Shown here one piece after another: positions 1 through 64,000 of a stretch of 64,000 bases of DNA. The stretch is taken from the NCBI GenBank assembly GCA_965231905.1, contig CBDDOO010000001.1, forward strand, positions 523,640-587,639, given 5' to 3'. How positions within the stretch are numbered: the stretch's first letter is position 1; every line of letters begins with the position of its first letter. This DNA is from Arenicellales bacterium (lineage in GTDB: Bacteria > Pseudomonadota > Gammaproteobacteria > Arenicellales > Poriferihabitantaceae). A program made the position numbers and the translations under genes. The notes beneath the pieces are model-generated. The model made no database searches. It was not told the origin of the DNA and saw nothing but the letters and a program-made list of their open reading frames with translations.

Positions 1-1419
1 GATTTTATTGGCGCGGACCGTGGCGTCGCGCGAACCTTCCATCTGCCATTGCTCGAAGCTGTTGTTGTCGGCGACGCTGGAACGGTAAAAGGCGGTTTTG
101 AAATTCTCCTGGGTGTGGCTGCAGCCGAGGAAATGCTGGCCCGGCCCGACTTCCCGGAGCGCGCTCATCGCCTGCCCGTTTTCTGACAGATCCGTGCCGG
201 CGGCGAATACCTGCATCATACCGAGTTGGTCGGCGTCCATGATCAGCTTTTCATAGCCTGAGGACAATCCGCCTTCCAGCCAGCCGGCCGCATGCAGAAC
301 GAAGTTTACTCCGGCCATGATTGTGGGCAGCAGGGTATTGGCGCTTTCATAAGCGGCCTGGGCATCGGTGACCTTGGAGGCGCACAGCGAGCCGCCGCTT
401 CGAAACGGCACGCCCAGCCGCCGGGCCAGCGCGGCGCAGCCATTGATGACCAGCGCCGGTTCCGGAGTACCGAAAGTGGGCGCCCCCGATTGCATCGACA
501 TTGAGCTTGAGAATGTGCCGAAGATAACCGGACAGCCGGGGCGGACCAATTGGGTAAATGCCATCCCGGTCAGAGCCTCGGCCAGGATTTGCGCCATGGT
601 GCCGGCGGCGGTGACCGGCGACATGGCGCCGGAAAGAATAAAGGGGGAGATGATACTGCCCTGATTGTTTCTCGCATACACTTCCGCGGCGCCCAGCATG
701 GTTTCATCGAAAGTCATCGGTGAGTTCGCATTGATCAGATTGATGACCACGGTATTTTGATCAACGAACTCTTCTCCGAACAGAATCCTGCACATGTCTA
801 CTGTATCCTGCGCTCTTTGCGGGTGGGTTACCGAACCCATGAAAGGCTTGTCGGAATACTTGATGTGGCTGTAGACCATGTCGAAGTGCCGCTTGTTAAC
901 CGGCAAATCGGTCGGTTCGCATACGGTACCGCCGGAATGATGCAGTGAAGGCAGCATCCAGGTCAGTTTGACCAGGTTGCGGAAGTCCTCGATCATCGCA
1001 TAGCGCCGTCCCTTATCGAGGTCGCGGATGAAGGGGGGGCCGTAAACCGGCGCGAATACGGTGGATTTTCCTCCGATCATGACGTTCCTTGCGGGATTCC
1101 TGGCTTTTTGTTCGAAAGTTCGCGGCGCTGAGTCCTGGATGATCTTTCGGCACAGGCCTTTCGGGAAACGCACCCGCTCGCCGTTGACATCCGCTCCGGC
1201 CTGTTTGAACAGTTTCAACGCGGGCGGATAATGGTACTCGATCCCGATTTCCTGCAAGATGGTATCGGCGTTTTCTTCGATCAGCGCCAGACCTTCTTCG
1301 TCCAGCAGTACATACTCCGGTATTTTCCGGGTGATGTAAGGAGTGACCGAAGGAACGGCTCCCTGTTCGCGTTCCTGTCTGGCGTGACGGCCGCCGCGTT
1401 TTCTGGATGTTCTTGGCAT
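1..1419 (-). CDS. Trimethylamine methyltransferase (MttB) family protein, pyrrolysine-free type; 3' end runs off the window
   Basis: Manual translation from ATG at 1419 (MPRTSRKRGGRHARQ...) is open to base 1. It contains family-typical segments APVYGPPF, HHSGGTVCEP, NANSPM, SGAPTFGTPE, SKVTDAQAAYES and HAAGWLEGGL. It is missing from the ORF track because there is no stop in the window. Confidence 0.85.
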   Translation of the reverse strand, partial: MPRTSRKRGGRHARQEREQGAVPSVTPYITRKIPEYVLLDEEGLALIEENADTILQEIGIEYHYPPALKLFKQAGADVNGERVRFPKGLCRKIIQDSAPRTFEQKARNPARNVMIGGKSTVFAPVYGPPFIRDLDKGRRYAMIEDFRNLVKLTWMLPSLHHSGGTVCEPTDLPVNKRHFDMVYSHIKYSDKPFMGSVTHPQRAQDTVDMCRILFGEEFVDQNTVVINLINANSPMTFDETMLGAAEVYARNNQGSIISPFILSGAMSPVTAAGTMAQILAEALTGMAFTQLVRPGCPVIFGTFSSSMSMQSGAPTFGTPEPALVINGCAALARRLGVPFRSGGSLCASKVTDAQAAYESANTLLPTIMAGVNFVLHAAGWLEGGLSSGYEKLIMDADQLGMMQVFAAGTDLSENGQAMSALREVGPGQHFLGCSHTQENFKTAFYRSSVADNNSFEQWQMEGSRDATVRANKI

Positions 1420-1457
1420 ATTCGTTATGGTTTGTTGTCCGGGTAACAGGACAGGGG

Positions 1458-1484
1458 TATTATGGTGTTATCATGTCCATAATA
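1458..1484. promoter_or_regulatory. 8-bp inverted repeat (TATTATGG-N11-CCATAATA) in the divergent mttB/msbA intergenic region; possible operator or back-to-back -10 boxes
   Basis: Perfect inverted repeat seen in the sequence; each arm contains CATAAT on its own strand. Function is inferred only. Confidence 0.3.
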
Positions 1485-1593
1485 TACCATCGACCTGTCA
1501 TAAGATGTGCAGTTGTAAGTTAAGGTATCCGTGTATGTCTGACCAGAATCCCAGCGTTGCATCTCAACCGAATTCGCCTGACTCGCCCCTGTC

Positions 1594-3351
1594 GTGACCG
1601 ACCCTTACAAAAATGTGGCCGGCGCCACGCTGTATCGTCGCCTGTTTTCCTATGTGATTCCCTACAAGGGAGTGTTTGGCATGGCGTTGTTCGGCATGCT
1701 TCTGGTGGCGGCGGGGGATACCGGGTTTGCCTGGGTTCTGCAGCCACTGATGGATCAGGGTTTTGTTGGACGCGATCCTGATTTCATCCGGTTTATTCCG
1801 CTGTTGCTGGCGGCGATCGCTTTTGCCCGGGCGATCGGGGATTTTATCGATGTCTACTGTTCCAACTGGGTATCGAGGAAGGTGATTCAGGATTTGCGGC
1901 AGAAAATGTTCGATCAGCTGATTCACGCTCCCACAGAATATTTCGACAAACATTCGAGTGGCTCTCTGGTATCGCGGTTGACCTACGATGTGGAACAGGT
2001 TGCGCGGGCCAGCACGGATGCCTTGCGGGTTTTGTTTCGGGATATTCTGAAAGCGGGATTTCTGTTGTCCCTGCTGTTCTGGCTGAGCTGGAAACTGTCG
2101 TTGATATTCATTGCCATCTTTCCGGTCACCTTTTTGATTTTCAAAGTCACCAGCGGGCGATTCAGGAAAATCAGTTTCGTCATCCAGGAGAGTGTGGGGG
2201 ATATTACCGACATCGCCAAACAGGCGTTCCAGGGGCATAAACTGGTCAAGATTTTCAATTCCCAGGATTACGAAAAGCGGATGTTTCTCTCGGCCAACAA
2301 CCGCCACCGCCAGCAGTCCATGAAAAAAGCGGGGATTCTGGCGGCCACGGTTCCGATCGTGGTTTTTCTGATGGGTATGGGGGTGGCCCTGATGATCTGG
2401 CTGGCTTTGATTCTGGAAATCACTCCGGGGGTATTCACCTCTTATCTGGTGGCCATAACCATGGTCGTGCGTCCGGTAAGAAATCTGTCCCGAATCAACG
2501 AGGTGATACAAACCGGCCTGGCGGGGGTGCAATCGGTTTTCCAGACCATTGACCTGCACCAGGAAAAGGATGAGGGCCGGACGGTCCTTGGCGATATTGA
2601 TGGCAACGTGTCATTTTCAGGTGTTTCATTCCGTTATCCCGGCGATCAGCCCCGGGTTCTTGAAAATATCGACTTTGAAATAAAAGCGGGGTCAACGGTA
2701 GCGCTGGTGGGGCCATCCGGCAGTGGAAAATCAACCATTACTTCGATGTTGATGAGATTTTACAGTCCAACCGCTGGCAGTATCAGCATTGACGGCCACC
2801 TGTTGCAGGACATCCGCCTGCAATCGCTCAGGAAAAACATGGCCATGGTCAGCCAGGAGGTGATACTGGTTGCAGATACAATCAGAAACAACATTGTGTA
2901 TGGCCGGGTTGGTGACATCGACGAAAACAGGTTGATAACGGCTGTCGAGACCGCCCATATCCGGGAATTTGCCGATGACTTCCCGGATGGGCTCGACACG
3001 TTTGTCGGTGAAGAAGGCTCCCGTTTGTCGGGTGGGCAGAGGCAACGTATCGCCATCGCGCGCGCAATCTACAAGGACGCGCCAATCCTGATCCTGGACG
3101 AAGCCACTTCTTCTCTGGATTCCCGTTCTGAGAAACATATTCAGGATGCGATCAGCCGATTGATCCGCAATCGAACGACCCTGGTTATTGCCCATCGACT
3201 CAGCACCATCGAAAATGCGGACTTGATCCTGGTGCTGGGCAAGGGCCGGATTCTGGAACGCGGAAATCATCAGGCGCTGCTGTCGAAAAAGGGGCATTAC
3301 TATCATTTGTACAATACCCAGTATCGGACTGGCGCTGAAAATGCCGGATAA
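1594..3351 (+). CDS. msbA: Lipid A export ABC transporter permease/ATPase MsbA
   Basis: N-terminal TM domain, Walker A GPSGSGKS, signature LSGGQRQR, Walker B ILILDEAT; directly upstream of lpxK. Confidence 0.95.
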   Translation: MTDPYKNVAGATLYRRLFSYVIPYKGVFGMALFGMLLVAAGDTGFAWVLQPLMDQGFVGRDPDFIRFIPLLLAAIAFARAIGDFIDVYCSNWVSRKVIQDLRQKMFDQLIHAPTEYFDKHSSGSLVSRLTYDVEQVARASTDALRVLFRDILKAGFLLSLLFWLSWKLSLIFIAIFPVTFLIFKVTSGRFRKISFVIQESVGDITDIAKQAFQGHKLVKIFNSQDYEKRMFLSANNRHRQQSMKKAGILAATVPIVVFLMGMGVALMIWLALILEITPGVFTSYLVAITMVVRPVRNLSRINEVIQTGLAGVQSVFQTIDLHQEKDEGRTVLGDIDGNVSFSGVSFRYPGDQPRVLENIDFEIKAGSTVALVGPSGSGKSTITSMLMRFYSPTAGSISIDGHLLQDIRLQSLRKNMAMVSQEVILVADTIRNNIVYGRVGDIDENRLITAVETAHIREFADDFPDGLDTFVGEEGSRLSGGQRQRIAIARAIYKDAPILILDEATSSLDSRSEKHIQDAISRLIRNRTTLVIAHRLSTIENADLILVLGKGRILERGNHQALLSKKGHYYHLYNTQYRTGAENAG

Positions 3352-4414
3352 ACTGCAGCGAGGGCGTTCTTCTTCCCCGTCATTCCCGCGAAAGCGGGAA
3401 TCCATGCTGGATAAACTGCAACAGGGATGGCGGCAGGCTGGCTGGTTGAACTACCTGCTGTTCCCCCTGTCCCTTGTCTACGGACTGTTGATGCTGGCAA
3501 GGAGGTACTGTTATCAGCTCGGGGTTTTCAAGCGGATCTCTCTTGCTGTCCCGGTAATCGTGGTCGGCGGGGTGACGGTGGGTGGGAGCGGAAAGACACC
3601 GGTGGCGCTGTCTCTGGTCCGGCATTTCCAGGACAGGGGCTTCCGTCCAGGGGTTATCTGCAAGGGTTACAGGGGGCATTCTCCGTTCTGGCCCAGAGAA
3701 GTGAATGACTCAACGACTGCGGCGTTGGTTGGCGATGAAGCCCAATTGATTTACGAGTTGACCGGGGTTCCGGTGGTGGCGGGTCCGGAACGGGCCAGAA
3801 ACGGAGTTTGTCTGATTGATAAGTTCGGTTGCAATATCCTGTTCAGCGATGACGGATTCCAGCACCACGCCCTGGGACGTGATCTGGATATTGTGGCGCT
3901 GGACGGGCAGGTCGGGTATGGTAATGGCTGGTGCCTGCCGGCTGGTCCGCTGCGGGAGTTTCGCAGTCAGATCAAACGGGCCGACATCGTGCTGGTGAAC
4001 GGCGCCGACGAAGAGTTCCGGGTTGCCGGGCTGCAGGCTTACCGGATGTCGATGAGATTATCAGAAGCGTATAATCTGTCGAGTGGTATCCGTAAGCCGT
4101 TGTCTGAATTTACGGACAGGCCTGTGCACGGGGTCGCGGGGGTGGGTAACCCGATCCGGTTTTTCCGGCAACTGGAGCGCCTCGGGCTGGATGTGATCCG
4201 CCATCCTTTCCCGGACCATCATCCATTTACAGAATCCGATCTGGATTTCGGGGGTGACGGATGGGTACTCATGACCGAAAAAGATGCGATAAAATGCCGG
4301 GATATGACGATTAAAAGTAAACTTTGGGCAATTCCCGCGGTCCCTGAAATTGATTCGCGTGTGTTCGACCGGATTGATCAGTTGATTCCCCCCGTAACCG
4401 GTCTTTCAGGGTAA
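3341..4414 (+). CDS. lpxK: Tetraacyldisaccharide 4'-kinase (alternative start ATG 3404)
   Basis: VGGVTVGGSGKTP P-loop, DDGFQH, LPAGPLRE, FPDHH and MTEKDAIKC motifs; msbA-lpxK-kdsB order. Confidence 0.93.
   Translation: MPDKLQRGRSSSPSFPRKRESMLDKLQQGWRQAGWLNYLLFPLSLVYGLLMLARRYCYQLGVFKRISLAVPVIVVGGVTVGGSGKTPVALSLVRHFQDRGFRPGVICKGYRGHSPFWPREVNDSTTAALVGDEAQLIYELTGVPVVAGPERARNGVCLIDKFGCNILFSDDGFQHHALGRDLDIVALDGQVGYGNGWCLPAGPLREFRSQIKRADIVLVNGADEEFRVAGLQAYRMSMRLSEAYNLSSGIRKPLSEFTDRPVHGVAGVGNPIRFFRQLERLGLDVIRHPFPDHHPFTESDLDFGGDGWVLMTEKDAIKCRDMTIKSKLWAIPAVPEIDSRVFDRIDQLIPPVTGLSG
3378..3404. repeat. Palindromic element CGTCATTCCCGCGAAAGCGGGAATCCA (ATTCCC-N8-GGGAAT, dRS3/REP-like) between two copies of the lpxK start
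   Basis: Perfect 8-bp stem ATTCCCGC/GCGGGAAT (3382-3401) with a GAAA loop, flanked by 19/23-identical direct repeats at 3341 and 3404. Confidence 0.75.
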
Positions 4415-4418
4415 GCCG

Positions 4419-5180
4419 TTGCCGGTTCCTTTTCACATCATCATTCCCGCGCGTTTCCACTCCAGCCGCCTGCCGGGAAAGCCGCTGCTTGAAATTGCAG
4501 GCAAACCCATGATTCAGCGCGTTGTCGAAAGATGTCGGGAAAGCGGGGCCAGCCGTATCGTAGTGGCGACGGATGACCAGCGTATCGTTGACGTGGTTGA
4601 GGGTTTCGGCGGTCAGGCGGCGCTCACCTCCCGCGATCATCCGTCCGGTAGCGACCGCATTGCGGAGGCTTCACAAAAGCTCGGCCTTGCCGCGGACGAC
4701 GTTATCGTTAATGTCCAGGGAGACGAGATCGACATGCCGGCGGCCCTGATCAACCAGGTTGCCAGCGCCCTGGATGCGGGGAGTGATGCGGTCATGGCCA
4801 CGGCCAGCGCCCCCCTGGCTTATCCCGAAGAGGTGTCCGACCCTTCCGTAGTCAAGGTGGTCAGCGATCAATCAGGTTATGCAATCTACTTCAGCCGGGC
4901 GACCATTCCCTGGGTGCGCGATGAATTGACTTCCGGGCTGGCCGGTCACGCACAGGATTATATCCGCCGCCATCTCGGGATTTATGCGTATTCGGCGGGA
5001 TACATCCGGACGTTCGCGGCCAGAGGGCATTGTCAGCTTGAGGATCTGGAGAAGCTGGAGCAATTGCGCGCACTCTGGCATGGGGAGAAAATCCGTTGCG
5101 TTGAGGCGTTGCAGAGCCCCGGTCCGGGAATTGACACCGAACAGGATTTACAAAGGGCCAGGGAGGCATTCGGGACATGA
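4419..5180 (+). CDS. kdsB: 3-deoxy-manno-octulosonate cytidylyltransferase
   Basis: IIPARFHSSRLPGKPL, SGSDR, VNVQGDE, HLGIYAY and LEQLRAL motifs. Confidence 0.95.
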   Translation: MPVPFHIIIPARFHSSRLPGKPLLEIAGKPMIQRVVERCRESGASRIVVATDDQRIVDVVEGFGGQAALTSRDHPSGSDRIAEASQKLGLAADDVIVNVQGDEIDMPAALINQVASALDAGSDAVMATASAPLAYPEEVSDPSVVKVVSDQSGYAIYFSRATIPWVRDELTSGLAGHAQDYIRRHLGIYAYSAGYIRTFAARGHCQLEDLEKLEQLRALWHGEKIRCVEALQSPGPGIDTEQDLQRAREAFGT

Positions 5181-5229
5181 GGCAATATTGCCTTTGCAGG
5201 GCATCCCGTTCATTTCCAGGTACAGCGGT

Positions 5230-6336
5230 ATGAAGGCCATGATTCTGGCGGCAGGGGAAGGAACCCGACTGCGGCCACTCACTTATGAAATGCCCAAACC
5301 GATGATTCCGGTACTGGGGAAGCCCGTCATGGAGTATCTGGTCGAGTGGCTTGCGAGCCATAAACTCCTTGATGTGATGATCAACGTCAGCCACCAATCG
5401 GAAGTCATTGAAACTTATTTTACGGATGGACGGCGCTGGGGAGTCAATATCGGATATTCTTTCGAAGGATACATTGAGGAAGGTGAGCTGTTCCGGGAAC
5501 CGCTGGGGTCAGCGGGAGGGGTTCGGCGAATACAGGATTTTGGTGGATATTTCGATGATACCTTTGTGGTGATCTGTGGAGACCTGATTATCGACCTGGA
5601 CCTGACTGAAGCCATTCGGAAACACTGGCAATCCGGAGCGTCAGCCAGCATCCTGGTCAAACCGGTAGAAAGAGAAAGGTTGTCGAATTATGGCGTTGTC
5701 GTTGCCAATGACCAGGGGCGGGTTACTTCTTTTCAGGAAAAACCCGCGATCGAAGAGGCCAGGTCCACCTTGGTCAATACCGGGATTTATATTTTTGAGC
5801 CAGAGATCATCGACTTGATTCCGGCCGATACATTTTATGATATTGGCAGAGACCTGTTGCCGGATCTGATTTCTATGCGCGTGCCGTTCGGCGCCATTGA
5901 CATGCCGTTTCGCTGGTTGGACATAGGGCGGTTGAGTGATTACTGGCGAGTGAATCAACAGATGATGCGTGGTTCGGTGCGGGGGGTCGATATGCCCGGG
6001 ACGGAGGTGATGCCGCAAGTCTGGACGGGCTTGAATGTGAACGTTGACTGGGATGACGTTTTTATCGAAGGTCCGGTTTACATTGGCTCAAATTCCAGAA
6101 TTGAAGCTGGCTGCGAAATCCAGGGCCCGACCTGGATATCTCACGGATGTTATCTGCAAGGCGGGGCCAAAATCCATAAAAGCATGTTGTTTCAGCACAC
6201 TTTGATACGCCGCCATGCCGTGGTCCATGAGGCCGTGGTATTCGGTCGATACTGCGTGGACAAGGAAGGACGGCCAGTAAAAAGAGACGGCATGGACCTG
6301 GATTGGGTGGGAGACGCCCGGAACAGGAACCGATAG
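5230..6336 (+). CDS. NDP-sugar pyrophosphorylase with C-terminal left-handed beta-helix; resembles cyanobacterial-type CugP UDP-glucose pyrophosphorylase
   Basis: MKAMILAAGEGTRLRP, KPMIP, GYSFEG, LGSAGG, FQEKP, NTGIYIFEP and terminal FGRYCVDK..DW..DAR. True start taken as ATG 5230; the track ORF is over-extended. Confidence 0.75.
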   Translation: MKAMILAAGEGTRLRPLTYEMPKPMIPVLGKPVMEYLVEWLASHKLLDVMINVSHQSEVIETYFTDGRRWGVNIGYSFEGYIEEGELFREPLGSAGGVRRIQDFGGYFDDTFVVICGDLIIDLDLTEAIRKHWQSGASASILVKPVERERLSNYGVVVANDQGRVTSFQEKPAIEEARSTLVNTGIYIFEPEIIDLIPADTFYDIGRDLLPDLISMRVPFGAIDMPFRWLDIGRLSDYWRVNQQMMRGSVRGVDMPGTEVMPQVWTGLNVNVDWDDVFIEGPVYIGSNSRIEAGCEIQGPTWISHGCYLQGGAKIHKSMLFQHTLIRRHAVVHEAVVFGRYCVDKEGRPVKRDGMDLDWVGDARNRNR

Positions 6337-6424
6337 ATCAGGCTGATAGATCAGGCTGTGAAATGCAATTCGATTTGCTATACAATCCCGGCTTTGAAAA
6401 TCCGCCCCATAATTACCTGATCCA

Positions 6425-6781
6425 ATGCCATTTTACGAATATCAGTGCCGTCATTGTGACCACCGACTCGAAGTACTTCAGAAAATATCGGATGCGCCTC
6501 TGGTGTATTGTCCACAGTGCAATGAAGCCGCTCTCAGAAAGCTGGTTTCGGCGGCGGCATTTCGATTGAAGGGTACGGGCTGGTACGAAACGGATTTCAA
6601 GGGCGATGGTAAAAGGCAAGAAAAATCCCCGGACGACAAGCCGCCGGATTCAGGCAAGGATACGTCGGCCGATAAAGCCGGTGACAAGGGAGACGCCCTC
6701 CCGAACAAGGCAGGCGGTAAAAAATCCGACAGCATGGATTCTACCGGCGGCAAGAGTTCCAGCGCTCGGGCGGCGGCATAG
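6425..6781 (+). CDS. FmdB-family zinc-ribbon protein
   Basis: MPFYEYQCRHC...CPQC...FRLKGTGWYETDF followed by a low-complexity tail; typical position upstream of aspS. Confidence 0.88.
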   Translation: MPFYEYQCRHCDHRLEVLQKISDAPLVYCPQCNEAALRKLVSAAAFRLKGTGWYETDFKGDGKRQEKSPDDKPPDSGKDTSADKAGDKGDALPNKAGGKKSDSMDSTGGKSSSARAAA

Positions 6782-6829
6782 TTTCCGCCGTCCCGGAAAT
6801 CTCCCTGTATGCTATAGGCCAGTTGCGAC

Positions 6830-8605
6830 ATGCGAACCTGTCTGTGTGGACAATTGAATCGGTCCGATATTGACGAGACGGTCTCAATCGCCGGCTGGGT
6901 GCTGAATCGTCGGGATCATGGAGGGGTCATTTTTATTGATCTGAGGGACCGTTCCGGCCATGTCCAGGTCGTGGCGGATCCGGATCATCCGGCGCCTTTT
7001 GAAATTGCGGACAAGTCCCGGAACGAATTTGTATTGTCGGTTACCGGCCAGGTTCGCGCTCGGCCAGAGGGCACCGTGAATCCGGCTCTGGCCACCGGAG
7101 AGATTGAAATTGTGGCCGACCGGATTGACTTGCTCAATCGTTGCGAGCCCCTGCCATTTCAGCTCGATGAAGACGATATTGGTGAAGCGACACGACTGAA
7201 GTACCGATTTATCGACCTGCGGCGTCCGGTTATGCAGCATGCCTTGCGGAACCGTCACCGGATTATTTCCACCCTGCGGCAATTCCTGGAGCGGCATGAA
7301 TTTGTGGAAATTGAAACTCCGATCCTGACCCGGCCTACCCCGGAAGGAGCGCGGGATTATCTGGTGCCGAGTCGGACCCATCCGGGAGAATTCTTCTCCC
7401 TGCCCCAGTCGCCACAGCTTTTCAAGCAACTGCTGATGGTCTCCGGGTTCGAACGGTATTTCCAGATTGCGCGTTGCTTCCGGGATGAAGACCTGCGAGC
7501 GGATCGACAGCCTGAATTCACCCAGCTGGATGTCGAGGTCTCGTTCATGGATGAGAACGGGATTATGCAGTTGATGGAGCAACTGATCAGACACTGTTTC
7601 AGGGCCGTACTGGATGTTGAATTGCCGGATCCCCTGCCCAGGTTGAGCTATCATGAGGCGGTGTCGCGTTATGGAATGGATCGGCCGGACTTGCGGATTG
7701 ACCTGGAATTGACCGATCTGACCGACTTGATGAAGGGAGTCGAGTTCAAGGTATTTTCCGGCCCGGCGAATGACCCCGAAGGTCGTATTGCGGCATTGTG
7801 TGTACCGGGTGGAAGCGCCTTGTCGCGGGCGCAGATTGACCAGTACACTGAATTTGTCGGGCAGTACGGCGCCAGAGGGCTGGCCTGGATCAAGGTAAAT
7901 GACGCCGCAGGTGGCCGCGCTGGACTGCAATCACCAGTCCTGAAATTTCTTTCGGATGAAGCGGTGGGCGGGATTATCGGTCGTACCCGCGCTGAGACCG
8001 GCGACCTGATTTTCTTCGGAGCGGACAAGGCATCAATCGTCAATGCCGCCCTCGGTTCACTCCGGGTCAGGCTGGGACATGATCTGGGCCGGGTCGAGGC
8101 TGGCTGGAAGCCGGTCTGGATCGTTGACTTTCCCTTGGTGGAATGGAATCAGGATGAGAAACGGTGGCAGGCGCTGCACCATCCGTTCACCGCGCCAAAA
8201 GATGCCGACCTGTCCGGTCGGGAGCCCGGCGAGTTGCTGTCACGCGCCTATGACATGGTGCTGAATGGCGTCGAAATCGGCGGAGGTTCGATCCGTATCC
8301 ATCGCTCTGGCCTGCAACGGGAGATTCTGAATCTGCTGGGCATTGATGACCGGGAAGCCGGGGAGAAATTCGGTTTCCTGCTGGATGCGCTCAAATATGG
8401 AGCGCCACCGCATGGCGGCATTGCCTTCGGTATTGATCGGATCGTGGCGATGATGACCGGGGTTGAGTCGATTCGCGAGGTCATCGCCTTCCCGAAAACC
8501 CAGAAAGCGTCCTGCCTGTTGACGGAAGCGCCCAACCAGGTGGACGCCGGTCAGCTTGGAGAGCTCGGTCTGAAGGTGAAAAAACCTGGACAGGGCATTC
8601 GCTGA
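6830..8605 (+). CDS. aspS: Aspartate--tRNA ligase
   Basis: [55 protein letters not shown] and [12 protein letters not shown]. Confidence 0.97.
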
Positions 8606-8608
8606 ATT

Positions 8609-8724
8609 GCGGGCAGGCACAGTGACCTGCCCCTACATCCCATCGGGAAGATACCATCTCCACAATTCCTGGATATCCAGTATGAAGGCACAGTGGCCTG
8701 CCCCTGCATCCCATCGGGAAGATA
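8609..8724 (-). repeat. GTAG-type REP palindrome (8609-8636) inside a two-copy ~39-bp direct repeat (8615-8653 and 8686-8724)
   Basis: Minus strand reads GTAGGGGCAGGTCACTGTGCCTGCCCGC. The second copy lies 71 bp downstream with 2 mismatches and a truncated arm. Confidence 0.75.
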
Positions 8725-8828
8725 ATCTCCCGGTCTTTATGCTACTATCAATCCCATGTTTGAAACCGGTTACAGGTTCAGGTTTTGCCTTGTCGGGCGG
8801 CAAGGTTTGATGTCGGGAAGGGTCGTCC

Positions 8829-9563
8829 ATGGCAGGGCATAGCAAGTGGGCCAATATCAAGTTCCGGAAAGCGGCCCAGGATGTCAGACGCGGCAAGGTA
8901 TTCACTAAACTGATCAAGGAGATCACGGTTTCGGCGCGGCTGGGCGGCGATGACCCGGACGCCAATCCGAGATTACGGGTAGCCATTGACAAGGCATTGG
9001 CCGGCAACATGACCCGGGATACGATCAATCGCGCGGTAAAACGCGGGTCTGGCGCATTGGAAGGGGATGATATCGTCGAGATTCGTTATGAGGGTTATGG
9101 CCCCGGCGGGGTGGCGGTTCTGGTGGAGTGCGCTACCGATAATAAAAACAGGACAGTCAGTGAAGTGCGTCACGCCTTTACCAAACATGGCGGGAATCTG
9201 GGGACGGACGGGTCGGTGGCCTGGCTTTTCAATAAAATCGGCTCCATCGTTTTTGCAAACGGGGAGGATGAAGAGGCGGTTCTGGTTGCCGCCCTGGAAG
9301 CGGGAGCGGAAGATGTCGAGAGTGAAGACGGAATCATTGAAGTGACGACGCCGCCTGAGAATTTTCACGAAGTGCGGCAGGCCTGCCAGGCGGCGGGACT
9401 GCGGGCGGAAATGGCTGAACTGATCCAGCGCCCGTCGGTGGAAATCCCGGTACAGAAAGAGGATATCGAGCAGGTGATGAAATTGATCCAGGCCCTGGAA
9501 GATCTGGACGATGTCCAGGATGTCTTTACCAACGCCAGTTTCGACGACCAGGGGGTGGTGTGA
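8829..9563 (+). CDS. yebC: YebC/PmpR family protein
   Basis: [25 protein letters not shown] and [10 protein letters not shown]. Confidence 0.95.
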
Positions 9564-10054
9564 TGCGGGTGTTGGGAATTGATCCCGGTTCCCGAAATAC
9601 AGGGCTTGGCGTTGTTGAGGCAGTCCATGATGAGCTTCGTTCGGTTGCCTGTCAATGTATCCGTATGGGTAACGAGCCGCTTCCCGGTCGATTGGGCCGG
9701 ATTTATCTGGGGGTGCAGGATATGATTATGCGGTATGAGCCTGATCTGGTGGCGGTGGAACAGGTGTTTGTCGCCAATAACGCCAAATCCGCCCTGATTC
9801 TGGGACAGGCCAGGGGCAGCGCCGTCTGTTCCGCGGTGAACGCGGGTCGGGATGTATTCGAATATAGCGCGCTACAGATTAAACGCGCCCTGGTCGGTTC
9901 CGGCAACGCGAAGAAAGAGCAGGTGCAGTATATGGTGCGGATATTGCTTGGGCTTTCGAGAACGCCTGACGCGGATGAGGCGGACGCCCTGGCTTGCGCG
10001 ATCTGCCATATCCACACTGCCCGGATACAGGACAAACTGTGCGTGGCGTCATGA
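9563..10054 (+). CDS. ruvC: Crossover junction endodeoxyribonuclease RuvC
   Basis: VLGIDPGS, VEQVF, LGQARG and DEADALACAICH. Confidence 0.95.
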   Translation: MRVLGIDPGSRNTGLGVVEAVHDELRSVACQCIRMGNEPLPGRLGRIYLGVQDMIMRYEPDLVAVEQVFVANNAKSALILGQARGSAVCSAVNAGRDVFEYSALQIKRALVGSGNAKKEQVQYMVRILLGLSRTPDADEADALACAICHIHTARIQDKLCVAS

Positions 10055-10082
10055 ACGGATTGAGTCCGGTATCGGTTGCCCT

Positions 10083-10691
10083 GTGATTGGATACCTGAAA
10101 GGCCGGTTGCTGCAAAAACAACCGCCGTTCCTGTTATTGGATGTCAACGGCGTCGGCTACGAGGTTGAGGCGCCGATGTCGACAATTTATGATTTGCCCA
10201 ATGAGATCGGGGCCGCCGAGGTGGCGTTGTATATCCATCTGGTGGTGCGCGAAGACGCACAGCTTCTGTATGGTTTTTCGGACCGGGACCAGCGGCAGTT
10301 ATTCCGCAGCCTGCTGAAAATCAGCGGAGTGGGTCCGCGGGTTGCGCTGGCGATCCTGTCTACGTTGACGACCGGCGAATTTATTGCCTGCATCCAACAG
10401 GAAGACGCGATTGCCCTGATCCGGGTGCCGGGAATCGGCAAGAAGACCGCGGAGAGAATTATCATCGACATGCGTGACCGTATTGATTCGACGGAGATCT
10501 CGGGTTTGTCCGCCGGGTCTCCCGACAAATTGACAGGCCGGGACAATCCGGTACAGGATGCTGTCGGCGCCCTGCTGGCGCTGGGTTACAGGCCCGCAGA
10601 GGCCAGCCGCGCGGTTCAGTCGGTCCGTTCGGTGAGTGAAGAACGGGATGATCTGATCCGCAACGCGCTACAGCATTTGACGAAAAGATGA
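10083..10691 (+). CDS. ruvA: Holliday junction branch migration protein RuvA (GTG start at 10083)
   Basis: [37 protein letters not shown] and LLALGY. Confidence 0.95.
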
Positions 10692-11767
10692 CTGCTGGAA
10701 ACAATCCCTTGTTATCCCGGGACAAGCATCCTGATTCCGACCGGGAGCGAATGCTTGAACGCAGTCTGCGTCCATCCGGACTGGAAGAGTTTATCGGGCA
10801 GACCAGCGCCAAGGCGCAACTGGAAATATTCATGCAGGCGGCGAAGTACCGGGGGGAAGTCCTGGATCATGTTCTGGTGTTTGGTCCGCCCGGCCTGGGA
10901 AAGACCACGCTGGCGCATATCCTGGCCAGGGAGATGGGCGCTGACTTGCGCCAAACGTCCGGGCCGGTGCTGGAAAAAGCGGGCGATCTGGCGGCGATAC
11001 TGACCAATCTCCAAGCCGGAGACGTGCTGTTCATTGATGAAATTCATCGTTTGAATCCGGCGATTGAAGAGATATTGTATCCTGCGCTGGAAGATTATCA
11101 TCTCGATATCATGATTGGCGAAGGTCCCGCGGCAAGGTCCATCAAATTGAACCTCCCTCCCTTCACCCTGGTCGGCGCAACCACCCGGGCGGGATTGCTG
11201 ACATCGCCATTGCGCGACCGATTCGGTATCGTCCAGCGGTTGCATTTTTATACCACGGAAGAATTGGCCCGGATTGTCGAACGATCCGCCGGCCTTCTTG
11301 CGGTGGAATATGAGCCGGATGGCGTAAAAGCGATTGCGATGCGCTCTCGCGGCACTCCGCGAATCGCGAACCGGCTATTGCGGCGGGTTCGGGATTATGC
11401 CCAGGTCAAGGGCAATGGCAATCTGACCGAAGACATTGCCAACGCCGCGCTGGATATGCTCGAGGTGGATCGCTCGGGACTGGATTTGCTGGACCGGAAT
11501 CTGCTGCTGGCGATCATACAGAAATTTGACGGCGGGCCGGTTGGAATAGACAGTATTTCCGCGGCGGTCGGGGAGGAGCGCGGCACCATCGAAGATGTAG
11601 TGGAGCCTTACCTGATTCAGCAGGGTTACCTGATGCGAACTCCCCGCGGGCGTGTGGCGACCAGAAACGCCTGGCATCACATGGGTCTGCAAATACCGAA
11701 GGACGCGACCGGCGGTCAACAGGAATTGTTCCCGGATACCGGTTGTTCAGACCCGGTTCATGAGTAA
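10688..11767 (+). CDS. ruvB: Holliday junction branch migration helicase RuvB
   Basis: [23 protein letters not shown] and [17 protein letters not shown]. Confidence 0.97.
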
Positions 11768-11804
11768 AATCATATTATAACCTTATTTTGACCGGTTCAA
11801 GCCT

Positions 11805-12500
11805 ATGACTATAGAAAGCGGAGCCAACAGTTCTATCCTGTTCCTGATCCTGAATGCCAGTTGGCCGGTACAGATGGTGATGCTGTTGCTCTTGGGCGCG
11901 TCCGTGGTTTCATGGTACATGATCGAGCGTAAGAGAACCGCTTTCAAACGCTGGAACAACGTTGCAGATGAGTTCGAAGACCAATTCTGGTCCTGGGGGG
12001 AGATGAAGGTAATCTACCAGTACTGGAATGGACAACGGGAGCCTGAGGGAATAGCCAATATTTTTCTGGCCGGGTTCCGTGAATTCAACAGACTGGTCAA
12101 AAAGCAGAACGTCCACCGATCAGACATGGTGGAGGGGGTGCATCGCTCGATGCGGGTGGCGCTCAGTCGGGAAATGGATAGCGTTGAACAGCATTTGCCA
12201 TTTTTGGCGACGGTGGGGTCGATCAGCCCTTATGTGGGTTTGTTCGGTACTGTGTGGGGGATTATGCATTCATTTCAGTCCTTGAGTGGAATGCAGCAGG
12301 TCACGATTGCCACGGTGGCGCCGGGCATAGCCGAAGCGCTGATCGCCACAGCCATGGGGTTGTTTGCGGCGATTCCAGCGGTGATTGCCTATAACAAGTT
12401 CGCCAATACCGCTGAAAGACTAAGCAGCCGTTATGAAGTATTCATCGAGGAATTCCTGAGTATTGTCAATCGCCAGGACATTGGGGAAAGGTCGGAATGA
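11805..12500 (+). CDS. tolQ: TolQ
   Basis: LATVGSISPYVGLFGTVWGIM and VAPGIAEALIATAMGLFAAIPAV. Confidence 0.95.
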   Translation: MTIESGANSSILFLILNASWPVQMVMLLLLGASVVSWYMIERKRTAFKRWNNVADEFEDQFWSWGEMKVIYQYWNGQREPEGIANIFLAGFREFNRLVKKQNVHRSDMVEGVHRSMRVALSREMDSVEQHLPFLATVGSISPYVGLFGTVWGIMHSFQSLSGMQQVTIATVAPGIAEALIATAMGLFAAIPAVIAYNKFANTAERLSSRYEVFIEEFLSIVNRQDIGERSE

Positions 12501-12922
12501 GTTATCGCAGTCAACATCGTAAAAAACGCATGATTGCCGAAATCAACGTGGTCCCCTATATTGATGTGATGCTGGTACTGCTGATTATTTTCATGGTGAC
12601 AGCGCCGTTGTTGAGTACCGGAGTCAACGTTGATTTACCGAAAGCCGCAGCCGAGCCTATGGAGAACGACAATGAAGAACCCTTTGTCGTTACTGTTGAT
12701 GCCGATGGCAACTACTATCTCAACGATGACGAACAGAAAATCGCGTCGGAACATGAAATTGAACTGAAAGCCAGAGCGGTGCTGGCTCGCAACCCGGAAC
12801 TGCCTTTCGTGATCAGGGGAGATGGCGCGGCAGAGTATGCCTTCGTGGTGCAAGCCATGGCGCTGTTGCAAAAAGCGGGTGTTGAGTCAGTGGGCCTGGT
12901 TACTGATCCGCCTGAATCCTGA
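12497..12922 (+). CDS. tolR: TolR
   Basis: AEINVVPYIDVMLVLLIIFMVTAP and IRGD. Confidence 0.95.
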   Translation: MSYRSQHRKKRMIAEINVVPYIDVMLVLLIIFMVTAPLLSTGVNVDLPKAAAEPMENDNEEPFVVTVDADGNYYLNDDEQKIASEHEIELKARAVLARNPELPFVIRGDGAAEYAFVVQAMALLQKAGVESVGLVTDPPES

Positions 12923-12957
12923 GTGGAGCCTTAAGTTCACGGTTGCCAGACAATGGA

Positions 12958-14124
12958 ATGAAACAATATTTTCGGCGAATTGGTTACATTGCACGAGCGG
13001 CGCTGTTTTCCACTACGATACACGGCGCCCTGATTGCCGCTCTGATCGCCGGGTTCTTTTGGCCGGTGTCGGATACTGAACTGGAGCGTGGGGGAGTGGA
13101 ACCAATTCAGGCGAAAATCATTTCAATCGAGGAAATAAACGAGCAGGTGAAGGTTCAGGAAGAAAGGATCTCGGAAAAGAAGAGACTTGCCGAGGATCTG
13201 GAGAAGCTTAAGCAACAACAGGAGGAGGAAAAAAAGAAACTTGAAATGCTGGAAGCAATTCGTGTGAAGGAGGAGACGGAACAAAAAAGGCGGGAGGAGC
13301 AGAAACGTCTGAAGGAAGAAAAGAGGAAACTGGCGGAGCAGAAACGGTTAGAGGAGGAGAAGAGGAAGCAAGCGGAACAAAAAAAGCTGGAGGAGGAAAG
13401 ACAACTGGCGGAACAGAAGCGCCTGGAGGAGGAGAAGAGGAAGCTTGCGGAACAGAAGCGCCTGGAAGAAGAAAAGAAGAAACAGGCGGAAAAGGAACGG
13501 CTGGCGGAGCAGAAACGGTTAGAGGAGGAGAAGAGGAAGCAAGCGGAACAAAAAAAGCTGGAGGAAGAAAGGCAACTGGCGGAACAGAAGCGCCTGGAAG
13601 AAGAAAAGAGGAAGCAGGCGGAGCAGAAGCGTCTGGAAGAGGAGAGGAAACAGGCGGAGAAGGAACGGTTAGAGGAAGAGCAGAGGCAACGGGAAGAACA
13701 GGAGCGGTTAGAGGAGGAGAAACGGAAGCGGGAGGAGCGGGAGCGGTTGGCGGAAGAACAGAAGAAGCGGGAAGCGGAAGCCCGGGCCAAACGGGAACAG
13801 GAACTGAAAGACAAGCTGCGGCGCGAACAGATCGAGAAGGAGGCGGGGACTGCGCTGCAAGCCCTGTTCGGCCGGATTGCGTCTGCGGTGGAAGATAAAT
13901 GGCGGGTAACCGGGAAACAGGGATTAAAAGCGCTGATTCGGGTAAAGGTAGGCAGAAATGGTGAAGTTCAATCGGCAAATGTGATAAAAAGCAGTGGGGA
14001 TCGTTCTTTCGATGAATCTGCAGAATCGGCCATCAAGAGAGCGTCGCCTTTACCGTTCCCGGCAGACCCAGAGTATTATGAGTATATTTCCGAATTTAAC
14101 TTTTCATTCGATCCGGGCGGCTGA
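12958..14124 (+). CDS. tolA: TolA with a long E/K/R/Q-rich repetitive helical domain
   Basis: N-terminal TM helix (STTIHGALIAALIAGFFW), AEQKRLEEEKRK repeats and a TonB-C-like end (SSGDRSFDESAESAIKRASPLP); lies between tolR and tolB. Confidence 0.88.
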   Translation: MKQYFRRIGYIARAALFSTTIHGALIAALIAGFFWPVSDTELERGGVEPIQAKIISIEEINEQVKVQEERISEKKRLAEDLEKLKQQQEEEKKKLEMLEAIRVKEETEQKRREEQKRLKEEKRKLAEQKRLEEEKRKQAEQKKLEEERQLAEQKRLEEEKRKLAEQKRLEEEKKKQAEKERLAEQKRLEEEKRKQAEQKKLEEERQLAEQKRLEEEKRKQAEQKRLEEERKQAEKERLEEEQRQREEQERLEEEKRKREERERLAEEQKKREAEARAKREQELKDKLRREQIEKEAGTALQALFGRIASAVEDKWRVTGKQGLKALIRVKVGRNGEVQSANVIKSSGDRSFDESAESAIKRASPLPFPADPEYYEYISEFNFSFDPGG

Positions 14125-14131
14125 CAGCTTC

Positions 14132-15457
14132 ATGAAATTTTGGAAGAAATCAGTCATTTCACGTTTTGCATTTGCATTGGTGATAATCGGGTTTTCGATG
14201 CCTGCGGATGCGGTGTTTACCATCGAGATCACTTCCGGCACTACGGCCCGGATCCCGATTGCTATTGTGCCCTTTTCAGTGGTGGGTCAGTTTCCCGGCG
14301 AACAGCAGCCCGCGGACATTATCGAATCGGATCTCGAATCAAGCGGGCGATTTGAACTGATACCGCGTACCAGTTTCCTTCGTTACCCGGATGATCTGGA
14401 CTCGATCAGTTTCAAGGACTGGCGTCTGATTAAATCCGAAGCGATCGTGGTCGGCAAGGTGATCCATCTTGGAGATGACCAGTACGAAGTTCGATTCCGA
14501 TTGATTGATGTGTTCCGGGAAGACCAGTTGGTGGGTCACAAGTTTAAGGTCAATGCCAGGCAAATGCGTAAACTCTGCCATCAGATCAGTGATATTATCT
14601 ATGAAGCGCTGACCGGGAAGATCGGGGCTTTCGATACCAGGGTCGCGTTTGTCGCTGTACAGGGGGCGGGCGATGATCGACAGTATTACCTTAAGGTAGC
14701 CGATTCCGACGGATGGAATGCGAAGACAATCCTTGAATCGAAACATCCCGTTTTATCTCCGTCCTGGTCGCCGGATGGCGGTCGTCTCGCTTATGTGTCA
14801 TTCGAAGACCGGCATTCAGTGATCTTTGTTCAGGATCTTCGCACTGGAAAACGCGAACGGATAGCGACCTTCAAGGGTCTGAACAGCGCTCCGGCGTGGT
14901 CGCCCGATGGCGGCATGCTGGCGTTGACGCTTTCCAAAGATGGAAATTCAGAGATCTATGTTTATGATTTTTCGGCGGGAAATCTACGCAGGCTGACCCG
15001 GCATACTGCCATTGATACCGAGCCTGCCTGGTCGCCGGACGGGAGCTCGATCATTTTTACCTCGGGGCGGGCTGGCGGACCACAGATCTATCAAATGCCT
15101 GCAACCGGAGGTTCGCCCAGGCGATTGACTTTCCAGGGCAACTATAATGCCAATGCGTCTTATTCGCCGGACGGAAAATCCATCGTCATGATTACCAATC
15201 AGGGCAATGGTTACAGAGTCGGGATATACTCTGTTGAAACCCGGATGATTCAGGAGTTGACCGATTCCCGCGCTGATGAATCTCCATCATTCGCGCCCAA
15301 CGGGGACATGATAATATATGCGACCCAACAAAATGGTAAAAACGTCCTGGCCACTGTTTCTGCAGATGCGGACAGCCAGGTACAACGAATTCTCAAGCAT
15401 CAGGGCGGTTCATCGGTACAAGAGCCAGCCTGGTCTCCGTTCACCCGTAAACTGTAG
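14132..15457 (+). CDS. tolB: TolB
   Basis: Signal peptide, PIAIVPF, repeated PxWSPDG beta-propeller motifs; start taken at ATG 14132. Confidence 0.95.
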   Translation: MKFWKKSVISRFAFALVIIGFSMPADAVFTIEITSGTTARIPIAIVPFSVVGQFPGEQQPADIIESDLESSGRFELIPRTSFLRYPDDLDSISFKDWRLIKSEAIVVGKVIHLGDDQYEVRFRLIDVFREDQLVGHKFKVNARQMRKLCHQISDIIYEALTGKIGAFDTRVAFVAVQGAGDDRQYYLKVADSDGWNAKTILESKHPVLSPSWSPDGGRLAYVSFEDRHSVIFVQDLRTGKRERIATFKGLNSAPAWSPDGGMLALTLSKDGNSEIYVYDFSAGNLRRLTRHTAIDTEPAWSPDGSSIIFTSGRAGGPQIYQMPATGGSPRRLTFQGNYNANASYSPDGKSIVMITNQGNGYRVGIYSVETRMIQELTDSRADESPSFAPNGDMIIYATQQNGKNVLATVSADADSQVQRILKHQGGSSVQEPAWSPFTRKL

Positions 15458-15466
15458 AGGAAATTA

Positions 15467-16015
15467 ATGATGCGTAACCTGCTAACTTTTATAATTATTT
15501 TCATCGTTACTGCCGTTCTGTCGGCGTGTGGCGGACGCAAGGTTGCCGTGGAAGATGACGTAAGCGCAGAACCTGCGATTGTTGTCACCGGGGAAGCTGG
15601 TTCATCCGCTCTGGAGGGGGATGGCTCGCTTTCCGGGTCGAGCCTGGATGATGAAACCGTCGAAGCGGATGAAACCCTCAGTCTGTTGAACCAGAGGGTC
15701 GTTTATTTTGAATACGACAGCAGCAGTCTGACTGCGGAAGGCGAAGCCGTAGTCCAGGCGCATGCCCAATATCTTGGCGGCGCCCCGGGGACACAGGTTA
15801 TCCTCGAAGGTCATGCGGATGAGCGGGGTACCCGCGAGTATAATTTGTCGTTGGGGGAAGACCGCGCCCAATCCGTGGCGGCGATGATGCGGGGTTCCGG
15901 GGTAAACGGGGATGACATCCAGACTATCTCCTATGGTGAGGAAAGACCAGTGTCTCTGGGTAGCGATGAAAGCGCCTGGAGCCTGAATCGCCGCGTTGAA
16001 ATTCTCTATCAATAA
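15467..16015 (+). CDS. pal: Peptidoglycan-associated lipoprotein Pal
   Basis: Lipobox LSAC, VYFEYD, EGHADERGTREYNLSLGEDRA and NRRVE. Confidence 0.95.
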   Translation: MMRNLLTFIIIFIVTAVLSACGGRKVAVEDDVSAEPAIVVTGEAGSSALEGDGSLSGSSLDDETVEADETLSLLNQRVVYFEYDSSSLTAEGEAVVQAHAQYLGGAPGTQVILEGHADERGTREYNLSLGEDRAQSVAAMMRGSGVNGDDIQTISYGEERPVSLGSDESAWSLNRRVEILYQ

Positions 16016-16025
16016 AGGATGGTAA

Positions 16026-16949
16026 ATGAGTCAATCGAAATCTGAAAGGATCCTGATCCGAAGTTTTTCCCTGGTATGCGCCGCCGTTTTGTTGATTCTG
16101 GCAGGTTGCATTCAACCTGCCCCTGTTACCCCGGTTCCGGTAAGTGCGCCGGAAGAAGTTGAGCGGCCAGCGCCTCCAAATCCAGAGATTTCAAGAGTCC
16201 TGTCCCGGTTGGCCGATATCAGGGACGAACTGAAACAGATCAGAAATTCAGTCGAAGAACTCCAGTTCGAGTCTGAGCGTGATAAACATCGTCGGCAGGA
16301 TTTATACCAGGATATTGATCGGAGACTGCTTGAGCTCGAAAGAAATCAGCGGGTAATCAACTCCCGGCTCGAAAGAGTGGTTGTCACGGGAGAGGTTCCT
16401 GACGCGGGAGCGGTCGCCCCCACCCCCACATCCGAGTCTCCCGTTACCCGTGTGCCTGTGGGAGAAAGTGGCGGCCAGCAGGAGCCGGATGAAAGCCCGG
16501 CAGATACAGCCGTCCCGGATTCAGACGATTCCCCGGCGGCGATTAGTTCGGCAACGGTTTCCCTGGATGAACAGGATGCGTACGATAACGCGCTTGGATT
16601 GTTGAAACAAAGCCGATACCATGATTTCATTTCTGCGGCTGAGCAATTTGTGACCACCTGGCCGACCAGTCAACTGGTTGATGATGTCTGGTACTGGATC
16701 GCGGAAGCGCGCTATGTCAATCGTGAATTCGAGAACGCTCTGAACGATTTCAGAACCGTAGTGGTCCATTATCCGGATAGTCAACGAGTACCTGAAGCGC
16801 TATTGAAAATGGGATCTATCCAGTACGATATCGGCGCATACAGTGAGGCGGCGGAAATATTCCGGGATATTCTGGTCCGGTTCCCGGCGCATAATGCTGC
16901 GATTTCCGCCCAGACCCGGTTACGGAGAATCGAGGATACCATTCAGTGA
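16026..16949 (+). CDS. cpoB: Tol-Pal system protein CpoB/YbgF
   Basis: Lipobox-like LAGC, coiled coil, C-terminal TPR repeats (YWIAEARY, VPEALLKMG); follows pal. Confidence 0.88.
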   Translation: MSQSKSERILIRSFSLVCAAVLLILAGCIQPAPVTPVPVSAPEEVERPAPPNPEISRVLSRLADIRDELKQIRNSVEELQFESERDKHRRQDLYQDIDRRLLELERNQRVINSRLERVVVTGEVPDAGAVAPTPTSESPVTRVPVGESGGQQEPDESPADTAVPDSDDSPAAISSATVSLDEQDAYDNALGLLKQSRYHDFISAAEQFVTTWPTSQLVDDVWYWIAEARYVNREFENALNDFRTVVVHYPDSQRVPEALLKMGSIQYDIGAYSEAAEIFRDILVRFPAHNAAISAQTRLRRIEDTIQ

Positions 16950-16982
16950 CACAGCCGGCGAGTTGGCCTGATGACGCTCCGG

Positions 16983-18110
16983 TCAGACGATTTTGTCGAG
17001 CGTTTTCTCCAGATGATCGACGGTTCGTTCCATGTTGCCGAGTTTGTCGAGGCCGAACAATCCCAGTCGGAATGTTCTGAAGTCATCGGGCTCGCCGCAC
17101 ATCAGTGGTACGCCCGCTGCAATCTGCAACCCGTTGGCGGCAAACTTGCTGCCATTTTGCAGGTTCGCGTCATCGGTATAGCTGACTACCACACCCGGCG
17201 CCTCAAAGCCTGGCGCCGCTACACTTTGGAGGCCTTTGTCATGCAGCAGTTCACGCACTTGCCGACCCAGTTGGATCTGGGCATTCCTGCCATTGTCAAA
17301 TCCGAATTCCCGCATTTCATTCATTGCGTCCCGCAGACCAACCAGCGCATCGGTCGGCATGGTGGCATGATAGGCATGACCTCCATTGATATAAGCCTGC
17401 ATGATCTGATGCCATTTTTTCAAATCGCAGGAAAAGCTGCTGCTGGTTGTCTGCTCGAGTTTCGCCAGCGCGTTGTCGTTCAGCATGACCAGGCCGGCGC
17501 AGGGCGAGGCGCTCCATCCTTTTTGCGGGGCGCTGATCAGGATATCGACGCCGGAGGCTTTCATATCCACCCACATGGCTCCTGATGCAATGCAATCCAG
17601 CACAAACAAGCCGCCGACCTGGTGAACCGCGTTGGCAACCCTCATCAGATAATCATCCGGAAGGATCATACCCGCAGACGTTTCCACATGAGGCGCGAAC
17701 ACCAGCGCCGGCTTTTCATTCAGTATGGCCTCTGTGACCACATTTATCGAAGCCGGCGCGAACGGAGATTGAGGAGCGCTGTCGACCATGGCGGCCTGCA
17801 ACACGGTATGCCCTGACGGAATACTCCCCATTTCAAGAATCTGGCTCCAACGGTAACTGAAGAACCCGTTACGAATGACCAGACAGCGCTGGTCATGGGC
17901 GAATTGCCGGGCGACTGCCTCCATGCCGTAACTGCCGCCGCCCGGAACGATAATCGCGGCATCCGATTGATAGATCTCTTTCAATGTGTTCGATATGTCA
18001 TTCATTGTGCCCTGGAAGCGGCTTGACATGTGATTCAGCGAACGGTCCGTAAATACTACGGAATATTCAAGTAATCCATCCGGATCAAGGTCGGGTAGAA
18101 GTGAAGGCAT
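16983..18110 (-). CDS. Class V PLP-dependent aminotransferase (alanine-glyoxylate/serine-pyruvate-like family)
   Basis: LLEYSVVFTDRSLNHMS, PHVETSAG, VLDCIASG and SAPQKGW (PLP lysine). Confidence 0.85.
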   Translation of the reverse strand: MPSLLPDLDPDGLLEYSVVFTDRSLNHMSSRFQGTMNDISNTLKEIYQSDAAIIVPGGGSYGMEAVARQFAHDQRCLVIRNGFFSYRWSQILEMGSIPSGHTVLQAAMVDSAPQSPFAPASINVVTEAILNEKPALVFAPHVETSAGMILPDDYLMRVANAVHQVGGLFVLDCIASGAMWVDMKASGVDILISAPQKGWSASPCAGLVMLNDNALAKLEQTTSSSFSCDLKKWHQIMQAYINGGHAYHATMPTDALVGLRDAMNEMREFGFDNGRNAQIQLGRQVRELLHDKGLQSVAAPGFEAPGVVVSYTDDANLQNGSKFAANGLQIAAGVPLMCGEPDDFRTFRLGLFGLDKLGNMERTVDHLEKTLDKIV

Positions 18111-18247
18111 CGTGTTCTCGTATTTTTGGAATGGTGAATCAGGCCGCGTTCGGTCCAGATATTTTATACCAGTGAAAAATTTGTTGAATATCTATTGTAT
18201 TTGATTCTCAAATTTATTAGGGTGCACGTTGATGTTCAATTTCATTT

Positions 18248-18324
18248 GCGCCCGTAGCTCAGTTGGATAGAGTACCTGGCTACGAACCAGGCGGTCGGGA
18301 GTTCGAATCTCTCCGGGCGCGCCA
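18248..18324 (+). tRNA. tRNA-Arg(ACG), 77 nt, CCA encoded
   Basis: GCGCCCG acceptor stem, D-arm AGCTCAGTTGGATAGAGT, anticodon arm CCTGG-CT-ACG-AA-CCAGG, T-loop GTTCGAA, 3' CGGGCGC-G-CCA. Confidence 0.97.
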
Positions 18325-18378
18325 TTAGCGGTTTACCGGCAATCCGCAGTCTGACCCATGCGTCGGTTATATAGAGGC

Positions 18379-18401
18379 AACCGGCTTCATCCGGGTTTTT
18401 T
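18379..18401 (+). terminator. Possible intrinsic terminator downstream of tRNA-Arg, overlapping the methyltransferase stop
   Basis: AACCGG-CTTCAT-CCGGGTT followed by a T-run; the stem is short and imperfect. Confidence 0.3.
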
Positions 18402-19256
18402 CGCGAAATACCTCTTGAGCTCGAAGCTTCCGCTGTTCCAGGCTTCGTACAGTGTTTTGAACTGGTCAATCAATGACTGGGGTGTTTTCATTCCGGAAAG
18501 TTGCAGGATTACAAGAAGATTATAAGCGTTCCTGATCAACCGCAGGTTGTCTGCGTCTTTTCCGCCGAAACCTTCGAATTGCAGGATTTCCAGACCGGCC
18601 TGACGCAATTTTTCCGATTGGGTGTCTTGACTTTCCAGGCTGTGCACAGCAAAGGGTTTATACAGCGGTACAATATATTTTTCGTATTCGCTGGCTGGCA
18701 ATCCGTCGCGGGTCATCCAGTCCGTCGCGACCAGCGCTCCGGATGGTTTGAGAATCCGGCTCACTTCATGAACAAACCGGCTCCGGTCGCCGTAGTGGCA
18801 CGCGCTTTCAATGTTGACTACCACGTCGACCGATTCGTTGGCGAAGGGCAGGCTCACGGAGCAATCCGCATATTCAAAGCCAACCCGGTCGTCGACATTG
18901 GCAGCTCTCGCTTTTTCTGCGGCGATCTCCAACTGCATCTTGTTCAGACTCACGCCGGTGACTGTGCATCCCCGGGATTTTGCAAGGTAGATAGCGGTTC
19001 CGCCTACCCCGCACCCGGCGTCTACCACATGATGGCGTCCCTGGATATTCGCTGGCGAGACGATGACTTCGGTCATTCGCTCCACGGCGCGCGCGAGCCC
19101 TGCGGAATCTGCGAGAACTTCGCCGGGTTCAGGGCATTCCCCGGGTTCGAACAGCCCGAAGTGGAGATGATCGCGGTTCCATCCGTTGAGGTAAATGCCC
19201 GGCGTATTATCGTCGTAATAGCGTTTGGTCGCGTTTGATTGGTCTGAGATGGACAT
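18387..19256 (-). CDS. Class I SAM-dependent methyltransferase (sterol/tocopherol/RebM-like subfamily); last gene of the RiPP operon
   Basis: YYD...W..DHLHFG N-terminus, VVDAGCGVGG motif I, LPFANESVDVV and IESACHY. Confidence 0.85.
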   Translation of the reverse strand: MSISDQSNATKRYYDDNTPGIYLNGWNRDHLHFGLFEPGECPEPGEVLADSAGLARAVERMTEVIVSPANIQGRHHVVDAGCGVGGTAIYLAKSRGCTVTGVSLNKMQLEIAAEKARAANVDDRVGFEYADCSVSLPFANESVDVVVNIESACHYGDRSRFVHEVSRILKPSGALVATDWMTRDGLPASEYEKYIVPLYKPFAVHSLESQDTQSEKLRQAGLEILQFEGFGGKDADNLRLIRNAYNLLVILQLSGMKTPQSLIDQFKTLYEAWNSGSFELKRYFAKKPG

Positions 19257-19288
19257 TATCGAAATTCCAGACTAAACCGTCGCGCCCA

Positions 19289-22220
19289 TCATGTCAGTTG
19301 ACGTCGGATCAGGTTCTGGAATATCCCGCCGATTTCCATTAATTCTGTAAAGTTTCCCTCCTCGACCACACGCCCCGCCTGCATCACATAAATACGGTCT
19401 GCCTGGCGCAGCGTGGAGAGGCGATGGGCAATGACGATTCTGGTTGCGTCTATGCGAGAAAGATTTTCCATGACTTCAGCCTGACTCTCATTATCCAGCC
19501 AGTTTGTCGCCTCGTCAAGCAGCAGAATCCGTGGATTATGAATGAGCGTACGAGCAATCAGGATGCGCTGGCTTTCGCCTCCCGACATGCCCCCCCCCCC
19601 CCCCCCCGGCGGCGCCCACACAGGTCAACATTTTCATCGGCATTGCGGAAATCTCCCGGTCCACGGCGGCCAGTCGGGAGGCCCGCCACGCATCCTTGCT
19701 GGTTGCGTTTTCATGACCACCGACGATGTTATCCCACACGTCTTCCGGGTGGAGTTGCACGGCCTGTGGAATGACGCCGATCTTTCGGCGCACCTGCTTG
19801 ATGTTCAGGTGTCTGAGGTCACGCCCGTCATAGTACACTGTGCCGCTTGTTGGTTCGTCAAGGCCGAGCATCAACCGGAAGAGCGTGCTTTTGCCTGCCC
19901 CGGATCCTCCGGTGATCGCGACAAACTCACCGGGACGCGCATGAATCGACAGGTCGTCGAGGATTAGTGGGCCATCCGCATCATATCGGAAATTGACGTG
20001 ATCAAGCCGGATGTCTCCGGTCAGGGTATCGACGGGGCTGCCGCCGGTACCTGTTTCCGGAGGTTCAGTGAGAAAGGGCCGAATCTGGTTGATTGCCGGC
20101 ATGATTGCGGCAACAACGCTGAACGACGCGCCGAGGCGTGTCACCGCCCCCAGAAACACCATGAACAGGGTATAGACGACGAGAAAATCTCCAACCTGGA
20201 TCGTTTCACGGCCCGGCAGCGTGGCGGCGACCAGCAAAACAGCGCCTGCAACAAGTGGTATCGCGGCGCCCAATGCCTGTAGGTGCCTCTCGATGGCGTT
20301 GTGTTCCAATTCGGCTTGTTTCTGTTCCCGGTAGCCGCGGGCCCATAGCGCGAACGCCGACCCTTCGGCGCCTTCCACACGCAATACGGAAATTCCGTTA
20401 ATGATCTGGAACAGCCGCCCCGCCAGATTCTGCATGGCCAGCGCCATCCGGCCATGGGGCGCCATCTGCCGCAGACCCAAAGCCACCGTAACGGTCAGGG
20501 AAATGAGGCCGAATACAGCCGCAACGCCGCCCAGCATCGGGCTGTAGGCGAAGGCGAGAAGGAATGCGGGCAACAGGAAGACGGTGGATAGCGTTCCATT
20601 GACAGCCACATTCTGTACGGCATCACGAAGAGCCTGGAATGTCATGCCGCGCGTGGCAAGGTCGCCAGCCGGGTAACGATGGAGAAAACGCGGCGGCAAC
20701 CGGAGGAGACGATCCTGGAACGCAGACTCTGCCCGTGATGCGGCGCGTCCTTCAAGGCGCATTAACGCCATTCCCTGAAGCACATGCATCAATGCCACGA
20801 TCAGGGCAACCACCGCCAGAGCCATGCATGCCGCGTAAAGCAGTTGAATCTCGCCAGTCGGGATCACATCATCTGCGACAAAGCCCAGTATCACGGCGGG
20901 CAGCAACATACCCAGCCCGGACAGCAGTCCTGTCACGAGAAACCACAGGAAGTCCACGGAACTCCCCTTGAAAGCCAGGCTGAACAGGTCCCGCAACCCT
21001 GCCGGACCTTGAGTTAGCGGTGGGTAAAACAACCAGGCTTCGGTACGCAGTGAGCGGGCGCGTTCTGCGGTAATCCTGGTGTGATGTCCCGCAGGAAGCG
21101 CTTCTTCGTAGCCTCTTGTCTTGTTCGGCAACAGAGCGACGGGCTGTCCATCTTTTTCCCGGAACGCCAGCATTGCACCGCCGCAATTCAGCCACCACTT
21201 CTTCCCCTGATGAAGTCGTACCCGGCGCGCGCGCACGCCGGACACATCCAGGATATGAACGAGGCGTTCGGAAAAATCAGCGGTGTCCGCCCGCTTCGGA
21301 AATGTAAAGTGGATGCCTTCATGTTGCCCTATGATTCCCAGCGCATCCTGCAGCGCCGCGTCTTCGGAGCGAGTGTCGGTCTCTTTCAAAAGACCGTAAA
21401 GATTGAACAGGTGATGGCGGGCGCCATCTTCCTCGGACCGGCGGTTGGTCACCCGCTCCCGCTCCAGGTTGATCTGGTCAACCACGGCAAGCCCTCGATT
21501 GAGTCGCTCCAGAGAAAGCGCTACATCATGGAAGCGCTTCAACGCCGGTATCAGAAGCCCTTTCCCAGCGAGCGTCCCGGAAGAGTGGACGGACAACTGC
21601 CGCGGTTCCATCAGAGTGATCCAGGTTCCGCGCATGAGTGGTATCCCGGTTTCTGCGCCTTTGCCATCAAAGCGGTTCTTTGACGGATCAAGCAGGCCCA
21701 GAAACAGACTCGCGCCTGGCGGCAGACCGGATATCCATACTACCTCGCGCCGGGTTGAGACCACGCCGGCGCCTGCCATTGGCGCCTCCCCGGCTTCAAC
21801 CAGCATATCCGTCCGTGTCGACTTCGTATCGTAGCGCGACAACATGGAAGAAATATCGGTGATCCAGGAATCCACTTGCTTTGCCAGTTCCGTATTGTCT
21901 GTCATGGTCAGGCTCGCAACAGGGACACGACGCAGCATCGTCCCCGGCAAACCTTTCGCAATCAGGCTGAGTGTCGTGGGTCCCGCGCTCGGTACAACGC
22001 CGGGCAGGAGGCGGCCGGATTCAGCGCGCAGCAAATGCTGTTGCGCCGCCTGCTCAACCTCACCCTTGCGTTCCACTATGAACAGGTCCACCGTGCCTTT
22101 TTCGACAAACCAGGCAAATTGTGAATCACTCATGTCGAGCGGCAGGTTGCCGGCGCAAGGCACAGGAGAGCCTGCCCTGGCGGCAAGGGCGGCGAGTGGA
22201 ACGGGCTCGGGAATCGTCAT
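19289..22220 (-). pseudogene. NHLP bacteriocin-export ABC transporter permease/ATPase subunit, frameshifted (+1) at a G18 run
   Basis: ORF 22220-19536 carries the TM domain and Walker A (GGSGAGKS). The signature MSGGESQR, Walker B LLLDEAT and IAHRLST are in another frame (19621-19289), and the frames switch at the homopolymer. The total span of 2932 nt is 3n+1. Confidence 0.88.
19590..19607 (-). repeat. 18-nt G homopolymer (C18 on + strand)
   Basis: Directly visible: ...CATG C18 GGCGGCGCC... Confidence 0.95.
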
Positions 22221-22224
22221 TGCG

Positions 22225-24435
22225 CTAACCAGCCTGAACCAACTGGCGATAGAGCCCGTTTCGATCCTTCATCAATTCGTCATGGGCGCCCCGCTGGACT
22301 TCCGTGCCCTTGTCGAGCACGATGATCTGGTTACAGTCCCGAACCGTGCTCAGCCGGTGCGCGACGATCAGGCAACTGATCCCCCGGCGGCGCAGTGCGT
22401 CATCAATCAATTCCTCGGTGGCTGCGTCAAGAGCGCTGGTTGCCTCATCAAGGATCAGAAATACGGGGTTGCTGGCGAGTGCGCGCGCGATTTCCAGCCG
22501 TTGCTTCTGGCCGCCACTGAAATTGCCGCCATCCTCGTTCACCCGGGTTGTGTAGCCAAGCGGCCGATTCAGGATATCGTCGTGGATACAGGCATCTTTG
22601 GCCGCGGCAACCACCGTTTCGTCGGGGACAGAAGGATTCCACAAGGTGATGTTGTCACGCACGCTTGCCGAGAAGAGACTGACATGCTGATCCACCGCCG
22701 AAATCGAACGTGACAATATCTCGCGGGGGATGCCGTGGCGCGGGTGACCGTCAAACAGGATTTCTCCGGACCAGGGCTGATGGAGACCCGACAAAAGGCG
22801 CGCCAATGTCGATTTTCCAGAGCCGCTTGGTCCGACTACAGCCACCCTCTGTCCAGGCGCTATTGTCAGGTTGAATTCCTGGATCATCGGTGGTCGGGCA
22901 CGGTTGTATCCGAAGCTCAAGTCACGCAATTCCACATGGCCGGTCAGTTTCAGTCGCCCATTGAGCGAGGAAACAGCCTCAGGGGTTGCAGGCAAGTTCT
23001 CCGGCGCCGGGGATTGCGGAGTTTTCGTGATATCTTCCAGGCGCTGCAAATCGGCCTCGATGGTCTGATGATCACTGGTAAACTCGACGAAGCGTCCGAC
23101 CGGAGCCAGGAACATACTTGCGATGATATAGAACCCGACCAGGGTACCCAGGGTCAATTCGCCAGCCATTACCTGAATTGCTCCGAAAGCCAGCGCCGCC
23201 GCATTGCCCAGAATCATGAAAAAGCCAGACAGGGAGGCATTGATGTACCCGAGTTCCGCGAAGCCCTGGCGCGCAATCAGTTCACGCGCATGATGGCCGT
23301 TCCAGCGGGAGAGAAACTGGTCGTCCGATGCGGTCATCCGTAATGTCTCGGCTTGATTCAGCATCAGGATGCCGACACCGGCCAGCAGTCCCTGCTCCCG
23401 TCGCAAGGTCAGGCTGTTGTCCCGCCGGATGCGTGTAACCGCGTATGCCAGCGCCGCATGGACCACCGCGAGGCCCAGTACGATCAGCGCCAGCATCGGC
23501 GCATGGACCAGCATGACAACCAGAAAAATCACACTCATTACGGCTTCGGTCAGCAGGCTGAAAAAATGTTCTGAAATGCCTTTGGCAACCCGGTCGATGG
23601 ACAGAACCCGGGCGGTCAGGTCACCGACAAATCGATGATTGAAGAACTCCGCCGGCAGACGCAGCATTTGTGAGACACAACGATTTCCCTCGGTCACGGA
23701 TAATCGGATCGCCAGTCGTTGCAGCCATCTTTGCCGGAGCAGGGTCAGCCCGTAGCACAGCGCGGCGGTGGCAATCAGGGCGCTGGCTATGAGCCCACCC
23801 CAGGGTTCGTCGCCCCCCAGCGTCCGGTCCACGAAAACAGCCAGCAAAGCCGGCGTTACCAGCGCCAGAGCGGCCAGCATCACGCCGCACAACAGGGTAC
23901 AGGTCAGCGCTCCCCCGGTTCCGCTGAACCAAAGCGAAATCTGTTTCAGGACGTTGGGCCGACTGCCTCCGCGTTGAAACTCCGGGCCGGGATTGAATTC
24001 CAGCGCCACCCCGGCGAAACCATATTTGAATTCTTGCGCAGAGAGTGTGCGGCGGCCTGATGAGGGATCATTGAGAAAAAAACGCTTGTGGTCAAAACCT
24101 TCCAGAATCAGAAAGTGGTTGAATTCCCAGAACAGGACGAGCGGTAACGGCATTTTCTTGAGAGTGTCTATCGAGACGTTGCGACCGACACATTCCAGTC
24201 CGTAATAGCGGGCGGCCCGCAAGAGGCCGGCGGCGCTGGAGCCATCCCGGCTGACTTCGCATCTTGTCCGCAACTCTGTGAGCGGTACCCAGCGACCAAA
24301 CCAGGCGAGTATGCTCCCAAGACATGCGGCGGCGCACTCGGTCACATGCATTTGCAATAATAGCGGTGTGGTTACGCGCTTCCGTGTGGGCTGACCCGAG
24401 GGGCCGGTAGTCTCTGTTTTTCGATCCCGAAACAT
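22225..24435 (-). CDS. NHLP-family peptidase-containing ABC transporter (C39 peptidase/permease/ATPase)
   Basis: QMHVTECAAACL (catalytic Cys), WEFNHF (His), TM domain, GPSGSGKS, FSGGQKQR and LILDEAT. Confidence 0.92.
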   Translation of the reverse strand: MFRDRKTETTGPSGQPTRKRVTTPLLLQMHVTECAAACLGSILAWFGRWVPLTELRTRCEVSRDGSSAAGLLRAARYYGLECVGRNVSIDTLKKMPLPLVLFWEFNHFLILEGFDHKRFFLNDPSSGRRTLSAQEFKYGFAGVALEFNPGPEFQRGGSRPNVLKQISLWFSGTGGALTCTLLCGVMLAALALVTPALLAVFVDRTLGGDEPWGGLIASALIATAALCYGLTLLRQRWLQRLAIRLSVTEGNRCVSQMLRLPAEFFNHRFVGDLTARVLSIDRVAKGISEHFFSLLTEAVMSVIFLVVMLVHAPMLALIVLGLAVVHAALAYAVTRIRRDNSLTLRREQGLLAGVGILMLNQAETLRMTASDDQFLSRWNGHHARELIARQGFAELGYINASLSGFFMILGNAAALAFGAIQVMAGELTLGTLVGFYIIASMFLAPVGRFVEFTSDHQTIEADLQRLEDITKTPQSPAPENLPATPEAVSSLNGRLKLTGHVELRDLSFGYNRARPPMIQEFNLTIAPGQRVAVVGPSGSGKSTLARLLSGLHQPWSGEILFDGHPRHGIPREILSRSISAVDQHVSLFSASVRDNITLWNPSVPDETVVAAAKDACIHDDILNRPLGYTTRVNEDGGNFSGGQKQRLEIARALASNPVFLILDEATSALDAATEELIDDALRRRGISCLIVAHRLSTVRDCNQIIVLDKGTEVQRGAHDELMKDRNGLYRQLVQAG

Positions 24436-25311
24436 TCATGAACGTCCGGAAGTCAGGATATCAATCGGCGCACTCTCGCCGAGTTCGATGCGAATACGGC
24501 AGGGGGCGCCATCCGGCGCGGAAAGGTCTGACGTTTGATCGAGTTCTACATCCACGCGATGTCCATACCCGGCCGGAACATGCAGTAGTGCGGCAAGCCA
24601 GAGAGGGTACGGTCCGACAGTCAGGGAAATGACCTTACCCGGTACACGGGATATTGTGCCGTCAGGCATCGTAATCCCTACATCCGTCGACATGCCGGGT
24701 TTTATATGCCTTGCCGTATCCGGGGTGACGTGCAACACCGCCCGGGGTGTCCGGGCCGCTCCGGCGCGGAGCTGGGCAATCACAGTACCCGCCGACACAT
24801 AGTCGCCGGGAGTCACGTGGAGGTTCATGACTTCGCCGCCGCTGTGGCTGACGACCAGAGACCGCGCGGCGCGGTTGGCCTCCAACTGCAGTAATGCGAC
24901 ATGGGCCGAGTCCAGAAGTGAGCGCGCGGCGGCATCCTGGCTATCAGTCTGTCGGAGTTCGTCTATGCGTCTTTGCAACACGGAGAGCTCGCGTTCCAAC
25001 TCCGGAACGGTTTGCCGGGCTATCGGCTCACCGGGTGTAATGTGGTCTCCGTGGGCAACCTGGAATTCCAGGAGGTGGCCGGGCTCCAGCGCCGTCACTT
25101 CATATCGAAGGCCCGGCCGGAGCAGGATTCCATCCAGGGTCACACTGCGGGGGATGCTGCCAAAGACACCCCATAAAATGAATGCCGCCAGAACCATGCC
25201 GACACTGGCCAGCATGATACGTTCGTGAGGAGCGGTGATCCACAACAAGTGATCCAGTTGTTTTCGTTCGCTCCTGCTGGCAGCGGTTTCAGTATGAAAT
25301 GGACTAAACAT
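24436..25311 (-). CDS. NHLP system secretion/membrane-fusion protein (HlyD-like)
   Basis: QLDHLLWIT.P..RI.L N-terminus, single TM helix, WGVFGSIP, lipoyl-like hairpin halves around a coiled coil; abuts the C39 transporter. Confidence 0.85.
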   Translation of the reverse strand: MFSPFHTETAASRSERKQLDHLLWITAPHERIMLASVGMVLAAFILWGVFGSIPRSVTLDGILLRPGLRYEVTALEPGHLLEFQVAHGDHITPGEPIARQTVPELERELSVLQRRIDELRQTDSQDAAARSLLDSAHVALLQLEANRAARSLVVSHSGGEVMNLHVTPGDYVSAGTVIAQLRAGAARTPRAVLHVTPDTARHIKPGMSTDVGITMPDGTISRVPGKVISLTVGPYPLWLAALLHVPAGYGHRVDVELDQTSDLSAPDGAPCRIRIELGESAPIDILTSGRS

Positions 25312-25314
25312 GGT

Positions 25315-26451
25315 TTATGGTCCTTCAGTTTTGTATTCACTCGACCAGGGACACATCAGGCAATAGATATAGGCTTTGACTGCATCTGCCCGATTCTCGC
25401 ACAACGAGATCTTGATGTGATGGATTCCGCGGATGAGTATCAGCGCCCCGGACCGACAGATCAGCGCTTCGGGTTTCGACGGCCACCTGGTCAACGCGGT
25501 CAGTTTCTCCGGAACAGCAAGGTCTGACTCGCGCAAGCAGTCCATGAACGTGGTCCATTGGTACGGACTGTCTATCCAGTAACGCGGATCGTTCGCGATT
25601 CTTTTTTTAGCCATGAAACTGACTCCGAGCCTTGCGCCCGGACCATCAGAGGTTATGTCAAGATGGGCCCCCAGATCGACAAAAGCGTCACGCTCTTCAA
25701 AATGCTTTATAGTCAACGATCCGATCACATCGGGTTGTCCGGGCCAACCGGCGCGCTCCAGAAACGCCAGGATGTCACCAGAATTCCGAAAGCCTGTTAC
25801 GGCAAGCCGGAGCCCTCTTATCCGTGACGGGAAGGCGCCAAAAGACTCGATTCGCGCGCCATTTTCCAGCGCCTGACATACACGCCTGACATGCCGATGT
25901 TCTTCGCGGGTCGGGTTCCATCCGACGGCTGCAAAGGTCGCATCCAGCGCGGCGGCAGCGGCCTGTTGGTCACCGCCGATGATCGGTTCAACGGGCCGCA
26001 GAAAGATTCCGGGAGCCGGACTTGTCTCATCCGGCGCCGATTCGACATCGTATTCCAACATCATCTTGTGACCAAAGATCTGACGGACGGCAGAGTCGGC
26101 GGATTTGGTCTCGTTCAGCAACCAGGTGAGTCCCGCCGCGGGGGCGGTCGCGTCCGGGGAGCGCCCCTGCCGTTCGAAGAACGCGGCAGACCGGGTTCCG
26201 CCGATTACCGAGACGCCGAAGTCTGCCTTCGCTTCGCGTTCACCCAGTGGCAATTCGAATCCGAACGGGAATGCGGCTACCGTAGAAGGGAGCTCGCGGG
26301 CGCGTTCAAGCAGTTTCGTCCATCCTTGTCCGGAAATCAGGGCAGGAGCGATATAGCTTTCGAGTTGCGAAAGCAGAGCCCCGAAAGAGTCCGCCTCACA
26401 GTCCAGTTGATCCTCGGCGGCGGCAAGCTTTTCTTCAATATCTGGCTGCAT
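25315..26451 (-). CDS. Protein of unknown function inside the RiPP operon (candidate tailoring enzyme)
   Basis: ~379-aa open frame tightly packed between ycaO and the HlyD gene; soluble-looking alpha/beta pattern; C-terminal RGIHHIKI...VKAY. No family could be assigned confidently. Confidence 0.75.
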   Translation of the reverse strand: MQPDIEEKLAAAEDQLDCEADSFGALLSQLESYIAPALISGQGWTKLLERARELPSTVAAFPFGFELPLGEREAKADFGVSVIGGTRSAAFFERQGRSPDATAPAAGLTWLLNETKSADSAVRQIFGHKMMLEYDVESAPDETSPAPGIFLRPVEPIIGGDQQAAAAALDATFAAVGWNPTREEHRHVRRVCQALENGARIESFGAFPSRIRGLRLAVTGFRNSGDILAFLERAGWPGQPDVIGSLTIKHFEERDAFVDLGAHLDITSDGPGARLGVSFMAKKRIANDPRYWIDSPYQWTTFMDCLRESDLAVPEKLTALTRWPSKPEALICRSGALILIRGIHHIKISLCENRADAVKAYIYCLMCPWSSEYKTEGP

Positions 26452-26452
26452 T

Positions 26453-28756
26453 TCACGCAATGACGGGAACCGGGTTCAGGTTTGCCTCTTCTGTGGCACA
26501 TTCTCTCAAGCCCATTTCTACCGGCACGTCGTAAAGGCGCCCCGGCGCGAAACGTTCCCAGAAGTGACGCAGGCCGGGCACAATCACACGCGCTACCGGC
26601 ATGCCGACATCGGGGCGGGTCTGGTCAAGCGCCAGAAATTCCATCCCCCTGGCTTCAATCAACGCGCGGCACCATTGTACATCCTCTTTCAGGTCTTGTG
26701 TATCCGGAACCGTATAATCCGATCTGTCGCGCATCCGGGTATCCCGCGCTGGCGCCAGATGGGGATGGTCCGCCAGTTTCCCGTTCTTCCACCACCACAG
26801 GCACATCGGATCATCAACCCCGTAGCGGGGATGGGTTTGATCCGGGTGAGGAACCCAGGTCAGGCACTGATTCATCTCGCACACGGCTCGCAAGACTGCA
26901 ATATGCGAATCAGTGTGCGCGCCCGCTCCATAGATAATGTCTTCTGTTTCGTGATCAGTTCGGCGTGACAGGGCGACAAAGGCTGGAATACCGAGATCTG
27001 AGGTCAGGTCCAGTACCCACATGTCACGATGATGTTTACTGTAATAGTCGGGAGCGGACGCCAGGTAATCGTCGCCAAAGCTTTCGAGGTTCACGCCGGG
27101 CCGATGCAATCGGTTATACCACCAGATTGCAAAGGCGTCCCGTTCAACCAATTCAAAAAATCCCTGCAAAACAGCTTCTTCCAGGGTGTTGCCGGCGGCG
27201 CAGCCATTGGAATCAGCCCAAAGCCCCGAGTTCCCGCGTTGTTCCGGGGTGGCTCCATAGAGCATGAATGTCGGCAACCAGTAATGTTGGTCTTTGGTGA
27301 GCGACCATACCGGCGACCAGTCCAGTTCTCTTTCCGGGTCGAACCGGGGCGGGACGATATTGTAAGGGTGACCGCGGGAGTTGATTTCCTGCGCATGGTC
27401 CAGTTGCCAGTCACTGAACAACTGGACATCGTTCGGGTGGATTGCCTGTCCGTTTCCGGTCACAGGAAAATCCACCAAACGCTTTCGGCGTCGAATCTCG
27501 TCGCCATGGAAGGCCCCGGAATAACGTTCAATCGCCTCGCACAGGGCGCTCACTTCGGATTGTTCCGCCGTGCTGCCCTTGCCCGCGCTCTTGCTTCGCA
27601 AACTGCGTCGCAACGAGCTCAGGCTCCTGATTCGCAATGCGAGATTGCTCCCGGCCCAGTGAACATGCAGCCAGGGGTCAGTCTCGGGAGTCGTTCTGGC
27701 AACCCATGTGACGATTCCACTCACCGGGCTGACCAGATGCCGGTATCGGGCAAGGGTCTGCGCCGGTGGCAATGCGCGTACCCCGCCACTGTTGTGAAAC
27801 CCCTTCGGACTCGGTTGTAATCGTACCGGAAGCGCCGGTCGATCCGCGTTGCGGAGCGCCGCGTCTCCACAGGCCGCGCACTGTGGCCGACGCATGACCG
27901 TATGATATTCGCTTTTCAACCGAATGACATCCAGTGAAATCACCTGTTCATGGAGCGCCGCCGCATCCTTCAGGACCAGCCACCTGGTGATCTCGACGGC
28001 CATGATTCCGTAGACAATATCCAGAACCGCGGGCTCAGCCACGTTGGGGCGAAAAGCCGCCGCCTCACCGGAATGGTTTCGCAGAAAGGAATGGATCTCC
28101 TGATGATTTCGCAAACGGTGGCAGAGACAGGCCTGGCACGGGCCTTTCTCCGCGGGCCGAAAGACCGGGCCGAAAAGGGGTTGCATTCCCCTGGGTTGAA
28201 TCAGAATCCAGGGCATACCGGAGTCAAGATGGCGCCGATTGACGGTATCATACTGTTCGTCCAGATAGTCGGCACAGACGAAGACGGACAAGGTCGGCCG
28301 CTCAGAACCGACGGCGACACCCAGGGTTTCAAGCCATCTGGCGAGGCGGCCGTCGTCACCATGAATCGCCACCTTCACCGTCCTCAACCGTTCCTCGACC
28401 CGGCGGGGGGATGCGCCTGACGAAGACCAGAATGCCGCCTTGCCCGGTTCCATCTTATAGTCGCCTGAAACGATGTATCCCCTGTCCGCCAGAGAAACCA
28501 AAGCCGCCCGCACATCGTCTTTCGGATACATTCCATCAAGAGTATGGATGATACTGTCTTGCGAGCGGCAACCATCCAGCAGTGGCAGGAGGTCTCCGTA
28601 TAGCTGTCCGTGGAGCAGTGTGTTGAACGTTTCGGAGACCAGAAGCGTCTGTCCGTCTCCGATCAGGCGGAACTCAAGGTGTGGTGTAAGAATCGGGCGT
28701 TCCGGCTGACTGCAATCGGCTGCAACAAGTGTCTTCAAACGCTCGCGCTCATCCAT
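26453..28756 (-). CDS. Fused RRE / E1-like / YcaO cyclodehydratase (TOMM C-D fusion)
   Basis: N-terminal RRE-like winged helix, GPVFRP..GPCQAC and RRPQCAAC E1-like Zn motifs, YcaO ATP motifs (SAGKG, SALCEAIERYS, DSNGCAAG, ELVERDA) and C-terminal NPVP. Confidence 0.92.
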   Translation of the reverse strand: MDERERLKTLVAADCSQPERPILTPHLEFRLIGDGQTLLVSETFNTLLHGQLYGDLLPLLDGCRSQDSIIHTLDGMYPKDDVRAALVSLADRGYIVSGDYKMEPGKAAFWSSSGASPRRVEERLRTVKVAIHGDDGRLARWLETLGVAVGSERPTLSVFVCADYLDEQYDTVNRRHLDSGMPWILIQPRGMQPLFGPVFRPAEKGPCQACLCHRLRNHQEIHSFLRNHSGEAAAFRPNVAEPAVLDIVYGIMAVEITRWLVLKDAAALHEQVISLDVIRLKSEYHTVMRRPQCAACGDAALRNADRPALPVRLQPSPKGFHNSGGVRALPPAQTLARYRHLVSPVSGIVTWVARTTPETDPWLHVHWAGSNLALRIRSLSSLRRSLRSKSAGKGSTAEQSEVSALCEAIERYSGAFHGDEIRRRKRLVDFPVTGNGQAIHPNDVQLFSDWQLDHAQEINSRGHPYNIVPPRFDPERELDWSPVWSLTKDQHYWLPTFMLYGATPEQRGNSGLWADSNGCAAGNTLEEAVLQGFFELVERDAFAIWWYNRLHRPGVNLESFGDDYLASAPDYYSKHHRDMWVLDLTSDLGIPAFVALSRRTDHETEDIIYGAGAHTDSHIAVLRAVCEMNQCLTWVPHPDQTHPRYGVDDPMCLWWWKNGKLADHPHLAPARDTRMRDRSDYTVPDTQDLKEDVQWCRALIEARGMEFLALDQTRPDVGMPVARVIVPGLRHFWERFAPGRLYDVPVEMGLRECATEEANLNPVPVIA

Positions 28757-30758
28757 TTTCCTGCGCGGTTGTGGTCTCTTTGCCTGAATCGGCGGTCAGC
28801 CGGTCATTCCGGGTAGCGTCATGGATTAGAATATCATGCCATATCTGGTCAAAACGCTGATCAATTCCGGGGGCGCCGCTGGTAAAAATGCACCGCGCCG
28901 AGGGCAGTTCACCGGTCGAAATGTACTGCGGCAGGTCGGTAAGCGCGTACACGGCATGATCTTTTTTGTCTTTGGCAAGCGGGTCGAACAACAGATTGGA
29001 GCTGGTTAATTTGCCGAGTGCGTCATAGAAACGGGAGCACAGGGTTTTGTGGTCAGCGGCCGGACTGCCTTCGTAAACGAACAGAACCTCCAGTGAAGCG
29101 CGAAGCGTGATTTCCCGGTTGACCAGGTCACCGAGGGCGATCGCGGCTATGCCGCCCTGATTCGGCTGATATTCGTCTGACTGCCAGTGACGGTCTGCGG
29201 CATCTTCGACGGCAGCTTGAAGAACCGAAGTGATGGAGGCTTCGGCGACATTGGCCAGCGCAATCCCGGCTTCGTCCGGCGACAGATTGCCGCGCAATGC
29301 GTGCATACTGATCTGGAACACTTTGCCGTTTGACCAGTTGCGCACGGTCTCGGCGGCGTCCATGGCGTCCTGTACCGGAATTTCGGCGATCTGCTCTTTC
29401 ATTTTTGCAACGTCGAATTCGTGCGTCCAGTAGACACGCGCCAGGCCGCGGCGGGCCAGCATTTCAAATTCCGGGTCTGCGACTCCATCCGGAATCCGGA
29501 GATTGGTAAATTCCGGGTCTTTCAGGTTGTCCAGCAGTTCCGGATTCTGTTCGATGGCGCTGACGAGATGAGGCGCCGCGTCGTAAATTTCGACGATTGC
29601 ATCGAACGCTTCCGGGCGCGCTTCCGAAACCGGGCTGTCGTAAGCGCTCCAGTCCTTGATTCCCGGATAGAAGCGCTCGCGCCATTGATCAACCAGTGGG
29701 TCCATCGTCTCAAACCAGCGCTTTGGGCGCAGAGCCAGAGCGAACATGGCGCCGTAGCTTCCCGGTAGTTGAGGCGATTCATCCGCTCCGTGATGTTGCA
29801 GCAACGGGTAGCGTCGGCCGGCCGAGACATGGTGGTCGGGATGACGCTGCATATTGAAAAACATCCAGTTGCTGAACTTGTAATCGGCGCTCCACGAATG
29901 CCGGAGTTGGGCCCTTTCAAACCGGCCATTGGGCAGATGGACCCGGCGCAGGCCGTAATGCTGGAGGTAGTTGCTGATTTTCATCGAGAGGACGATTCCG
30001 AGACACAGGGTCATGAAGATCAGGACCGACCACCACCCGCCTGTCCAGTAGACGAACGTGTACCAGGCAGCGGTTTCAGCGCCGTAGAGCCAGAAAGGAT
30101 TGCTGAAGCGCCAGATTGGCAGTTGACGATTCGCCATCCGTTTACGGGACACCTCCCAGGCGCCGAGAAAATTGCTGGCCAGTTCACGGGGGAAATACCG
30201 CCAGAAGCTCTGTCCCTTAGGCGCCGAGCCGACATCTTTGGGGGTGCCGACCCAGACGTGGTGAATATGAAAATGCTCTGTAGCATAGTGCGGATACGAA
30301 ACGGAGGAGAGCAGGAAGACGCCAATGTGCCGCTCCCATGCCGCGCGTCGATGGATCAGTTCGTGCCCGACAATAAATACCCCCTGGCCTTCCACCGCCA
30401 GCGCAATAGCCAGCAGGGCGCCTTCCCAGACGGCCAGATGTCCAACGATGAAAATTTGCCAGAGTGTGAATACGAATGTGACTGGCCAGAGTAACGCCCA
30501 TAACCAGACAGGCAGGTTATACCAGATCAGGCGGCGTTCGGGTGTTGTTTTCGGGTCCGCGTTACGCCCGTCGGCGCCGAATGCAAGGTCCAGCGGACCT
30601 ACGCTCCAGAAAAAGATGAACGGGCCCGCGATCCACCAGCCACCGTATATTGCGGCAGCGAAAATCAGTGGGAAGACCGCAATGGGTAAAAAATGCGGGA
30701 GCGCGTTCCGTAGCGACAGCGAAATCATTCTATCCGTTGAAATTGTTGCTGCAACCAT
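28749..30758 (-). CDS. AlkB/fatty-acid-desaturase-family membrane diiron enzyme fused to a degenerate GlnE-like nucleotidyltransferase domain
   Basis: His boxes HELIH, EHFHIHH, NYLQHYGL and QRHPDHH with TM helices. The C-terminal ~290 aa follow the GlnE pattern (APHLVSAIEQNPELLDNL; IALGDLVNREITLRASLEVLFVY versus canonical GKLGGRELxYxSDLDLxFxY). Confidence 0.75.
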   Translation of the reverse strand: MVAATISTDRMISLSLRNALPHFLPIAVFPLIFAAAIYGGWWIAGPFIFFWSVGPLDLAFGADGRNADPKTTPERRLIWYNLPVWLWALLWPVTFVFTLWQIFIVGHLAVWEGALLAIALAVEGQGVFIVGHELIHRRAAWERHIGVFLLSSVSYPHYATEHFHIHHVWVGTPKDVGSAPKGQSFWRYFPRELASNFLGAWEVSRKRMANRQLPIWRFSNPFWLYGAETAAWYTFVYWTGGWWSVLIFMTLCLGIVLSMKISNYLQHYGLRRVHLPNGRFERAQLRHSWSADYKFSNWMFFNMQRHPDHHVSAGRRYPLLQHHGADESPQLPGSYGAMFALALRPKRWFETMDPLVDQWRERFYPGIKDWSAYDSPVSEARPEAFDAIVEIYDAAPHLVSAIEQNPELLDNLKDPEFTNLRIPDGVADPEFEMLARRGLARVYWTHEFDVAKMKEQIAEIPVQDAMDAAETVRNWSNGKVFQISMHALRGNLSPDEAGIALANVAEASITSVLQAAVEDAADRHWQSDEYQPNQGGIAAIALGDLVNREITLRASLEVLFVYEGSPAADHKTLCSRFYDALGKLTSSNLLFDPLAKDKKDHAVYALTDLPQYISTGELPSARCIFTSGAPGIDQRFDQIWHDILIHDATRNDRLTADSGKETTTAQENG

Positions 30759-30796
30759 AATCAGATTCTCTTCGTATCACCAAAAGGCAGGCTAGA

Positions 30797-33085
30797 TTAT
30801 CCATCATGGTCCCGCCCCCTGGCAACCGTAGCGCCCAACCGGTCAACAGCGATCAGCAGGGGGGGAAGGAGCAGGAAATCAAAGACCAGAGCGAATCCGA
30901 TGATCAACGCAGTGAGCAGACCGACCTGGGCTGTAGGGATAAACGGGGAGAACAGCAAGATCAGAAATCCCGCCACCAGTACGACTGTGGTCGTAAAGAC
31001 CGCCCGCCCGACGGTCTGAAAAGCCCGGGACACGGCTTGTTCGGGGGTATGGCCGAATTCACGCCGCGCACGCTGGTATTTGCTGATGAAATGTACCGTG
31101 TCGTCTACCACGATCCCGAGCGTCATGGCTATGACTACAGACAACGAAGCCCCGATTTCTCCTACCGTCAACCCCCAGACACCGAACCCGACCACGGCGG
31201 GGACAAAATTGGGCGCCAGACTCACGAGGCCCATACGGAACGACCGGAAAGCCGCCAGAAGAACAACGGAAATGCCGAAGAGTATGACCACGGTTCCGAG
31301 CAACATCGACTTTATGCTGCGCTGGCCTATGTGCGCGAACAGCAGCGCAGGTCCCGAGCCATCGGCCCGGACAATGTATGTCGTGTTGTTGCCCAGCCAT
31401 TCCTCCGCGCGCCGGTTCAGCGTCAGCACATCCTTTGAAGAGAGGGTTCCGGCGGTCACGGTCATACGGGTGGACGACTTGTCGATACTGATCTGGTTGT
31501 TCAGATTCAGGCCGAAGGGAAGCGAGAGTTCGTAAAGCAACAGATATTGTGACGCGAGATCATGGCTTTCGGGGAGCCGGTAAGCATTCGGGTCATCTCC
31601 GTGCATACTCTTGTTGATCTGCCGGAATGTGTCGGTAATGACCGCGACATGTCGTACTTCAGGCTGCATTCGATACCATCCGGCAAAGGCGGACACGTCT
31701 TCCAGAAACGCGGGGTCGGCTATGCTCCCTTGCGAAACAAGGGAGTATTCAAGCGTGGTATTCCCGCCCAGGCGTTGATCCAGAAAATCGATATCCTGTC
31801 GAAATTCGGTGCTTTCATCAAAAAAGTGCACCAGAACATCGTTTAATTCGTTACGCGGAATGACTGCCGCAAACGCGAATACGACGACCATTGAGCCGAA
31901 CAGCAGGGCCTTCCGGTATCGTATGACGCACTCCGCGATCATGCCCATCAGCGGGTCGCGGTCCTGCACGGTTGCCGGTACGCGCATTGGCAGCAGCGAG
32001 AGCAGCGCTGGCAGGAATGTGACTGAAAGGATGAACGAAGCCACGATACCGAATGCAACGAAGGAGCCGAGATGGCGGTGTGGAGGCGCCTCCGCAAAAT
32101 TCAGCGCAAGAAAACCGAGTGTCGTGGTCAGGCTGGCAAGAAAGACCGGAAACAGGTTGACCCGGATGGATTCCCTGATTGCCGTATGCTTCGAATCTCC
32201 GGCCTGCAGACGTTGTTGCAGGGTAACCAGCAGGTGTACGCTATTGGCTACAACAATCATCAGCACGATCGTGGGAGCCGGCGCCACAGGTGGAGAAAAC
32301 GGCAGCCCGGCCCAACCGCCCAGCCCCAGCGATACGACGACAGATAAAATCATGACGAACCCGGTTCCCAGCACACCCGCCAGCTTTCGGATCAGAACTA
32401 CAAGGACCAGCGCCATGACTGCCAGGCTTGCCGGCAGGAATATCTTTTGACTGGTTATGGCCGCTTCCGCAAAAACGTGGTTGATCATCACCGTCCCGCT
32501 TACACGAAGATCAATGCCGGGGAACCTGTTTTCCGTCTCGGTGGCGAGACCGCGCGCAAATTCCGCAATCCCTGAAATCGTAATCGTCTCGTCTTCTTCC
32601 GGCAAAGCCACGGTAACCAGGACAGCGCTGACTCCGCCATCGCTGGCCAGTAGTCTTCCGGCAAGCCTGGGATCAGCCAGGGCGGTCGCGCGTATCTGTA
32701 AACGTTCCCGCTCACTGTCCAGGGTCGCCGGATCCACAAGGTTGCGGACGATCAGATCGTCGCCGTTCGCAATCGTATGCTGGAAGTTTGTGATGGAGTC
32801 AACCCGCGTCGAATATGGAGTCTGCCATGCCTGTTCGGTGAGCCACACCGTGGCCATCAGAGCTTGTTCGGACAGGGCGTCGCCATTGTCCGGGGCGATC
32901 ACGAAAAGCACACTGTCACTCTTGCCGTAGGCGCTTTCGAGAGATTCCAGCGCCAGGAGTTGGGGATTATCCTGATCGAAGAAAATGCGGTAATTCGTGG
33001 AAAGTGTAAGGAACCGGGCGCCAGAAGCCGCCACCCCAACCGCGATCAGGGCGCCGACAATGACAAGCCAGCGACTGGCAACCAC
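30797..33085 (-). CDS. MMPL/RND-family transporter (start may lie upstream at a non-standard codon)
   Basis: Two MMPL repeats with large periplasmic loops; PVFLASLTTTLGF and LGIVVDDTVHF motifs. The frame stays open upstream of GTG 33085 (LIDKAGNNIRSFEFRFAEWVV). Confidence 0.88.
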   Translation of the reverse strand: MVASRWLVIVGALIAVGVAASGARFLTLSTNYRIFFDQDNPQLLALESLESAYGKSDSVLFVIAPDNGDALSEQALMATVWLTEQAWQTPYSTRVDSITNFQHTIANGDDLIVRNLVDPATLDSERERLQIRATALADPRLAGRLLASDGGVSAVLVTVALPEEDETITISGIAEFARGLATETENRFPGIDLRVSGTVMINHVFAEAAITSQKIFLPASLAVMALVLVVLIRKLAGVLGTGFVMILSVVVSLGLGGWAGLPFSPPVAPAPTIVLMIVVANSVHLLVTLQQRLQAGDSKHTAIRESIRVNLFPVFLASLTTTLGFLALNFAEAPPHRHLGSFVAFGIVASFILSVTFLPALLSLLPMRVPATVQDRDPLMGMIAECVIRYRKALLFGSMVVVFAFAAVIPRNELNDVLVHFFDESTEFRQDIDFLDQRLGGNTTLEYSLVSQGSIADPAFLEDVSAFAGWYRMQPEVRHVAVITDTFRQINKSMHGDDPNAYRLPESHDLASQYLLLYELSLPFGLNLNNQISIDKSSTRMTVTAGTLSSKDVLTLNRRAEEWLGNNTTYIVRADGSGPALLFAHIGQRSIKSMLLGTVVILFGISVVLLAAFRSFRMGLVSLAPNFVPAVVGFGVWGLTVGEIGASLSVVIAMTLGIVVDDTVHFISKYQRARREFGHTPEQAVSRAFQTVGRAVFTTTVVLVAGFLILLFSPFIPTAQVGLLTALIIGFALVFDFLLLPPLLIAVDRLGATVARGRDHDG

Positions 33086-33167
33086 CCACTCCGCGAATCG
33101 GAATTCAAAGGAGCGGATGTTATTGCCGGCCTTGTCTATCAGTGTACAGAGGGCGGTATCGCCGCGC

Positions 33168-33425
33168 TCAGAGGCCGCAACAGCAAAGGCCGGCGGAGAT
33201 TGCTTCGAGTTGTTCCTCAGTCAGCTCGGTACTGGGTGGCAACGAAAGATGTAAGTTTTGCAGATCACTATCATGTACCTGTATCTGTATGCTGTCAGGA
33301 ATCTCGATACCGAATTCCTGATGGATGATGTTTTTGGGGTCTGCAATCAATTGTCTGCGAAATTCAGCGTCTTGTACTGATTTCTCGACCAGCTGTGATT
33401 GTATCTCTTGTGCGAATGCGACCAT
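33168..33425 (-). CDS. NHLP-leader RiPP precursor peptide; predicted core LCCCGL
   Basis: AGGAG 8 nt before ATG 33425. The nitrile-hydratase-like leader (EKSVQDAEFRRQLIADPK..I..EFGIEIPD.I.I.V...L.L.LP) ends in a double-glycine-type motif ELTEEQLEAISAG, followed by only LCCCGL-stop. Confidence 0.9.
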   Translation of the reverse strand: MVAFAQEIQSQLVEKSVQDAEFRRQLIADPKNIIHQEFGIEIPDSIQIQVHDSDLQNLHLSLPPSTELTEEQLEAISAGLCCCGL

Positions 33426-33683
33426 TATCAACTCTCCTGATTTTCGTGTGAGTAAATAAAATTACGAAGAATGTTTCAAAAAACCTCGTTTCGTGCAACT
33501 AACTATGAACTATCAAACCGCAGGAAAACCATACTCATTTTAGCTCATAATGTGAATGCTATCACAGTTTTGCTTTGTGTGCATAGAGTCTGCTCACCAT
33601 GAAAAGTTGATGTTTGATTTCATGTTATCCGGGTTAGAATAAGCTATTGTGTAGTATGATATTTACAAAAATCAACAGGGTAA

Positions 33684-34037
<354 letters not shown>

Positions 34038-34054
34038 GCTAAGGATATTCTGAT

Positions 34055-35269
34055 TCAGATCACTGCTTTTTCCAGGAACGGTTGATTGTCAAGCGCCCGT
34101 TGATAGCCTAAGTCAGACAGGTCGAGTTCCCGGTATTCACCATAGGTGATCAGTTCAGATACGCCCCGCCCCATCGCCGGTGACTGCTGGAGGCCGTGAC
34201 CGGAGAAGCCATTCACAAATATGAAGTTATGCACTTCAGGGTGCGGCCCGATAATGGCGTTTTGATCCAGGGTATTAAAGGCATAGTGACCGACCCATGA
34301 ATTGATAACCTTGATTGATTCGAACGCGGGAATGCGGGTGGCGAGGGCAGGCCAGAGTTTTTCTTCCCATATTGAATGATCCATTTCAAAGTCATCGAAT
34401 GCGACTGCCGGGTCTTCGTCAGGGGGGCAGCCGCACATGTAATAGCGTCCGTCTGTTCTAACGTGTATCCCTGATGGGTCCACGGTTAGCGGCAGGTCGC
34501 ATTGTAAAGGGGTCTGCGCATCGAAAATAAAGGTATACCGGCGCCTTGCTTCAACCGGCAATTCCATGTTCGCCATTTTGGCAGTGACCCCGGCCCGCGG
34601 CCCGGAGGCATTCACGATCGTACCGGCGCCGATCACTTCGCCTGATTTCAGAGTGACGCTTTCAACCCTGTTGCCATTGCGGGTAATCCCGACTACTTCA
34701 TTGGTAATGTATTCGACACCATTTTCCCGCGCCTTGCGGCGCCACCCGTCAAACATGGCGCTGCCATCGAAATAGCCCTCGTCCTTCAGATTATGGCTGC
34801 CGAGGATGATGTCATCCAGATTATAAAATGGGTATGCTTCCGCTATCTGGTCGCGGGACATGATTTTGGTCCCGGCCCCGCAGGATGCCTGCAATGCCTG
34901 ATTCTCGCGTAGAACCTGCGCTGTTTTCTCGTTGTCAGCCAACAACAGGTAGCCAAAACTCTGCAATCTGATTTTCGGGATTTCGGGGTCGCCGCCCAGA
35001 TTTTCCCGGAAAGACTTCAGAAACCGGACTCCGAACTGCGCAATCCGGATGTTGATTTCGTTCGAGAACTGCTGGCGGATGCAGCTGTTGGTGTGTGAGG
35101 TCGAGCACCACTGGTAGGTCGGATCCTTTTCCACGACCAGAATCCTGCCGTTGAAATCCCGGTTTGCAGACAGAAACCAGGCTACGGATGAACCGATCAT
35201 GGCGCCCCCTATGATCACTACGTCCCAGGTTTTGTATCGGGGCGCGGCAGACAGGGGTTTCAGTTTCAT
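34055..35269 (-). CDS. FAD-dependent oxidoreductase (DAO/sarcosine-oxidase-beta-like family)
   Basis: DVVIIGGAMIGSS dinucleotide fold, IRQQFS, VNASGP and NGFSGHGLQQSPAMG. Confidence 0.85.
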   Translation of the reverse strand: MKLKPLSAAPRYKTWDVVIIGGAMIGSSVAWFLSANRDFNGRILVVEKDPTYQWCSTSHTNSCIRQQFSNEINIRIAQFGVRFLKSFRENLGGDPEIPKIRLQSFGYLLLADNEKTAQVLRENQALQASCGAGTKIMSRDQIAEAYPFYNLDDIILGSHNLKDEGYFDGSAMFDGWRRKARENGVEYITNEVVGITRNGNRVESVTLKSGEVIGAGTIVNASGPRAGVTAKMANMELPVEARRRYTFIFDAQTPLQCDLPLTVDPSGIHVRTDGRYYMCGCPPDEDPAVAFDDFEMDHSIWEEKLWPALATRIPAFESIKVINSWVGHYAFNTLDQNAIIGPHPEVHNFIFVNGFSGHGLQQSPAMGRGVSELITYGEYRELDLSDLGYQRALDNQPFLEKAVI

Positions 35270-35356
35270 TGGGTTGATCTTCGCCTTGATTCAGGTAATG
35301 GGATGATACAATAACACGTTTGTATACAGGCCAACTTTTTTGCAGGGGCGCCTCTG

Positions 35357-37105
35357 ATGAAAAACCTTGCCGGATATTCCCATATCAAAAATCTGATCCG
35401 GGATGACCAATGCGTCATACTGGATGGCGCCATTGCTACGGAGTTGCAGCGCTCGGGTATCAGGGGCTGGGGGCTGAAGGAGGATATTCACTGGGGGTTT
35501 GATGCGTTGCATGTGGCGCCGCAAATGGTTCTCGACCTCCACAAGCAATATCTGGATGCCGGAGCGCACATACTGACTACCGACACCTACACGATCCTGG
35601 ATGCGCCCTCTTATTCCGCGGATTACGATATCCATGTTCCGAATCCGATTCACTGGATGGATCTGGCCCGCACCGCAATCGAATTACCACGGCGGGCCAT
35701 CGCTGAGCAGAAGCGGGAAGAGAGCGCCGTGGTTGCGTTCAGCATTGGCGGGGAGATCGAAAATAGCGAACAGCAGGCTACCATGGAGTTTTTGCTGCGA
35801 ATATTCCAGGAGAGTCCGCCGGACATTATTCTGTTTGAAACCCTGTCCCTGATTGAGGACAATCTGACCTTCGAGGCTATCCGGGCGCTGATTGATTCCG
35901 GCTTTCCGGTCTGGGTTTCATTCAGACGGTGCCGCAAGGGAGTCTGTGGTATTCACGGGCAGCTATGGGGTGGTCCCGAGGGCGACCGTTTTGGCCGTCT
36001 GGCTAAAACCTTCGAGAAGATGGGGGTCGAAGCCTTGCTGATCAATTGCCTGCCGGTCAACCGGGTGGATGGAACCCTGTCGTGGTTGAGGGATTTTACG
36101 ACGTTGCCTCTGGGGGTTTACCCCAACGTCGGCAGATTCGAAGATTCCGGCTGGAAATTCGACCAGTCGATGAGCCCGGATGATTTTGCCGCCAAGGCCC
36201 TGAGATGGCGGGCGGAGGGAGCGCAGATCATCGGTGGTTGCTGCGGTGTCGGGCCATCCGATATATCCGTTGTGGCAGAAGTGTTGAAGGATGTGCCGCA
36301 TGGTAACGAGCGCAGAAAGGTCAGGGAAGAAGAACCTGTCTCTTCAGACATACTTGAAATGCCGGACGGGTTTGGCTGGATGGATGCGACTGGCAGGGAG
36401 TTATATCCACTGCCCCTGCCTGAAATCGTGGTCGATACCGGGGTGTTCGTACCTACCCAGGGCAGTTATCTGATCTGGAAATACCTGTTCAACAATGGCA
36501 CAGGCATTGGCAGAACCTGTCTCGATATCGGTTGCGGCGTCGGTATACTGGCAATACAACTGGCGCTGAACGGGGCCAGCAGGGTAACCGCTTTCGATAT
36601 TTTACCGGAGGCGGTGAACAATACTTTGACCAACGCCTTTCGCAATGGCGTTGCAGACCGGATGACCGGTGTCGCCGCAGACCTGTATTCTTTCCTGCCG
36701 GAGGAAAAGTTTGATGTGATCGTTGCCAGTCTTTACCAGATGCCTACCAATCCAACAGGACAAAGCCGGGGACATCGTGATATTGACTATTGGGGTCGAA
36801 ACCTGCTTGATCACTTCATCAAGAATCTGGATAACTACCTGAATCCGGACGGGGTGGCTTATCTGATGCAGGTTTCAATGCTCGGCGCCAAACGGACCCG
36901 GGATCTGTTGCAGAAAAACGGGTACAAATTCCGGGTCGTCGATTTCAATCTGTACCAGTTCAACCCGGTGTTTAACGATAACCTGGAACAGATTTATACG
37001 GTGGAAAACCTTTCGGACGCCTATCATTTCAAGTACTCTGAAAACGAGCACACGATGGTCATGTATCTTCTCGAAATTACCCGCAATCGTCAGACTGCAG
37101 AATAG
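35357..37105 (+). CDS. Homocysteine S-methyltransferase domain fused to a C-terminal class I (HemK/PrmA-like) SAM methyltransferase
   Basis: ILDGAIATEL, LLINC, GVYPN and IIGGCCGVGP (Zn ligands intact); then VFVP, LDIGCGVGILAI and FDVIVASLYQMP. Confidence 0.8.
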   Translation: MKNLAGYSHIKNLIRDDQCVILDGAIATELQRSGIRGWGLKEDIHWGFDALHVAPQMVLDLHKQYLDAGAHILTTDTYTILDAPSYSADYDIHVPNPIHWMDLARTAIELPRRAIAEQKREESAVVAFSIGGEIENSEQQATMEFLLRIFQESPPDIILFETLSLIEDNLTFEAIRALIDSGFPVWVSFRRCRKGVCGIHGQLWGGPEGDRFGRLAKTFEKMGVEALLINCLPVNRVDGTLSWLRDFTTLPLGVYPNVGRFEDSGWKFDQSMSPDDFAAKALRWRAEGAQIIGGCCGVGPSDISVVAEVLKDVPHGNERRKVREEEPVSSDILEMPDGFGWMDATGRELYPLPLPEIVVDTGVFVPTQGSYLIWKYLFNNGTGIGRTCLDIGCGVGILAIQLALNGASRVTAFDILPEAVNNTLTNAFRNGVADRMTGVAADLYSFLPEEKFDVIVASLYQMPTNPTGQSRGHRDIDYWGRNLLDHFIKNLDNYLNPDGVAYLMQVSMLGAKRTRDLLQKNGYKFRVVDFNLYQFNPVFNDNLEQIYTVENLSDAYHFKYSENEHTMVMYLLEITRNRQTAE

Positions 37106-37857
37106 CCGCCATCCGCCGTGTAAATGCCTCCGGTACACCAGGCGGCGGCGTCTGAAGCCAGAAATACCGCAAGCCCCGCAATATCGTCGGCCTGCCCGGC
37201 CCTGCCGAGGGGGATATTATCGACGAAACGTTGCAAAATGGCGTCATTGCGCCAAAGCGCCTCGCTGAATCGGGTCTTTACCAATCCCGGGCAGATCGCA
37301 TTCACCCGGATATTATCTTTCCCCCAGTCCTGGGCCATAGCCTTTGTCAGACTATTGATCGCGGCTTTGCTGACACTGTAAATGCCGATAAACCGCTCAG
37401 GGGTGATACCGCCGATTGAGCTGATATTGATGATCGACCCGCCCCCGCATTTCATCATGACAGGCCGGACTTGTTTGCACAACTCGAAAGGTCCCTTGAG
37501 ATTGACGTCAATAATCTTGTCGAATGCGCGCTCATCCGTTTCATGAATCGGGCCGAACACCGGATTGGCGGCGGCATTGTTGACGACAATATCAATTCCT
37601 CCGCAGCTTTTTACGGTGGTTTCCACCAGCCGGTTTATGTCCGCGAGATTTCCGATATTGGCGGCGATGGCGGTGGCCTTTAGTCCATCGTCCATCAATG
37701 TCGCCGCGACCTGATCCACCGCCGCCTGATTCCGGCTGCTGACCACGACCCTTGCGCCAAATTCAGCCAGTCTCCGGGCTATGGCTTCACCGATGCCCTT
37801 GCTAGCGCCGGTAACCAGCGCGGTTTTTTCATGTAGTTCGAACAGTGGTTTGATCCG
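37090..37857 (-). CDS. Short-chain dehydrogenase/reductase (DHRS4-like); no ATG/GTG/TTG upstream of the Rossmann motif, possible CTG (37845) or ATC (37854) start
   Basis: The frame continues upstream of the track start: LFELHEKTALVTGASKGIG. Also VNNAA, NISSIGG, YSVSK and VNAICPG. Confidence 0.85.
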   Translation of the reverse strand, partial: RIKPLFELHEKTALVTGASKGIGEAIARRLAEFGARVVVSSRNQAAVDQVAATLMDDGLKATAIAANIGNLADINRLVETTVKSCGGIDIVVNNAAANPVFGPIHETDERAFDKIIDVNLKGPFELCKQVRPVMMKCGGGSIINISSIGGITPERFIGIYSVSKAAINSLTKAMAQDWGKDNIRVNAICPGLVKTRFSEALWRNDAILQRFVDNIPLGRAGQADDIAGLAVFLASDAAAWCTGGIYTADGGYSAV

Positions 37858-38325
37858 CTATTGCCCGGACAACGCCTGTAATACCTTGTCGGGATGAGCC
37901 GCGGCTTTTGGTACCCTGCGCCAGTGTTTCTTCACAATCCCGTCCCGGCCAATCCAGACTGTGGAGCGGATAATGCCGATTACTTTTCTCCCATACATCA
38001 TTTTTTCACCGTAAGCCTGGTATTCGGTCATCATGGATTTGTCCGGGTCGCTGAGCAAGGTAAACGGGAGCCTGTATTTGTCAATAAATTCCGTGTGCGA
38101 CTTCGCATCGTCCGGAGATACGCCAATGACCACCGCTCCGGTTTCTTCGATTTCCGCCCAGAGGCGCGCGAATCCGCACGCTTCCTTCGTGCATCCCGGG
38201 GTATCATCTTTCGGATAAAAGTAGACGACGACATCCCGGCCCTTGAAGTCTTTCAGGGAGACCGGCCGGTTATTCTGGTCGGTGAGTGTAAAAGCGGGGG
38301 CGGGGAATCCTTCTTCAATTGCCAT
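37858..38325 (-). CDS. bcp: Peroxiredoxin Bcp
   Basis: APAFTL, VVVYFYPKDDTPGCTKEACGF, GVSPD and IIRSTVWIG. Confidence 0.93.
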   Translation of the reverse strand: MAIEEGFPAPAFTLTDQNNRPVSLKDFKGRDVVVYFYPKDDTPGCTKEACGFARLWAEIEETGAVVIGVSPDDAKSHTEFIDKYRLPFTLLSDPDKSMMTEYQAYGEKMMYGRKVIGIIRSTVWIGRDGIVKKHWRRVPKAAAHPDKVLQALSGQ

Positions 38326-38423
38326 CAATCAGTCTCGTGGGTAATTTGGAGGGAGAAAGTATACCCTGTTCGGAAATAGTTTAAAATTGATGAATCAACG
38401 GTAAAACATCACGGAACCTGAAA

Positions 38424-39386
38424 ATGAGCCTGGAGTATCTCGAATTCGAAAAGCCTGTCGCTGAATTGCAGGAGAAAATCTCGGAACTCAAACGTGTCAG
38501 TGTCGAAGGCGGACTGAATCTCAATGAGGAGATCAGGAGCCTTGAGGCCCGAAGTACACAGCTTACCCGTGACATCTTTTCCAGGTTGAGCGCATGGCAG
38601 ATTACTCAGCTTGCCCGGCATCCGTTGCGCCCCTATACGCTTGACTACGTTAAACTCATGGTCGAGGGTTTTCAGGAATTGCATGGCGACCGGATGTATG
38701 CGGATGATCCTTCGATTATCTGCGGCCTGGGGCTGATCAATGGACACCGGGTGGCCATTATCGGCCATCAGAAAGGCAAGGATACTCGTGAACGGACCTG
38801 GCGGAATTTCGGTATGCCGCGTCCGGAAGGTTATCGGAAGGCCCAGCGCGTCATGAAGCTGGCAGAACGATTCGCCCTGCCGGTAGTCACATTGATAGAC
38901 ACTCCGGGCGCTTATCCCGGAATTGGCGCCGAAGAAAGAGGGCAAAGTGAGGCGATCGCCCGATCAATCGAAATGATGGTCAGCCTGGACACACCGATCA
39001 TCTCCGTCGTGATCGGCGAAGGCGGTTCCGGCGGCGCCCTGGCGATCGGCGTATGCGACAAGCTGATCATGTTGCAGTATTCAACCTATTCGGTGATTTC
39101 TCCAGAGGGCTGTGCCTCCATACTCTGGAAGAGCGCCGAAAAAGCGGCTGAAGCGGCTGAAGCGATGGGTGTAACCACGATGGAGCTATCCAGATTGGGT
39201 CTGGTTGATGAGATTGTGGCTGAACCCCTGGGCGGGGCCCACAGAAATTATCGGGAGGTTGCAGAAAATCTGAAGTTGAGTCTTGTGGCGTCGCTGGAAA
39301 GTTTTACCGACCTGGAAACACCGGCGGTGCGGGAGATGCGTCATGATCGATTGATGAGTTTTGGAAGATTCGCAATCAAGGAATAA
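38424..39386 (+). CDS. accA: Acetyl-CoA carboxylase carboxyltransferase alpha subunit
   Basis: [35 protein letters not shown] and [10 protein letters not shown]. Confidence 0.97.
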
Positions 39387-40809
39387 CCCGTCGCGCCCGG
39401 CCTGCATTGAGCCGGAACGCGAAGCGGTATCCCGGCAGGCTTACAGTCCACAAGCGCTGGCCGCTATTTTATTCCAGCGCTTCGGGTTTCAGGTCGGCGC
39501 CCGCTTCATCGTCGCCTATAGTGGCGGATGCGATTCCCAGGTACTGTTGCACAGCCTGACGGATGCTCTTCAGGGGACAGGGAGTAAAGTGGTTGCGGCG
39601 CATTTCAATCATGGGCTGCAACCCGAATCCGGGCGCTGGGTTGATCTGTGCCGACACTGGGCGGAGTTTCTTGGCGCTGATTTCGTCAGTGGACAGCCGC
39701 AGGCTGATTGGTTGCCGGGCGTTCCCGGATCAGGAAGGAATATCGAGGCCTGGGCAAGAGACGCGCGCTATCAGTGGTTATCCCGGATCGCGGATGAAGA
39801 TGATGTGGTTTTGACCGCTCATCACGCCGACGACCAGGCCGAAACGTTCCTGATGAATCTGTTTCAGGGCAAGGGTATCTCACAGCTTGCCGGCATTTCC
39901 CCCCATCGGCCGATTGTATACGGTTCCACGACCAGCCTGGTCCGGCCGCTGCTGGGATTTACCCGGCGCCGCCTTCGTCAATATGCGCGGCAACACAATC
40001 TGGACTGGATCGAGGACCCTTCGAATGATTCGATTTCCCGCTACAGAAACCGGCTGCGCCACGACCTGATTCCAGTACTGTGCAGGCGTTCTCCGAATCT
40101 GATCGAAAGACTGAACACAGCTGCGAATCAGTGCCGGATCATCGCTGAACGTGAAATCGAGGTTCTTGACCGGCTTTTCCGGCAAAGCGCGGACCCTGAA
40201 GCCAGGAGGATTTTCTGTCTGACCGACCCGCTCAATCTGGATAGCCTGATCAATCTGGAACCGTTTGAATTCAGCGGCTTGATTCGGCGCTGGTTGCACA
40301 AGGCAGGCCGCGCTTCACCTGGAAACAGGAAATTATCCGAGTTTTATCGTCAGCTTCGCCGCCATGCGGAACATTCGCAATTACCCCTCGGACAGCAGAT
40401 TATCCGAAAATACAATCAACATCTGTATCTGACCCGTGTATTCCCGGAAAACCGGCCCGACCCGATCAACTGGAACCTCCGGAAACTCGAGATTGCGCAG
40501 TGTCATATCCAGGTTCAGGCAAAAACCGGATTGAATCAGGGGTTGAGTCTGTCCAGGATGGAAGGTGTGCAATTGAAATGGGTGTGGCGCGAAGGGGGCG
40601 AGCGCATCCGGTTACCCAATCGGACCCACAGCGCTTCCGTCAAGAAATTGCTGCAATCCAGTCGGGTTCCACCCTGGGAGAGAGACCATTTGCCGATGCT
40701 GGCGGTCGATGATGAGATTGCCTGGGTTCGGGGTATCGGGGTGTCAGACGGATTCACCGTGACTCCAGGGGAAGAAGGGATTTATCCCTGCTTCCAGAAG
40801 GAAATTTGA
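39361..40809 (+). CDS. tilS: tRNA(Ile)-lysidine synthetase (start uncertain)
   Basis: [41 protein letters not shown] and KKLLQ..RVPPWER; follows accA. Confidence 0.92.
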
Positions 40810-40848
40810 AAGACAGGGTGGAGTGAACGCAATGTTTGTTGGATCCGT

Positions 40849-41637
40849 GTGAATTCAAACGACAGCATCAGTGGTACAGAAAACATGAAATCAGGTGGGT
40901 TCCAATCTAGTACCGCCTTTGGTGTCGACGGATGCAAGGGGGGTTGGTTCTGTATTTCCCTGGAACCATCCGGTACCATCGGGTGGTTCGTGTTGGAAAG
41001 GTTGAGTGAATTGATCACGATGGTAAATAATGGGGATCGCATTTTCGTGGATATCCCAATTGGCCTTTCTGATGGTCCGAAAGAACGCTTGTGTGACAGG
41101 GAAGCCCGGTGCAAGCTTGGTCCCCGTCGCTCCAGCGTATTCCCCGCACCGGTACGGCCTGTACTGAAAGCAGGGAGCTACGAGGAGGCGAAACAGGTCA
41201 GCTTGGAGGTGAAGGGTAAATCCCTGTCAAAACAGAGTTGGGCGATCTTGCCAAAGATCCGGGAAGTGGATGCACTGTTGCGAGATTGTACCAAAGCGCG
41301 TGCCATAGTACGGGAGGTGCACCCTGAAATTTGTTTCTGGGCGCTTGCAGGAGAAGAACCCATGAAATATGGAAAGAAACGGCGGGAAGGAGCCGAAGAA
41401 CGGATTGAGTTACTCAAAAGCGTTCGCCCTTCAGCAGGTCAGGAATTTGACCGGGCTTGCAATTCTTTCCCACCGAACAAGGTAGCGAAGGACGATATTC
41501 TGGATGCAATGGTTGCGGCCTTGACCGCTTTTGCGAATCCGCGAGAATTGCGAACCCTTCCTGAAGAACCGTGCCGGGATGCTTGTGGTCTGCCAATGGA
41601 AATGGTCTATCTCTCAAGATCGAATCTTATGATCTGA
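40849..41637 (+). CDS. DUF429 family predicted RNase H-like nuclease (start possibly ATG 40885)
   Basis: FGVDGCKGGW, FVDIPIGL, CDREAR, SSVFPAP, REVHPE and DDILDA. Confidence 0.8.
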   Translation: MNSNDSISGTENMKSGGFQSSTAFGVDGCKGGWFCISLEPSGTIGWFVLERLSELITMVNNGDRIFVDIPIGLSDGPKERLCDREARCKLGPRRSSVFPAPVRPVLKAGSYEEAKQVSLEVKGKSLSKQSWAILPKIREVDALLRDCTKARAIVREVHPEICFWALAGEEPMKYGKKRREGAEERIELLKSVRPSAGQEFDRACNSFPPNKVAKDDILDAMVAALTAFANPRELRTLPEEPCRDACGLPMEMVYLSRSNLMI

Positions 41638-41707
41638 TGTTTTGCCAACCGTTAATGTGTAGAAGTCGGGACTTGGTTGGACAGTTACCGGTTTGAAGGG
41701 TGGTCTG

Positions 41708-42922
41708 TCAGTTGAAGTCTAGTTCATAAACTTCTCCTGCCAGATTTTTCTGCCATCCTCCAATGTCTCCATAGGAGTTCGGCCACAACACATTTTCCCT
41801 TGATGGGTTCACACACCTTGGTAGCACAACCAAATCCATCTCACCTGGTTTTTCCCCCTTGTCACCAAACAATGATGTTTGTGTAGGTCTTGATGCCTTG
41901 CTTGCCATGCTAAACATATGGTGCGTTGGCCATGCATCCCGGATGGCACGGACTGTGGTCTGGAGGGTGAATGATCGCTTATCCGTGCGTACTACAATTG
42001 TCGCATTGACCTTGGTTATCTTGGCAAGTTGATTGAAAACACCTCGGACGATCTCTGAGTATTTTTCTCGGTTTCCGTAGCGATGCCCTTGACTCCACTC
42101 GGGGGTTGCCGGACCTCCTAATGCCCAAATCCGTATCCAATTGTCATACCTGTAATCTGTCACCCCCATGTAAGGTGGTGACGTTAGAACCAGCGAGGCC
42201 CGCTGGTTCCGGCAAACCTGATATGTATGAAGCCCATTTCTCGCATCACCGAAATAGATTTCCGCTTCAGTATCCGCCCTTACAATTCCCCGTGCATACC
42301 TCCATTCCACACGGGACTTCAAATACTCCACTGCATTGATCTCGGGTGGGCGCATATTGCGCTTCTTCCACCAACGAACTGCGTAGTTCGGCCCCATCGC
42401 TTTGCTCTGGCGCATCTGGTTTGACAACCCACCTCCGATCTTTGCATGAAGATAAACCAGAAGGACCGCGGATACCATTCTGTCAATTTTTGAATTTCTC
42501 CAGTCAAGGTTGCGGCGGGCACTGTTAACAAAGCCCAAAACGTCTGAGCACCAAGCCCATTCCTGGAACTCTGTCATTGGAATGAAGTCCTCTGGTTCAC
42601 GGCATCGTGCAATCTTGTCGATGCGTCGCAAGATACGGCCAAGCTGACGAGCAGGCGCAGTCTTTGCACTTGAAAAAACCCAACCCACCGGGTTCAGTTC
42701 ACATCCAAACGACTGACGGCCCAGTACTTGTGCAACGTAATTTGTGGTGCCTCGACCGCAAAAAGGGTCAATGACAAGATCGCCCGGTGCACTGTATCGA
42801 GAGACAATATTCCGTGCGAAGTCCACAGGAAACATCGCGTAGTATGGACCAAACCCAGCCCATCGACCCTCCCGGGTTCCGATGGTCCAGGCTTTAGCAG
42901 AACTATCAGGTATCATCATCAA
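41708..42922 (-). CDS. Site-specific DNA methyltransferase (amino-MTase, motif I before motif IV; SPPY suggests N4-cytosine)
   Basis: GPYYAMFP, IDPFCGRGTT (motif I) and LTSPPY (motif IV); start overlaps the nurA stop. Confidence 0.85.
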   Translation of the reverse strand: MMMIPDSSAKAWTIGTREGRWAGFGPYYAMFPVDFARNIVSRYSAPGDLVIDPFCGRGTTNYVAQVLGRQSFGCELNPVGWVFSSAKTAPARQLGRILRRIDKIARCREPEDFIPMTEFQEWAWCSDVLGFVNSARRNLDWRNSKIDRMVSAVLLVYLHAKIGGGLSNQMRQSKAMGPNYAVRWWKKRNMRPPEINAVEYLKSRVEWRYARGIVRADTEAEIYFGDARNGLHTYQVCRNQRASLVLTSPPYMGVTDYRYDNWIRIWALGGPATPEWSQGHRYGNREKYSEIVRGVFNQLAKITKVNATIVVRTDKRSFTLQTTVRAIRDAWPTHHMFSMASKASRPTQTSLFGDKGEKPGEMDLVVLPRCVNPSRENVLWPNSYGDIGGWQKNLAGEVYELDFN

Positions 42923-43584
42923 AAAGTTCCTTCAGAATTTCTCCACCTATTTTCAAGGGAATCGCGGCATGCGAATGGGCCCGAACAATTGGAACAAAGC
43001 CTCCCTCAAACAAATATGTGGATAAGCGATCCACCACACCCAAGGTATCCGGCAATCCAGGATAGGCTGAAATAGAGGTATTACTGAGGTCCACAGCCGC
43101 CTCCGAGGTCATCGCGGTATTGACTACCATACGTTGTCCAGTTGCATTCTTGTAGAGAACCATCCGACCAAAATAGGTGTCTTTCCCCCATTCCTTTGCC
43201 CCTGGGGGTCGATAGACAATATTCCTGTGAATATAGTCTATTGATGGAAGGAGTGCCGTTCTCTCGGAGTACCTTCTTCCCGGTCCACTCTTTTCATCAA
43301 AGTCAAGTTGATCAAAATGTTCGACGAACTGCCCTGTTTTTATGAGTGAGAAGAGAAGAAGAGGTCGGCCGGTCATTCGCAGACATTCAGAGTTGATCCG
43401 ACAGAGTTCATCCCGGACTCTCGGTGCGACCGCGGCGAACTGCCCAAAAGCAGCAAGGGGGCCATCAATGACGAAAGCGAACTCAGGAAGCATACGAGTA
43501 GTGCGAGGAGTGGAAAGAAAAAATCTCAGCACATTCAGAAGCATGATCAACTCCAGAAATCGCATGACTTGTATGATTGAAATT

Positions 43585-43757
43585 CCCTGGTAATCAGGCC
43601 AGATTACGAGGGAGGCGTGAGGGGCGCTCCGCTGTTTGACGGGTGAGAAACGATTTTCGTTTTTGCACCGAGGGGAAGTAAGGAACCCCTCACGCCAGTT
43701 TTCTGCTCCGAATAGATACAGGGGGAACTCAGTCCCGAATACAAGTGGGGAGCAGAA
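43585..43757 (+). ncRNA. Predicted bridge RNA of the IS110 element (5' hairpin, target-binding loop, donor-binding loop)
   Basis: Stems at 43585-43612, 43614-43624/43686-43696 and 43701-43709/43749-43757. Donor-loop guides ATAGATAC (43712-43719) and ATACAAG (43739-43745) match the element's own circle junction ATAGATA-CT-TGTAT exactly. Transcript ends are inferred. Confidence 0.8.
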
Positions 43758-43786
43758 TCTTCATTCTACCGTACAGGAGATAGAAA

Positions 43787-44737
43787 ATGAAAGATCCGAT
43801 GAAAAAAGTCGCTGGCATTGATGTGGGCAAGAACCGTCTGGACGTGTGTTTGGATCGAGGTCTGGTTGAGGGTTTCGAGAATACCGCGCAGGGCATTGCG
43901 CGTCTGGTGAAGCGTCTGCACGCGGGGGGCGCTGAGCAGGTGGTGTTGGAGGCCAGTGGCGGATACGAACGATTTTTGCTGGAGGAGTTGCGGGCTGCAG
44001 GTATCCAGGCGAATCGGGTGCAGCCGTCGCGGGTGCGCGCTTTTGCCCATGCGCTCGGAGTGGGGGCCAAGACGGATGCGCTGGACGCTCGTTTGCTGTG
44101 CGTATATGGTCAAAGTCTGGAGTTGCCGGGTAACCCGTCGGTCTCTTTGGAAGTGCGGCATTTGCGGGAACAGGTGGATCGTCGGGAACAGTTGATGGCA
44201 CAACGGATTGAGGAGATGAATCGTTTGGAGAAGAATCCTCCGGCTTGGGTGCGGGACTCGTGCCGTCGTCACATGGCGTGGTTGAATCGGGAGATCCAAC
44301 GCATCGACACGGCGCTGCGCTCGTTGCTCCAGGAAGGCGAGTTGGCCGAGCGAGCGGCTTTGTTGCGAAGTGTCAAAGGCGTTGGAGAAGTTACGGTAGG
44401 CGTGTTGTTGGCTCATTTGCCGGAATTGGGAGAAGGTTCTGGCAAGTCCTTGAGCGCTCTGGCGGGTTTGGCGCCGTGGGCGCGCGACAGTGGTCAGCAT
44501 CAAGGCAAACGCAGCATTCGGGGTGGCCGCAAGGCGGTGCGCCGCGCGTTGTATATGTCAGCGCTGTCGTCGGTTCGTCACGACCCTGGGATGCGGAGTT
44601 TTTACCGGGGATTGCGGGATCGGGGCAAGCCGGGCAAGGTGGCCCTGGTGGCAGTGATGCGTAAGAGGTTGTTGCTTCTGCATGCAATTATCCGGAGAGG
44701 TACGCCGTGGGTGGAGACCCCAGCGCCAAGTCGGTAA
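43787..44737 (+). CDS. IS110-family recombinase/transposase
   Basis: RuvC-like DEDD residues (GIDVGK, VLEASG, KTDALDA) and C-terminal domain with VKGVG, RDSG and GGRKAVRRALY. Confidence 0.93.
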   Translation: MKDPMKKVAGIDVGKNRLDVCLDRGLVEGFENTAQGIARLVKRLHAGGAEQVVLEASGGYERFLLEELRAAGIQANRVQPSRVRAFAHALGVGAKTDALDARLLCVYGQSLELPGNPSVSLEVRHLREQVDRREQLMAQRIEEMNRLEKNPPAWVRDSCRRHMAWLNREIQRIDTALRSLLQEGELAERAALLRSVKGVGEVTVGVLLAHLPELGEGSGKSLSALAGLAPWARDSGQHQGKRSIRGGRKAVRRALYMSALSSVRHDPGMRSFYRGLRDRGKPGKVALVAVMRKRLLLLHAIIRRGTPWVETPAPSR

Positions 44738-45444
44738 AAAAAACAATAAAATAGTGGACTTGGAACATAGATACTTCTCCGTGGGGCTCCCCATTGGGTC
44801 CGGCTTCGTTGAATCTCTCGTGAAACCGTAGCTGATCAGTACTGAATATCGGTCTGTCCAGACCACAACAACAGTCAATCTGACCTTCAGAAGGGGCCAA
44901 TTTTCTGCCACAATCTTCAAAATGTGGACACCTGAAAGTATTTATCCGCCCTGATACGAGAGCTTCATATGTTTCGAGTAGCGTTTCATGCCCAGATTGG
45001 ACAATCTTCCCATGCAAGGCTTCAAAGACAGTAGTGCGGAAAAAATCACGGGGCTGAAGACCATCCTCACGGATAATATTCCGGCCCGGCAAGACTGTTT
45101 GCAGGGTATGTGCGGAATCCATCTCATTGAACGCCTTTGGAGGGATGATCTTACCGCTTCCTCTGTCTTTCAGTTTACGCAGATCAATGTAGACCAGAGC
45201 GAGTTGAACCAGGCTGGCCTCTGCACCCGGAAATCCGTTCTTCAGAGTTTCTGTGATCAGTGACCCATCAATTGCAATCACTCGGTCAACGGGCACTTCA
45301 GTACGTGGAATTTCAGCAGGTGATAGTTGAGGTCCTCTTGACGGTTCTGTCGGCTTGATTCGACCAGAGAAGTCCTCAAAAATCTTACTTTGCTGGAGCG
45401 AAATTAATGCCTCTCCAGTTGTGCGCTGGCCTTTATACGGCATG

Positions 45445-47601
45445 TCATGATTCTCCTTCGACCGAGAACAGATCAATCTGGACAGGTATCGTAAATGGAT
45501 TCGAAAGTGTTCGCATGCGAACAAAACCAGGGTCTGTTATTGATTTGATCTGATAGGAGTAGTCTTCGAAATCGTAAAATTTTGAGATCGCGCGGACCTC
45601 ATCGGAATTATTCAAGTGAGCGATGAACCAGTTGTCCGTGTTTTTCAGAATGGCAGGCATCACAGACGAAGGCTCCTGGGTGGCGAGAACCATACCAATC
45701 CGGTACTTGGATCCTTCCTTGGCCGTGCGTGCCCAAATGGTCTTCAGTTCATCCTTGCCTCCTGCAGCTGGTAGAAGATTGTGGGCCTCTTCAAGATATA
45801 CCATGATTGGCGGAGGTGGCTTGAGAGTGTCGTCCGATTCGAGTTGAGGATCAATGAAGTCTTGCTTCTGTCGGTTGAAAATTGCCCACAGAATTCTTTC
45901 GGCAGCATTCACATTTTGGTCAGGGTCGCCTGTAGATTGATCGAAAATCACAAGCTTTCCAGCTCGAAGATCCTCAACCACCTCTGCCGCATAGTCCTTG
46001 GTGGACTGTGGAGAGTGCTGGTGTATCAGGTTTCTGTATTGCCTGACACCATTAGGGTAACTGTAGATTGCAAGCAGATTTCGGAGAGAGCCATCATCCC
46101 AGGGTCTTTCGTCATGATTCTTCCGATACTCCCTGTCAAAACCATTGTATCCGCTGCCCTTTTCCTCCATAAATTTAAGTAAGCCCTTGCACGCTTCAAC
46201 AAAGGAGTCCCATGGGGGGTTTTCCTTGCCAAGTATTTCAGCCGCCGCTTCAACCTGATTTTTCGTTGCTTCATCAGTACAGTCGTTATTTTTCATCGTA
46301 CCCCGAAGTTCCTTGCTGAACAGTCCCTTGATCCAAGGGCCAGAATCTGAAGCGGGAAATCCCGCTGCAGATAGTGTAGACCGATAGACCTCGACAATCC
46401 TTCGAAATCGTATCCGATCACCGTACTCATCCAATGATGTTGGAGCCTCAATGATCGTATCTCGAAACGATTTGATATAGTTTCGACTATCACTCTGCAA
46501 TTGGTTGTCAATAATTGATTTGCCGACAATCAACTGATCCAGAGCCTGCTGTACTTGGGGTATGTCTCCCCAGTCTGAAACGCGGGTGCCATAGAAATTG
46601 ATTTTGACAATCTTCCGATGTGGATCATTCGGATGTTTGTTGAGCCCGTAGGTGGAAATTTCGTCTTCCCGACCTGTATTCTGCGCTTGTTCATGTACGG
46701 ACTTGATGGAGCCACCATCCTGCACATTGTCGTTGGCGTATTCACCATTGGGATCGAAAATCAACTGCCCCACTCTCGCATGTGGATTGTTTCGTCGAAG
46801 TAGATAAACTGCCTTGGCTGTAATCTTCATGGCATTGGATTTTCCGCCCCGACTCATGCCCCCGTAGAAGGTTCTACGTGATACGAAATCAACCGGATCA
46901 ATCTGGACCGGAACATTGTCTACAGTTTCATCCACCCCAACTTCACTGGCCGCAAACCTGACGCGACCTACCCGCAATTGACCGGTATTTCCAAGATCAT
47001 CCGTGCCTGTGGTTTTCTGGAAATTGACGATCTTGGACAAAAGGTCTCCTACTGGCTTGTAAACCTTCATTCCTTTCCCAGAATAGTAATTCACCAGATC
47101 AGCGCCAAATGTGAATCCATACTTACCATCAGGATCAGCTTTCATACGAAATGTACCCAGAACACGACATCAATACCCCCCGAACGACAGATTATTACGG
47201 GTCCAATCGTCCACCCGGGTTGGATGATCCCAGGTTTCCCCGGAGTCTGTAGCCCTCATTCCAGCCTGAAATCTGTATTCTTCCATCTCACGGGCATTGG
47301 GCAATGGGCAATCTCCGATAATCCTCAGGAGAACAAGACAGGTCTCCTCATCTTCCGCCAGCGTGTCGTCATCGGAATCTGGATTCAGGCGACTGGCCAC
47401 CAAAAACGATCCGTGCGGCAACCCACGAACCTTCTCCCGAGCATAATCATGCACAAGCACTTGGGCATCCTTATAGTTGATTGAAAGCAGGTCTCCGATG
47501 CACAAATCGGAGTCAAGCAGGTTTTGGAGAAATTGACCGGCATCAGTGGAACGGGTGGTCACCAAGTCTTCGATGATCGAGCCCAGCAAATTATTATTCA
47601 T
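45445..47601 (-). pseudogene. HerA/FtsK-like ATPase (DUF87 type) with one in-frame TGA at 47170-47172
   Basis: N-terminal HAS-barrel-like part (IGDLLSINYKDAQVLVHD), then ...FGGY*CRVLGTF... in the same frame, Walker A GMSRGGKS, Walker B VYLEEAHN and EGSKYRIGMVLATQEPS. Confidence 0.8.
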
Positions 47602-47947
47602 GAATGCTTCTTTCCCTCAGTTTCAAAAGTTGTATAGGATGGCATCATCCCTGCTGTATTTCGTTGCATAGGGGATGGAAACTCACAGCCCGATAGGATT
47701 GTATTCTGATCTCGTGACCTTTCTCTATCTCAATTTACAGATATTTTCAACGGATTCAGCTTGAATGCGCTGCCTCCACTTACCGTCAAGTAAGGATATC
47801 AAGGGCAAGTCTGGACTGATTACTCTAAATTCGACCAACCCGAACAGTAAGGTCGTTGTGGTCGGAAATCCAAAAGTGTGTCACTCACCACGCCTGCCGG
47901 TCCTGCAAAGTGGTCACTCCTCTGGAAAATGGATTCTGGACTCTGTA

Positions 47948-49537
47948 TCAGTCGCGTTTCGCTCGAATCCCCAGTAGATTCCGTTCAGTCCGCCCGAAAG
48001 CCATCGCCACATGGTGAATCGGCTTCCCCTGGTTTCGGTACTTCTCGCTATATCCCTTCTCCTGTATCTGCGCCATCGCCTGGTCCAGAGCGGCCTGTGC
48101 TCCTGCTTCACTCTCCACTACCTTGAATTCCATCACGAACACCTGACCGGCATGCAAAAGCACCATGTCAGAGCGGCCATGGCTGGAGGTTTCTTCCACC
48201 CGCAGAACTGACCCAAGGGCCCTGAAAGTCATGTACAGAAGACTCGCATACCAGGATTCGTAACGGCTCAGGTCACCACGGTCATGCCACGGGTGCGGAA
48301 TCCCCGAAAGCCAGGGCCGCAGCTCTTCGGCAAATCCCTCAAAATCCTGTCCGGCCAGCAATCGAAGCAGTTCCTCTCCCTTCTTCGTGATGCGGTCGAT
48401 ACCCGTCACATGCCGCAGCAGTCCCCGGTTCAGACTCAACGCCACTTCATGATTCGGATAGTCCAACCGGTATTCGGTTAAGTCTCCCGACCGCTCCTTC
48501 CCGGTAATAGTCAGATAGCCCGTCTGGAACAGCAGGGCATCCATGTGGTAGCTCTCCACATCGAACGTTGAAACCAGTTCCTTGTCCGCCGTGCGGTTTT
48601 GCAGTTCCATCGGGCTGATCCCCTTCCTGACCAGTTCCCGGTACAGGAAGGTCGGCGTGCCGGTCCGGAACCAGTAGGGCTCGAATTCCCGATCATCGAA
48701 CAGCAGCAGCATATCGAACGGGTTGTAGACCTTCTCTTCACCCAGCCAACTGTAGCCGTTGTACCAGCGTTTGATCTCGTCCCGATCCAATCCCGGCAAC
48801 TCCGGTGCGAACACCGTATCCAGGTCACGGTCCGTGTAGCCGCAGATGGTGGCGTACCTCGGATCCAGGCTGATGTTCTTCAGGTTGTTGAGGCCCGAGA
48901 ACAGATTCACATTCGAGAACATGCTGATCCCGGTGATAAAGACAAACCGGATATGATGGGCGCTGCCCTTGATGATGCCGTAGAATCCTTTCAAGCAGTC
49001 CCGATTGGCCTTGGCCAGTTCCGGGTCTTCCAGCACATCCAGAATCGGCTTGTCGTACTCGTCGATCAGGACCACTACCTCATGACCGGTCTTATCATGA
49101 AGGCGGTCCAGCAGATCCAGAAAACGGTCCGGGCCGGAATTTTCCGCTGAACCTTGTTCCAGACCAAAATGCCGCTCGGTGATGGTCAACTGCATGTGAA
49201 CATTCTTCTCCAGTGCTTCCAGACTGTTGTATTGGCTATCGAAGCTGATCCGCACCACCGGATGCTTCCGGTCCGGGTTCCAGTCCCAGTGGTCGTGGAT
49301 ATCCAGTCCCCGGAACAATTCTTCGTTTCCTTCGAACAGTTCACGCAGGGTATCGAGCAGCAAACTCTTGCCGAACCGGCGTGGGCGGGACAGGAAGTAG
49401 TAGGAACCCCGATCGATCATCTGCCAAATCAGGGGGGTCTTGTCGACATAGTAACAGTTCCGCTCCCGGATATTGCGAAAGGTCTGGATTCCGATCGGAA
49501 GCCGGCGACGGATCATGTTTTTGTCCACTTTCATCAC
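47948..49537 (-). CDS. AAA-ATPase-like protein with C-terminal PD-(D/E)XK nuclease domain (start possibly ATG 49516)
   Basis: LPIGIQTF, YYVDKT, LSRPRRFGKSL, VLIDEYDKP, FITGIS, YNGY and GRSDMVL...VMEFK. Confidence 0.88.
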   Translation of the reverse strand: MMKVDKNMIRRRLPIGIQTFRNIRERNCYYVDKTPLIWQMIDRGSYYFLSRPRRFGKSLLLDTLRELFEGNEELFRGLDIHDHWDWNPDRKHPVVRISFDSQYNSLEALEKNVHMQLTITERHFGLEQGSAENSGPDRFLDLLDRLHDKTGHEVVVLIDEYDKPILDVLEDPELAKANRDCLKGFYGIIKGSAHHIRFVFITGISMFSNVNLFSGLNNLKNISLDPRYATICGYTDRDLDTVFAPELPGLDRDEIKRWYNGYSWLGEEKVYNPFDMLLLFDDREFEPYWFRTGTPTFLYRELVRKGISPMELQNRTADKELVSTFDVESYHMDALLFQTGYLTITGKERSGDLTEYRLDYPNHEVALSLNRGLLRHVTGIDRITKKGEELLRLLAGQDFEGFAEELRPWLSGIPHPWHDRGDLSRYESWYASLLYMTFRALGSVLRVEETSSHGRSDMVLLHAGQVFVMEFKVVESEAGAQAALDQAMAQIQEKGYSEKYRNQGKPIHHVAMAFGRTERNLLGIRAKRD

Positions 49538-49593
49538 CCGAACATCATAACACGGGGAACATCAGGGTGAACCATGCCTGATCAATCAATTGA

Positions 49594-52136
<2,543 letters not shown>

Positions 52137-52213
52137 GGACAATGCCGGATCAGGATAAGCGGCAGGATAATCAAATGCGTTACGCAGGGACAATCCCCCG
52201 TGGTTGTCCGTGA

Positions 52214-53877
<1,664 letters not shown>

Positions 53878-53912
53878 GTCGGCAAGTCAACCCGTAAAGT
53901 TCTCTTTCGTTC

Positions 53913-55064
53913 ATGACCCTTCACTTTACTGAACAGGAATTCAGTCAGCGGCAGAACGCAGTGCGCCGGTCGCTGGTTGCCGGGGGACTGGACGGATTGC
54001 TGGTTTTCCGTCAGGAGAGTATGTACTACCTGACCGGTTATGATACCTCGGGTTACACGATGTTTCAGGGTATGTACATGGATGTGGACGGGAAACTGTT
54101 TTTACTGACCCGGTCTGCTGACCGCATTCAGTCCAGATTGACTTCGGTGATCGGTGATATTCGGATCTGGGAGGATGGTGACGGAGTGAATCCCGGCAAT
54201 ATTCTGCGGCAGGTGATGCGTGAATACGGCGCAGCGGGACGGAGAATCGGGATTGAATATCATGCCTATGGCCTGACTGGTCAACGCTCAAGAATGATTG
54301 ATGAAGCCTTGAGCGGCTTCTGTGTGACCACCGATGCATCCGACCTGATCCGGAAAATCAGACTGGTTAAAAGCGAATCGGAGTTGGCGTACGTCAGAAA
54401 AGCCGGGGAAATTTCCGACCTGGCCTGGCAGATTGCAAATCAGAAAACCGTCCCCGGGGCATTCCTTGGGGATGTTTACGGGGAAATGATGCAGGCAGTC
54501 CTGTCCGCCGATGGTGACCCGAGCGCCAGTCGCTGGATTATGGGGGCCGGGTCAGACGCAATGATGATTCGCTACCATACCGGCAAGAATCATGTTACCG
54601 GGAATGACCAGGTGCAGCATGAATTTGCCGGCGCTTACCGGCACTATCACGCCGCGGCGATGAGTGTGATCGTCACCGGCAAGCCGACCCCCGTGCAATC
54701 CGGTATGTTTGACGCCTGTCGCGATACCCTGCTGGCATGTGAAGATACTCTCAAGCCGGGTAATACGGTCGGCGGGATTTACCGGACCCATGTCGATGGG
54801 TTCGTAAAGGCGGGCTACGGTCATGCAACCCTGAAGGCCTGTGGTTATTCCATGGGCATATCCTATCCGCCGACCTGGATGGACTGGCCGATGATATGGC
54901 GGGACAACCCGGAGGTCATTGAACCCGGCATGGTGTTCTTCATCCACATGATATTACTCGATGACACGACCGGATTGACCATGAGTCTCGGAGAAACCAG
55001 CATCGTCACCCCAGCCGGCCCCGAACGGGTCAATCACGCGCCGATGGAACTGGTTGTGAATTGA
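53913..55064 (+). CDS. M24/creatinase-fold hydrolase, DoeA (ectoine hydrolase)-like subfamily
   Basis: YYLTGYD, IRLVKSESEL and GYSMGISYPPTW; the usual aminopeptidase-P metal ligands are replaced (GYS for GHG, FIHM for TVEP). Confidence 0.75.
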   Translation: MTLHFTEQEFSQRQNAVRRSLVAGGLDGLLVFRQESMYYLTGYDTSGYTMFQGMYMDVDGKLFLLTRSADRIQSRLTSVIGDIRIWEDGDGVNPGNILRQVMREYGAAGRRIGIEYHAYGLTGQRSRMIDEALSGFCVTTDASDLIRKIRLVKSESELAYVRKAGEISDLAWQIANQKTVPGAFLGDVYGEMMQAVLSADGDPSASRWIMGAGSDAMMIRYHTGKNHVTGNDQVQHEFAGAYRHYHAAAMSVIVTGKPTPVQSGMFDACRDTLLACEDTLKPGNTVGGIYRTHVDGFVKAGYGHATLKACGYSMGISYPPTWMDWPMIWRDNPEVIEPGMVFFIHMILLDDTTGLTMSLGETSIVTPAGPERVNHAPMELVVN

Positions 55065-55193
55065 ACTGCGCTGTTTGTCAATCCGTGGAGTTCATTTGAT
55101 AGACGGCAAGCTACGCGCCCTGGTTTCGCTGACTTCTCTCAAGGGATCGTGTGGGGGATGTCGACCGGTTTATGGATGGTTGCGATTAATTGC

Positions 55194-55220
55194 GTAGGGG
55201 CGGGTCTCTGTGCCCGCCCG
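55194..55220 (+). repeat. GTAG-type REP palindrome
   Basis: GTAGGGGCGGGTCTCTGTGCCCGCCCG; stem GGGCGGG/CCCGCCC. Confidence 0.75.
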
Positions 55221-56636
55221 TGTTATTCTCGTATGCGGATGATGACGGTTCCGGCATCAGCGAGTGATCGTAAATACAGGTTCGGATACAGCCCCCTGTT
55301 GGCGGCTGGAGGGCAAAAAGCGGGTAGCGAAAAAGAGTGGAAAGTTGTGGTGAGAACTCCACTCTGTCTTTTTTTCATGTGGATTTGCAGAGAGAATTTG
55401 ACAAAAAATTAAAGGTTTGCAGAGAGATTAAAAAGAGAATGAAGAAACTAAAAATGCACAGTCCGAACCTGACGAACGATAATATAGCGAGAATCCGCGA
55501 CCTGTTTCCGGGCTGTGTGACTGAAACGAAGGATGAAAACGACAAACTGCGTCTGGCGATTGATTTTGACCAACTGAGGCAGGAGCTTAGTGATGAAATT
55601 GTAGAAGGGCCACAGGAACGCTATCGCCTGGACTGGCCGGGCAAGCGCGAAGCAATGCTGGCTGCCAACGCCCCCATTGCCAAAACCCTGCGCCCGTGCC
55701 GGGAAGAAAGTGTTGATTTTGATACGACAAAAAACCTGTTCATCGAAGGCGATAATCTGGATGCGCTTAAACTGCTACAGGAAACTTACCTCGGCAAGGT
55801 CAAGATGATCTATATCGACCCACCGTATAACACGGGGAATGATTTTATTTATGAGGATGATTTTGCTGAAAATGCTGAAGAGTTCCTGGTTAGGTCAAAC
55901 CAGAAAGATGAAAGCGGTAACCGTCTTGTGGCCAATAAGGATAGCAATGGACGTTTTCATTCAGATTGGTTGAGTTTTATTTATCCAAGACTAAAGTTGG
56001 CTCGAAATTTACAGCATAATGAAGCTCTGATTTTCGTATCCATAGATTCTGGCGAGCAGGCAAATCTTAAACGAATTATGGATGAACTTTACGGCGAAGA
56101 AAATTTTATTTCCAACATCGTCTGGGAGAAACGCTTCACGCGTAGTAACAATGCTAAGACATTCGCAACACTTACTGAAACATTGATTTGTTATCGGAAG
56201 TCTCAGGCCTTGGAACTAATTCGAGAACCGCGTAATGAAAAAGCCGATTCGACTTATACAAATCCAGACAATGACCCTCGAGGCGTGTGGACAAGTGTTT
56301 CGTATGTAAACCCTGCCACGAAAGAACAAAGACCTAACCTGTCGTATCCGTTGATAAATCCAATCACTGGAGAACAAGTCGTTCATGAGACCCATGCTTG
56401 GAAATATAAAAAAGAAGTATATAAACAGCATGCTGCCGAAAATCGACTTTATTGGGGTACGAATGGTGGCAATAAATATCCTCGTTTGAAACGTTTTCTT
56501 GCTGAGATAGGTGACGGGATGGTTCCAGTTGATTTTTGGGATCGAGAATCTGTCGGAACAACAGATGGAGCTAGCAATAAACTGAATGCGTTAATGGGGG
56601 CAAAAGTATTTGATTTTCCTAAACCACATACCTTGA

Positions 56637-57832
56637 GGAATCTCTGATTAATCAGTTTCTATTGTATAATTTTTGTACTTCATACTGACTGGAGATATTT
56701 CCGATGCGCCAGAGTACTTTTTCCGAAGCTGGATTTGACAAATACAAGAAACAGACGCGCAAGGAGCGTTTTCTGGATGAGATGGAGCAAATCATTCCGT
56801 GGGTGGAGTTGAATGCAGTCATCGAACCTTTTTATCCCAAACCGCAAGGGGCAGGCCGCAGGCCGATTGGAATAGACCGGATGTTGCGGATTCACTTTCT
56901 GCAACACTGGTTCAGTCTTTCGGACCCGGCTGCCGAGGAAGCGTTGTACGATTCGTTGTCGATGCGCCGGTTTGTGGGCATAGACCTGGGTCGGGAGCCG
57001 GCTCCCGACGAGACCACGATCTGCAAGTTTCGTCATCTGATGGAGAAGCATAACCTGGGGGAACGATTGTTCGGACTGGTCAATGAATATTTGGGTGAGA
57101 ACGGACTGAAGGTGAATCGGGGTACGATCGTGGATGCCAGCATCATCTGCGCACCGAGTTCGACCAAGAACCGGGAGAAGAAACGAGACCCCCAGATGCA
57201 CTCGACGCGCAAGGGGCAGCAATGGTACTTTGGTATGAAGGCGCATATCGGTGTGGACAGTCGCAGCAAGCTGATTCATTCGGTGGTGGCTACGCCGGCG
57301 AATGTTCATGATTCACAGGTTCTGCCGGAACTTCTGCACGGGAAAGAGACCCGTGTATGGGGAGACTCGGCCTATACGGGTCAGAAGGCGGTGATTTCAC
57401 AGGTAGCGCCGGAGGCGAAGGATTTCACTCATTCGAAGGGGACGCGCTACCGCAAATTGACGGAGAAGGAGCGCTTGAAGAATCGAACCAAGTCCCGGAT
57501 ACGGTCGAAGGTGGAACATCAGTTCGGTATTCTCAAGCGGCAGTTCGGTTTTACCCGGGTTCGTTACCGGGGGCTGGAGAAGAACACGCATCGACTGGTT
57601 GTGGCCTGTGCCTTAAGCAATCTGGTGATGGCGAAGAAAGTACTGTTGAGACAAAGGCGGTTGAAACTGCAGGCTACGTACGCCTGAAAAATGAAAAGAG
57701 GGGGAGAATGCTTGTATTTCCCCGCTCCCGCTCACTGATTCCGGGCCATTCTGTCTTTCAGACCCACTCATATCCCGGATTTACAAAAATGACTACCCAA
57801 AATCCCCAAAACTCGTATTGTTCAGACTTTCC
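56637..57832 (+). mobile_element. IS5-family insertion sequence, 1196 bp, 4-bp target duplication TTGA
   Basis: Left end GGAATCTCTGATTAA versus right end (reverse complement) GGAAAGTCTGAACAA, 11/15 identical; TTGA at 56633-56636 and 57833-57836. Confidence 0.92.
56704..57687 (+). CDS. IS5-family (IS5 subgroup) DDE transposase
   Basis: RKERFLDEM, PDETTI, GTIVDAS, GMKAHIGVD, WGDSAY and RSKVEHQFG..KRQFG. Confidence 0.95.
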   Translation: MRQSTFSEAGFDKYKKQTRKERFLDEMEQIIPWVELNAVIEPFYPKPQGAGRRPIGIDRMLRIHFLQHWFSLSDPAAEEALYDSLSMRRFVGIDLGREPAPDETTICKFRHLMEKHNLGERLFGLVNEYLGENGLKVNRGTIVDASIICAPSSTKNREKKRDPQMHSTRKGQQWYFGMKAHIGVDSRSKLIHSVVATPANVHDSQVLPELLHGKETRVWGDSAYTGQKAVISQVAPEAKDFTHSKGTRYRKLTEKERLKNRTKSRIRSKVEHQFGILKRQFGFTRVRYRGLEKNTHRLVVACALSNLVMAKKVLLRQRRLKLQATYA

Positions 57833-58535
57833 TTGATAATGAGAGCGTTAAGGCACAGTGCTTTTAATGATGATGTAGTAATCGACTTTTTTGCTGGCTC
57901 TGGGTCTACTGCCCAAGCGGTCATGGAACAAAATGCATTAGACGGTGGTAACCGCAAGTTCATCATGGTTCAATTCCCCGAACCCTGCGGTAAAAAATCT
58001 GAAGCATTCAAGGCGGGCTACAAAAACATCGCAGAAATTTCAAAGGAACGTATCCGCCGCGCCGGACAACAGATCCTCGAAGGCGAATGCCACGAGGGCT
58101 GGAACAAGGACATTGGTTTCCGTGTCTTGAAGATTGACACATCCAACATGGCGGATGTCTATTATACACCGCAAGAGACAAAGCAGTCTGATCTATTGGC
58201 TGCGGTTGATACTATCAAACCGGGGCGGGATAACCCCGAAGACCTTCTGTTTCAGGCGCTGGTGGATTGGGGTGTTGACCTCACCCTGCCGGTTCGCCGT
58301 CAGACCATTCAGGGTAAAACCGTCTTTTTCGTCAATCATGAACCTTATGACCTGATCGCCTGCTTCGATGAAGGCATTACCGAAGAGTTGGTCAGGGAAC
58401 TGGCTGCTTACAAGCCCTTGCGTGTGGTCTTTCGTGACAATGGCTTTGCCTCGGATGCAGTGAAGATCAACGTAGACCAGATTTTCCGCCAGCTTTCTTC
58501 ATCCACCGACGTGAAATCCGTTTAAGGAGAGTGTA

Positions 58536-59582
58536 ATGGAGACCGAGAGTATCCAGCCTTCCGTTGGCGAGGTTATCCTGTATGAGACAGAGGATGGACG
58601 CACCCGTGTAGAGTGTCATTTTGTCGATGAAACGCTTTGGCTTTCCCAGGCGCAGATAGCAGACTTGTTTGGTATCACAACGCCGACGGTAAATGAACAT
58701 TTGAAAGCTCTGTATGATAGTGAAGAACTGGCGCCAGAGGCAACTATTCGGAAATTCCGAATAGTTCGAACGGAGGGCAAACGGCAGGTCACGCGTAATA
58801 TCGATCATTATAATCTGGAGGCGATATTAGCGGTAGGCTACCATGTGCGTTCAGTTCGCGGCAGTCAGTTCCGGCGTTGGGCCAGCGAACGCCTGCAGGA
58901 ATATCTGGTCAAGGGTTTCACGATGGATGACGAGCGGCTCAAAAACCCGCCAGCGCCGGAGTGTGGTATCCCTGATTATTTTGATGAATTACTGGAACGC
59001 ATTCGTGACATCCGCGCCAGTGAAGCGAGGCTGTATCTGAGAGTGCGTGAGATTTTTGCACTGGCCAGTGATTATCAGTCGGCAGCCAGGGAAACCCGGT
59101 TTTTCTTCAAAACCATTCAGAACAAATTACATTATGCGGCAACCGGCATGACCGCTGCGGAATTAATTCATGATCGAGCGGACCATCTATTGCCGCACAT
59201 GGGATTGACAACCTTTCAAGGGAAACAGGTTACAAAACGCGAAGTATCTACGGCCAAGAATTATTTGAACGAGAAAGAAATTTCAGAATTAAACCGTATT
59301 GTCACCATGTGGCTGGATTTTGCCGAAGACCAGGCAAAGCGTCGTCAGCAAATTTATATGAAAGACTGGCAGCAAAAACTGGATGGTTTCCTGGTATTCA
59401 ATGACCGAATCCTTCTGGATGGCTCGGGAAAGATAAGCCACAAAAATGCGGTCGAATATGCTGAAAATGAATATGAAACATTCGCCGCTCATCGTCGGGC
59501 CTTGTTGGAAGCTGAGGGAGAACGCACATCTATTGAAGCCCTTAAACAGGTCGCCAAATCTATCAAAGAACCTCGGAAATGA
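58536..59582 (+). CDS. RhuM-family (virulence RhuM-like) DNA-binding protein
   Basis: [48 protein letters not shown] and AKNYL. Confidence 0.85.
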
Positions 59583-62500
59583 AGCTCAAATTCAAGGTCC
59601 AGCCCTTTCAAACCAATGCCGTTGATGCGGTGGTGGATTGCTTTGCCGGACAGCCGAGGGCTGATGGGTTCCGCTACCAGATGGATCAGGGGAGGCTTGA
59701 TTCGGGAAGAAATAAACAAATACGCATGGAAGACGATGGCTTCATGAATGCCGATATTCGCTTGACAGATATTCAGCTTCTGGAAAATATCCAGGCCGTG
59801 CAGAAACGGCAGGGCCTGCCGCCGTCAAAATCTCTCGCTGATTTCACGGAGACTGATGGAAAAGGTGTAGTCAAGGCGAAGGCGAGAAGTTACAGGCCGG
59901 GCGCCAGGCTCAATCTGGATATTGAAATGGAGACCGGCACCGGCAAAACGTATTGTTACATCAAGACGATGTTCGAGATGAACCAGCGATATGGCTGGTC
60001 GAAGTTTATTGTTATGGTGCCGAGTATCGCTATTCGCGAAGGGGTTTGTAAGTCCTTCCAGATGACTGCGGAGCATTTCACAGAGAGCTATGGCAAGAAG
60101 GCTCGGTTCTTCGTCTATAACTCCAAACGATTGCACGAACTGGAAAGCTTTTCGTCGGATGCCGGTATCAATGTAATGATCATCAATATCCAGGCTTTCA
60201 ATGCGCGCGGCGCGGACAACCGGCGGATTTACGATGAACTGGACGACTTTCAATCGCGCCGCCCGATTGACGTAATCAGCGCCAATTACCCGATCCTGAT
60301 TCTGGATGAACCCCAGAAGATGGAAGGCAAGGCTACGATGGAGGCCTTGCCGAAATTCAACCCGTTGTTCATCCTGCGTTATTCCGCGACCCACAGGACA
60401 CAACATCACCGTGTGCACCGGCTTGATGCACTGGATGCTTATAACCAGAAACTGGTGAAGAAGATTGCGGTGCGCGGGATACAGGTACGCGGGTTGGCGG
60501 GTACTAATGCCTGGCTTTATCTGGAGGGAATCGACATCTCAAAAAAAGCCCCGGTCGCGCGGATTGAACTCGAGATGAAGCAGAAATCCGGCGAGATCAG
60601 TCGAAAACGCAGGCGGCTTGAGTCCGGGAGCAATCTGTACGCTGTGTCCAGGGAACTGGACCAGTATCAGGGCTTCACTATTTCGCAGATCGATTATAAC
60701 GACGATACCGTAGAGTTTACCAACGGTGTCGTACTGCATGCCGGTGAAGTCAGGGGAGACGTAAATGAACGGGATATTCGTCGTATCCAGATACGTGAAG
60801 CCATCAAGGCGCATCTTGATAAGGAGAAGCAACTCTTTGAGAAAGGAATCAAGGTGTTGTCCTTGTTCTTCATTGATACTGTCTCCAAATATCGAGACTA
60901 TGACTCATTGGATGAAAAGGGTGAATATGCTCACCTCTTTGAAGAAGAATACAATTACCAGAAGGACGAATATCTATCGGAACTCGCCATTGATAACAAA
61001 GAATATCGGCAATATCTTTCCGGTATTGACGCTGCTAAAACCCACAATGGCTACTTTTCCATTGACAGGAAAACCAACCGGATGAAAGACCCGATGGCAA
61101 AAGCCAGGGGAGATGGCGCGGGGCTTTCAGATGATGAGGGCGCATACAACCTGATTTTGAAGGACAAGGAGCGGCTGCTCGCATTTGACGAGCCGACCCG
61201 CTTTATCTTTTCGCATTCGGCGCTGCGTGAGGGATGGGACAACCCGAATGTTTTTGTACTGTGTATGTTAAAGCACTCAGATAATACCCTGTCCCGTCGA
61301 CAGGAAGTTGGGCGCGGGCTGCGTCTTTGCGTTGATCAATATGGCGAGCGTATGGATCATCCGGCTATGGTTCATGATGTGAATGTGCTTACTGTGGTCG
61401 CCAGTGAGAGTTATGCGGACTTTGCTGTCGGTCTGCAAAAAGAAATAGCGGAGGCACTGACCGCACGGCCCAGAAAAGCCACCAAAGACTGGTTCACCGG
61501 CAAGGTTCTGGATACAGAATCCGGTCCCGTGGAAATAACTCCGCCTATGGCGAACCAGGTTTATCGTTACCTGGTTAAAAATGATTATACGGACGATGAT
61601 GACTGCATCGCCGATGCCTGGCATGCGGCAAAGGAATCCGATGAGTTGGCGGACTTGCCAGATGAACTGACGCCGTATAGCGAACGGATTATCGACCTGA
61701 TCGACAGTCTGTTCGATGACAGTAAGTTGCCGAAAATTGATGACGGGCGCAAACCCAAGACCAATCTGTTGAATGATAATTTCAAGAAGAAGGAATTTCA
61801 GGCTCTGTGGTCCCGTATCAATCGAAAGGCCGTCTATCGGGTTGACTTTGAATCCGATGAACTGATCAACAAGGCGGTTCGGGCGCTGGATAGTCAACTC
61901 CGTGTTACCCGGCGTACATACAATATCCAGAAAGGCGAGCAACGTTCCGATGTTACGGACGAGCAGTTGAGCGCGGGAGAGAGTTTCCAGATCACGAGTA
62001 CCAGTACCGAGAAGGGAGGGGCCGTTCATTCGGACGTCACTTACGACCTGATCGGCAATGTGGCGGGGAATACTCATCTCACCCGCAAGACGGTGGCGAG
62101 GATTCTGTCGGGTATTGAGTGCACAGTATTCGATCAGTTCCAGATGAATCCGGAACACTTCATCGCACAAGCGTCCCGATTGGTCAATGAGCAAAAAGCA
62201 ACCACAATCATTGAGCAACTCTGTTATGACAGGAGCGAGGACCGCTACGAAACCGATATTTTTACGGCAGCCCAGACAGGCCAGGATTTTTCACGCGCAG
62301 TCGGTAAACTCAATCATCATGTCTATGACTACGCAATTACCGATTCCAAAGTTGAGCGGGACTTCGTCAATGAATTGGATGTCAGCGCCGAAGTCGTGGT
62401 CTACGCAAAACTCCCGCGCGGCTTCCTGATTCCGACGCCGGTTGGTGACTATAATCCAGACTGGGCCATATCTTTCAAACAGGGTAGTGTCAAACACATT

Positions 62501-62728
62501 TATTTTGTTGCCGAGACAAAGGGTTCAATGTCCTCCATGAAGCTACGTGAAATCGAGAAAAACAAGATTGATTGCGCGCGCAAGTTTTTCGACGAGCTTA
62601 ACAGGCAGGTTCAGGCTGAGAGGGTCCAATACGATGTCGTCACTGATTATGCCGGATTGCTGGATCTGGTCAGTGGGAATTCGGCGCCATCGACAGACTA
62701 TGGTTCATTGGAGTATCGGGATATTTGA
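59579..62728 (+). CDS. res: Type III restriction enzyme Res subunit, apparently intact
   Basis: [36 protein letters not shown] and C-terminal nuclease YNPDWAI...VAETKG. Confidence 0.93.
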
Positions 62729-62775
62729 CCCGGTGGGGGTGGGAATTCAATCACTCCGCATCGGGGCCGATAATA

Positions 62776-62803
62776 GCGGGCCGGCACGGAGACCGGCCCC
62801 TAC
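62776..62803 (-). repeat. GTAG-type REP palindrome
   Basis: Minus strand reads GTAGGGGCCGGTCTCCGTGCCGGCCCGC; stem GGGCCGG/CCGGCCC. Confidence 0.75.
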
Positions 62804-63744
62804 GAGAAACCTGCATGTATAAGCTCAGAGGCGCGACCTGTGTGCGCCTTACTGTTTAAGGGGTGGCGCCGAACCTTCGGCGGCGGGTTTTCGGGATACT
62901 GCGGCAGGCTGTCGGTGATGTCATGCCATCGCGCCTTGTTGTTCACCCAGAGGTGGTCGATGGGTCTGATTTCGGGGTCGTAATCCAATGACCCCAGGGG
63001 AATCACCGCAATACCCCGTTCCGCGTCGCGTCGCGGCATCAGGGAACTGCATACTTCGCAGAAAACCTGGGTGAAGTAGCGGGCATCCGGAATCTTGTAG
63101 GATCTGAGGCGGTCTTCACCGCTCAGAAACCGAACGTCGTTGTACGAGGCAAATCCGTTGGAGGCATGGGCTGCGGCGCGGCCGTACCGGCACCGAGAGC
63201 AATGACAATTATGAGCGGCTTTGAATGGTTTCGTGACTTCATAGGTGACGACGCCGCACAGGCAACTGCCACGAACCGGCCTCTCTGCCTTTTTCGGCAC
63301 GGGGACCCCTTTAACACTGGGAAGATCCGTTTCATCCGGATAACCGTCATGACGGGGCATATCACCGTTGATCGTATGCCAGGGTGGACTGTCAACGACG
63401 AAAATGTTGTAGTCGGGCTTCCGCATATCATCGTGACACCCGCCCGGAGCGACCCAGTGATTGTCCGCCTCGTTCGCATAGGGGACGACCGAGCCACAGA
63501 TATCACACGAACTGCGGACCAGGACCTCCGAAGACCGGTAGTGAACGATTGAATCCGTGCTGCTTGTCCAGCGAATCTCTCCCGGTCTGACAAAACAATA
63601 GGTGCCGAAAGCTGCGCCATGCACCTTCTGGCACATGCGGCAATGGCAGTTGTACATGGCATACGGTTCCGCCAGCAGTTCCCAGGTGATGCTGGCGCAT
63701 AGACACCTTCCCTTGTTCGTGGATTCCACAGGCTTCTCCATCAT
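62800..63744 (-). CDS. GFA/CENP-V family protein with two tandem domains
   Basis: GRCLCASITW...CHCRMCQK...CDICGS, then GSCLCGVVTY...CHCSRCR...FCEVCSS. Confidence 0.85.
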   Translation of the reverse strand: MMEKPVESTNKGRCLCASITWELLAEPYAMYNCHCRMCQKVHGAAFGTYCFVRPGEIRWTSSTDSIVHYRSSEVLVRSSCDICGSVVPYANEADNHWVAPGGCHDDMRKPDYNIFVVDSPPWHTINGDMPRHDGYPDETDLPSVKGVPVPKKAERPVRGSCLCGVVTYEVTKPFKAAHNCHCSRCRYGRAAAHASNGFASYNDVRFLSGEDRLRSYKIPDARYFTQVFCEVCSSLMPRRDAERGIAVIPLGSLDYDPEIRPIDHLWVNNKARWHDITDSLPQYPENPPPKVRRHPLNSKAHTGRASELIHAGFS

Positions 63745-64000
63745 TCGTTTCTGGCGCCGACTTCGTGTTCCTGGAATATCGCGGGCAGTTCCTGTAATGC
63801 GATCTTGCCCAGCGGGGTGCGCGGCAGTTCTTCGACGACGGCAACCCGCGTGATCCGGTTGTGGCTCGATACCAGCGCGTTGTATTGCCTGAGCGCCCTG
63901 CGGGCATCGGTGGCCGGGTTGTCGCTGTCCATCGCGAGTACACAGACCGGCTTCATATCCATCTCCAGTACGCCGGCTTCCTTGATGGCCGGGTCTCGTT
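63741..64000 (-). CDS. C-terminus of an AMP-binding (acyl-CoA synthetase-like) enzyme; 5' part outside the window
   Basis: The frame is open to the window edge (RDPAIKEAGV...) and contains the A10-type motif LPRTPLGKI. Confidence 0.7.
   Translation of the reverse strand, partial: RDPAIKEAGVLEMDMKPVCVLAMDSDNPATDARRALRQYNALVSSHNRITRVAVVEELPRTPLGKIALQELPAIFQEHEVGARNE

Follow-up and report, generated by a model that had tools for sequence, protein, structure and literature searches.

The window, by which we mean the whole stretch of 64,000 nucleotides analysed from an Arenicellales bacterium, carries nine co-oriented open reading frames on its minus strand, between positions 18387 and 33425. These encode, in gene order, an NHLP precursor, an MMPL transporter, an AlkB-GlnE fusion, an RRE/E1-like/YcaO protein, a protein of 381 amino acids, an HlyD protein, a C39-ABC transporter, a second ABC protein (ABC2) and a methyltransferase. 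The initial annotation had placed nine co-oriented genes at these same coordinates, and open reading frames, domain calls and junctions confirm them; its gene list stands with one amendment, in that the eighth gene, ABC2, is frameshifted in the assembly by a run of 18 G. The precursor stop is separated by 82 nt from the MMPL start, and the MMPL gene by 38 nt from the AlkB-like gene, which overlaps the YcaO gene by 8 nt. The 381-aa frame overlaps the YcaO gene by 8 nt if a TTG start is used, or leaves a gap of 1 nt with the ATG start at 26451. It is followed after 3 nt by the HlyD gene, which abuts the C39-ABC gene; ABC2 begins 4 nt further on, and 32 nt lie between its true stop (19289) and the methyltransferase start (19256). 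On its downstream side the cluster is delimited by a tRNA-Arg(ACG) gene on the plus strand (18248..18324).

The first gene (33168..33425) encodes a SrpE-like NHLP (proteusin-type) precursor of 85 amino acids. It scores 71.9 bits against TIGR03793 (cut-off 50.9), as expected of an NHLP leader, and 34 bits against PF02979 (threshold 27.2). The leader comprises residues 1-79 and ends in LTEEQLEAISAG, directly before a core of six amino acids, LCCCGL (codons 33171-33188); the stop codon comes next, and the C-terminus reads LEAISAG-LCCCGL-stop. An L(X)4L motif, this double-Gly-type boundary and a nearby C39 PCAT (PF03412, 22225-24435) complete the NHLP arrangement. Over 73 amino acids of leader and core, the precursor is 67% identical to the published SrpE, and LTEEQLEAISAGLCCC is identical in both. 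The operon had been read initially as an NHLP/YcaO RiPP system in which a 79-aa leader carries no more than a very small tri-Cys core, and both the TIGR03793 match and the conservation of the core bear this out. Long or variable cores in homologous precursors had been named as a sign of truncation; the survey instead found short xCCC(x0-2) cores conserved at about 75 independent loci, and a truncated copy is ruled out on that ground. About 25 of these roughly 75 loci bear [LWM]CCCG[x] cores. Across the surveyed loci CCC is near-invariant and the flanking core residues vary, and aromatic residues are lacking from the cores that end in CCC (RCCC, LCCC).

The gene at 26453..28756 encodes a SrpC-like protein of 767 amino acids, in which a winged-helix RRE, an E1-like domain and a YcaO cyclodehydratase are fused (PF02624, TIGR03604, TIGR03882, PF21084). 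It matches PF02624 with 317 bits, the SagD-type model TIGR03604 with 264.2 bits (cut-off 219.25) and the leader-binding domain TIGR03882 with 134.4 bits (cut-off 36.9), and shares 61-65% identity with the YcaO proteins of loci whose core is LCCCW. It is the single YcaO of the whole genome, in which no SagB-type FMN azoline dehydrogenase was found. The homologue SrpC turns the three Cys of LCCCW into thiazolines (PMC10858898, PMC10286304), and LahT150 cleavage frees LCCCW (PMC10858898; PMC10286304 and its supplement). In E. coli, SrpC showed poor activity and left partly modified mixtures (PMC10286304). By analogy with SrpC, we infer that the YcaO of the window cyclodehydrates the core cysteines, with a predicted loss of 18 Da each, and the earlier proposal of up to three contiguous thiazolines gains support from this homologue.

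The fusion encoded at 28749..30758 combines an AlkB-type membrane diiron oxygenase (residues ~34-357) with a degenerate GlnE-like domain, the domain call being FA_desaturase plus GlnE. The AlkB-like domain matches PDB 8f6t at E 5.9e-51, and the AF2 model of the whole protein (pLDDT 83) retrieves with Foldseek both AlkB (TMt 0.70-0.73) and the GlnE structures 3k7d and 1v4a. Nine histidines (H132, H136, H162, H166, H167, H267, H306, H309, H310) are invariant in family alignments of 54 and 29 sequences, and the motifs HExxH, EHxxxHH, NYxxHYG and RHxxHH are present together with the AlkB fold. The membrane diiron oxygenase first described as a desaturase is thus, by its PDB 8f6t match and fold, an AlkB-type hydroxylase. 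Its identity to the fusions of LCCCW loci is 52-62%. With the alkane 1-monooxygenases AlkB (8f6t, 8sbb) it shares the transmembrane diiron fold, the nine His, NYxQHYG and 28-29% identity; it differs in carrying a GlnE-like domain in place of rubredoxin and in sitting in a RiPP operon. Known AlkB substrates are hydrophobic alkanes, and rubredoxin is the canonical electron donor; rubredoxin (PF00301) is absent from the genome, and the fusion partner is GlnE-like, not a redox domain. An active GlnE-type adenylyltransferase would show G-x-L-G-G ... S-D-x-D, and the window reads LGDLVNRE...ASLEV. Family-wide, the first Asp of this domain is replaced and the second D/E alone is kept, with loss of D-x-D.

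One gene, present throughout the family and serving as its signature, encodes a protein of 378-381 amino acids (25315..26460), for which an ABBA (PT-barrel) prenyltransferase fold is predicted. Its AF2 model (pLDDT 91.7, pTM 0.90) shows the alternating helix-strand-strand-helix elements of an ABBA barrel, and the best 50 Foldseek matches in the PDB are all ABBA prenyltransferases at probability 1.0, including EpzP, AmbP3, NphB, TleC, PriB and the RiPP enzyme LimF (E 3e-6 to 1e-3), with moderate TM-scores of 0.40-0.56. ABBA prenyltransferases bind diphosphate through basic and Tyr residues of the barrel wall; here the invariant residues R210, R215, R341, H344, K347, K359 and Y361 are placed in strand regions by alignment and model. 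No Pfam or NCBIfam model matches the protein, and the family profile found nothing among PDB sequences at E <= 10, so the likeness to prenyltransferases is at the level of the fold and not that of a known sequence family. The protein has more than 369 homologues, its family counts 1568 representatives at 50% identity, and it is 41-44% identical to its counterparts in LCCCW loci. A second NHLP locus of the same genome contains a paralogue and two methyltransferases without YcaO or AlkB, which suggests that this protein family may act on short NHLP cores generally. The prenyltransferase-type fold predicted by the model suggests a lipid on the product of the family.

Export and transport are represented by four genes, including ABC2. 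The C39 peptidase-containing ABC transporter (PCAT; 22225..24435, 736 aa; PF03412) scores 840.6 bits against TIGR03796, slightly below the cut-off of 853.3, and shows the EC...ACL and NHF motifs in its translation; its predicted role is to remove the leader by cleavage behind Ala-Gly and to export the product. The membrane-fusion protein of the NHLP export machinery (24436..25311, 291 aa; HlyD_3) is short and of the HlyD type; it reaches 98.6 bits against TIGR03794, under the model cut-off. The MMPL/HAE3-type RND transporter (30797..33085, 762 aa; PF03176) has a sterol-sensing-like domain and probably exports or flips a hydrophobic product. The last gene (18387..19256) encodes a class I SAM methyltransferase of 289 amino acids, CMAS/RebM/TleD-like, which is 55-79% identical to those of other family loci. 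The gene is accessory to the subtypes with CCCGx cores and with cores ending in CCC; the enzyme's nearest solved relatives include O-, N- and C-methyltransferases.

Of 410 matches in species-representative genomes, 80 homologous loci were surveyed. The core set common to them consists of an xCCC(x0-2) precursor, AlkB-GlnE, YcaO, the PT-like protein and PCAT/ABC exporters. In the tree of the PT-like protein, loci of the LCCCW type group together in a single derived clade; the window falls in a separate CCCGx clade. The accessory genes follow these subtypes: the methyltransferase occurs in 18/23 CCCGx, 9/11 CCC-end and 1/27 LCCCW loci, and a halogenase in 14/27 loci with LCCCW cores alone, in both of the two loci that mix CCCGx and LCCCW cores, and in 0/23 with CCCGx cores alone. 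A tryptophan halogenase (PF04820) is absent from the genome of the window, which is 97% complete. The MMPL gene is found in 20/23 CCCGx, 10/11 CCC-end and 5/27 LCCCW loci, and a LolA-like gene in 10/27 LCCCW loci, which is in line with a hydrophobic product. Sponge symbionts from at least 10 phyla carry the cluster, often in several copies.

We favour the reading, at a probability of roughly 0.55, that the cluster is a functional CCCGx member of the srp family, spread horizontally among sponge symbionts, whose product is a small, lipidated and methylated tris-thiazoline hexapeptide. The fused E1-like/YcaO protein would bind the precursor through L(X)4L and RRE and turn the three adjacent Cys of LCCCGL into thiazolines by cyclodehydration. 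The PT-barrel protein would add an isoprenoid to the short core, most likely at its free N-terminal amine or at another nucleophile, and the AlkB-type enzyme would oxidise the resulting hydrophobic intermediate: it may hydroxylate the end of an alkyl or prenyl chain, or else dehydrogenate thiazolines. The methyltransferase may cap the C-terminal carboxylate or methylate a prenyl olefin; the C39-ABC would cut after ...SAG and export the product together with ABC2 and HlyD, and the MMPL would insert the lipophilic product into the envelope or move it across. The steps on YcaO, the absence of a dehydrogenase and C39 export come from homology to published work or from sequence, and those on prenylation, AlkB oxidation, methylation and MMPL transport from fold and context only. 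A lipophilic or lipid-modified product had been proposed at the outset, and that idea is strengthened by the predicted ABBA fold of the 381-aa protein and by the AlkB-type nature of the supposed desaturase.

Several observations count against this reading: the PT-like protein has no sequence match to prenyltransferases and moderate TM-scores, rubredoxin is missing, the GlnE-like domain has lost its first Asp, SrpC activity is poor, and the RCCC and LCCC cores offer no classical aromatic acceptor. The missing sequence match and the cores without an aromatic acceptor also speak for a second reading, in which the same srp-family cluster makes a plain, possibly methylated, tris-thiazol(in)e hexapeptide that leaves through the PCAT, with the PT-barrel protein as a non-catalytic scaffold, a peptide binder or a different enzyme, and with the AlkB-like enzyme replacing the FMN dehydrogenase and oxidising thiazolines to thiazoles. 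Such a role would fit a genome that lacks a SagB-type dehydrogenase, yet belongs to a family in which a desaturase-type enzyme is universal. We consider this unlikely, as the fold matches exclusively ABBA prenyltransferases, the oxygenase is closest, among solved structures, to alkane 1-monooxygenases, genes for lipid handling (MMPL or LolA-like) accompany the clusters, and a PT-like paralogue lies in a locus with neither YcaO nor AlkB.

The extreme conservation of CCC between variable flanking residues also raises the thought that the product is a membrane-associated metal-binding or redox factor, and not a secreted antibiotic-like compound. Its three Cys, or the thiazolines, would hold Cu, Zn or Fe by chelation or buffer thiols at the envelope, and the MMPL would set it in the outer leaflet, serving symbiont physiology inside the sponge. 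The presence of envelope lipid-trafficking genes (MMPL, LolA-like) agrees with this, and the multi-copy spread over at least 10 sponge-symbiont phyla suggests a function tied to the habitat. However, domain searches of the gene products revealed no metal-handling gene in the operon, and the Cys are consumed into thiazolines in published work (PMC10858898). We hold such a role to be decidedly unlikely; as it concerns biology, it is compatible with the chemistry of the lipidated product that we prefer.

The state of ABC2 bears on whether the operon is functional at all. This second NHLP-system ABC permease/ATPase (19289..22220; TIGR03797) is split in the assembly into a frame of 894 amino acids (19536-22220), which covers model positions 2-588 of 686, and a tail of 110 amino acids in another frame (19289-19621), into which the signature MSGGESQR and the Walker B ILLLDEAT fall. 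The break lies at a poly-G tract of unstable length (19590..19607, C18 on the plus strand), in which G17 and G20 are in frame and the G18 of the window is out of frame. Contigs of other runs carry 18 (X1), 20 (X2) and 17 G (X3 and X4, at depths of 277 and 353), and are thus in frame in three of four; X1, probably from the source sample, and X3 are from the same sample, and X8 has a unitig break at the tract with a minor -1 form, that is, mixed lengths. The G17 form would encode 11 residues at a site that spans 8 in orthologues, and the tract is an expansion relative to them, 9-12 G longer. A decaying or phase-OFF operon, in which G18 strips the signature, Walker B and H-loop from ABC2 and would thereby abolish export, fits the out-of-frame tract in the window and X1, its expansion, and the patchy occurrence of the cluster within the order, including its absence from one genome of the same genus; it is nevertheless very improbable given the in-frame contigs, the mixed lengths in X8, the other eight intact genes and the family-invariant residues kept in the two genes checked (AlkB-GlnE fusion, PT-like). 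Sequencing of homopolymer length is, moreover, error-prone.

Among known systems, the linear cyanobactins (aeruginosamides, viridisamide) are very short linear peptides with YcaO-made thiazol(in)es, whose termini are capped by an ABBA prenyltransferase and a SAM methyltransferase, as in the AgeMTPT-type enzyme for N-prenyl and C-methyl-ester capping. They may be the closest analogue of how the system of the window works, a resemblance at the level of mechanism. Subtilisin and PatE-type domains are missing from all nine gene products, which sets the cluster apart from the cyanobactins: it has neither PatA/PatG-type proteases nor the cyanobactin precursor architecture, its leader is of the NHLP type and removed by a PCAT, its PT-like protein does not resemble the cyanobactin prenyltransferase family in sequence, and cyanobactin clusters contain nothing equivalent to its AlkB-like and MMPL genes.

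The NHLP/TOMM systems of Haft, Basu and Mitchell 2010 (PMC2887384) and the mpr cluster (MprC/MprD) share with the window the precursor family (TIGR03793), the way in which the cyclodehydratase is joined to its docking domain and the dedicated HlyD/PCAT/ABC2 export triad (TIGR03794/96/97). Typical cores there are much longer and variable, those associated with LanM averaging 26 residues (PMC2887384), whereas the family of the window has a fixed xCCC motif of 4-6 residues. The window also lacks the FMN dehydrogenase and adds AlkB-like, PT-fold, MMPL and methyltransferase genes.

The cluster is a halogenase-free, CCCGx-subtype variant of the srp family, which is known but chemically unsolved; the srp follow-up literature yielded no description of a mature product for any member. 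The srp clusters of marine-sponge microbiomes were reportedly defined by Nguyen et al. 2021 (J Am Chem Soc 143:10221). The view of an unrecognised new RiPP system is rejected on the 67% SrpE identity, the shared LTEEQLEAISAGLCCC and the same core genes in LCCCW loci; a close characterised cluster, which the initial annotation had itself set against novelty, was largely found, and what stands of its claim is a differing subtype. Alike in both are the NHLP leader, the LTEEQLEAISAG boundary, a core starting LCCC, the YcaO fused to RRE and E1-like domains, the lack of an azoline dehydrogenase and sponge symbionts as hosts, and, judged by the LCCCW loci surveyed here and not by a published gene list, the co-localised AlkB-GlnE fusion, PT-like protein, C39-ABC and ABC2. 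In the srp system SrpI brominates the terminal Trp of LCCCW, whereas the core of the window ends in Gly-Leu and its genome has no SrpI-type brominase. In contrast to srp, the window has no NHLP-leader/SHC-like fusion protein, LolA-like gene or 409-aa unknown gene; what it carries instead are genes for an MMPL transporter and for a class I methyltransferase.

The cluster consists of nine co-oriented minus-strand genes (18387-33425), spaced by no more than 82 nt and several of them overlapping or abutting; the ORF listing, the translations and the domain models bear out the operon of the initial annotation, together with its gene types. The first gene encodes the NHLP precursor (33168-33425, minus strand), a protein of 85 aa with the C-terminus ...PPSTELTEEQLEAISAG-LCCCGL, scoring 71.9 bits with TIGR03793 against a cut-off of 50.9. 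It is followed by an MMPL/HAE3 RND transporter with a sterol-sensing-like domain, a 669-aa fusion of FA_desaturase and GlnE domains, a 767-aa winged-helix/E1-like/YcaO protein (TIGR03604, 264 bits; TIGR03882, 134 bits) and a 381-aa protein (25315..26460) that matches no model in Pfam or NCBIfam. A short HlyD is the sixth gene, followed by a C39-ABC transporter (PCAT), whose TIGR03796 score of 840.6 bits is slightly under the cut-off of 853.3, a second ABC gene (ABC2, 19289..22220), which matches TIGR03797 at model positions 2-588 of 686 only, and a class I methyltransferase. The cluster is bounded on one side by a tRNA-Arg(ACG) gene (18248-18324, plus strand), lying between the methyltransferase and class V aminotransferase genes, and on the other by genes for P-II and a DAO-type oxidase; in the nearest relatives, the orthologous cluster has the same flanks. 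Upstream of the cluster flank, the translation of a 582-aa ORF (35357-37105, plus strand) resembles a homocysteine S-methyltransferase fused to a class I methyltransferase.

The initial annotation had proposed a new RiPP class, which does not hold, because the cluster belongs to the srp family, published from sponge microbiomes (JACS 2021, 143:10221). The window precursor is 67% identical over 73 residues to the leader of the published precursor SrpE (PMC10286304 supplement), and the two agree fully in the L(X)4L motif, at the boundary and over the first four residues of the core (LTEEQLEAISAGLCCC). LahT150 liberates LCCCW from SrpE (PMC10286304 supplement), in support of a cut after Ala-Gly, as predicted. 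The srp gene set was reconstructed empirically from the surveyed LCCCW loci, and the window cluster is a distinct srp subtype, with a CCCGx core, without the brominase, and with an MMPL and a methyltransferase. A 2021 JACS study reportedly ranks srp with the biosynthetic loci shared most widely in high-microbial-abundance sponges, and is said to call its product cryptic. The literature consulted, Agarwal-group papers among it, describes no mature srp-family product and contains neither the prenyltransferase (PT)-fold and AlkB assignments nor the subtype map set out below, which originate in the present analysis. The combination of YcaO, NHLP, desaturase and MMPL likewise found no match in the literature search.

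The family is large and its cores are consistently small. Homologues of the 381-aa protein (hereafter the PT-like protein) number more than 369, all of them unnamed. When three contexts were compared, a Poriferihabitaceae MAG, an alphaproteobacterial MAG and a Nitrospinota sponge MAG, the NHase-like precursor, desaturase-GlnE, YcaO and C39-ABC were present in all three (the alphaproteobacterial YcaO call being a 266-aa fragment) and the MMPL in two, with precursors ending in SAG-LCCCGF, SAG-LCCCGI and SAG-LCCCW. When prokaryotes were scanned at one genome per species, 410 loci matched, and the best 80 of them come nearly all from sponge-symbiont MAGs of at least 10 phyla. Cores mined in six frames from these 80 were LCCCW (about 30 loci), [L/W/M]CCCG[I/V/L/F/N/Q/T/G] (about 25), RCCC-stop (9), LCCC-stop (3) and, at a few loci, LCCCL, LCCCT, LCCCF and RCCCCA, every one directly preceded by EEQLE[A/V/T][I/V][S/A]AG. 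The tiny tri-Cys core noticed at the outset is thus a conserved trait, the comparison of homologous cores having recovered xCCC in about 75 loci. Since these 4-6-residue cores, the hexapeptide among them, are conserved across loci, a truncated precursor copy is excluded.

All ORFs of 81 loci were compared by BLAST and clustering, after antisense ORFs had been removed by an overlap filter (one cluster, c22, ran antisense to the precursor gene). The universal core comprises the precursor, the AlkB-GlnE fusion, the YcaO, the PT-like protein and two ABC proteins, while the accessory genes track the core type. The Trp halogenase (PF04820) occurs in 14 of 27 LCCCW loci and in both loci of mixed type (CCCGx plus LCCCW), with 0/23 among CCCGx loci and 0/11 among those whose core stops at CCC. 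A fusion of an NHLP leader to a squalene-hopene-cyclase-like domain is distributed as 17/27, 1/23 and 0/11 in the same order, and a LolA-like protein as 10/27, 1/23 and 0/11, with 2/2 in the mixed loci. The MMPL is found in 20/23 CCCGx, 5/27 LCCCW and 10/11 CCC-end loci, the window-type methyltransferase in 18/23, 1/27 and 9/11, and a FAD_binding_4 oxidase in 7/23, 0/27 and 0/11. In a maximum-likelihood tree of the PT-like protein, all LCCCW loci fall into a single derived clade (support 100/100, stem 0.67) nested within CCCGx lineages, and a second deep group holds the CCC-end and other types. The window protein groups (100/99) with two Arenicellales/Poriferihabitaceae loci, both CCCGx. The published LCCCW/brominase form is only one derived branch of a wider xCCC family, in which the non-brominated subtypes replace the halogenase by an MMPL and a methyltransferase.

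The RCCC-stop loci L031, L034, L038, L042, L053, L054, L077 and L081 carry two divergent PT-like paralogues from separate clades, and loci of RCCC type often add an amine oxidase, a metallo-beta-lactamase-fold protein and a PSP1-domain protein. Two family clusters adjoin in L025 and L028, both from alphaproteobacterial sponge MAGs, one with a WCCCG[Q/N] core, MMPL and methyltransferase, the other with an LCCCW core, Trp halogenase and LolA-like protein. The leader fusion, seen in the LCCCW-type loci L003 (3859-5160), L047 (3862-5160) and L065 (3869-5182), is a protein of about 435 aa whose leader-like N-terminus (PF02979) precedes a squalene-hopene-cyclase/prenyltransferase-repeat-like domain, and such a joining of a "leader" to an enzyme-like domain is unusual.

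The predicted model of the PT-like protein (pLDDT 91.7, pTM 0.90) is built of repeated alpha-beta-beta-alpha units, and its best 50 PDB fold matches are all ABBA aromatic prenyltransferases, including EpzP, AmbP1/3, NphB/Orf2, FamD1, TleC, PriB, DMATS enzymes, the RiPP enzyme LimF and FunA (probability 0.97-1.00, E 3e-6 to 1e-3, TM 0.40-0.56). Pfam, NCBIfam and a profile search against the PDB gave no sequence-level link to prenyltransferases, so it is the fold that carries this assignment. With 1568 representatives at 50% identity in a profile search, the PT-like proteins are a sizeable sequence-orphan family. The third gene product is an AlkB-type hydroxylase and not an acyl-lipid desaturase, given its match to PDB 8f6t (E 5.9e-51; structural TMt 0.70-0.73); family alignments of 54 and 29 sequences show no variation in all nine of its His ligands or in NYxQHYG. 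Its C-terminal domain has a GlnE-like fold (3k7d, 1v4a) in which the first catalytic Asp is missing, and an active GlnE adenylyltransferase is rejected on this degenerate motif. The nearest solved relatives of the methyltransferase are small-molecule O-, N- and C-methyltransferases, among them the prenyl-olefin methyltransferases TleD, BezA and GPP/FPP C-methyltransferases; PDB 5gm1, labelled "O-methyltransferase", we take to be TleD. The methyltransferase gene seems to be a mobile accessory, because the close relative L005 has none at the tRNA-Arg junction and L004 carries, between its MMPL and AlkB genes, a different one (33% identity).

The host genome is near-complete (2.9 Mb, two contigs, 97% complete) and contains one YcaO and one xCCC precursor; Trp halogenase, SagB-type dehydrogenase and rubredoxin (PF00301) are absent from it, the last of these despite the intact diiron site of the AlkB-type enzyme. 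The srp-type family is patchy in the order, with 4 of 61 genomes carrying it and a genome of the same genus lacking it. A second NHLP locus (L084; first contig, 634000-652000) lies outside the window, about 83 kb past the cluster, and its precursor ends in ...LSDQELRDASGG-FAPGGDSW. It encodes a PCAT, an ABC2, a 314-aa unknown protein, a CMAS-like methyltransferase, a GTP cyclohydrolase I, a SAM carboxyl methyltransferase (PF03492) and a PT-like paralogue with 29% identity to the window protein. This pairing of paralogue and NHLP precursor, at a locus with neither YcaO nor AlkB, suggests for the PT-like family a general role in tailoring short cores delivered by NHLP leaders.

By homology to published experiments, the leader would be recognised by the RRE/E1-like domains, the YcaO would make three thiazolines, and the PCAT would cut after SAG, the product then being exported. 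Fold and context suggest that the PT-barrel protein may prenylate the core, that the AlkB-type enzyme may oxidise it in the membrane, that the methyltransferase may methylate it and that the MMPL may handle a lipophilic product. A more speculative reading, to which we give a probability of about 0.3, is that the LCCCW, CCCGx and CCC-end types of the srp superfamily all make lipidated poly-thiazoline micro-peptides of a class not seen before. An orphan ABBA prenyltransferase branch, for which Pfam has no model, would prenylate a ribosomal core of 4-6 residues, a rubredoxin-less AlkB-type membrane hydroxylase, fused to a dead GlnE domain, would tailor the lipid or the rings, and MMPL or LolA-type machinery would place the product in the sponge-symbiont envelope. 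The leading rival dispenses with lipidation and has the AlkB enzyme act as an azoline oxidase. A second would make the product a metal-binding envelope factor.

A third rival, that this is a phase-OFF or decaying copy, turns on ABC2, in which the signature MSGGESQR, the Walker B ILLLDEAT and the remainder lie in a different frame 3' of a G18 run (19590-19607). Tract lengths were read from contigs of other public sequencing runs holding the exact locus. Run X1 has G18, out of frame and matching the window; X2 has G20 and is in frame, as are X3 (G17, depth 277, sample shared with X1) and X4 (G17, depth 353); X8 has mixed lengths, with a unitig break at the tract and a minor -1 form. Orthologues read LGAGGDVT at this site, against VGAAGGGGGGM expected for the window gene. 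Because lengths differ from run to run and the orthologues are shorter there, the tract is a real expansion, its length unstable or poorly measured, and not a fixed inactivation; with in-frame lengths in other runs, a pseudogene cluster is largely rejected. Read depth is even across the cluster and its flanks in the runs holding the locus, which marks them as DNA-like and uninformative on expression, and the search for RNA runs identified no transcriptome. The genome has nine G/C homopolymers of 12-24 nt on a 54% GC background (the window tract; 286320, 510430, 644204, 704614 and 910813 on the first contig; 774972, 885880 and 888064 on the second), which may serve as contingency loci or may reflect a systematic artefact of sequencing or assembly.

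The window cluster and its relatives point to a large sequence-orphan enzyme family, and the YcaO is invariably partnered by an AlkB-type oxygenase and by a PT-fold protein that lacks annotation in every database. Lying in a near-complete genome, the cluster is a clean template for heterologous expression, and the missing chemistry can be put as a concrete and testable hypothesis, namely a prenylated, oxidised and methylated tris-thiazoline peptide. If the lipidated micro-peptide reading is true, a ribosomal route would converge on the tris-thiazoline lipids of NRPS type, such as thiangazole/tantazole-like scaffolds. Although the window cluster has none of the defining features of cyanobactins, its closest functional analogy is with the linear cyanobactins, tri- to pentapeptides that contain thiazole and are N-prenylated and C-methyl-esterified.

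What the first reader, a model, noticed from the sequence alone, without database searches (positions are those of the whole stretch)
43568..44775. IS110 element with a fully readable bridge RNA; guides predict a target that differs from the site it occupies
Seen: the circle junction would read ATAGATA-CT-TGTAT, and the donor loop carries ATAGATAC (43712-43719) and ATACAAG (43739-43745, reverse complement of CTTGTAT) as exact matches. The target loop carries TGTTTGAC (43633-43640) and GGGGAAG (43672-43678), predicting TGTTTGA-CT-TCCCC. The real site is CGCATGA-CT-TCTCC, with three mismatches in the core-distal part of the left arm and one G:T wobble. Established: IS621-type IS110 recombinases use such two-loop bridge RNAs and a CT core. 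Inference: this is a natural relaxed-specificity insertion and a new orthologue for programmable recombination.
Basis: partly seen in the sequence, partly recalled or inferred. Interest (0 to 1): 0.72.

Follow-up and report, generated by a model that had tools for sequence, protein, structure and literature searches.

The report
IS110 bridge-RNA element, imperfectly matched site
This is an intact IS110-family jumping gene with a readable two-loop bridge (guide) RNA that has landed inside a NurA-type gene at a site matching only 8 of its 12 guide letters; that is an ordinary natural off-target event for this known system, and the only mildly new point is that the element's target-reading loop has been exchanged between related elements.

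Summary
Window 43568-44775 is a 1208-bp IS110 element with CT at both ends. It has an intact recombinase, which passes NCBIfam 'IS110 family RNA-guided transposase' and is homologous to IS621 and ISCro4. It also has a 5' leader that folds as a 5' stem-loop, a target loop and a donor loop.

Twenty relatives support the fold: 95.8% of cells are paired and 23 of 44 pairs show compensatory changes. About 40 independent insertions of relatives confirm the guide register.

The occupied site, CGCATGA-CT-TCTCC, matches the predicted TGTTTGA-CT-TCCCC at 8 of 12 non-core positions. That places it in the top 0.4% of genomic CT sites. The mismatches predate insertion, because two of them lie in a conserved Met codon of the disrupted NurA-family gene.

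This is not exceptional. Relatives usually match 9-11 of 12, left positions 1-2 are barely read, and other sites at 8/12 or lower exist.

New here:
- The target-loop module is 97.6% identical to that of an element whose body is only 73.5% identical, so it is a mosaic.
- Its two private guide changes both match the occupied site.
- No perfect target exists in this genome, where the element is single-copy.

No RNA data could be obtained. Verdict: a new member of a known kind, of low to moderate interest.

The parts
43568..44775 (+). Whole IS110-family element ('ISA'), 1208 bp counting the CT at both ends
   Evidence: Ends defined by comparison with relatives. Excision in silico restores the NurA-family ORF. 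Single copy in the genome.
43568..43569 (+). Left copy of the CT core
44774..44775 (+). Right copy of the CT core
43572..43577 (+). Candidate -10 box TATGAT in the left end. It is completed by the -35 box only in the excised circle.
   Evidence: My own scan of the joined ends gives TGGACT-17 nt-TATGAT, 9 of 12. No sigma-70-like promoter is found in the integrated state. Inference only.
44755..44760 (+). Candidate -35 box TGGACT in the right end
   Evidence: Inference only.
43584..43613 (+). Bridge RNA 5' stem-loop
   Evidence: Helix 1 of the consensus structure: 12 pairs, 10 with compensatory changes.
43614..43696 (+). Target-binding loop: outer stem GGCGTGAGGGG/CCCCTCACGCC, a short second stem, a large internal loop and an inner hairpin
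   Evidence: Helices 2-4, 94-100% paired, 11 pairs with compensatory changes. This module is 97.6% identical to that of L010 and 89.2% identical to that of ISA'.
43633..43640 (+). Left target guide TGTTTGA plus C, which reads the first core base
   Evidence: The aligned position in relatives covaries with their left flanks.
43672..43678 (+). Right target guide GGGGAAG, the reverse complement of CT-TCCCC
   Evidence: The right guide covaries with the right flank across about 15 guide variants: CCGGG, CCCGC, CCTGC, CATGC, GTCCC, GCGAG, CCCGA and others.
43703..43755 (+). Donor-binding loop: outer stem, internal loop, inner hairpin
   Evidence: Helices 5-6, 97-99% paired.
43712..43719 (+). Left donor guide ATAGATAC, identical to the right end at 44767-44774
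   Evidence: It covaries with the right end in relatives: ATAGATA, ACAGATA, ACGGATA, AGGGATA.
43739..43745 (+). Right donor guide ATACAAG, the reverse complement of the left end CT-TGTAT
43787..44737 (+). Recombinase gene, 316 aa, intact
   Evidence: Pfam DEDD_Tnp_IS110 and Transposase_20. NCBIfam NF033542, 193 bits against a cut-off of 140. Full-length homology to ISCro4 (9t56) and IS621 (8wt6). D12, E55, D97, D100 and S235 align with the catalytic DEDD and Ser residues; the residue roles are from my own knowledge of IS621.
43561..43567 (+). Left target arm actually used, CGCATGA
   Evidence: It is the complement of the Val-Met-Arg codons of the disrupted gene.
44776..44780 (+). Right target arm actually used, TCTCC
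   Evidence: It is the complement of the Gly-Glu codons.
42906..45354 (-). Disrupted 443-aa NurA-family gene, split by the element. It sits between a HerA-like ATPase gene and a DNA methylase gene.

Best explanation
Window 43568-44775 is an intact, probably active IS110-family element of the IS621 type.

Mechanism, inferred by analogy with IS621:
- On excision, the ends join as ...ATAGATA-CT-TGTAT... The join brings a -35 box in the right end next to a -10 box in the left end.
- An RNA of roughly 180 nt is then transcribed from the left end.
- Its donor loop pairs with the joined ends, through ATAGATAC and ATACAAG.
- Its target loop pairs with a chromosomal site, through TGTTTGAC and GGGGAAG.
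- The DEDD/Ser recombinase exchanges strands at the CT core.

This copy inserted at an imperfect target. The core is matched. The right arm is matched except for one G:T wobble. The three core-proximal left-arm bases plus position 2 are matched. Left positions 1, 3 and 4 are not.

That is within the natural tolerance of this clade, which mainly reads left positions 3-7, the core and the right arm. It also fits the published off-target and 'half-match' behaviour of IS621.

The target-loop module is shared almost letter for letter with an otherwise distant relative (L010), so this module moves between lineages by recombination.

The element's right guide carries a private G-to-A change, which asks for CT-T. 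The REP-like hairpins that relatives use read CT-C. This probably explains why the element has no cognate site here and exists as a single copy inside a gene.
For: Shown:
- Family membership of the recombinase.
- A conserved three-module RNA fold with compensatory changes: 95.8% of cells paired, 23 of 44 pairs compensatory, 0 of 500 shuffles as good, and slid controls at 41-53%.
- Guide/site covariation across 22 guide types and 40 sites.
- The 8 ISB copies sit at sites that match their guide at left positions 3-7, the core and the whole right arm, 10-11 of 12 in all.
- Exact donor-guide matches, with covariation in relatives.
- Precise restoration of a 443-aa NurA-family ORF.
- The site is in the top 0.39% of 279,295 CT sites for similarity to the guides: 1,096 sites match at 8 or more, 192 match better, and none matches 12/12.
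- The left-arm mismatches lie in a conserved Met codon, so they are original.
- Both ISA-private substitutions inside the target loop are guide positions and both match the occupied site.
- Mosaicism. In the target loop ISA sides with ISA' at 0 informative sites and with L010 at 7; in the body the split is 251 to 13 (p = 4e-9). L010 shows the reciprocal pattern, 14:2 against 26:136 (p = 9e-9).
- The REP-like hairpin family and its two-sided use.

Inferred: the junction promoter.
Against: - RNA production and current activity are therefore inferred.
- Only one copy of this exact element is known: none turned up in 40 related genomes, in the JGI metagenomes or by exact-protein look-up. Its real target preference is therefore untested.
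- The direction of the module exchange is not resolved. ISA may have received the loop, or L010 may have received an ISA-type loop.
- The NurA/HerA/methylase module is absent from 30 relatives. The insertion may therefore have happened in another host, with a different set of available sites.
- The left guides read only the first core base (their next base is G or A, not T). This differs from what is described for IS621.
Confidence: 0.8

Rival explanations
1. The insertion was directed in trans by the bridge RNA of the co-resident 8-copy sister element ISB, or by an ISA'-type CATCA guide that the element carried before its target loop was replaced. On this reading the present guides are irrelevant to the site.
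For: The site CGCATGA-CT-TCTCC resembles the ISB/ISA' target ..CATCA-CT-CCCCC. It matches at 7 of 12 positions, and both right-arm differences would be G:T wobbles. The ISB donor loop differs from ISA's right end at one distal base only, ACAGATA against ATAGATA. Trans action of IS110 recombinases is reported for ISPpu10, in the section title of the preprint 10.64898/2026.03.19.712850.
Against: It needs a mismatch at left position 6. That position is matched in all 12 distinct natural sites of the close clade (hand count from the table). It also needs non-Watson-Crick pairing next to the core. The element's own guides match better, at 8 of 12, with mismatches only at positions that vary in natural sites. 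The two guide letters private to ISA both match this site, which would be about a 1-in-16 coincidence if another guide had chosen it.
Confidence: 0.1
2. The apparent mismatch is a product of later change: the guides, or the flanks, mutated after a perfectly matched insertion.
For: Guide letters are the fastest-evolving part of the leader. Nine of 83 target-loop positions differ between ISA and ISA', against 4% in the body. Right-arm position 12 is a synonymous third codon position.
Against: Left positions 3-5 are the complement of a Met codon and positions 1-2 belong to an Arg codon. Both are conserved in homologues of 75-80% identity, and position 12 has the same letter in those homologues, so the flanks have not drifted. 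If the guides had drifted after insertion, there would be no reason for the two ISA-private guide letters to match the site.
Confidence: 0.05
3. The element is a dead relic: it is no longer transcribed or able to move, and its site says nothing about current specificity.
For: It is a single copy, has no perfect target in the genome and has no promoter in the integrated state.
Against: The ORF is full length with all catalytic residues aligned. It is 96% identical to a protein found on 11 metagenome contigs at 6 distinct sites, and two further close copies raise that to at least 8 sites. Every helix of the RNA is intact. Lack of a promoter in the integrated state is the normal condition for IS110 elements.
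Confidence: 0.05

Closest known systems
IS621 (E. coli, IS110 family) and its bridge RNA (Durrant et al. 2024, PMC11208160; Hiraizumi et al. 2024, PMC11208158; PDB 8wt6-8wt9)
   Same: - A DEDD plus Ser recombinase of about 320 aa.
- A left-end non-coding RNA with a 5' stem-loop, a target loop and a donor loop.
- Left guides in the sense of the top strand; right guides complementary to it.
- A CT core.
- REP-type hairpin repeats as the habitual target of the clade.
- A natural target that need not match the guide perfectly: the IS621 wild-type target differs by one letter from its loop.
   Different: - The right target guide is 7 nt (CT plus 5), against 4 nt in IS621.
- The left guides read only the first core base.
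- Protein similarity is remote (phmmer E = 2e-33).
- This copy sits inside a gene, with four non-matching positions.
ISCro4 / IS622 bridge recombinase (PDB 9t56; Perry et al. preprint 10.1101/2025.05.14.653916)
   Same: It is the best solved-structure match (E = 6e-36, full length) and belongs to the same system type.
   Different: It is a different orthologue. ISCro4 has been engineered for use in human cells, whereas nothing has been tested for this one.
'Half-match' off-target insertion of IS621 (Xie et al., bioRxiv 10.64898/2026.08.31.748434)
   Same: In both, insertion occurs where the core and one arm are complementary and the other arm is poorly matched. Here the right arm plus core is matched except for one wobble, and the left arm matches at 4 of 7.
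   Different: Half-match was shown in vitro and in re-analysed E. coli data, mainly for donor-like half sites. Right-target-only events could not be scored there, because the IS621 right guide is too short. The case here is a single fixed natural insertion.
ISPpu10 and REP/stem-loop-targeting IS110 elements (Na et al., bioRxiv 10.64898/2026.03.19.712850)
   Same: Relatives of this element (ISB, ISA', L010, L025) insert beside a GC-rich hairpin repeat, CTCCCCC-loop-GGGGGAG.
   Different: The copy under study is not at such a hairpin. Any role of the hairpin is untested here.

Membership tests
IS110 family, IS110 group (bridge-RNA elements of the IS621 type) | Recombinase with an N-terminal DEDD (RuvC-like) domain and a C-terminal Tnp domain carrying the catalytic Ser | tested here: met
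   PF01548 (E = 3.6e-18) and PF02371 (E = 5.4e-18). NF033542 'IS110 family RNA-guided transposase', 193 bits against a cut-off of 140. Full-length alignment to ISCro4 and IS621 with D12, E55, D97, D100 and S235 aligned.
IS110 family, IS110 group (bridge-RNA elements of the IS621 type) | Non-coding left end upstream of the recombinase gene that folds into a two-internal-loop RNA | tested here: met
   MFE z-score of -5.2. Consensus fold of 20 relatives: 44 pairs, 95.8% paired, 23 compensatory, and no shuffle or slid control comes close. Rfam itself has no matching family.
IS110 family, IS110 group (bridge-RNA elements of the IS621 type) | Donor loop complementary to the joined element ends | tested here: met
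   The 8-nt and 7-nt exact matches. The left donor guide covaries with the right end in four variants.
IS110 family, IS110 group (bridge-RNA elements of the IS621 type) | Target loop complementary to the insertion site | tested here: met
   Met for the clade: relatives match at 9-12 of 12, and own pairings clearly beat cross pairings. For this copy it is met only partly, at 8 of 12, which is the top 0.39% of genomic CT sites.
IS110 family, IS110 group (bridge-RNA elements of the IS621 type) | Conserved dinucleotide core shared by donor and target; no inverted repeats and no longer target duplication | tested here: met
   CT is present at both junctions and a single CT remains at the reconstructed empty site.
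IS110 family, IS110 group (bridge-RNA elements of the IS621 type) | The RNA is actually transcribed, from a promoter rebuilt at the circle junction | not testable with these tools
   The joined ends carry a 9-of-12 sigma-70-like promoter.
IS110 family, IS110 group (bridge-RNA elements of the IS621 type) | RNA-dependent recombination activity | not testable with these tools
   Needs a bench assay.
IS1111 group (seekRNA at the 3' end) | Guide RNA encoded downstream of the recombinase gene, with sub-terminal inverted repeats | tested here: not met
   Only 38 nt lie between the stop codon and the right end, and the structured RNA is upstream of the gene.

The most novel reading that the evidence does not exclude
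Target-binding loops are exchanged as cassettes between diverged IS110 lineages living in the same group of sponge symbionts, which would be natural 'reprogramming' by recombination. This copy would then be a freshly retargeted element. Its loop, plus two private guide mutations, has taken it off the REP hairpins that its relatives use and left it with no cognate site. Its one insertion, into a defence-type NurA gene, would show the minimal pairing this recombinase accepts in nature: the core, the right arm and three or four core-proximal left bases.
Probability: 0.45. Interest if true: 0.45.

Novelty: new member of a known kind. Interest (0 to 1): 0.3.

Why it matters
It adds a well-documented natural example to a system of current engineering interest.

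- It shows which guide positions are actually read in one clade: left positions 3-7, the first core base and a 7-nt right guide.
- It shows that a four-position deviation can still give a fixed insertion in nature.
- It shows that the target loop behaves as an exchangeable module in evolution, while the donor loop stays linked to the element's ends.

None of this changes the known mechanism. For the host, the practical effect is the inactivation of a NurA-type gene in a HerA/methylase module that looks like a defence system.

Tried and rejected
- Rfam scan of the region: no family matched.
- Exact-protein look-up of the recombinase: no other record.
- 40 related genomes: only 75-77% relatives and short left-end stumps, no second copy of this element.
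- JGI metagenome scans, first with the ISA/L010-type guide region and then with a guide-agnostic scaffold pattern: no match in either.
- Search of the genome for the predicted 14-mer TGTTTGACTTCCCC: absent. There are two one-mismatch sites, both unoccupied. The 12-mer TTTGACTTCCCC occurs once, in a REP repeat, and is also unoccupied.
- Donor-like 'half-match': rejected. The site shares only 1 of 7 left-arm and 2 of 5 right-arm letters with the donor ATAGATA-CT-TGTAT (read directly from the sequence).
- Post-insertion drift of the flanks: rejected on codon conservation.
- My first regular-expression attempt to extract guides failed and was replaced by extraction from an alignment.
- Two right ends in the family table (L029, L031) were mis-called by my script and were excluded from the statistics on element length.
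Full report
**Observation**

The region was read directly.
- TGTTTGAC at 43633-43640
- GGGGAAG at 43672-43678
- ATAGATAC at 43712-43719
- ATACAAG at 43739-43745

The left junction reads CGCATGA-CT-TGTAT. The right junction reads ATAGATA-CT-TCTCC. The element is 1208 bp counting both CTs. It carries one long ORF, 43787-44737 on the + strand, of 316 aa.

**The recombinase**

- It has the two Pfam domains of IS110 transposases.
- It passes NCBIfam NF033542, 'IS110 family RNA-guided transposase', at 193 bits against a cut-off of 140.
- It aligns over its full length with the solved ISCro4 and IS621 recombinases, at E = 6e-36 and 2e-33.
- D12, E55, D97, D100 and S235 stand at the positions of the DEDD and Ser catalytic residues. 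The residue roles are from my own knowledge of IS621.

**Boundaries**

Deleting 43570-44775 and leaving one CT joins two minus-strand ORFs into one 443-aa frame. That protein has many homologues of exactly 443 aa, of up to 80% identity at 100% coverage. The more distant ones are annotated as NurA. Two homologues are collinear, without a gap, across the junction at ...GEPHGEV|MRFLEL.... The element is therefore a clean insertion into a NurA-family gene. That gene lies between a HerA-like ATPase gene and a type II DNA methylase gene. The module is absent from 30 related genomes.

**Copies and relatives**

The genome is 2.9 Mb in 2 contigs with 54% GC. Earlier notes and the relatives' record titles indicate a marine-sponge symbiont. 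It holds one copy of this element, which I call ISA. It also holds 8 identical copies of a 1196-bp sister element, ISB, that is 76% identical.

- All 8 ISB copies sit at (G/A)C(G/A)CATCA-CT-CCCCCC, inside a REP-like repeat.
- An element with 95.4% nucleotide and 96% protein identity, ISA', occurs on metagenome contigs at at least 8 distinct sites.
- An 88.7% relative, L025, is on a 570-kb contig.
- Two 75-77% relatives, L010 and L012, are in a genome of the same genus.
- Relatives of 50-62% protein identity occur in other bacterial MAGs: Nitrospirales, Binatia, Dehalococcoidia, Thermodesulfobacteriota and Poriferihabitaceae.

**The RNA**

The ISA leader folds far better than shuffles, with a z-score of -5.2. 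An alignment of 20 distinct leaders gives a consensus with three parts:
- a 5' stem-loop;
- a target module, made of an outer stem, a short stem, a large internal loop and an inner hairpin;
- a donor module, made of an outer stem, an internal loop and an inner hairpin.

On that structure 95.8% of cells are standard pairs and 23 of 44 pairs show compensatory changes. No shuffle out of 500 reaches the observed values, and sliding the partner by 1-3 columns drops pairing to 41-53%. This is the IS621 bridge-RNA architecture. Rfam has no family for it.

**Guide register**

At the aligned positions ISB carries ..GTCATCAC.. and GGGGGAG. That spells CATCA-CT-CCCCC, exactly what flanks all 8 copies.

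Across the wider family the right guide covaries letter for letter with the right flank. Examples are CCGGG, CCCGC, CCTGC, CATGC, GTCCC, GCGAG and CCCGA. The left guide covaries with the left flank, and the left donor guide covaries with the right end (ATAGATA, ACAGATA, ACGGATA, AGGGATA).

Over 40 distinct insertions of 22 guide types, own pairings average 4.6 of 5 on the right and 5.0 of 7 on the left. Cross pairings average 2.5 and 3.5. The left guide is 7 nt plus the first core base, and the right guide is CT plus 5 nt.

Unlike the description of IS621 (PMC11208160), the left guides here do not pair with the second core base. The right target guide is 7 nt here, against 4 nt in IS621.

**How unusual is the mismatch?**

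ISA predicts TGTTTGA-CT-TCCCC and sits at CGCATGA-CT-TCTCC. That is 8 of 12 non-core positions. The mismatches are at left positions 1, 3 and 4, plus a guide-G:target-T wobble at position 12.

Genome-wide, 1,096 of 279,295 CT sites (0.39%) match as well or better. Of these, 192 match better and none matches perfectly. The guides clearly had a say, but better sites were available in this genome.

Among the 40 natural insertions the totals are as follows:

| Matches out of 12 | Sites |
|---|---|
| 12 | 1 |
| 11 | 8 |
| 10 | 20 |
| 9 | 5 |
| 8 | 4 |
| 4 | 1 |
| 3 | 1 |

My 8-column window for the left guide slightly undercounts the left arm in the wider family.

Position by position, over the 12 distinct sites of the close clade (hand count):
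- left positions 1 and 2 match in only 5 and 4 sites;
- position 3 matches in 9, position 4 in 10 and position 5 in 11;
- positions 6 and 7 match in all 12.

ISA is therefore at the low end of a normal range. Its meaningful deviations are left positions 3 and 4 and the wobble at 12.

Published work already reports all of the following:
- zero to two mismatches as the usual state;
- a one-letter difference between the IS621 loop and its natural target;
- off-target sites with one or two mismatches;
- recombination at sites matching only the core plus one arm.

**Were the mismatches there at insertion?**

Yes. On the gene strand the site is GGA GAA GTC ATG CGA, which encodes G-E-V-M-R.
- Left positions 3-5 are the Met codon.
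- Positions 1-2 are the first two letters of the Arg codon.
- Positions 10-11 belong to the Glu codon.

All these residues are conserved in homologues of 75-80% identity. The synonymous position 12 has the same letter in those homologues. The CT core itself exists only because Glu is encoded by GAA here; the homologues have GAG.

**Mosaic target loop**

Sliding-window identity shows two patterns. ISA positions 31-120 are 96-98% identical to L010, whose overall identity is 76%. From about position 120 onward ISA is 96-100% identical to ISA'.

At informative sites, ISA sides with ISA' and with L010 as follows:
- in the target loop (positions 46-128), 0 sites with ISA' and 7 with L010;
- in the rest of the element, 251 sites with ISA' and 13 with L010 (Fisher p = 4e-9).

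L010 is itself a mosaic. Its first 128 nt are 97% ISA-like and 78% ISB-like. Its body is 90% ISB-like and 73.5% ISA-like. The informative-site counts are 14:2 against 26:136 (p = 9e-9). At least one transfer of the 5' module between lineages therefore occurred. The breakpoint lies between the target and donor loops. The direction is not resolved.

Inside the target loop ISA differs from L010 at only two positions. Both are guide letters: left position 2, C to G, and right position 10, G to A in the RNA. Both match the occupied site. This favours the element's own present guides as the ones that chose the site.

**Why a single copy in a gene?**

The genome has about 90 REP-like hairpins of the form CTCCCCC-N-GGGGGAG. 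One strand reads ..CATCA-CT-CCCCC, the side ISB and ISA' use. The other strand reads GATTTGA-CT-CCCCC. The ISA/L010-type left guide (..TTTGA) fits that second side.

ISA's private right-guide change asks for CT-T instead of CT-C. No ISA copy occupies any of these hairpins. I infer that the change at position 10, next to the core, took ISA off the REP target and left it without a cognate site. This is not shown.

**Expression**

Joining the right end to the left end creates TGGACT-17 nt-TATGAT, a 9-of-12 match to the sigma-70 consensus. The integrated copy has no promoter-like site. This agrees with the IS110 model of a junction promoter but is only a consensus match.

**Rivals**

- *Trans action by the ISB or an ISA'-type guide.* This gives 7 of 12. 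It needs a mismatch at left position 6, which is never mismatched in the close clade, and a wobble beside the core. It would make the two private guide matches a coincidence. I give it about 0.1.
- *Post-insertion drift.* The codon argument counts against it. About 0.05.
- *A dead relic.* The intact ORF, the intact RNA helices and the active near-identical ISA' count against it. About 0.05.

**Verdict**

The element is a new member of a known kind. Its modest points of interest are the mosaic target loop, the two private guide letters that match an off-REP site, and a natural four-position deviation that can be shown to predate insertion.

Noticed in passing
L026-L066 (loci from genome contigs); for example L035 left junction ...CCGTCA-TT-TGTATG and right junction ...ACAGATA-CT-CCCGC: In the 50-57% relatives the left junction carries TT and the right junction CT. 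Unoccupied repeats nearby read CCGTCA-TT-CCC... So target core (TT) and donor core (CT) share only their second base. The eighth base of the left guide covaries with the first core base (T or C).
   Followed up: partly
L011 and L013 (genome G005) and L014 (genome G001), around locus position 1502 on the minus strand: Solo left-end stumps of 53-64 nt, 89-95% identical to ISA, with no recombinase gene behind them. One is cut exactly where the left target guide begins. Two lie at ..GCCGA-CT sites.
   Followed up: partly
window 41708-47145, minus strand: An operon of a HerA-like ATPase (DUF87; PADLOC HerA models), a 443-aa NurA-family gene (disrupted by the IS) and a type II DNA methylase. The same three-gene order is seen in a metagenome contig (L111). 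The module is absent from 30 related genomes, so it is probably a horizontally acquired defence-type module that is now inactivated.
   Followed up: partly
G000 genome-wide; for example C2:995272-995821, and the window-external loci L002-L009: A REP-like repeat family of about 90 hairpins, CTCCCCC-N3-6-GGGGGAG, flanked by ..GCGCATCA on one strand and GGATTTGA or ..TGTGA on the other, often in tandem clusters. IS110 relatives with different left guides enter it from either side.
   Followed up: partly
L010 (G001:C1:1704665-1705869): This element is a mosaic. Its first 128 nt (5' stem-loop plus target loop) are 97% ISA-like, while its recombinase gene is 90% ISB-like.
   Followed up: yes
L054, L055 (Dehalococcoidia MAG): Two copies of a five-copy relative sit at sites matching their guides at only 3-4 of 12 positions. 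These are either true guide-independent insertions or flanks reshuffled by recombination between copies.
   Followed up: no
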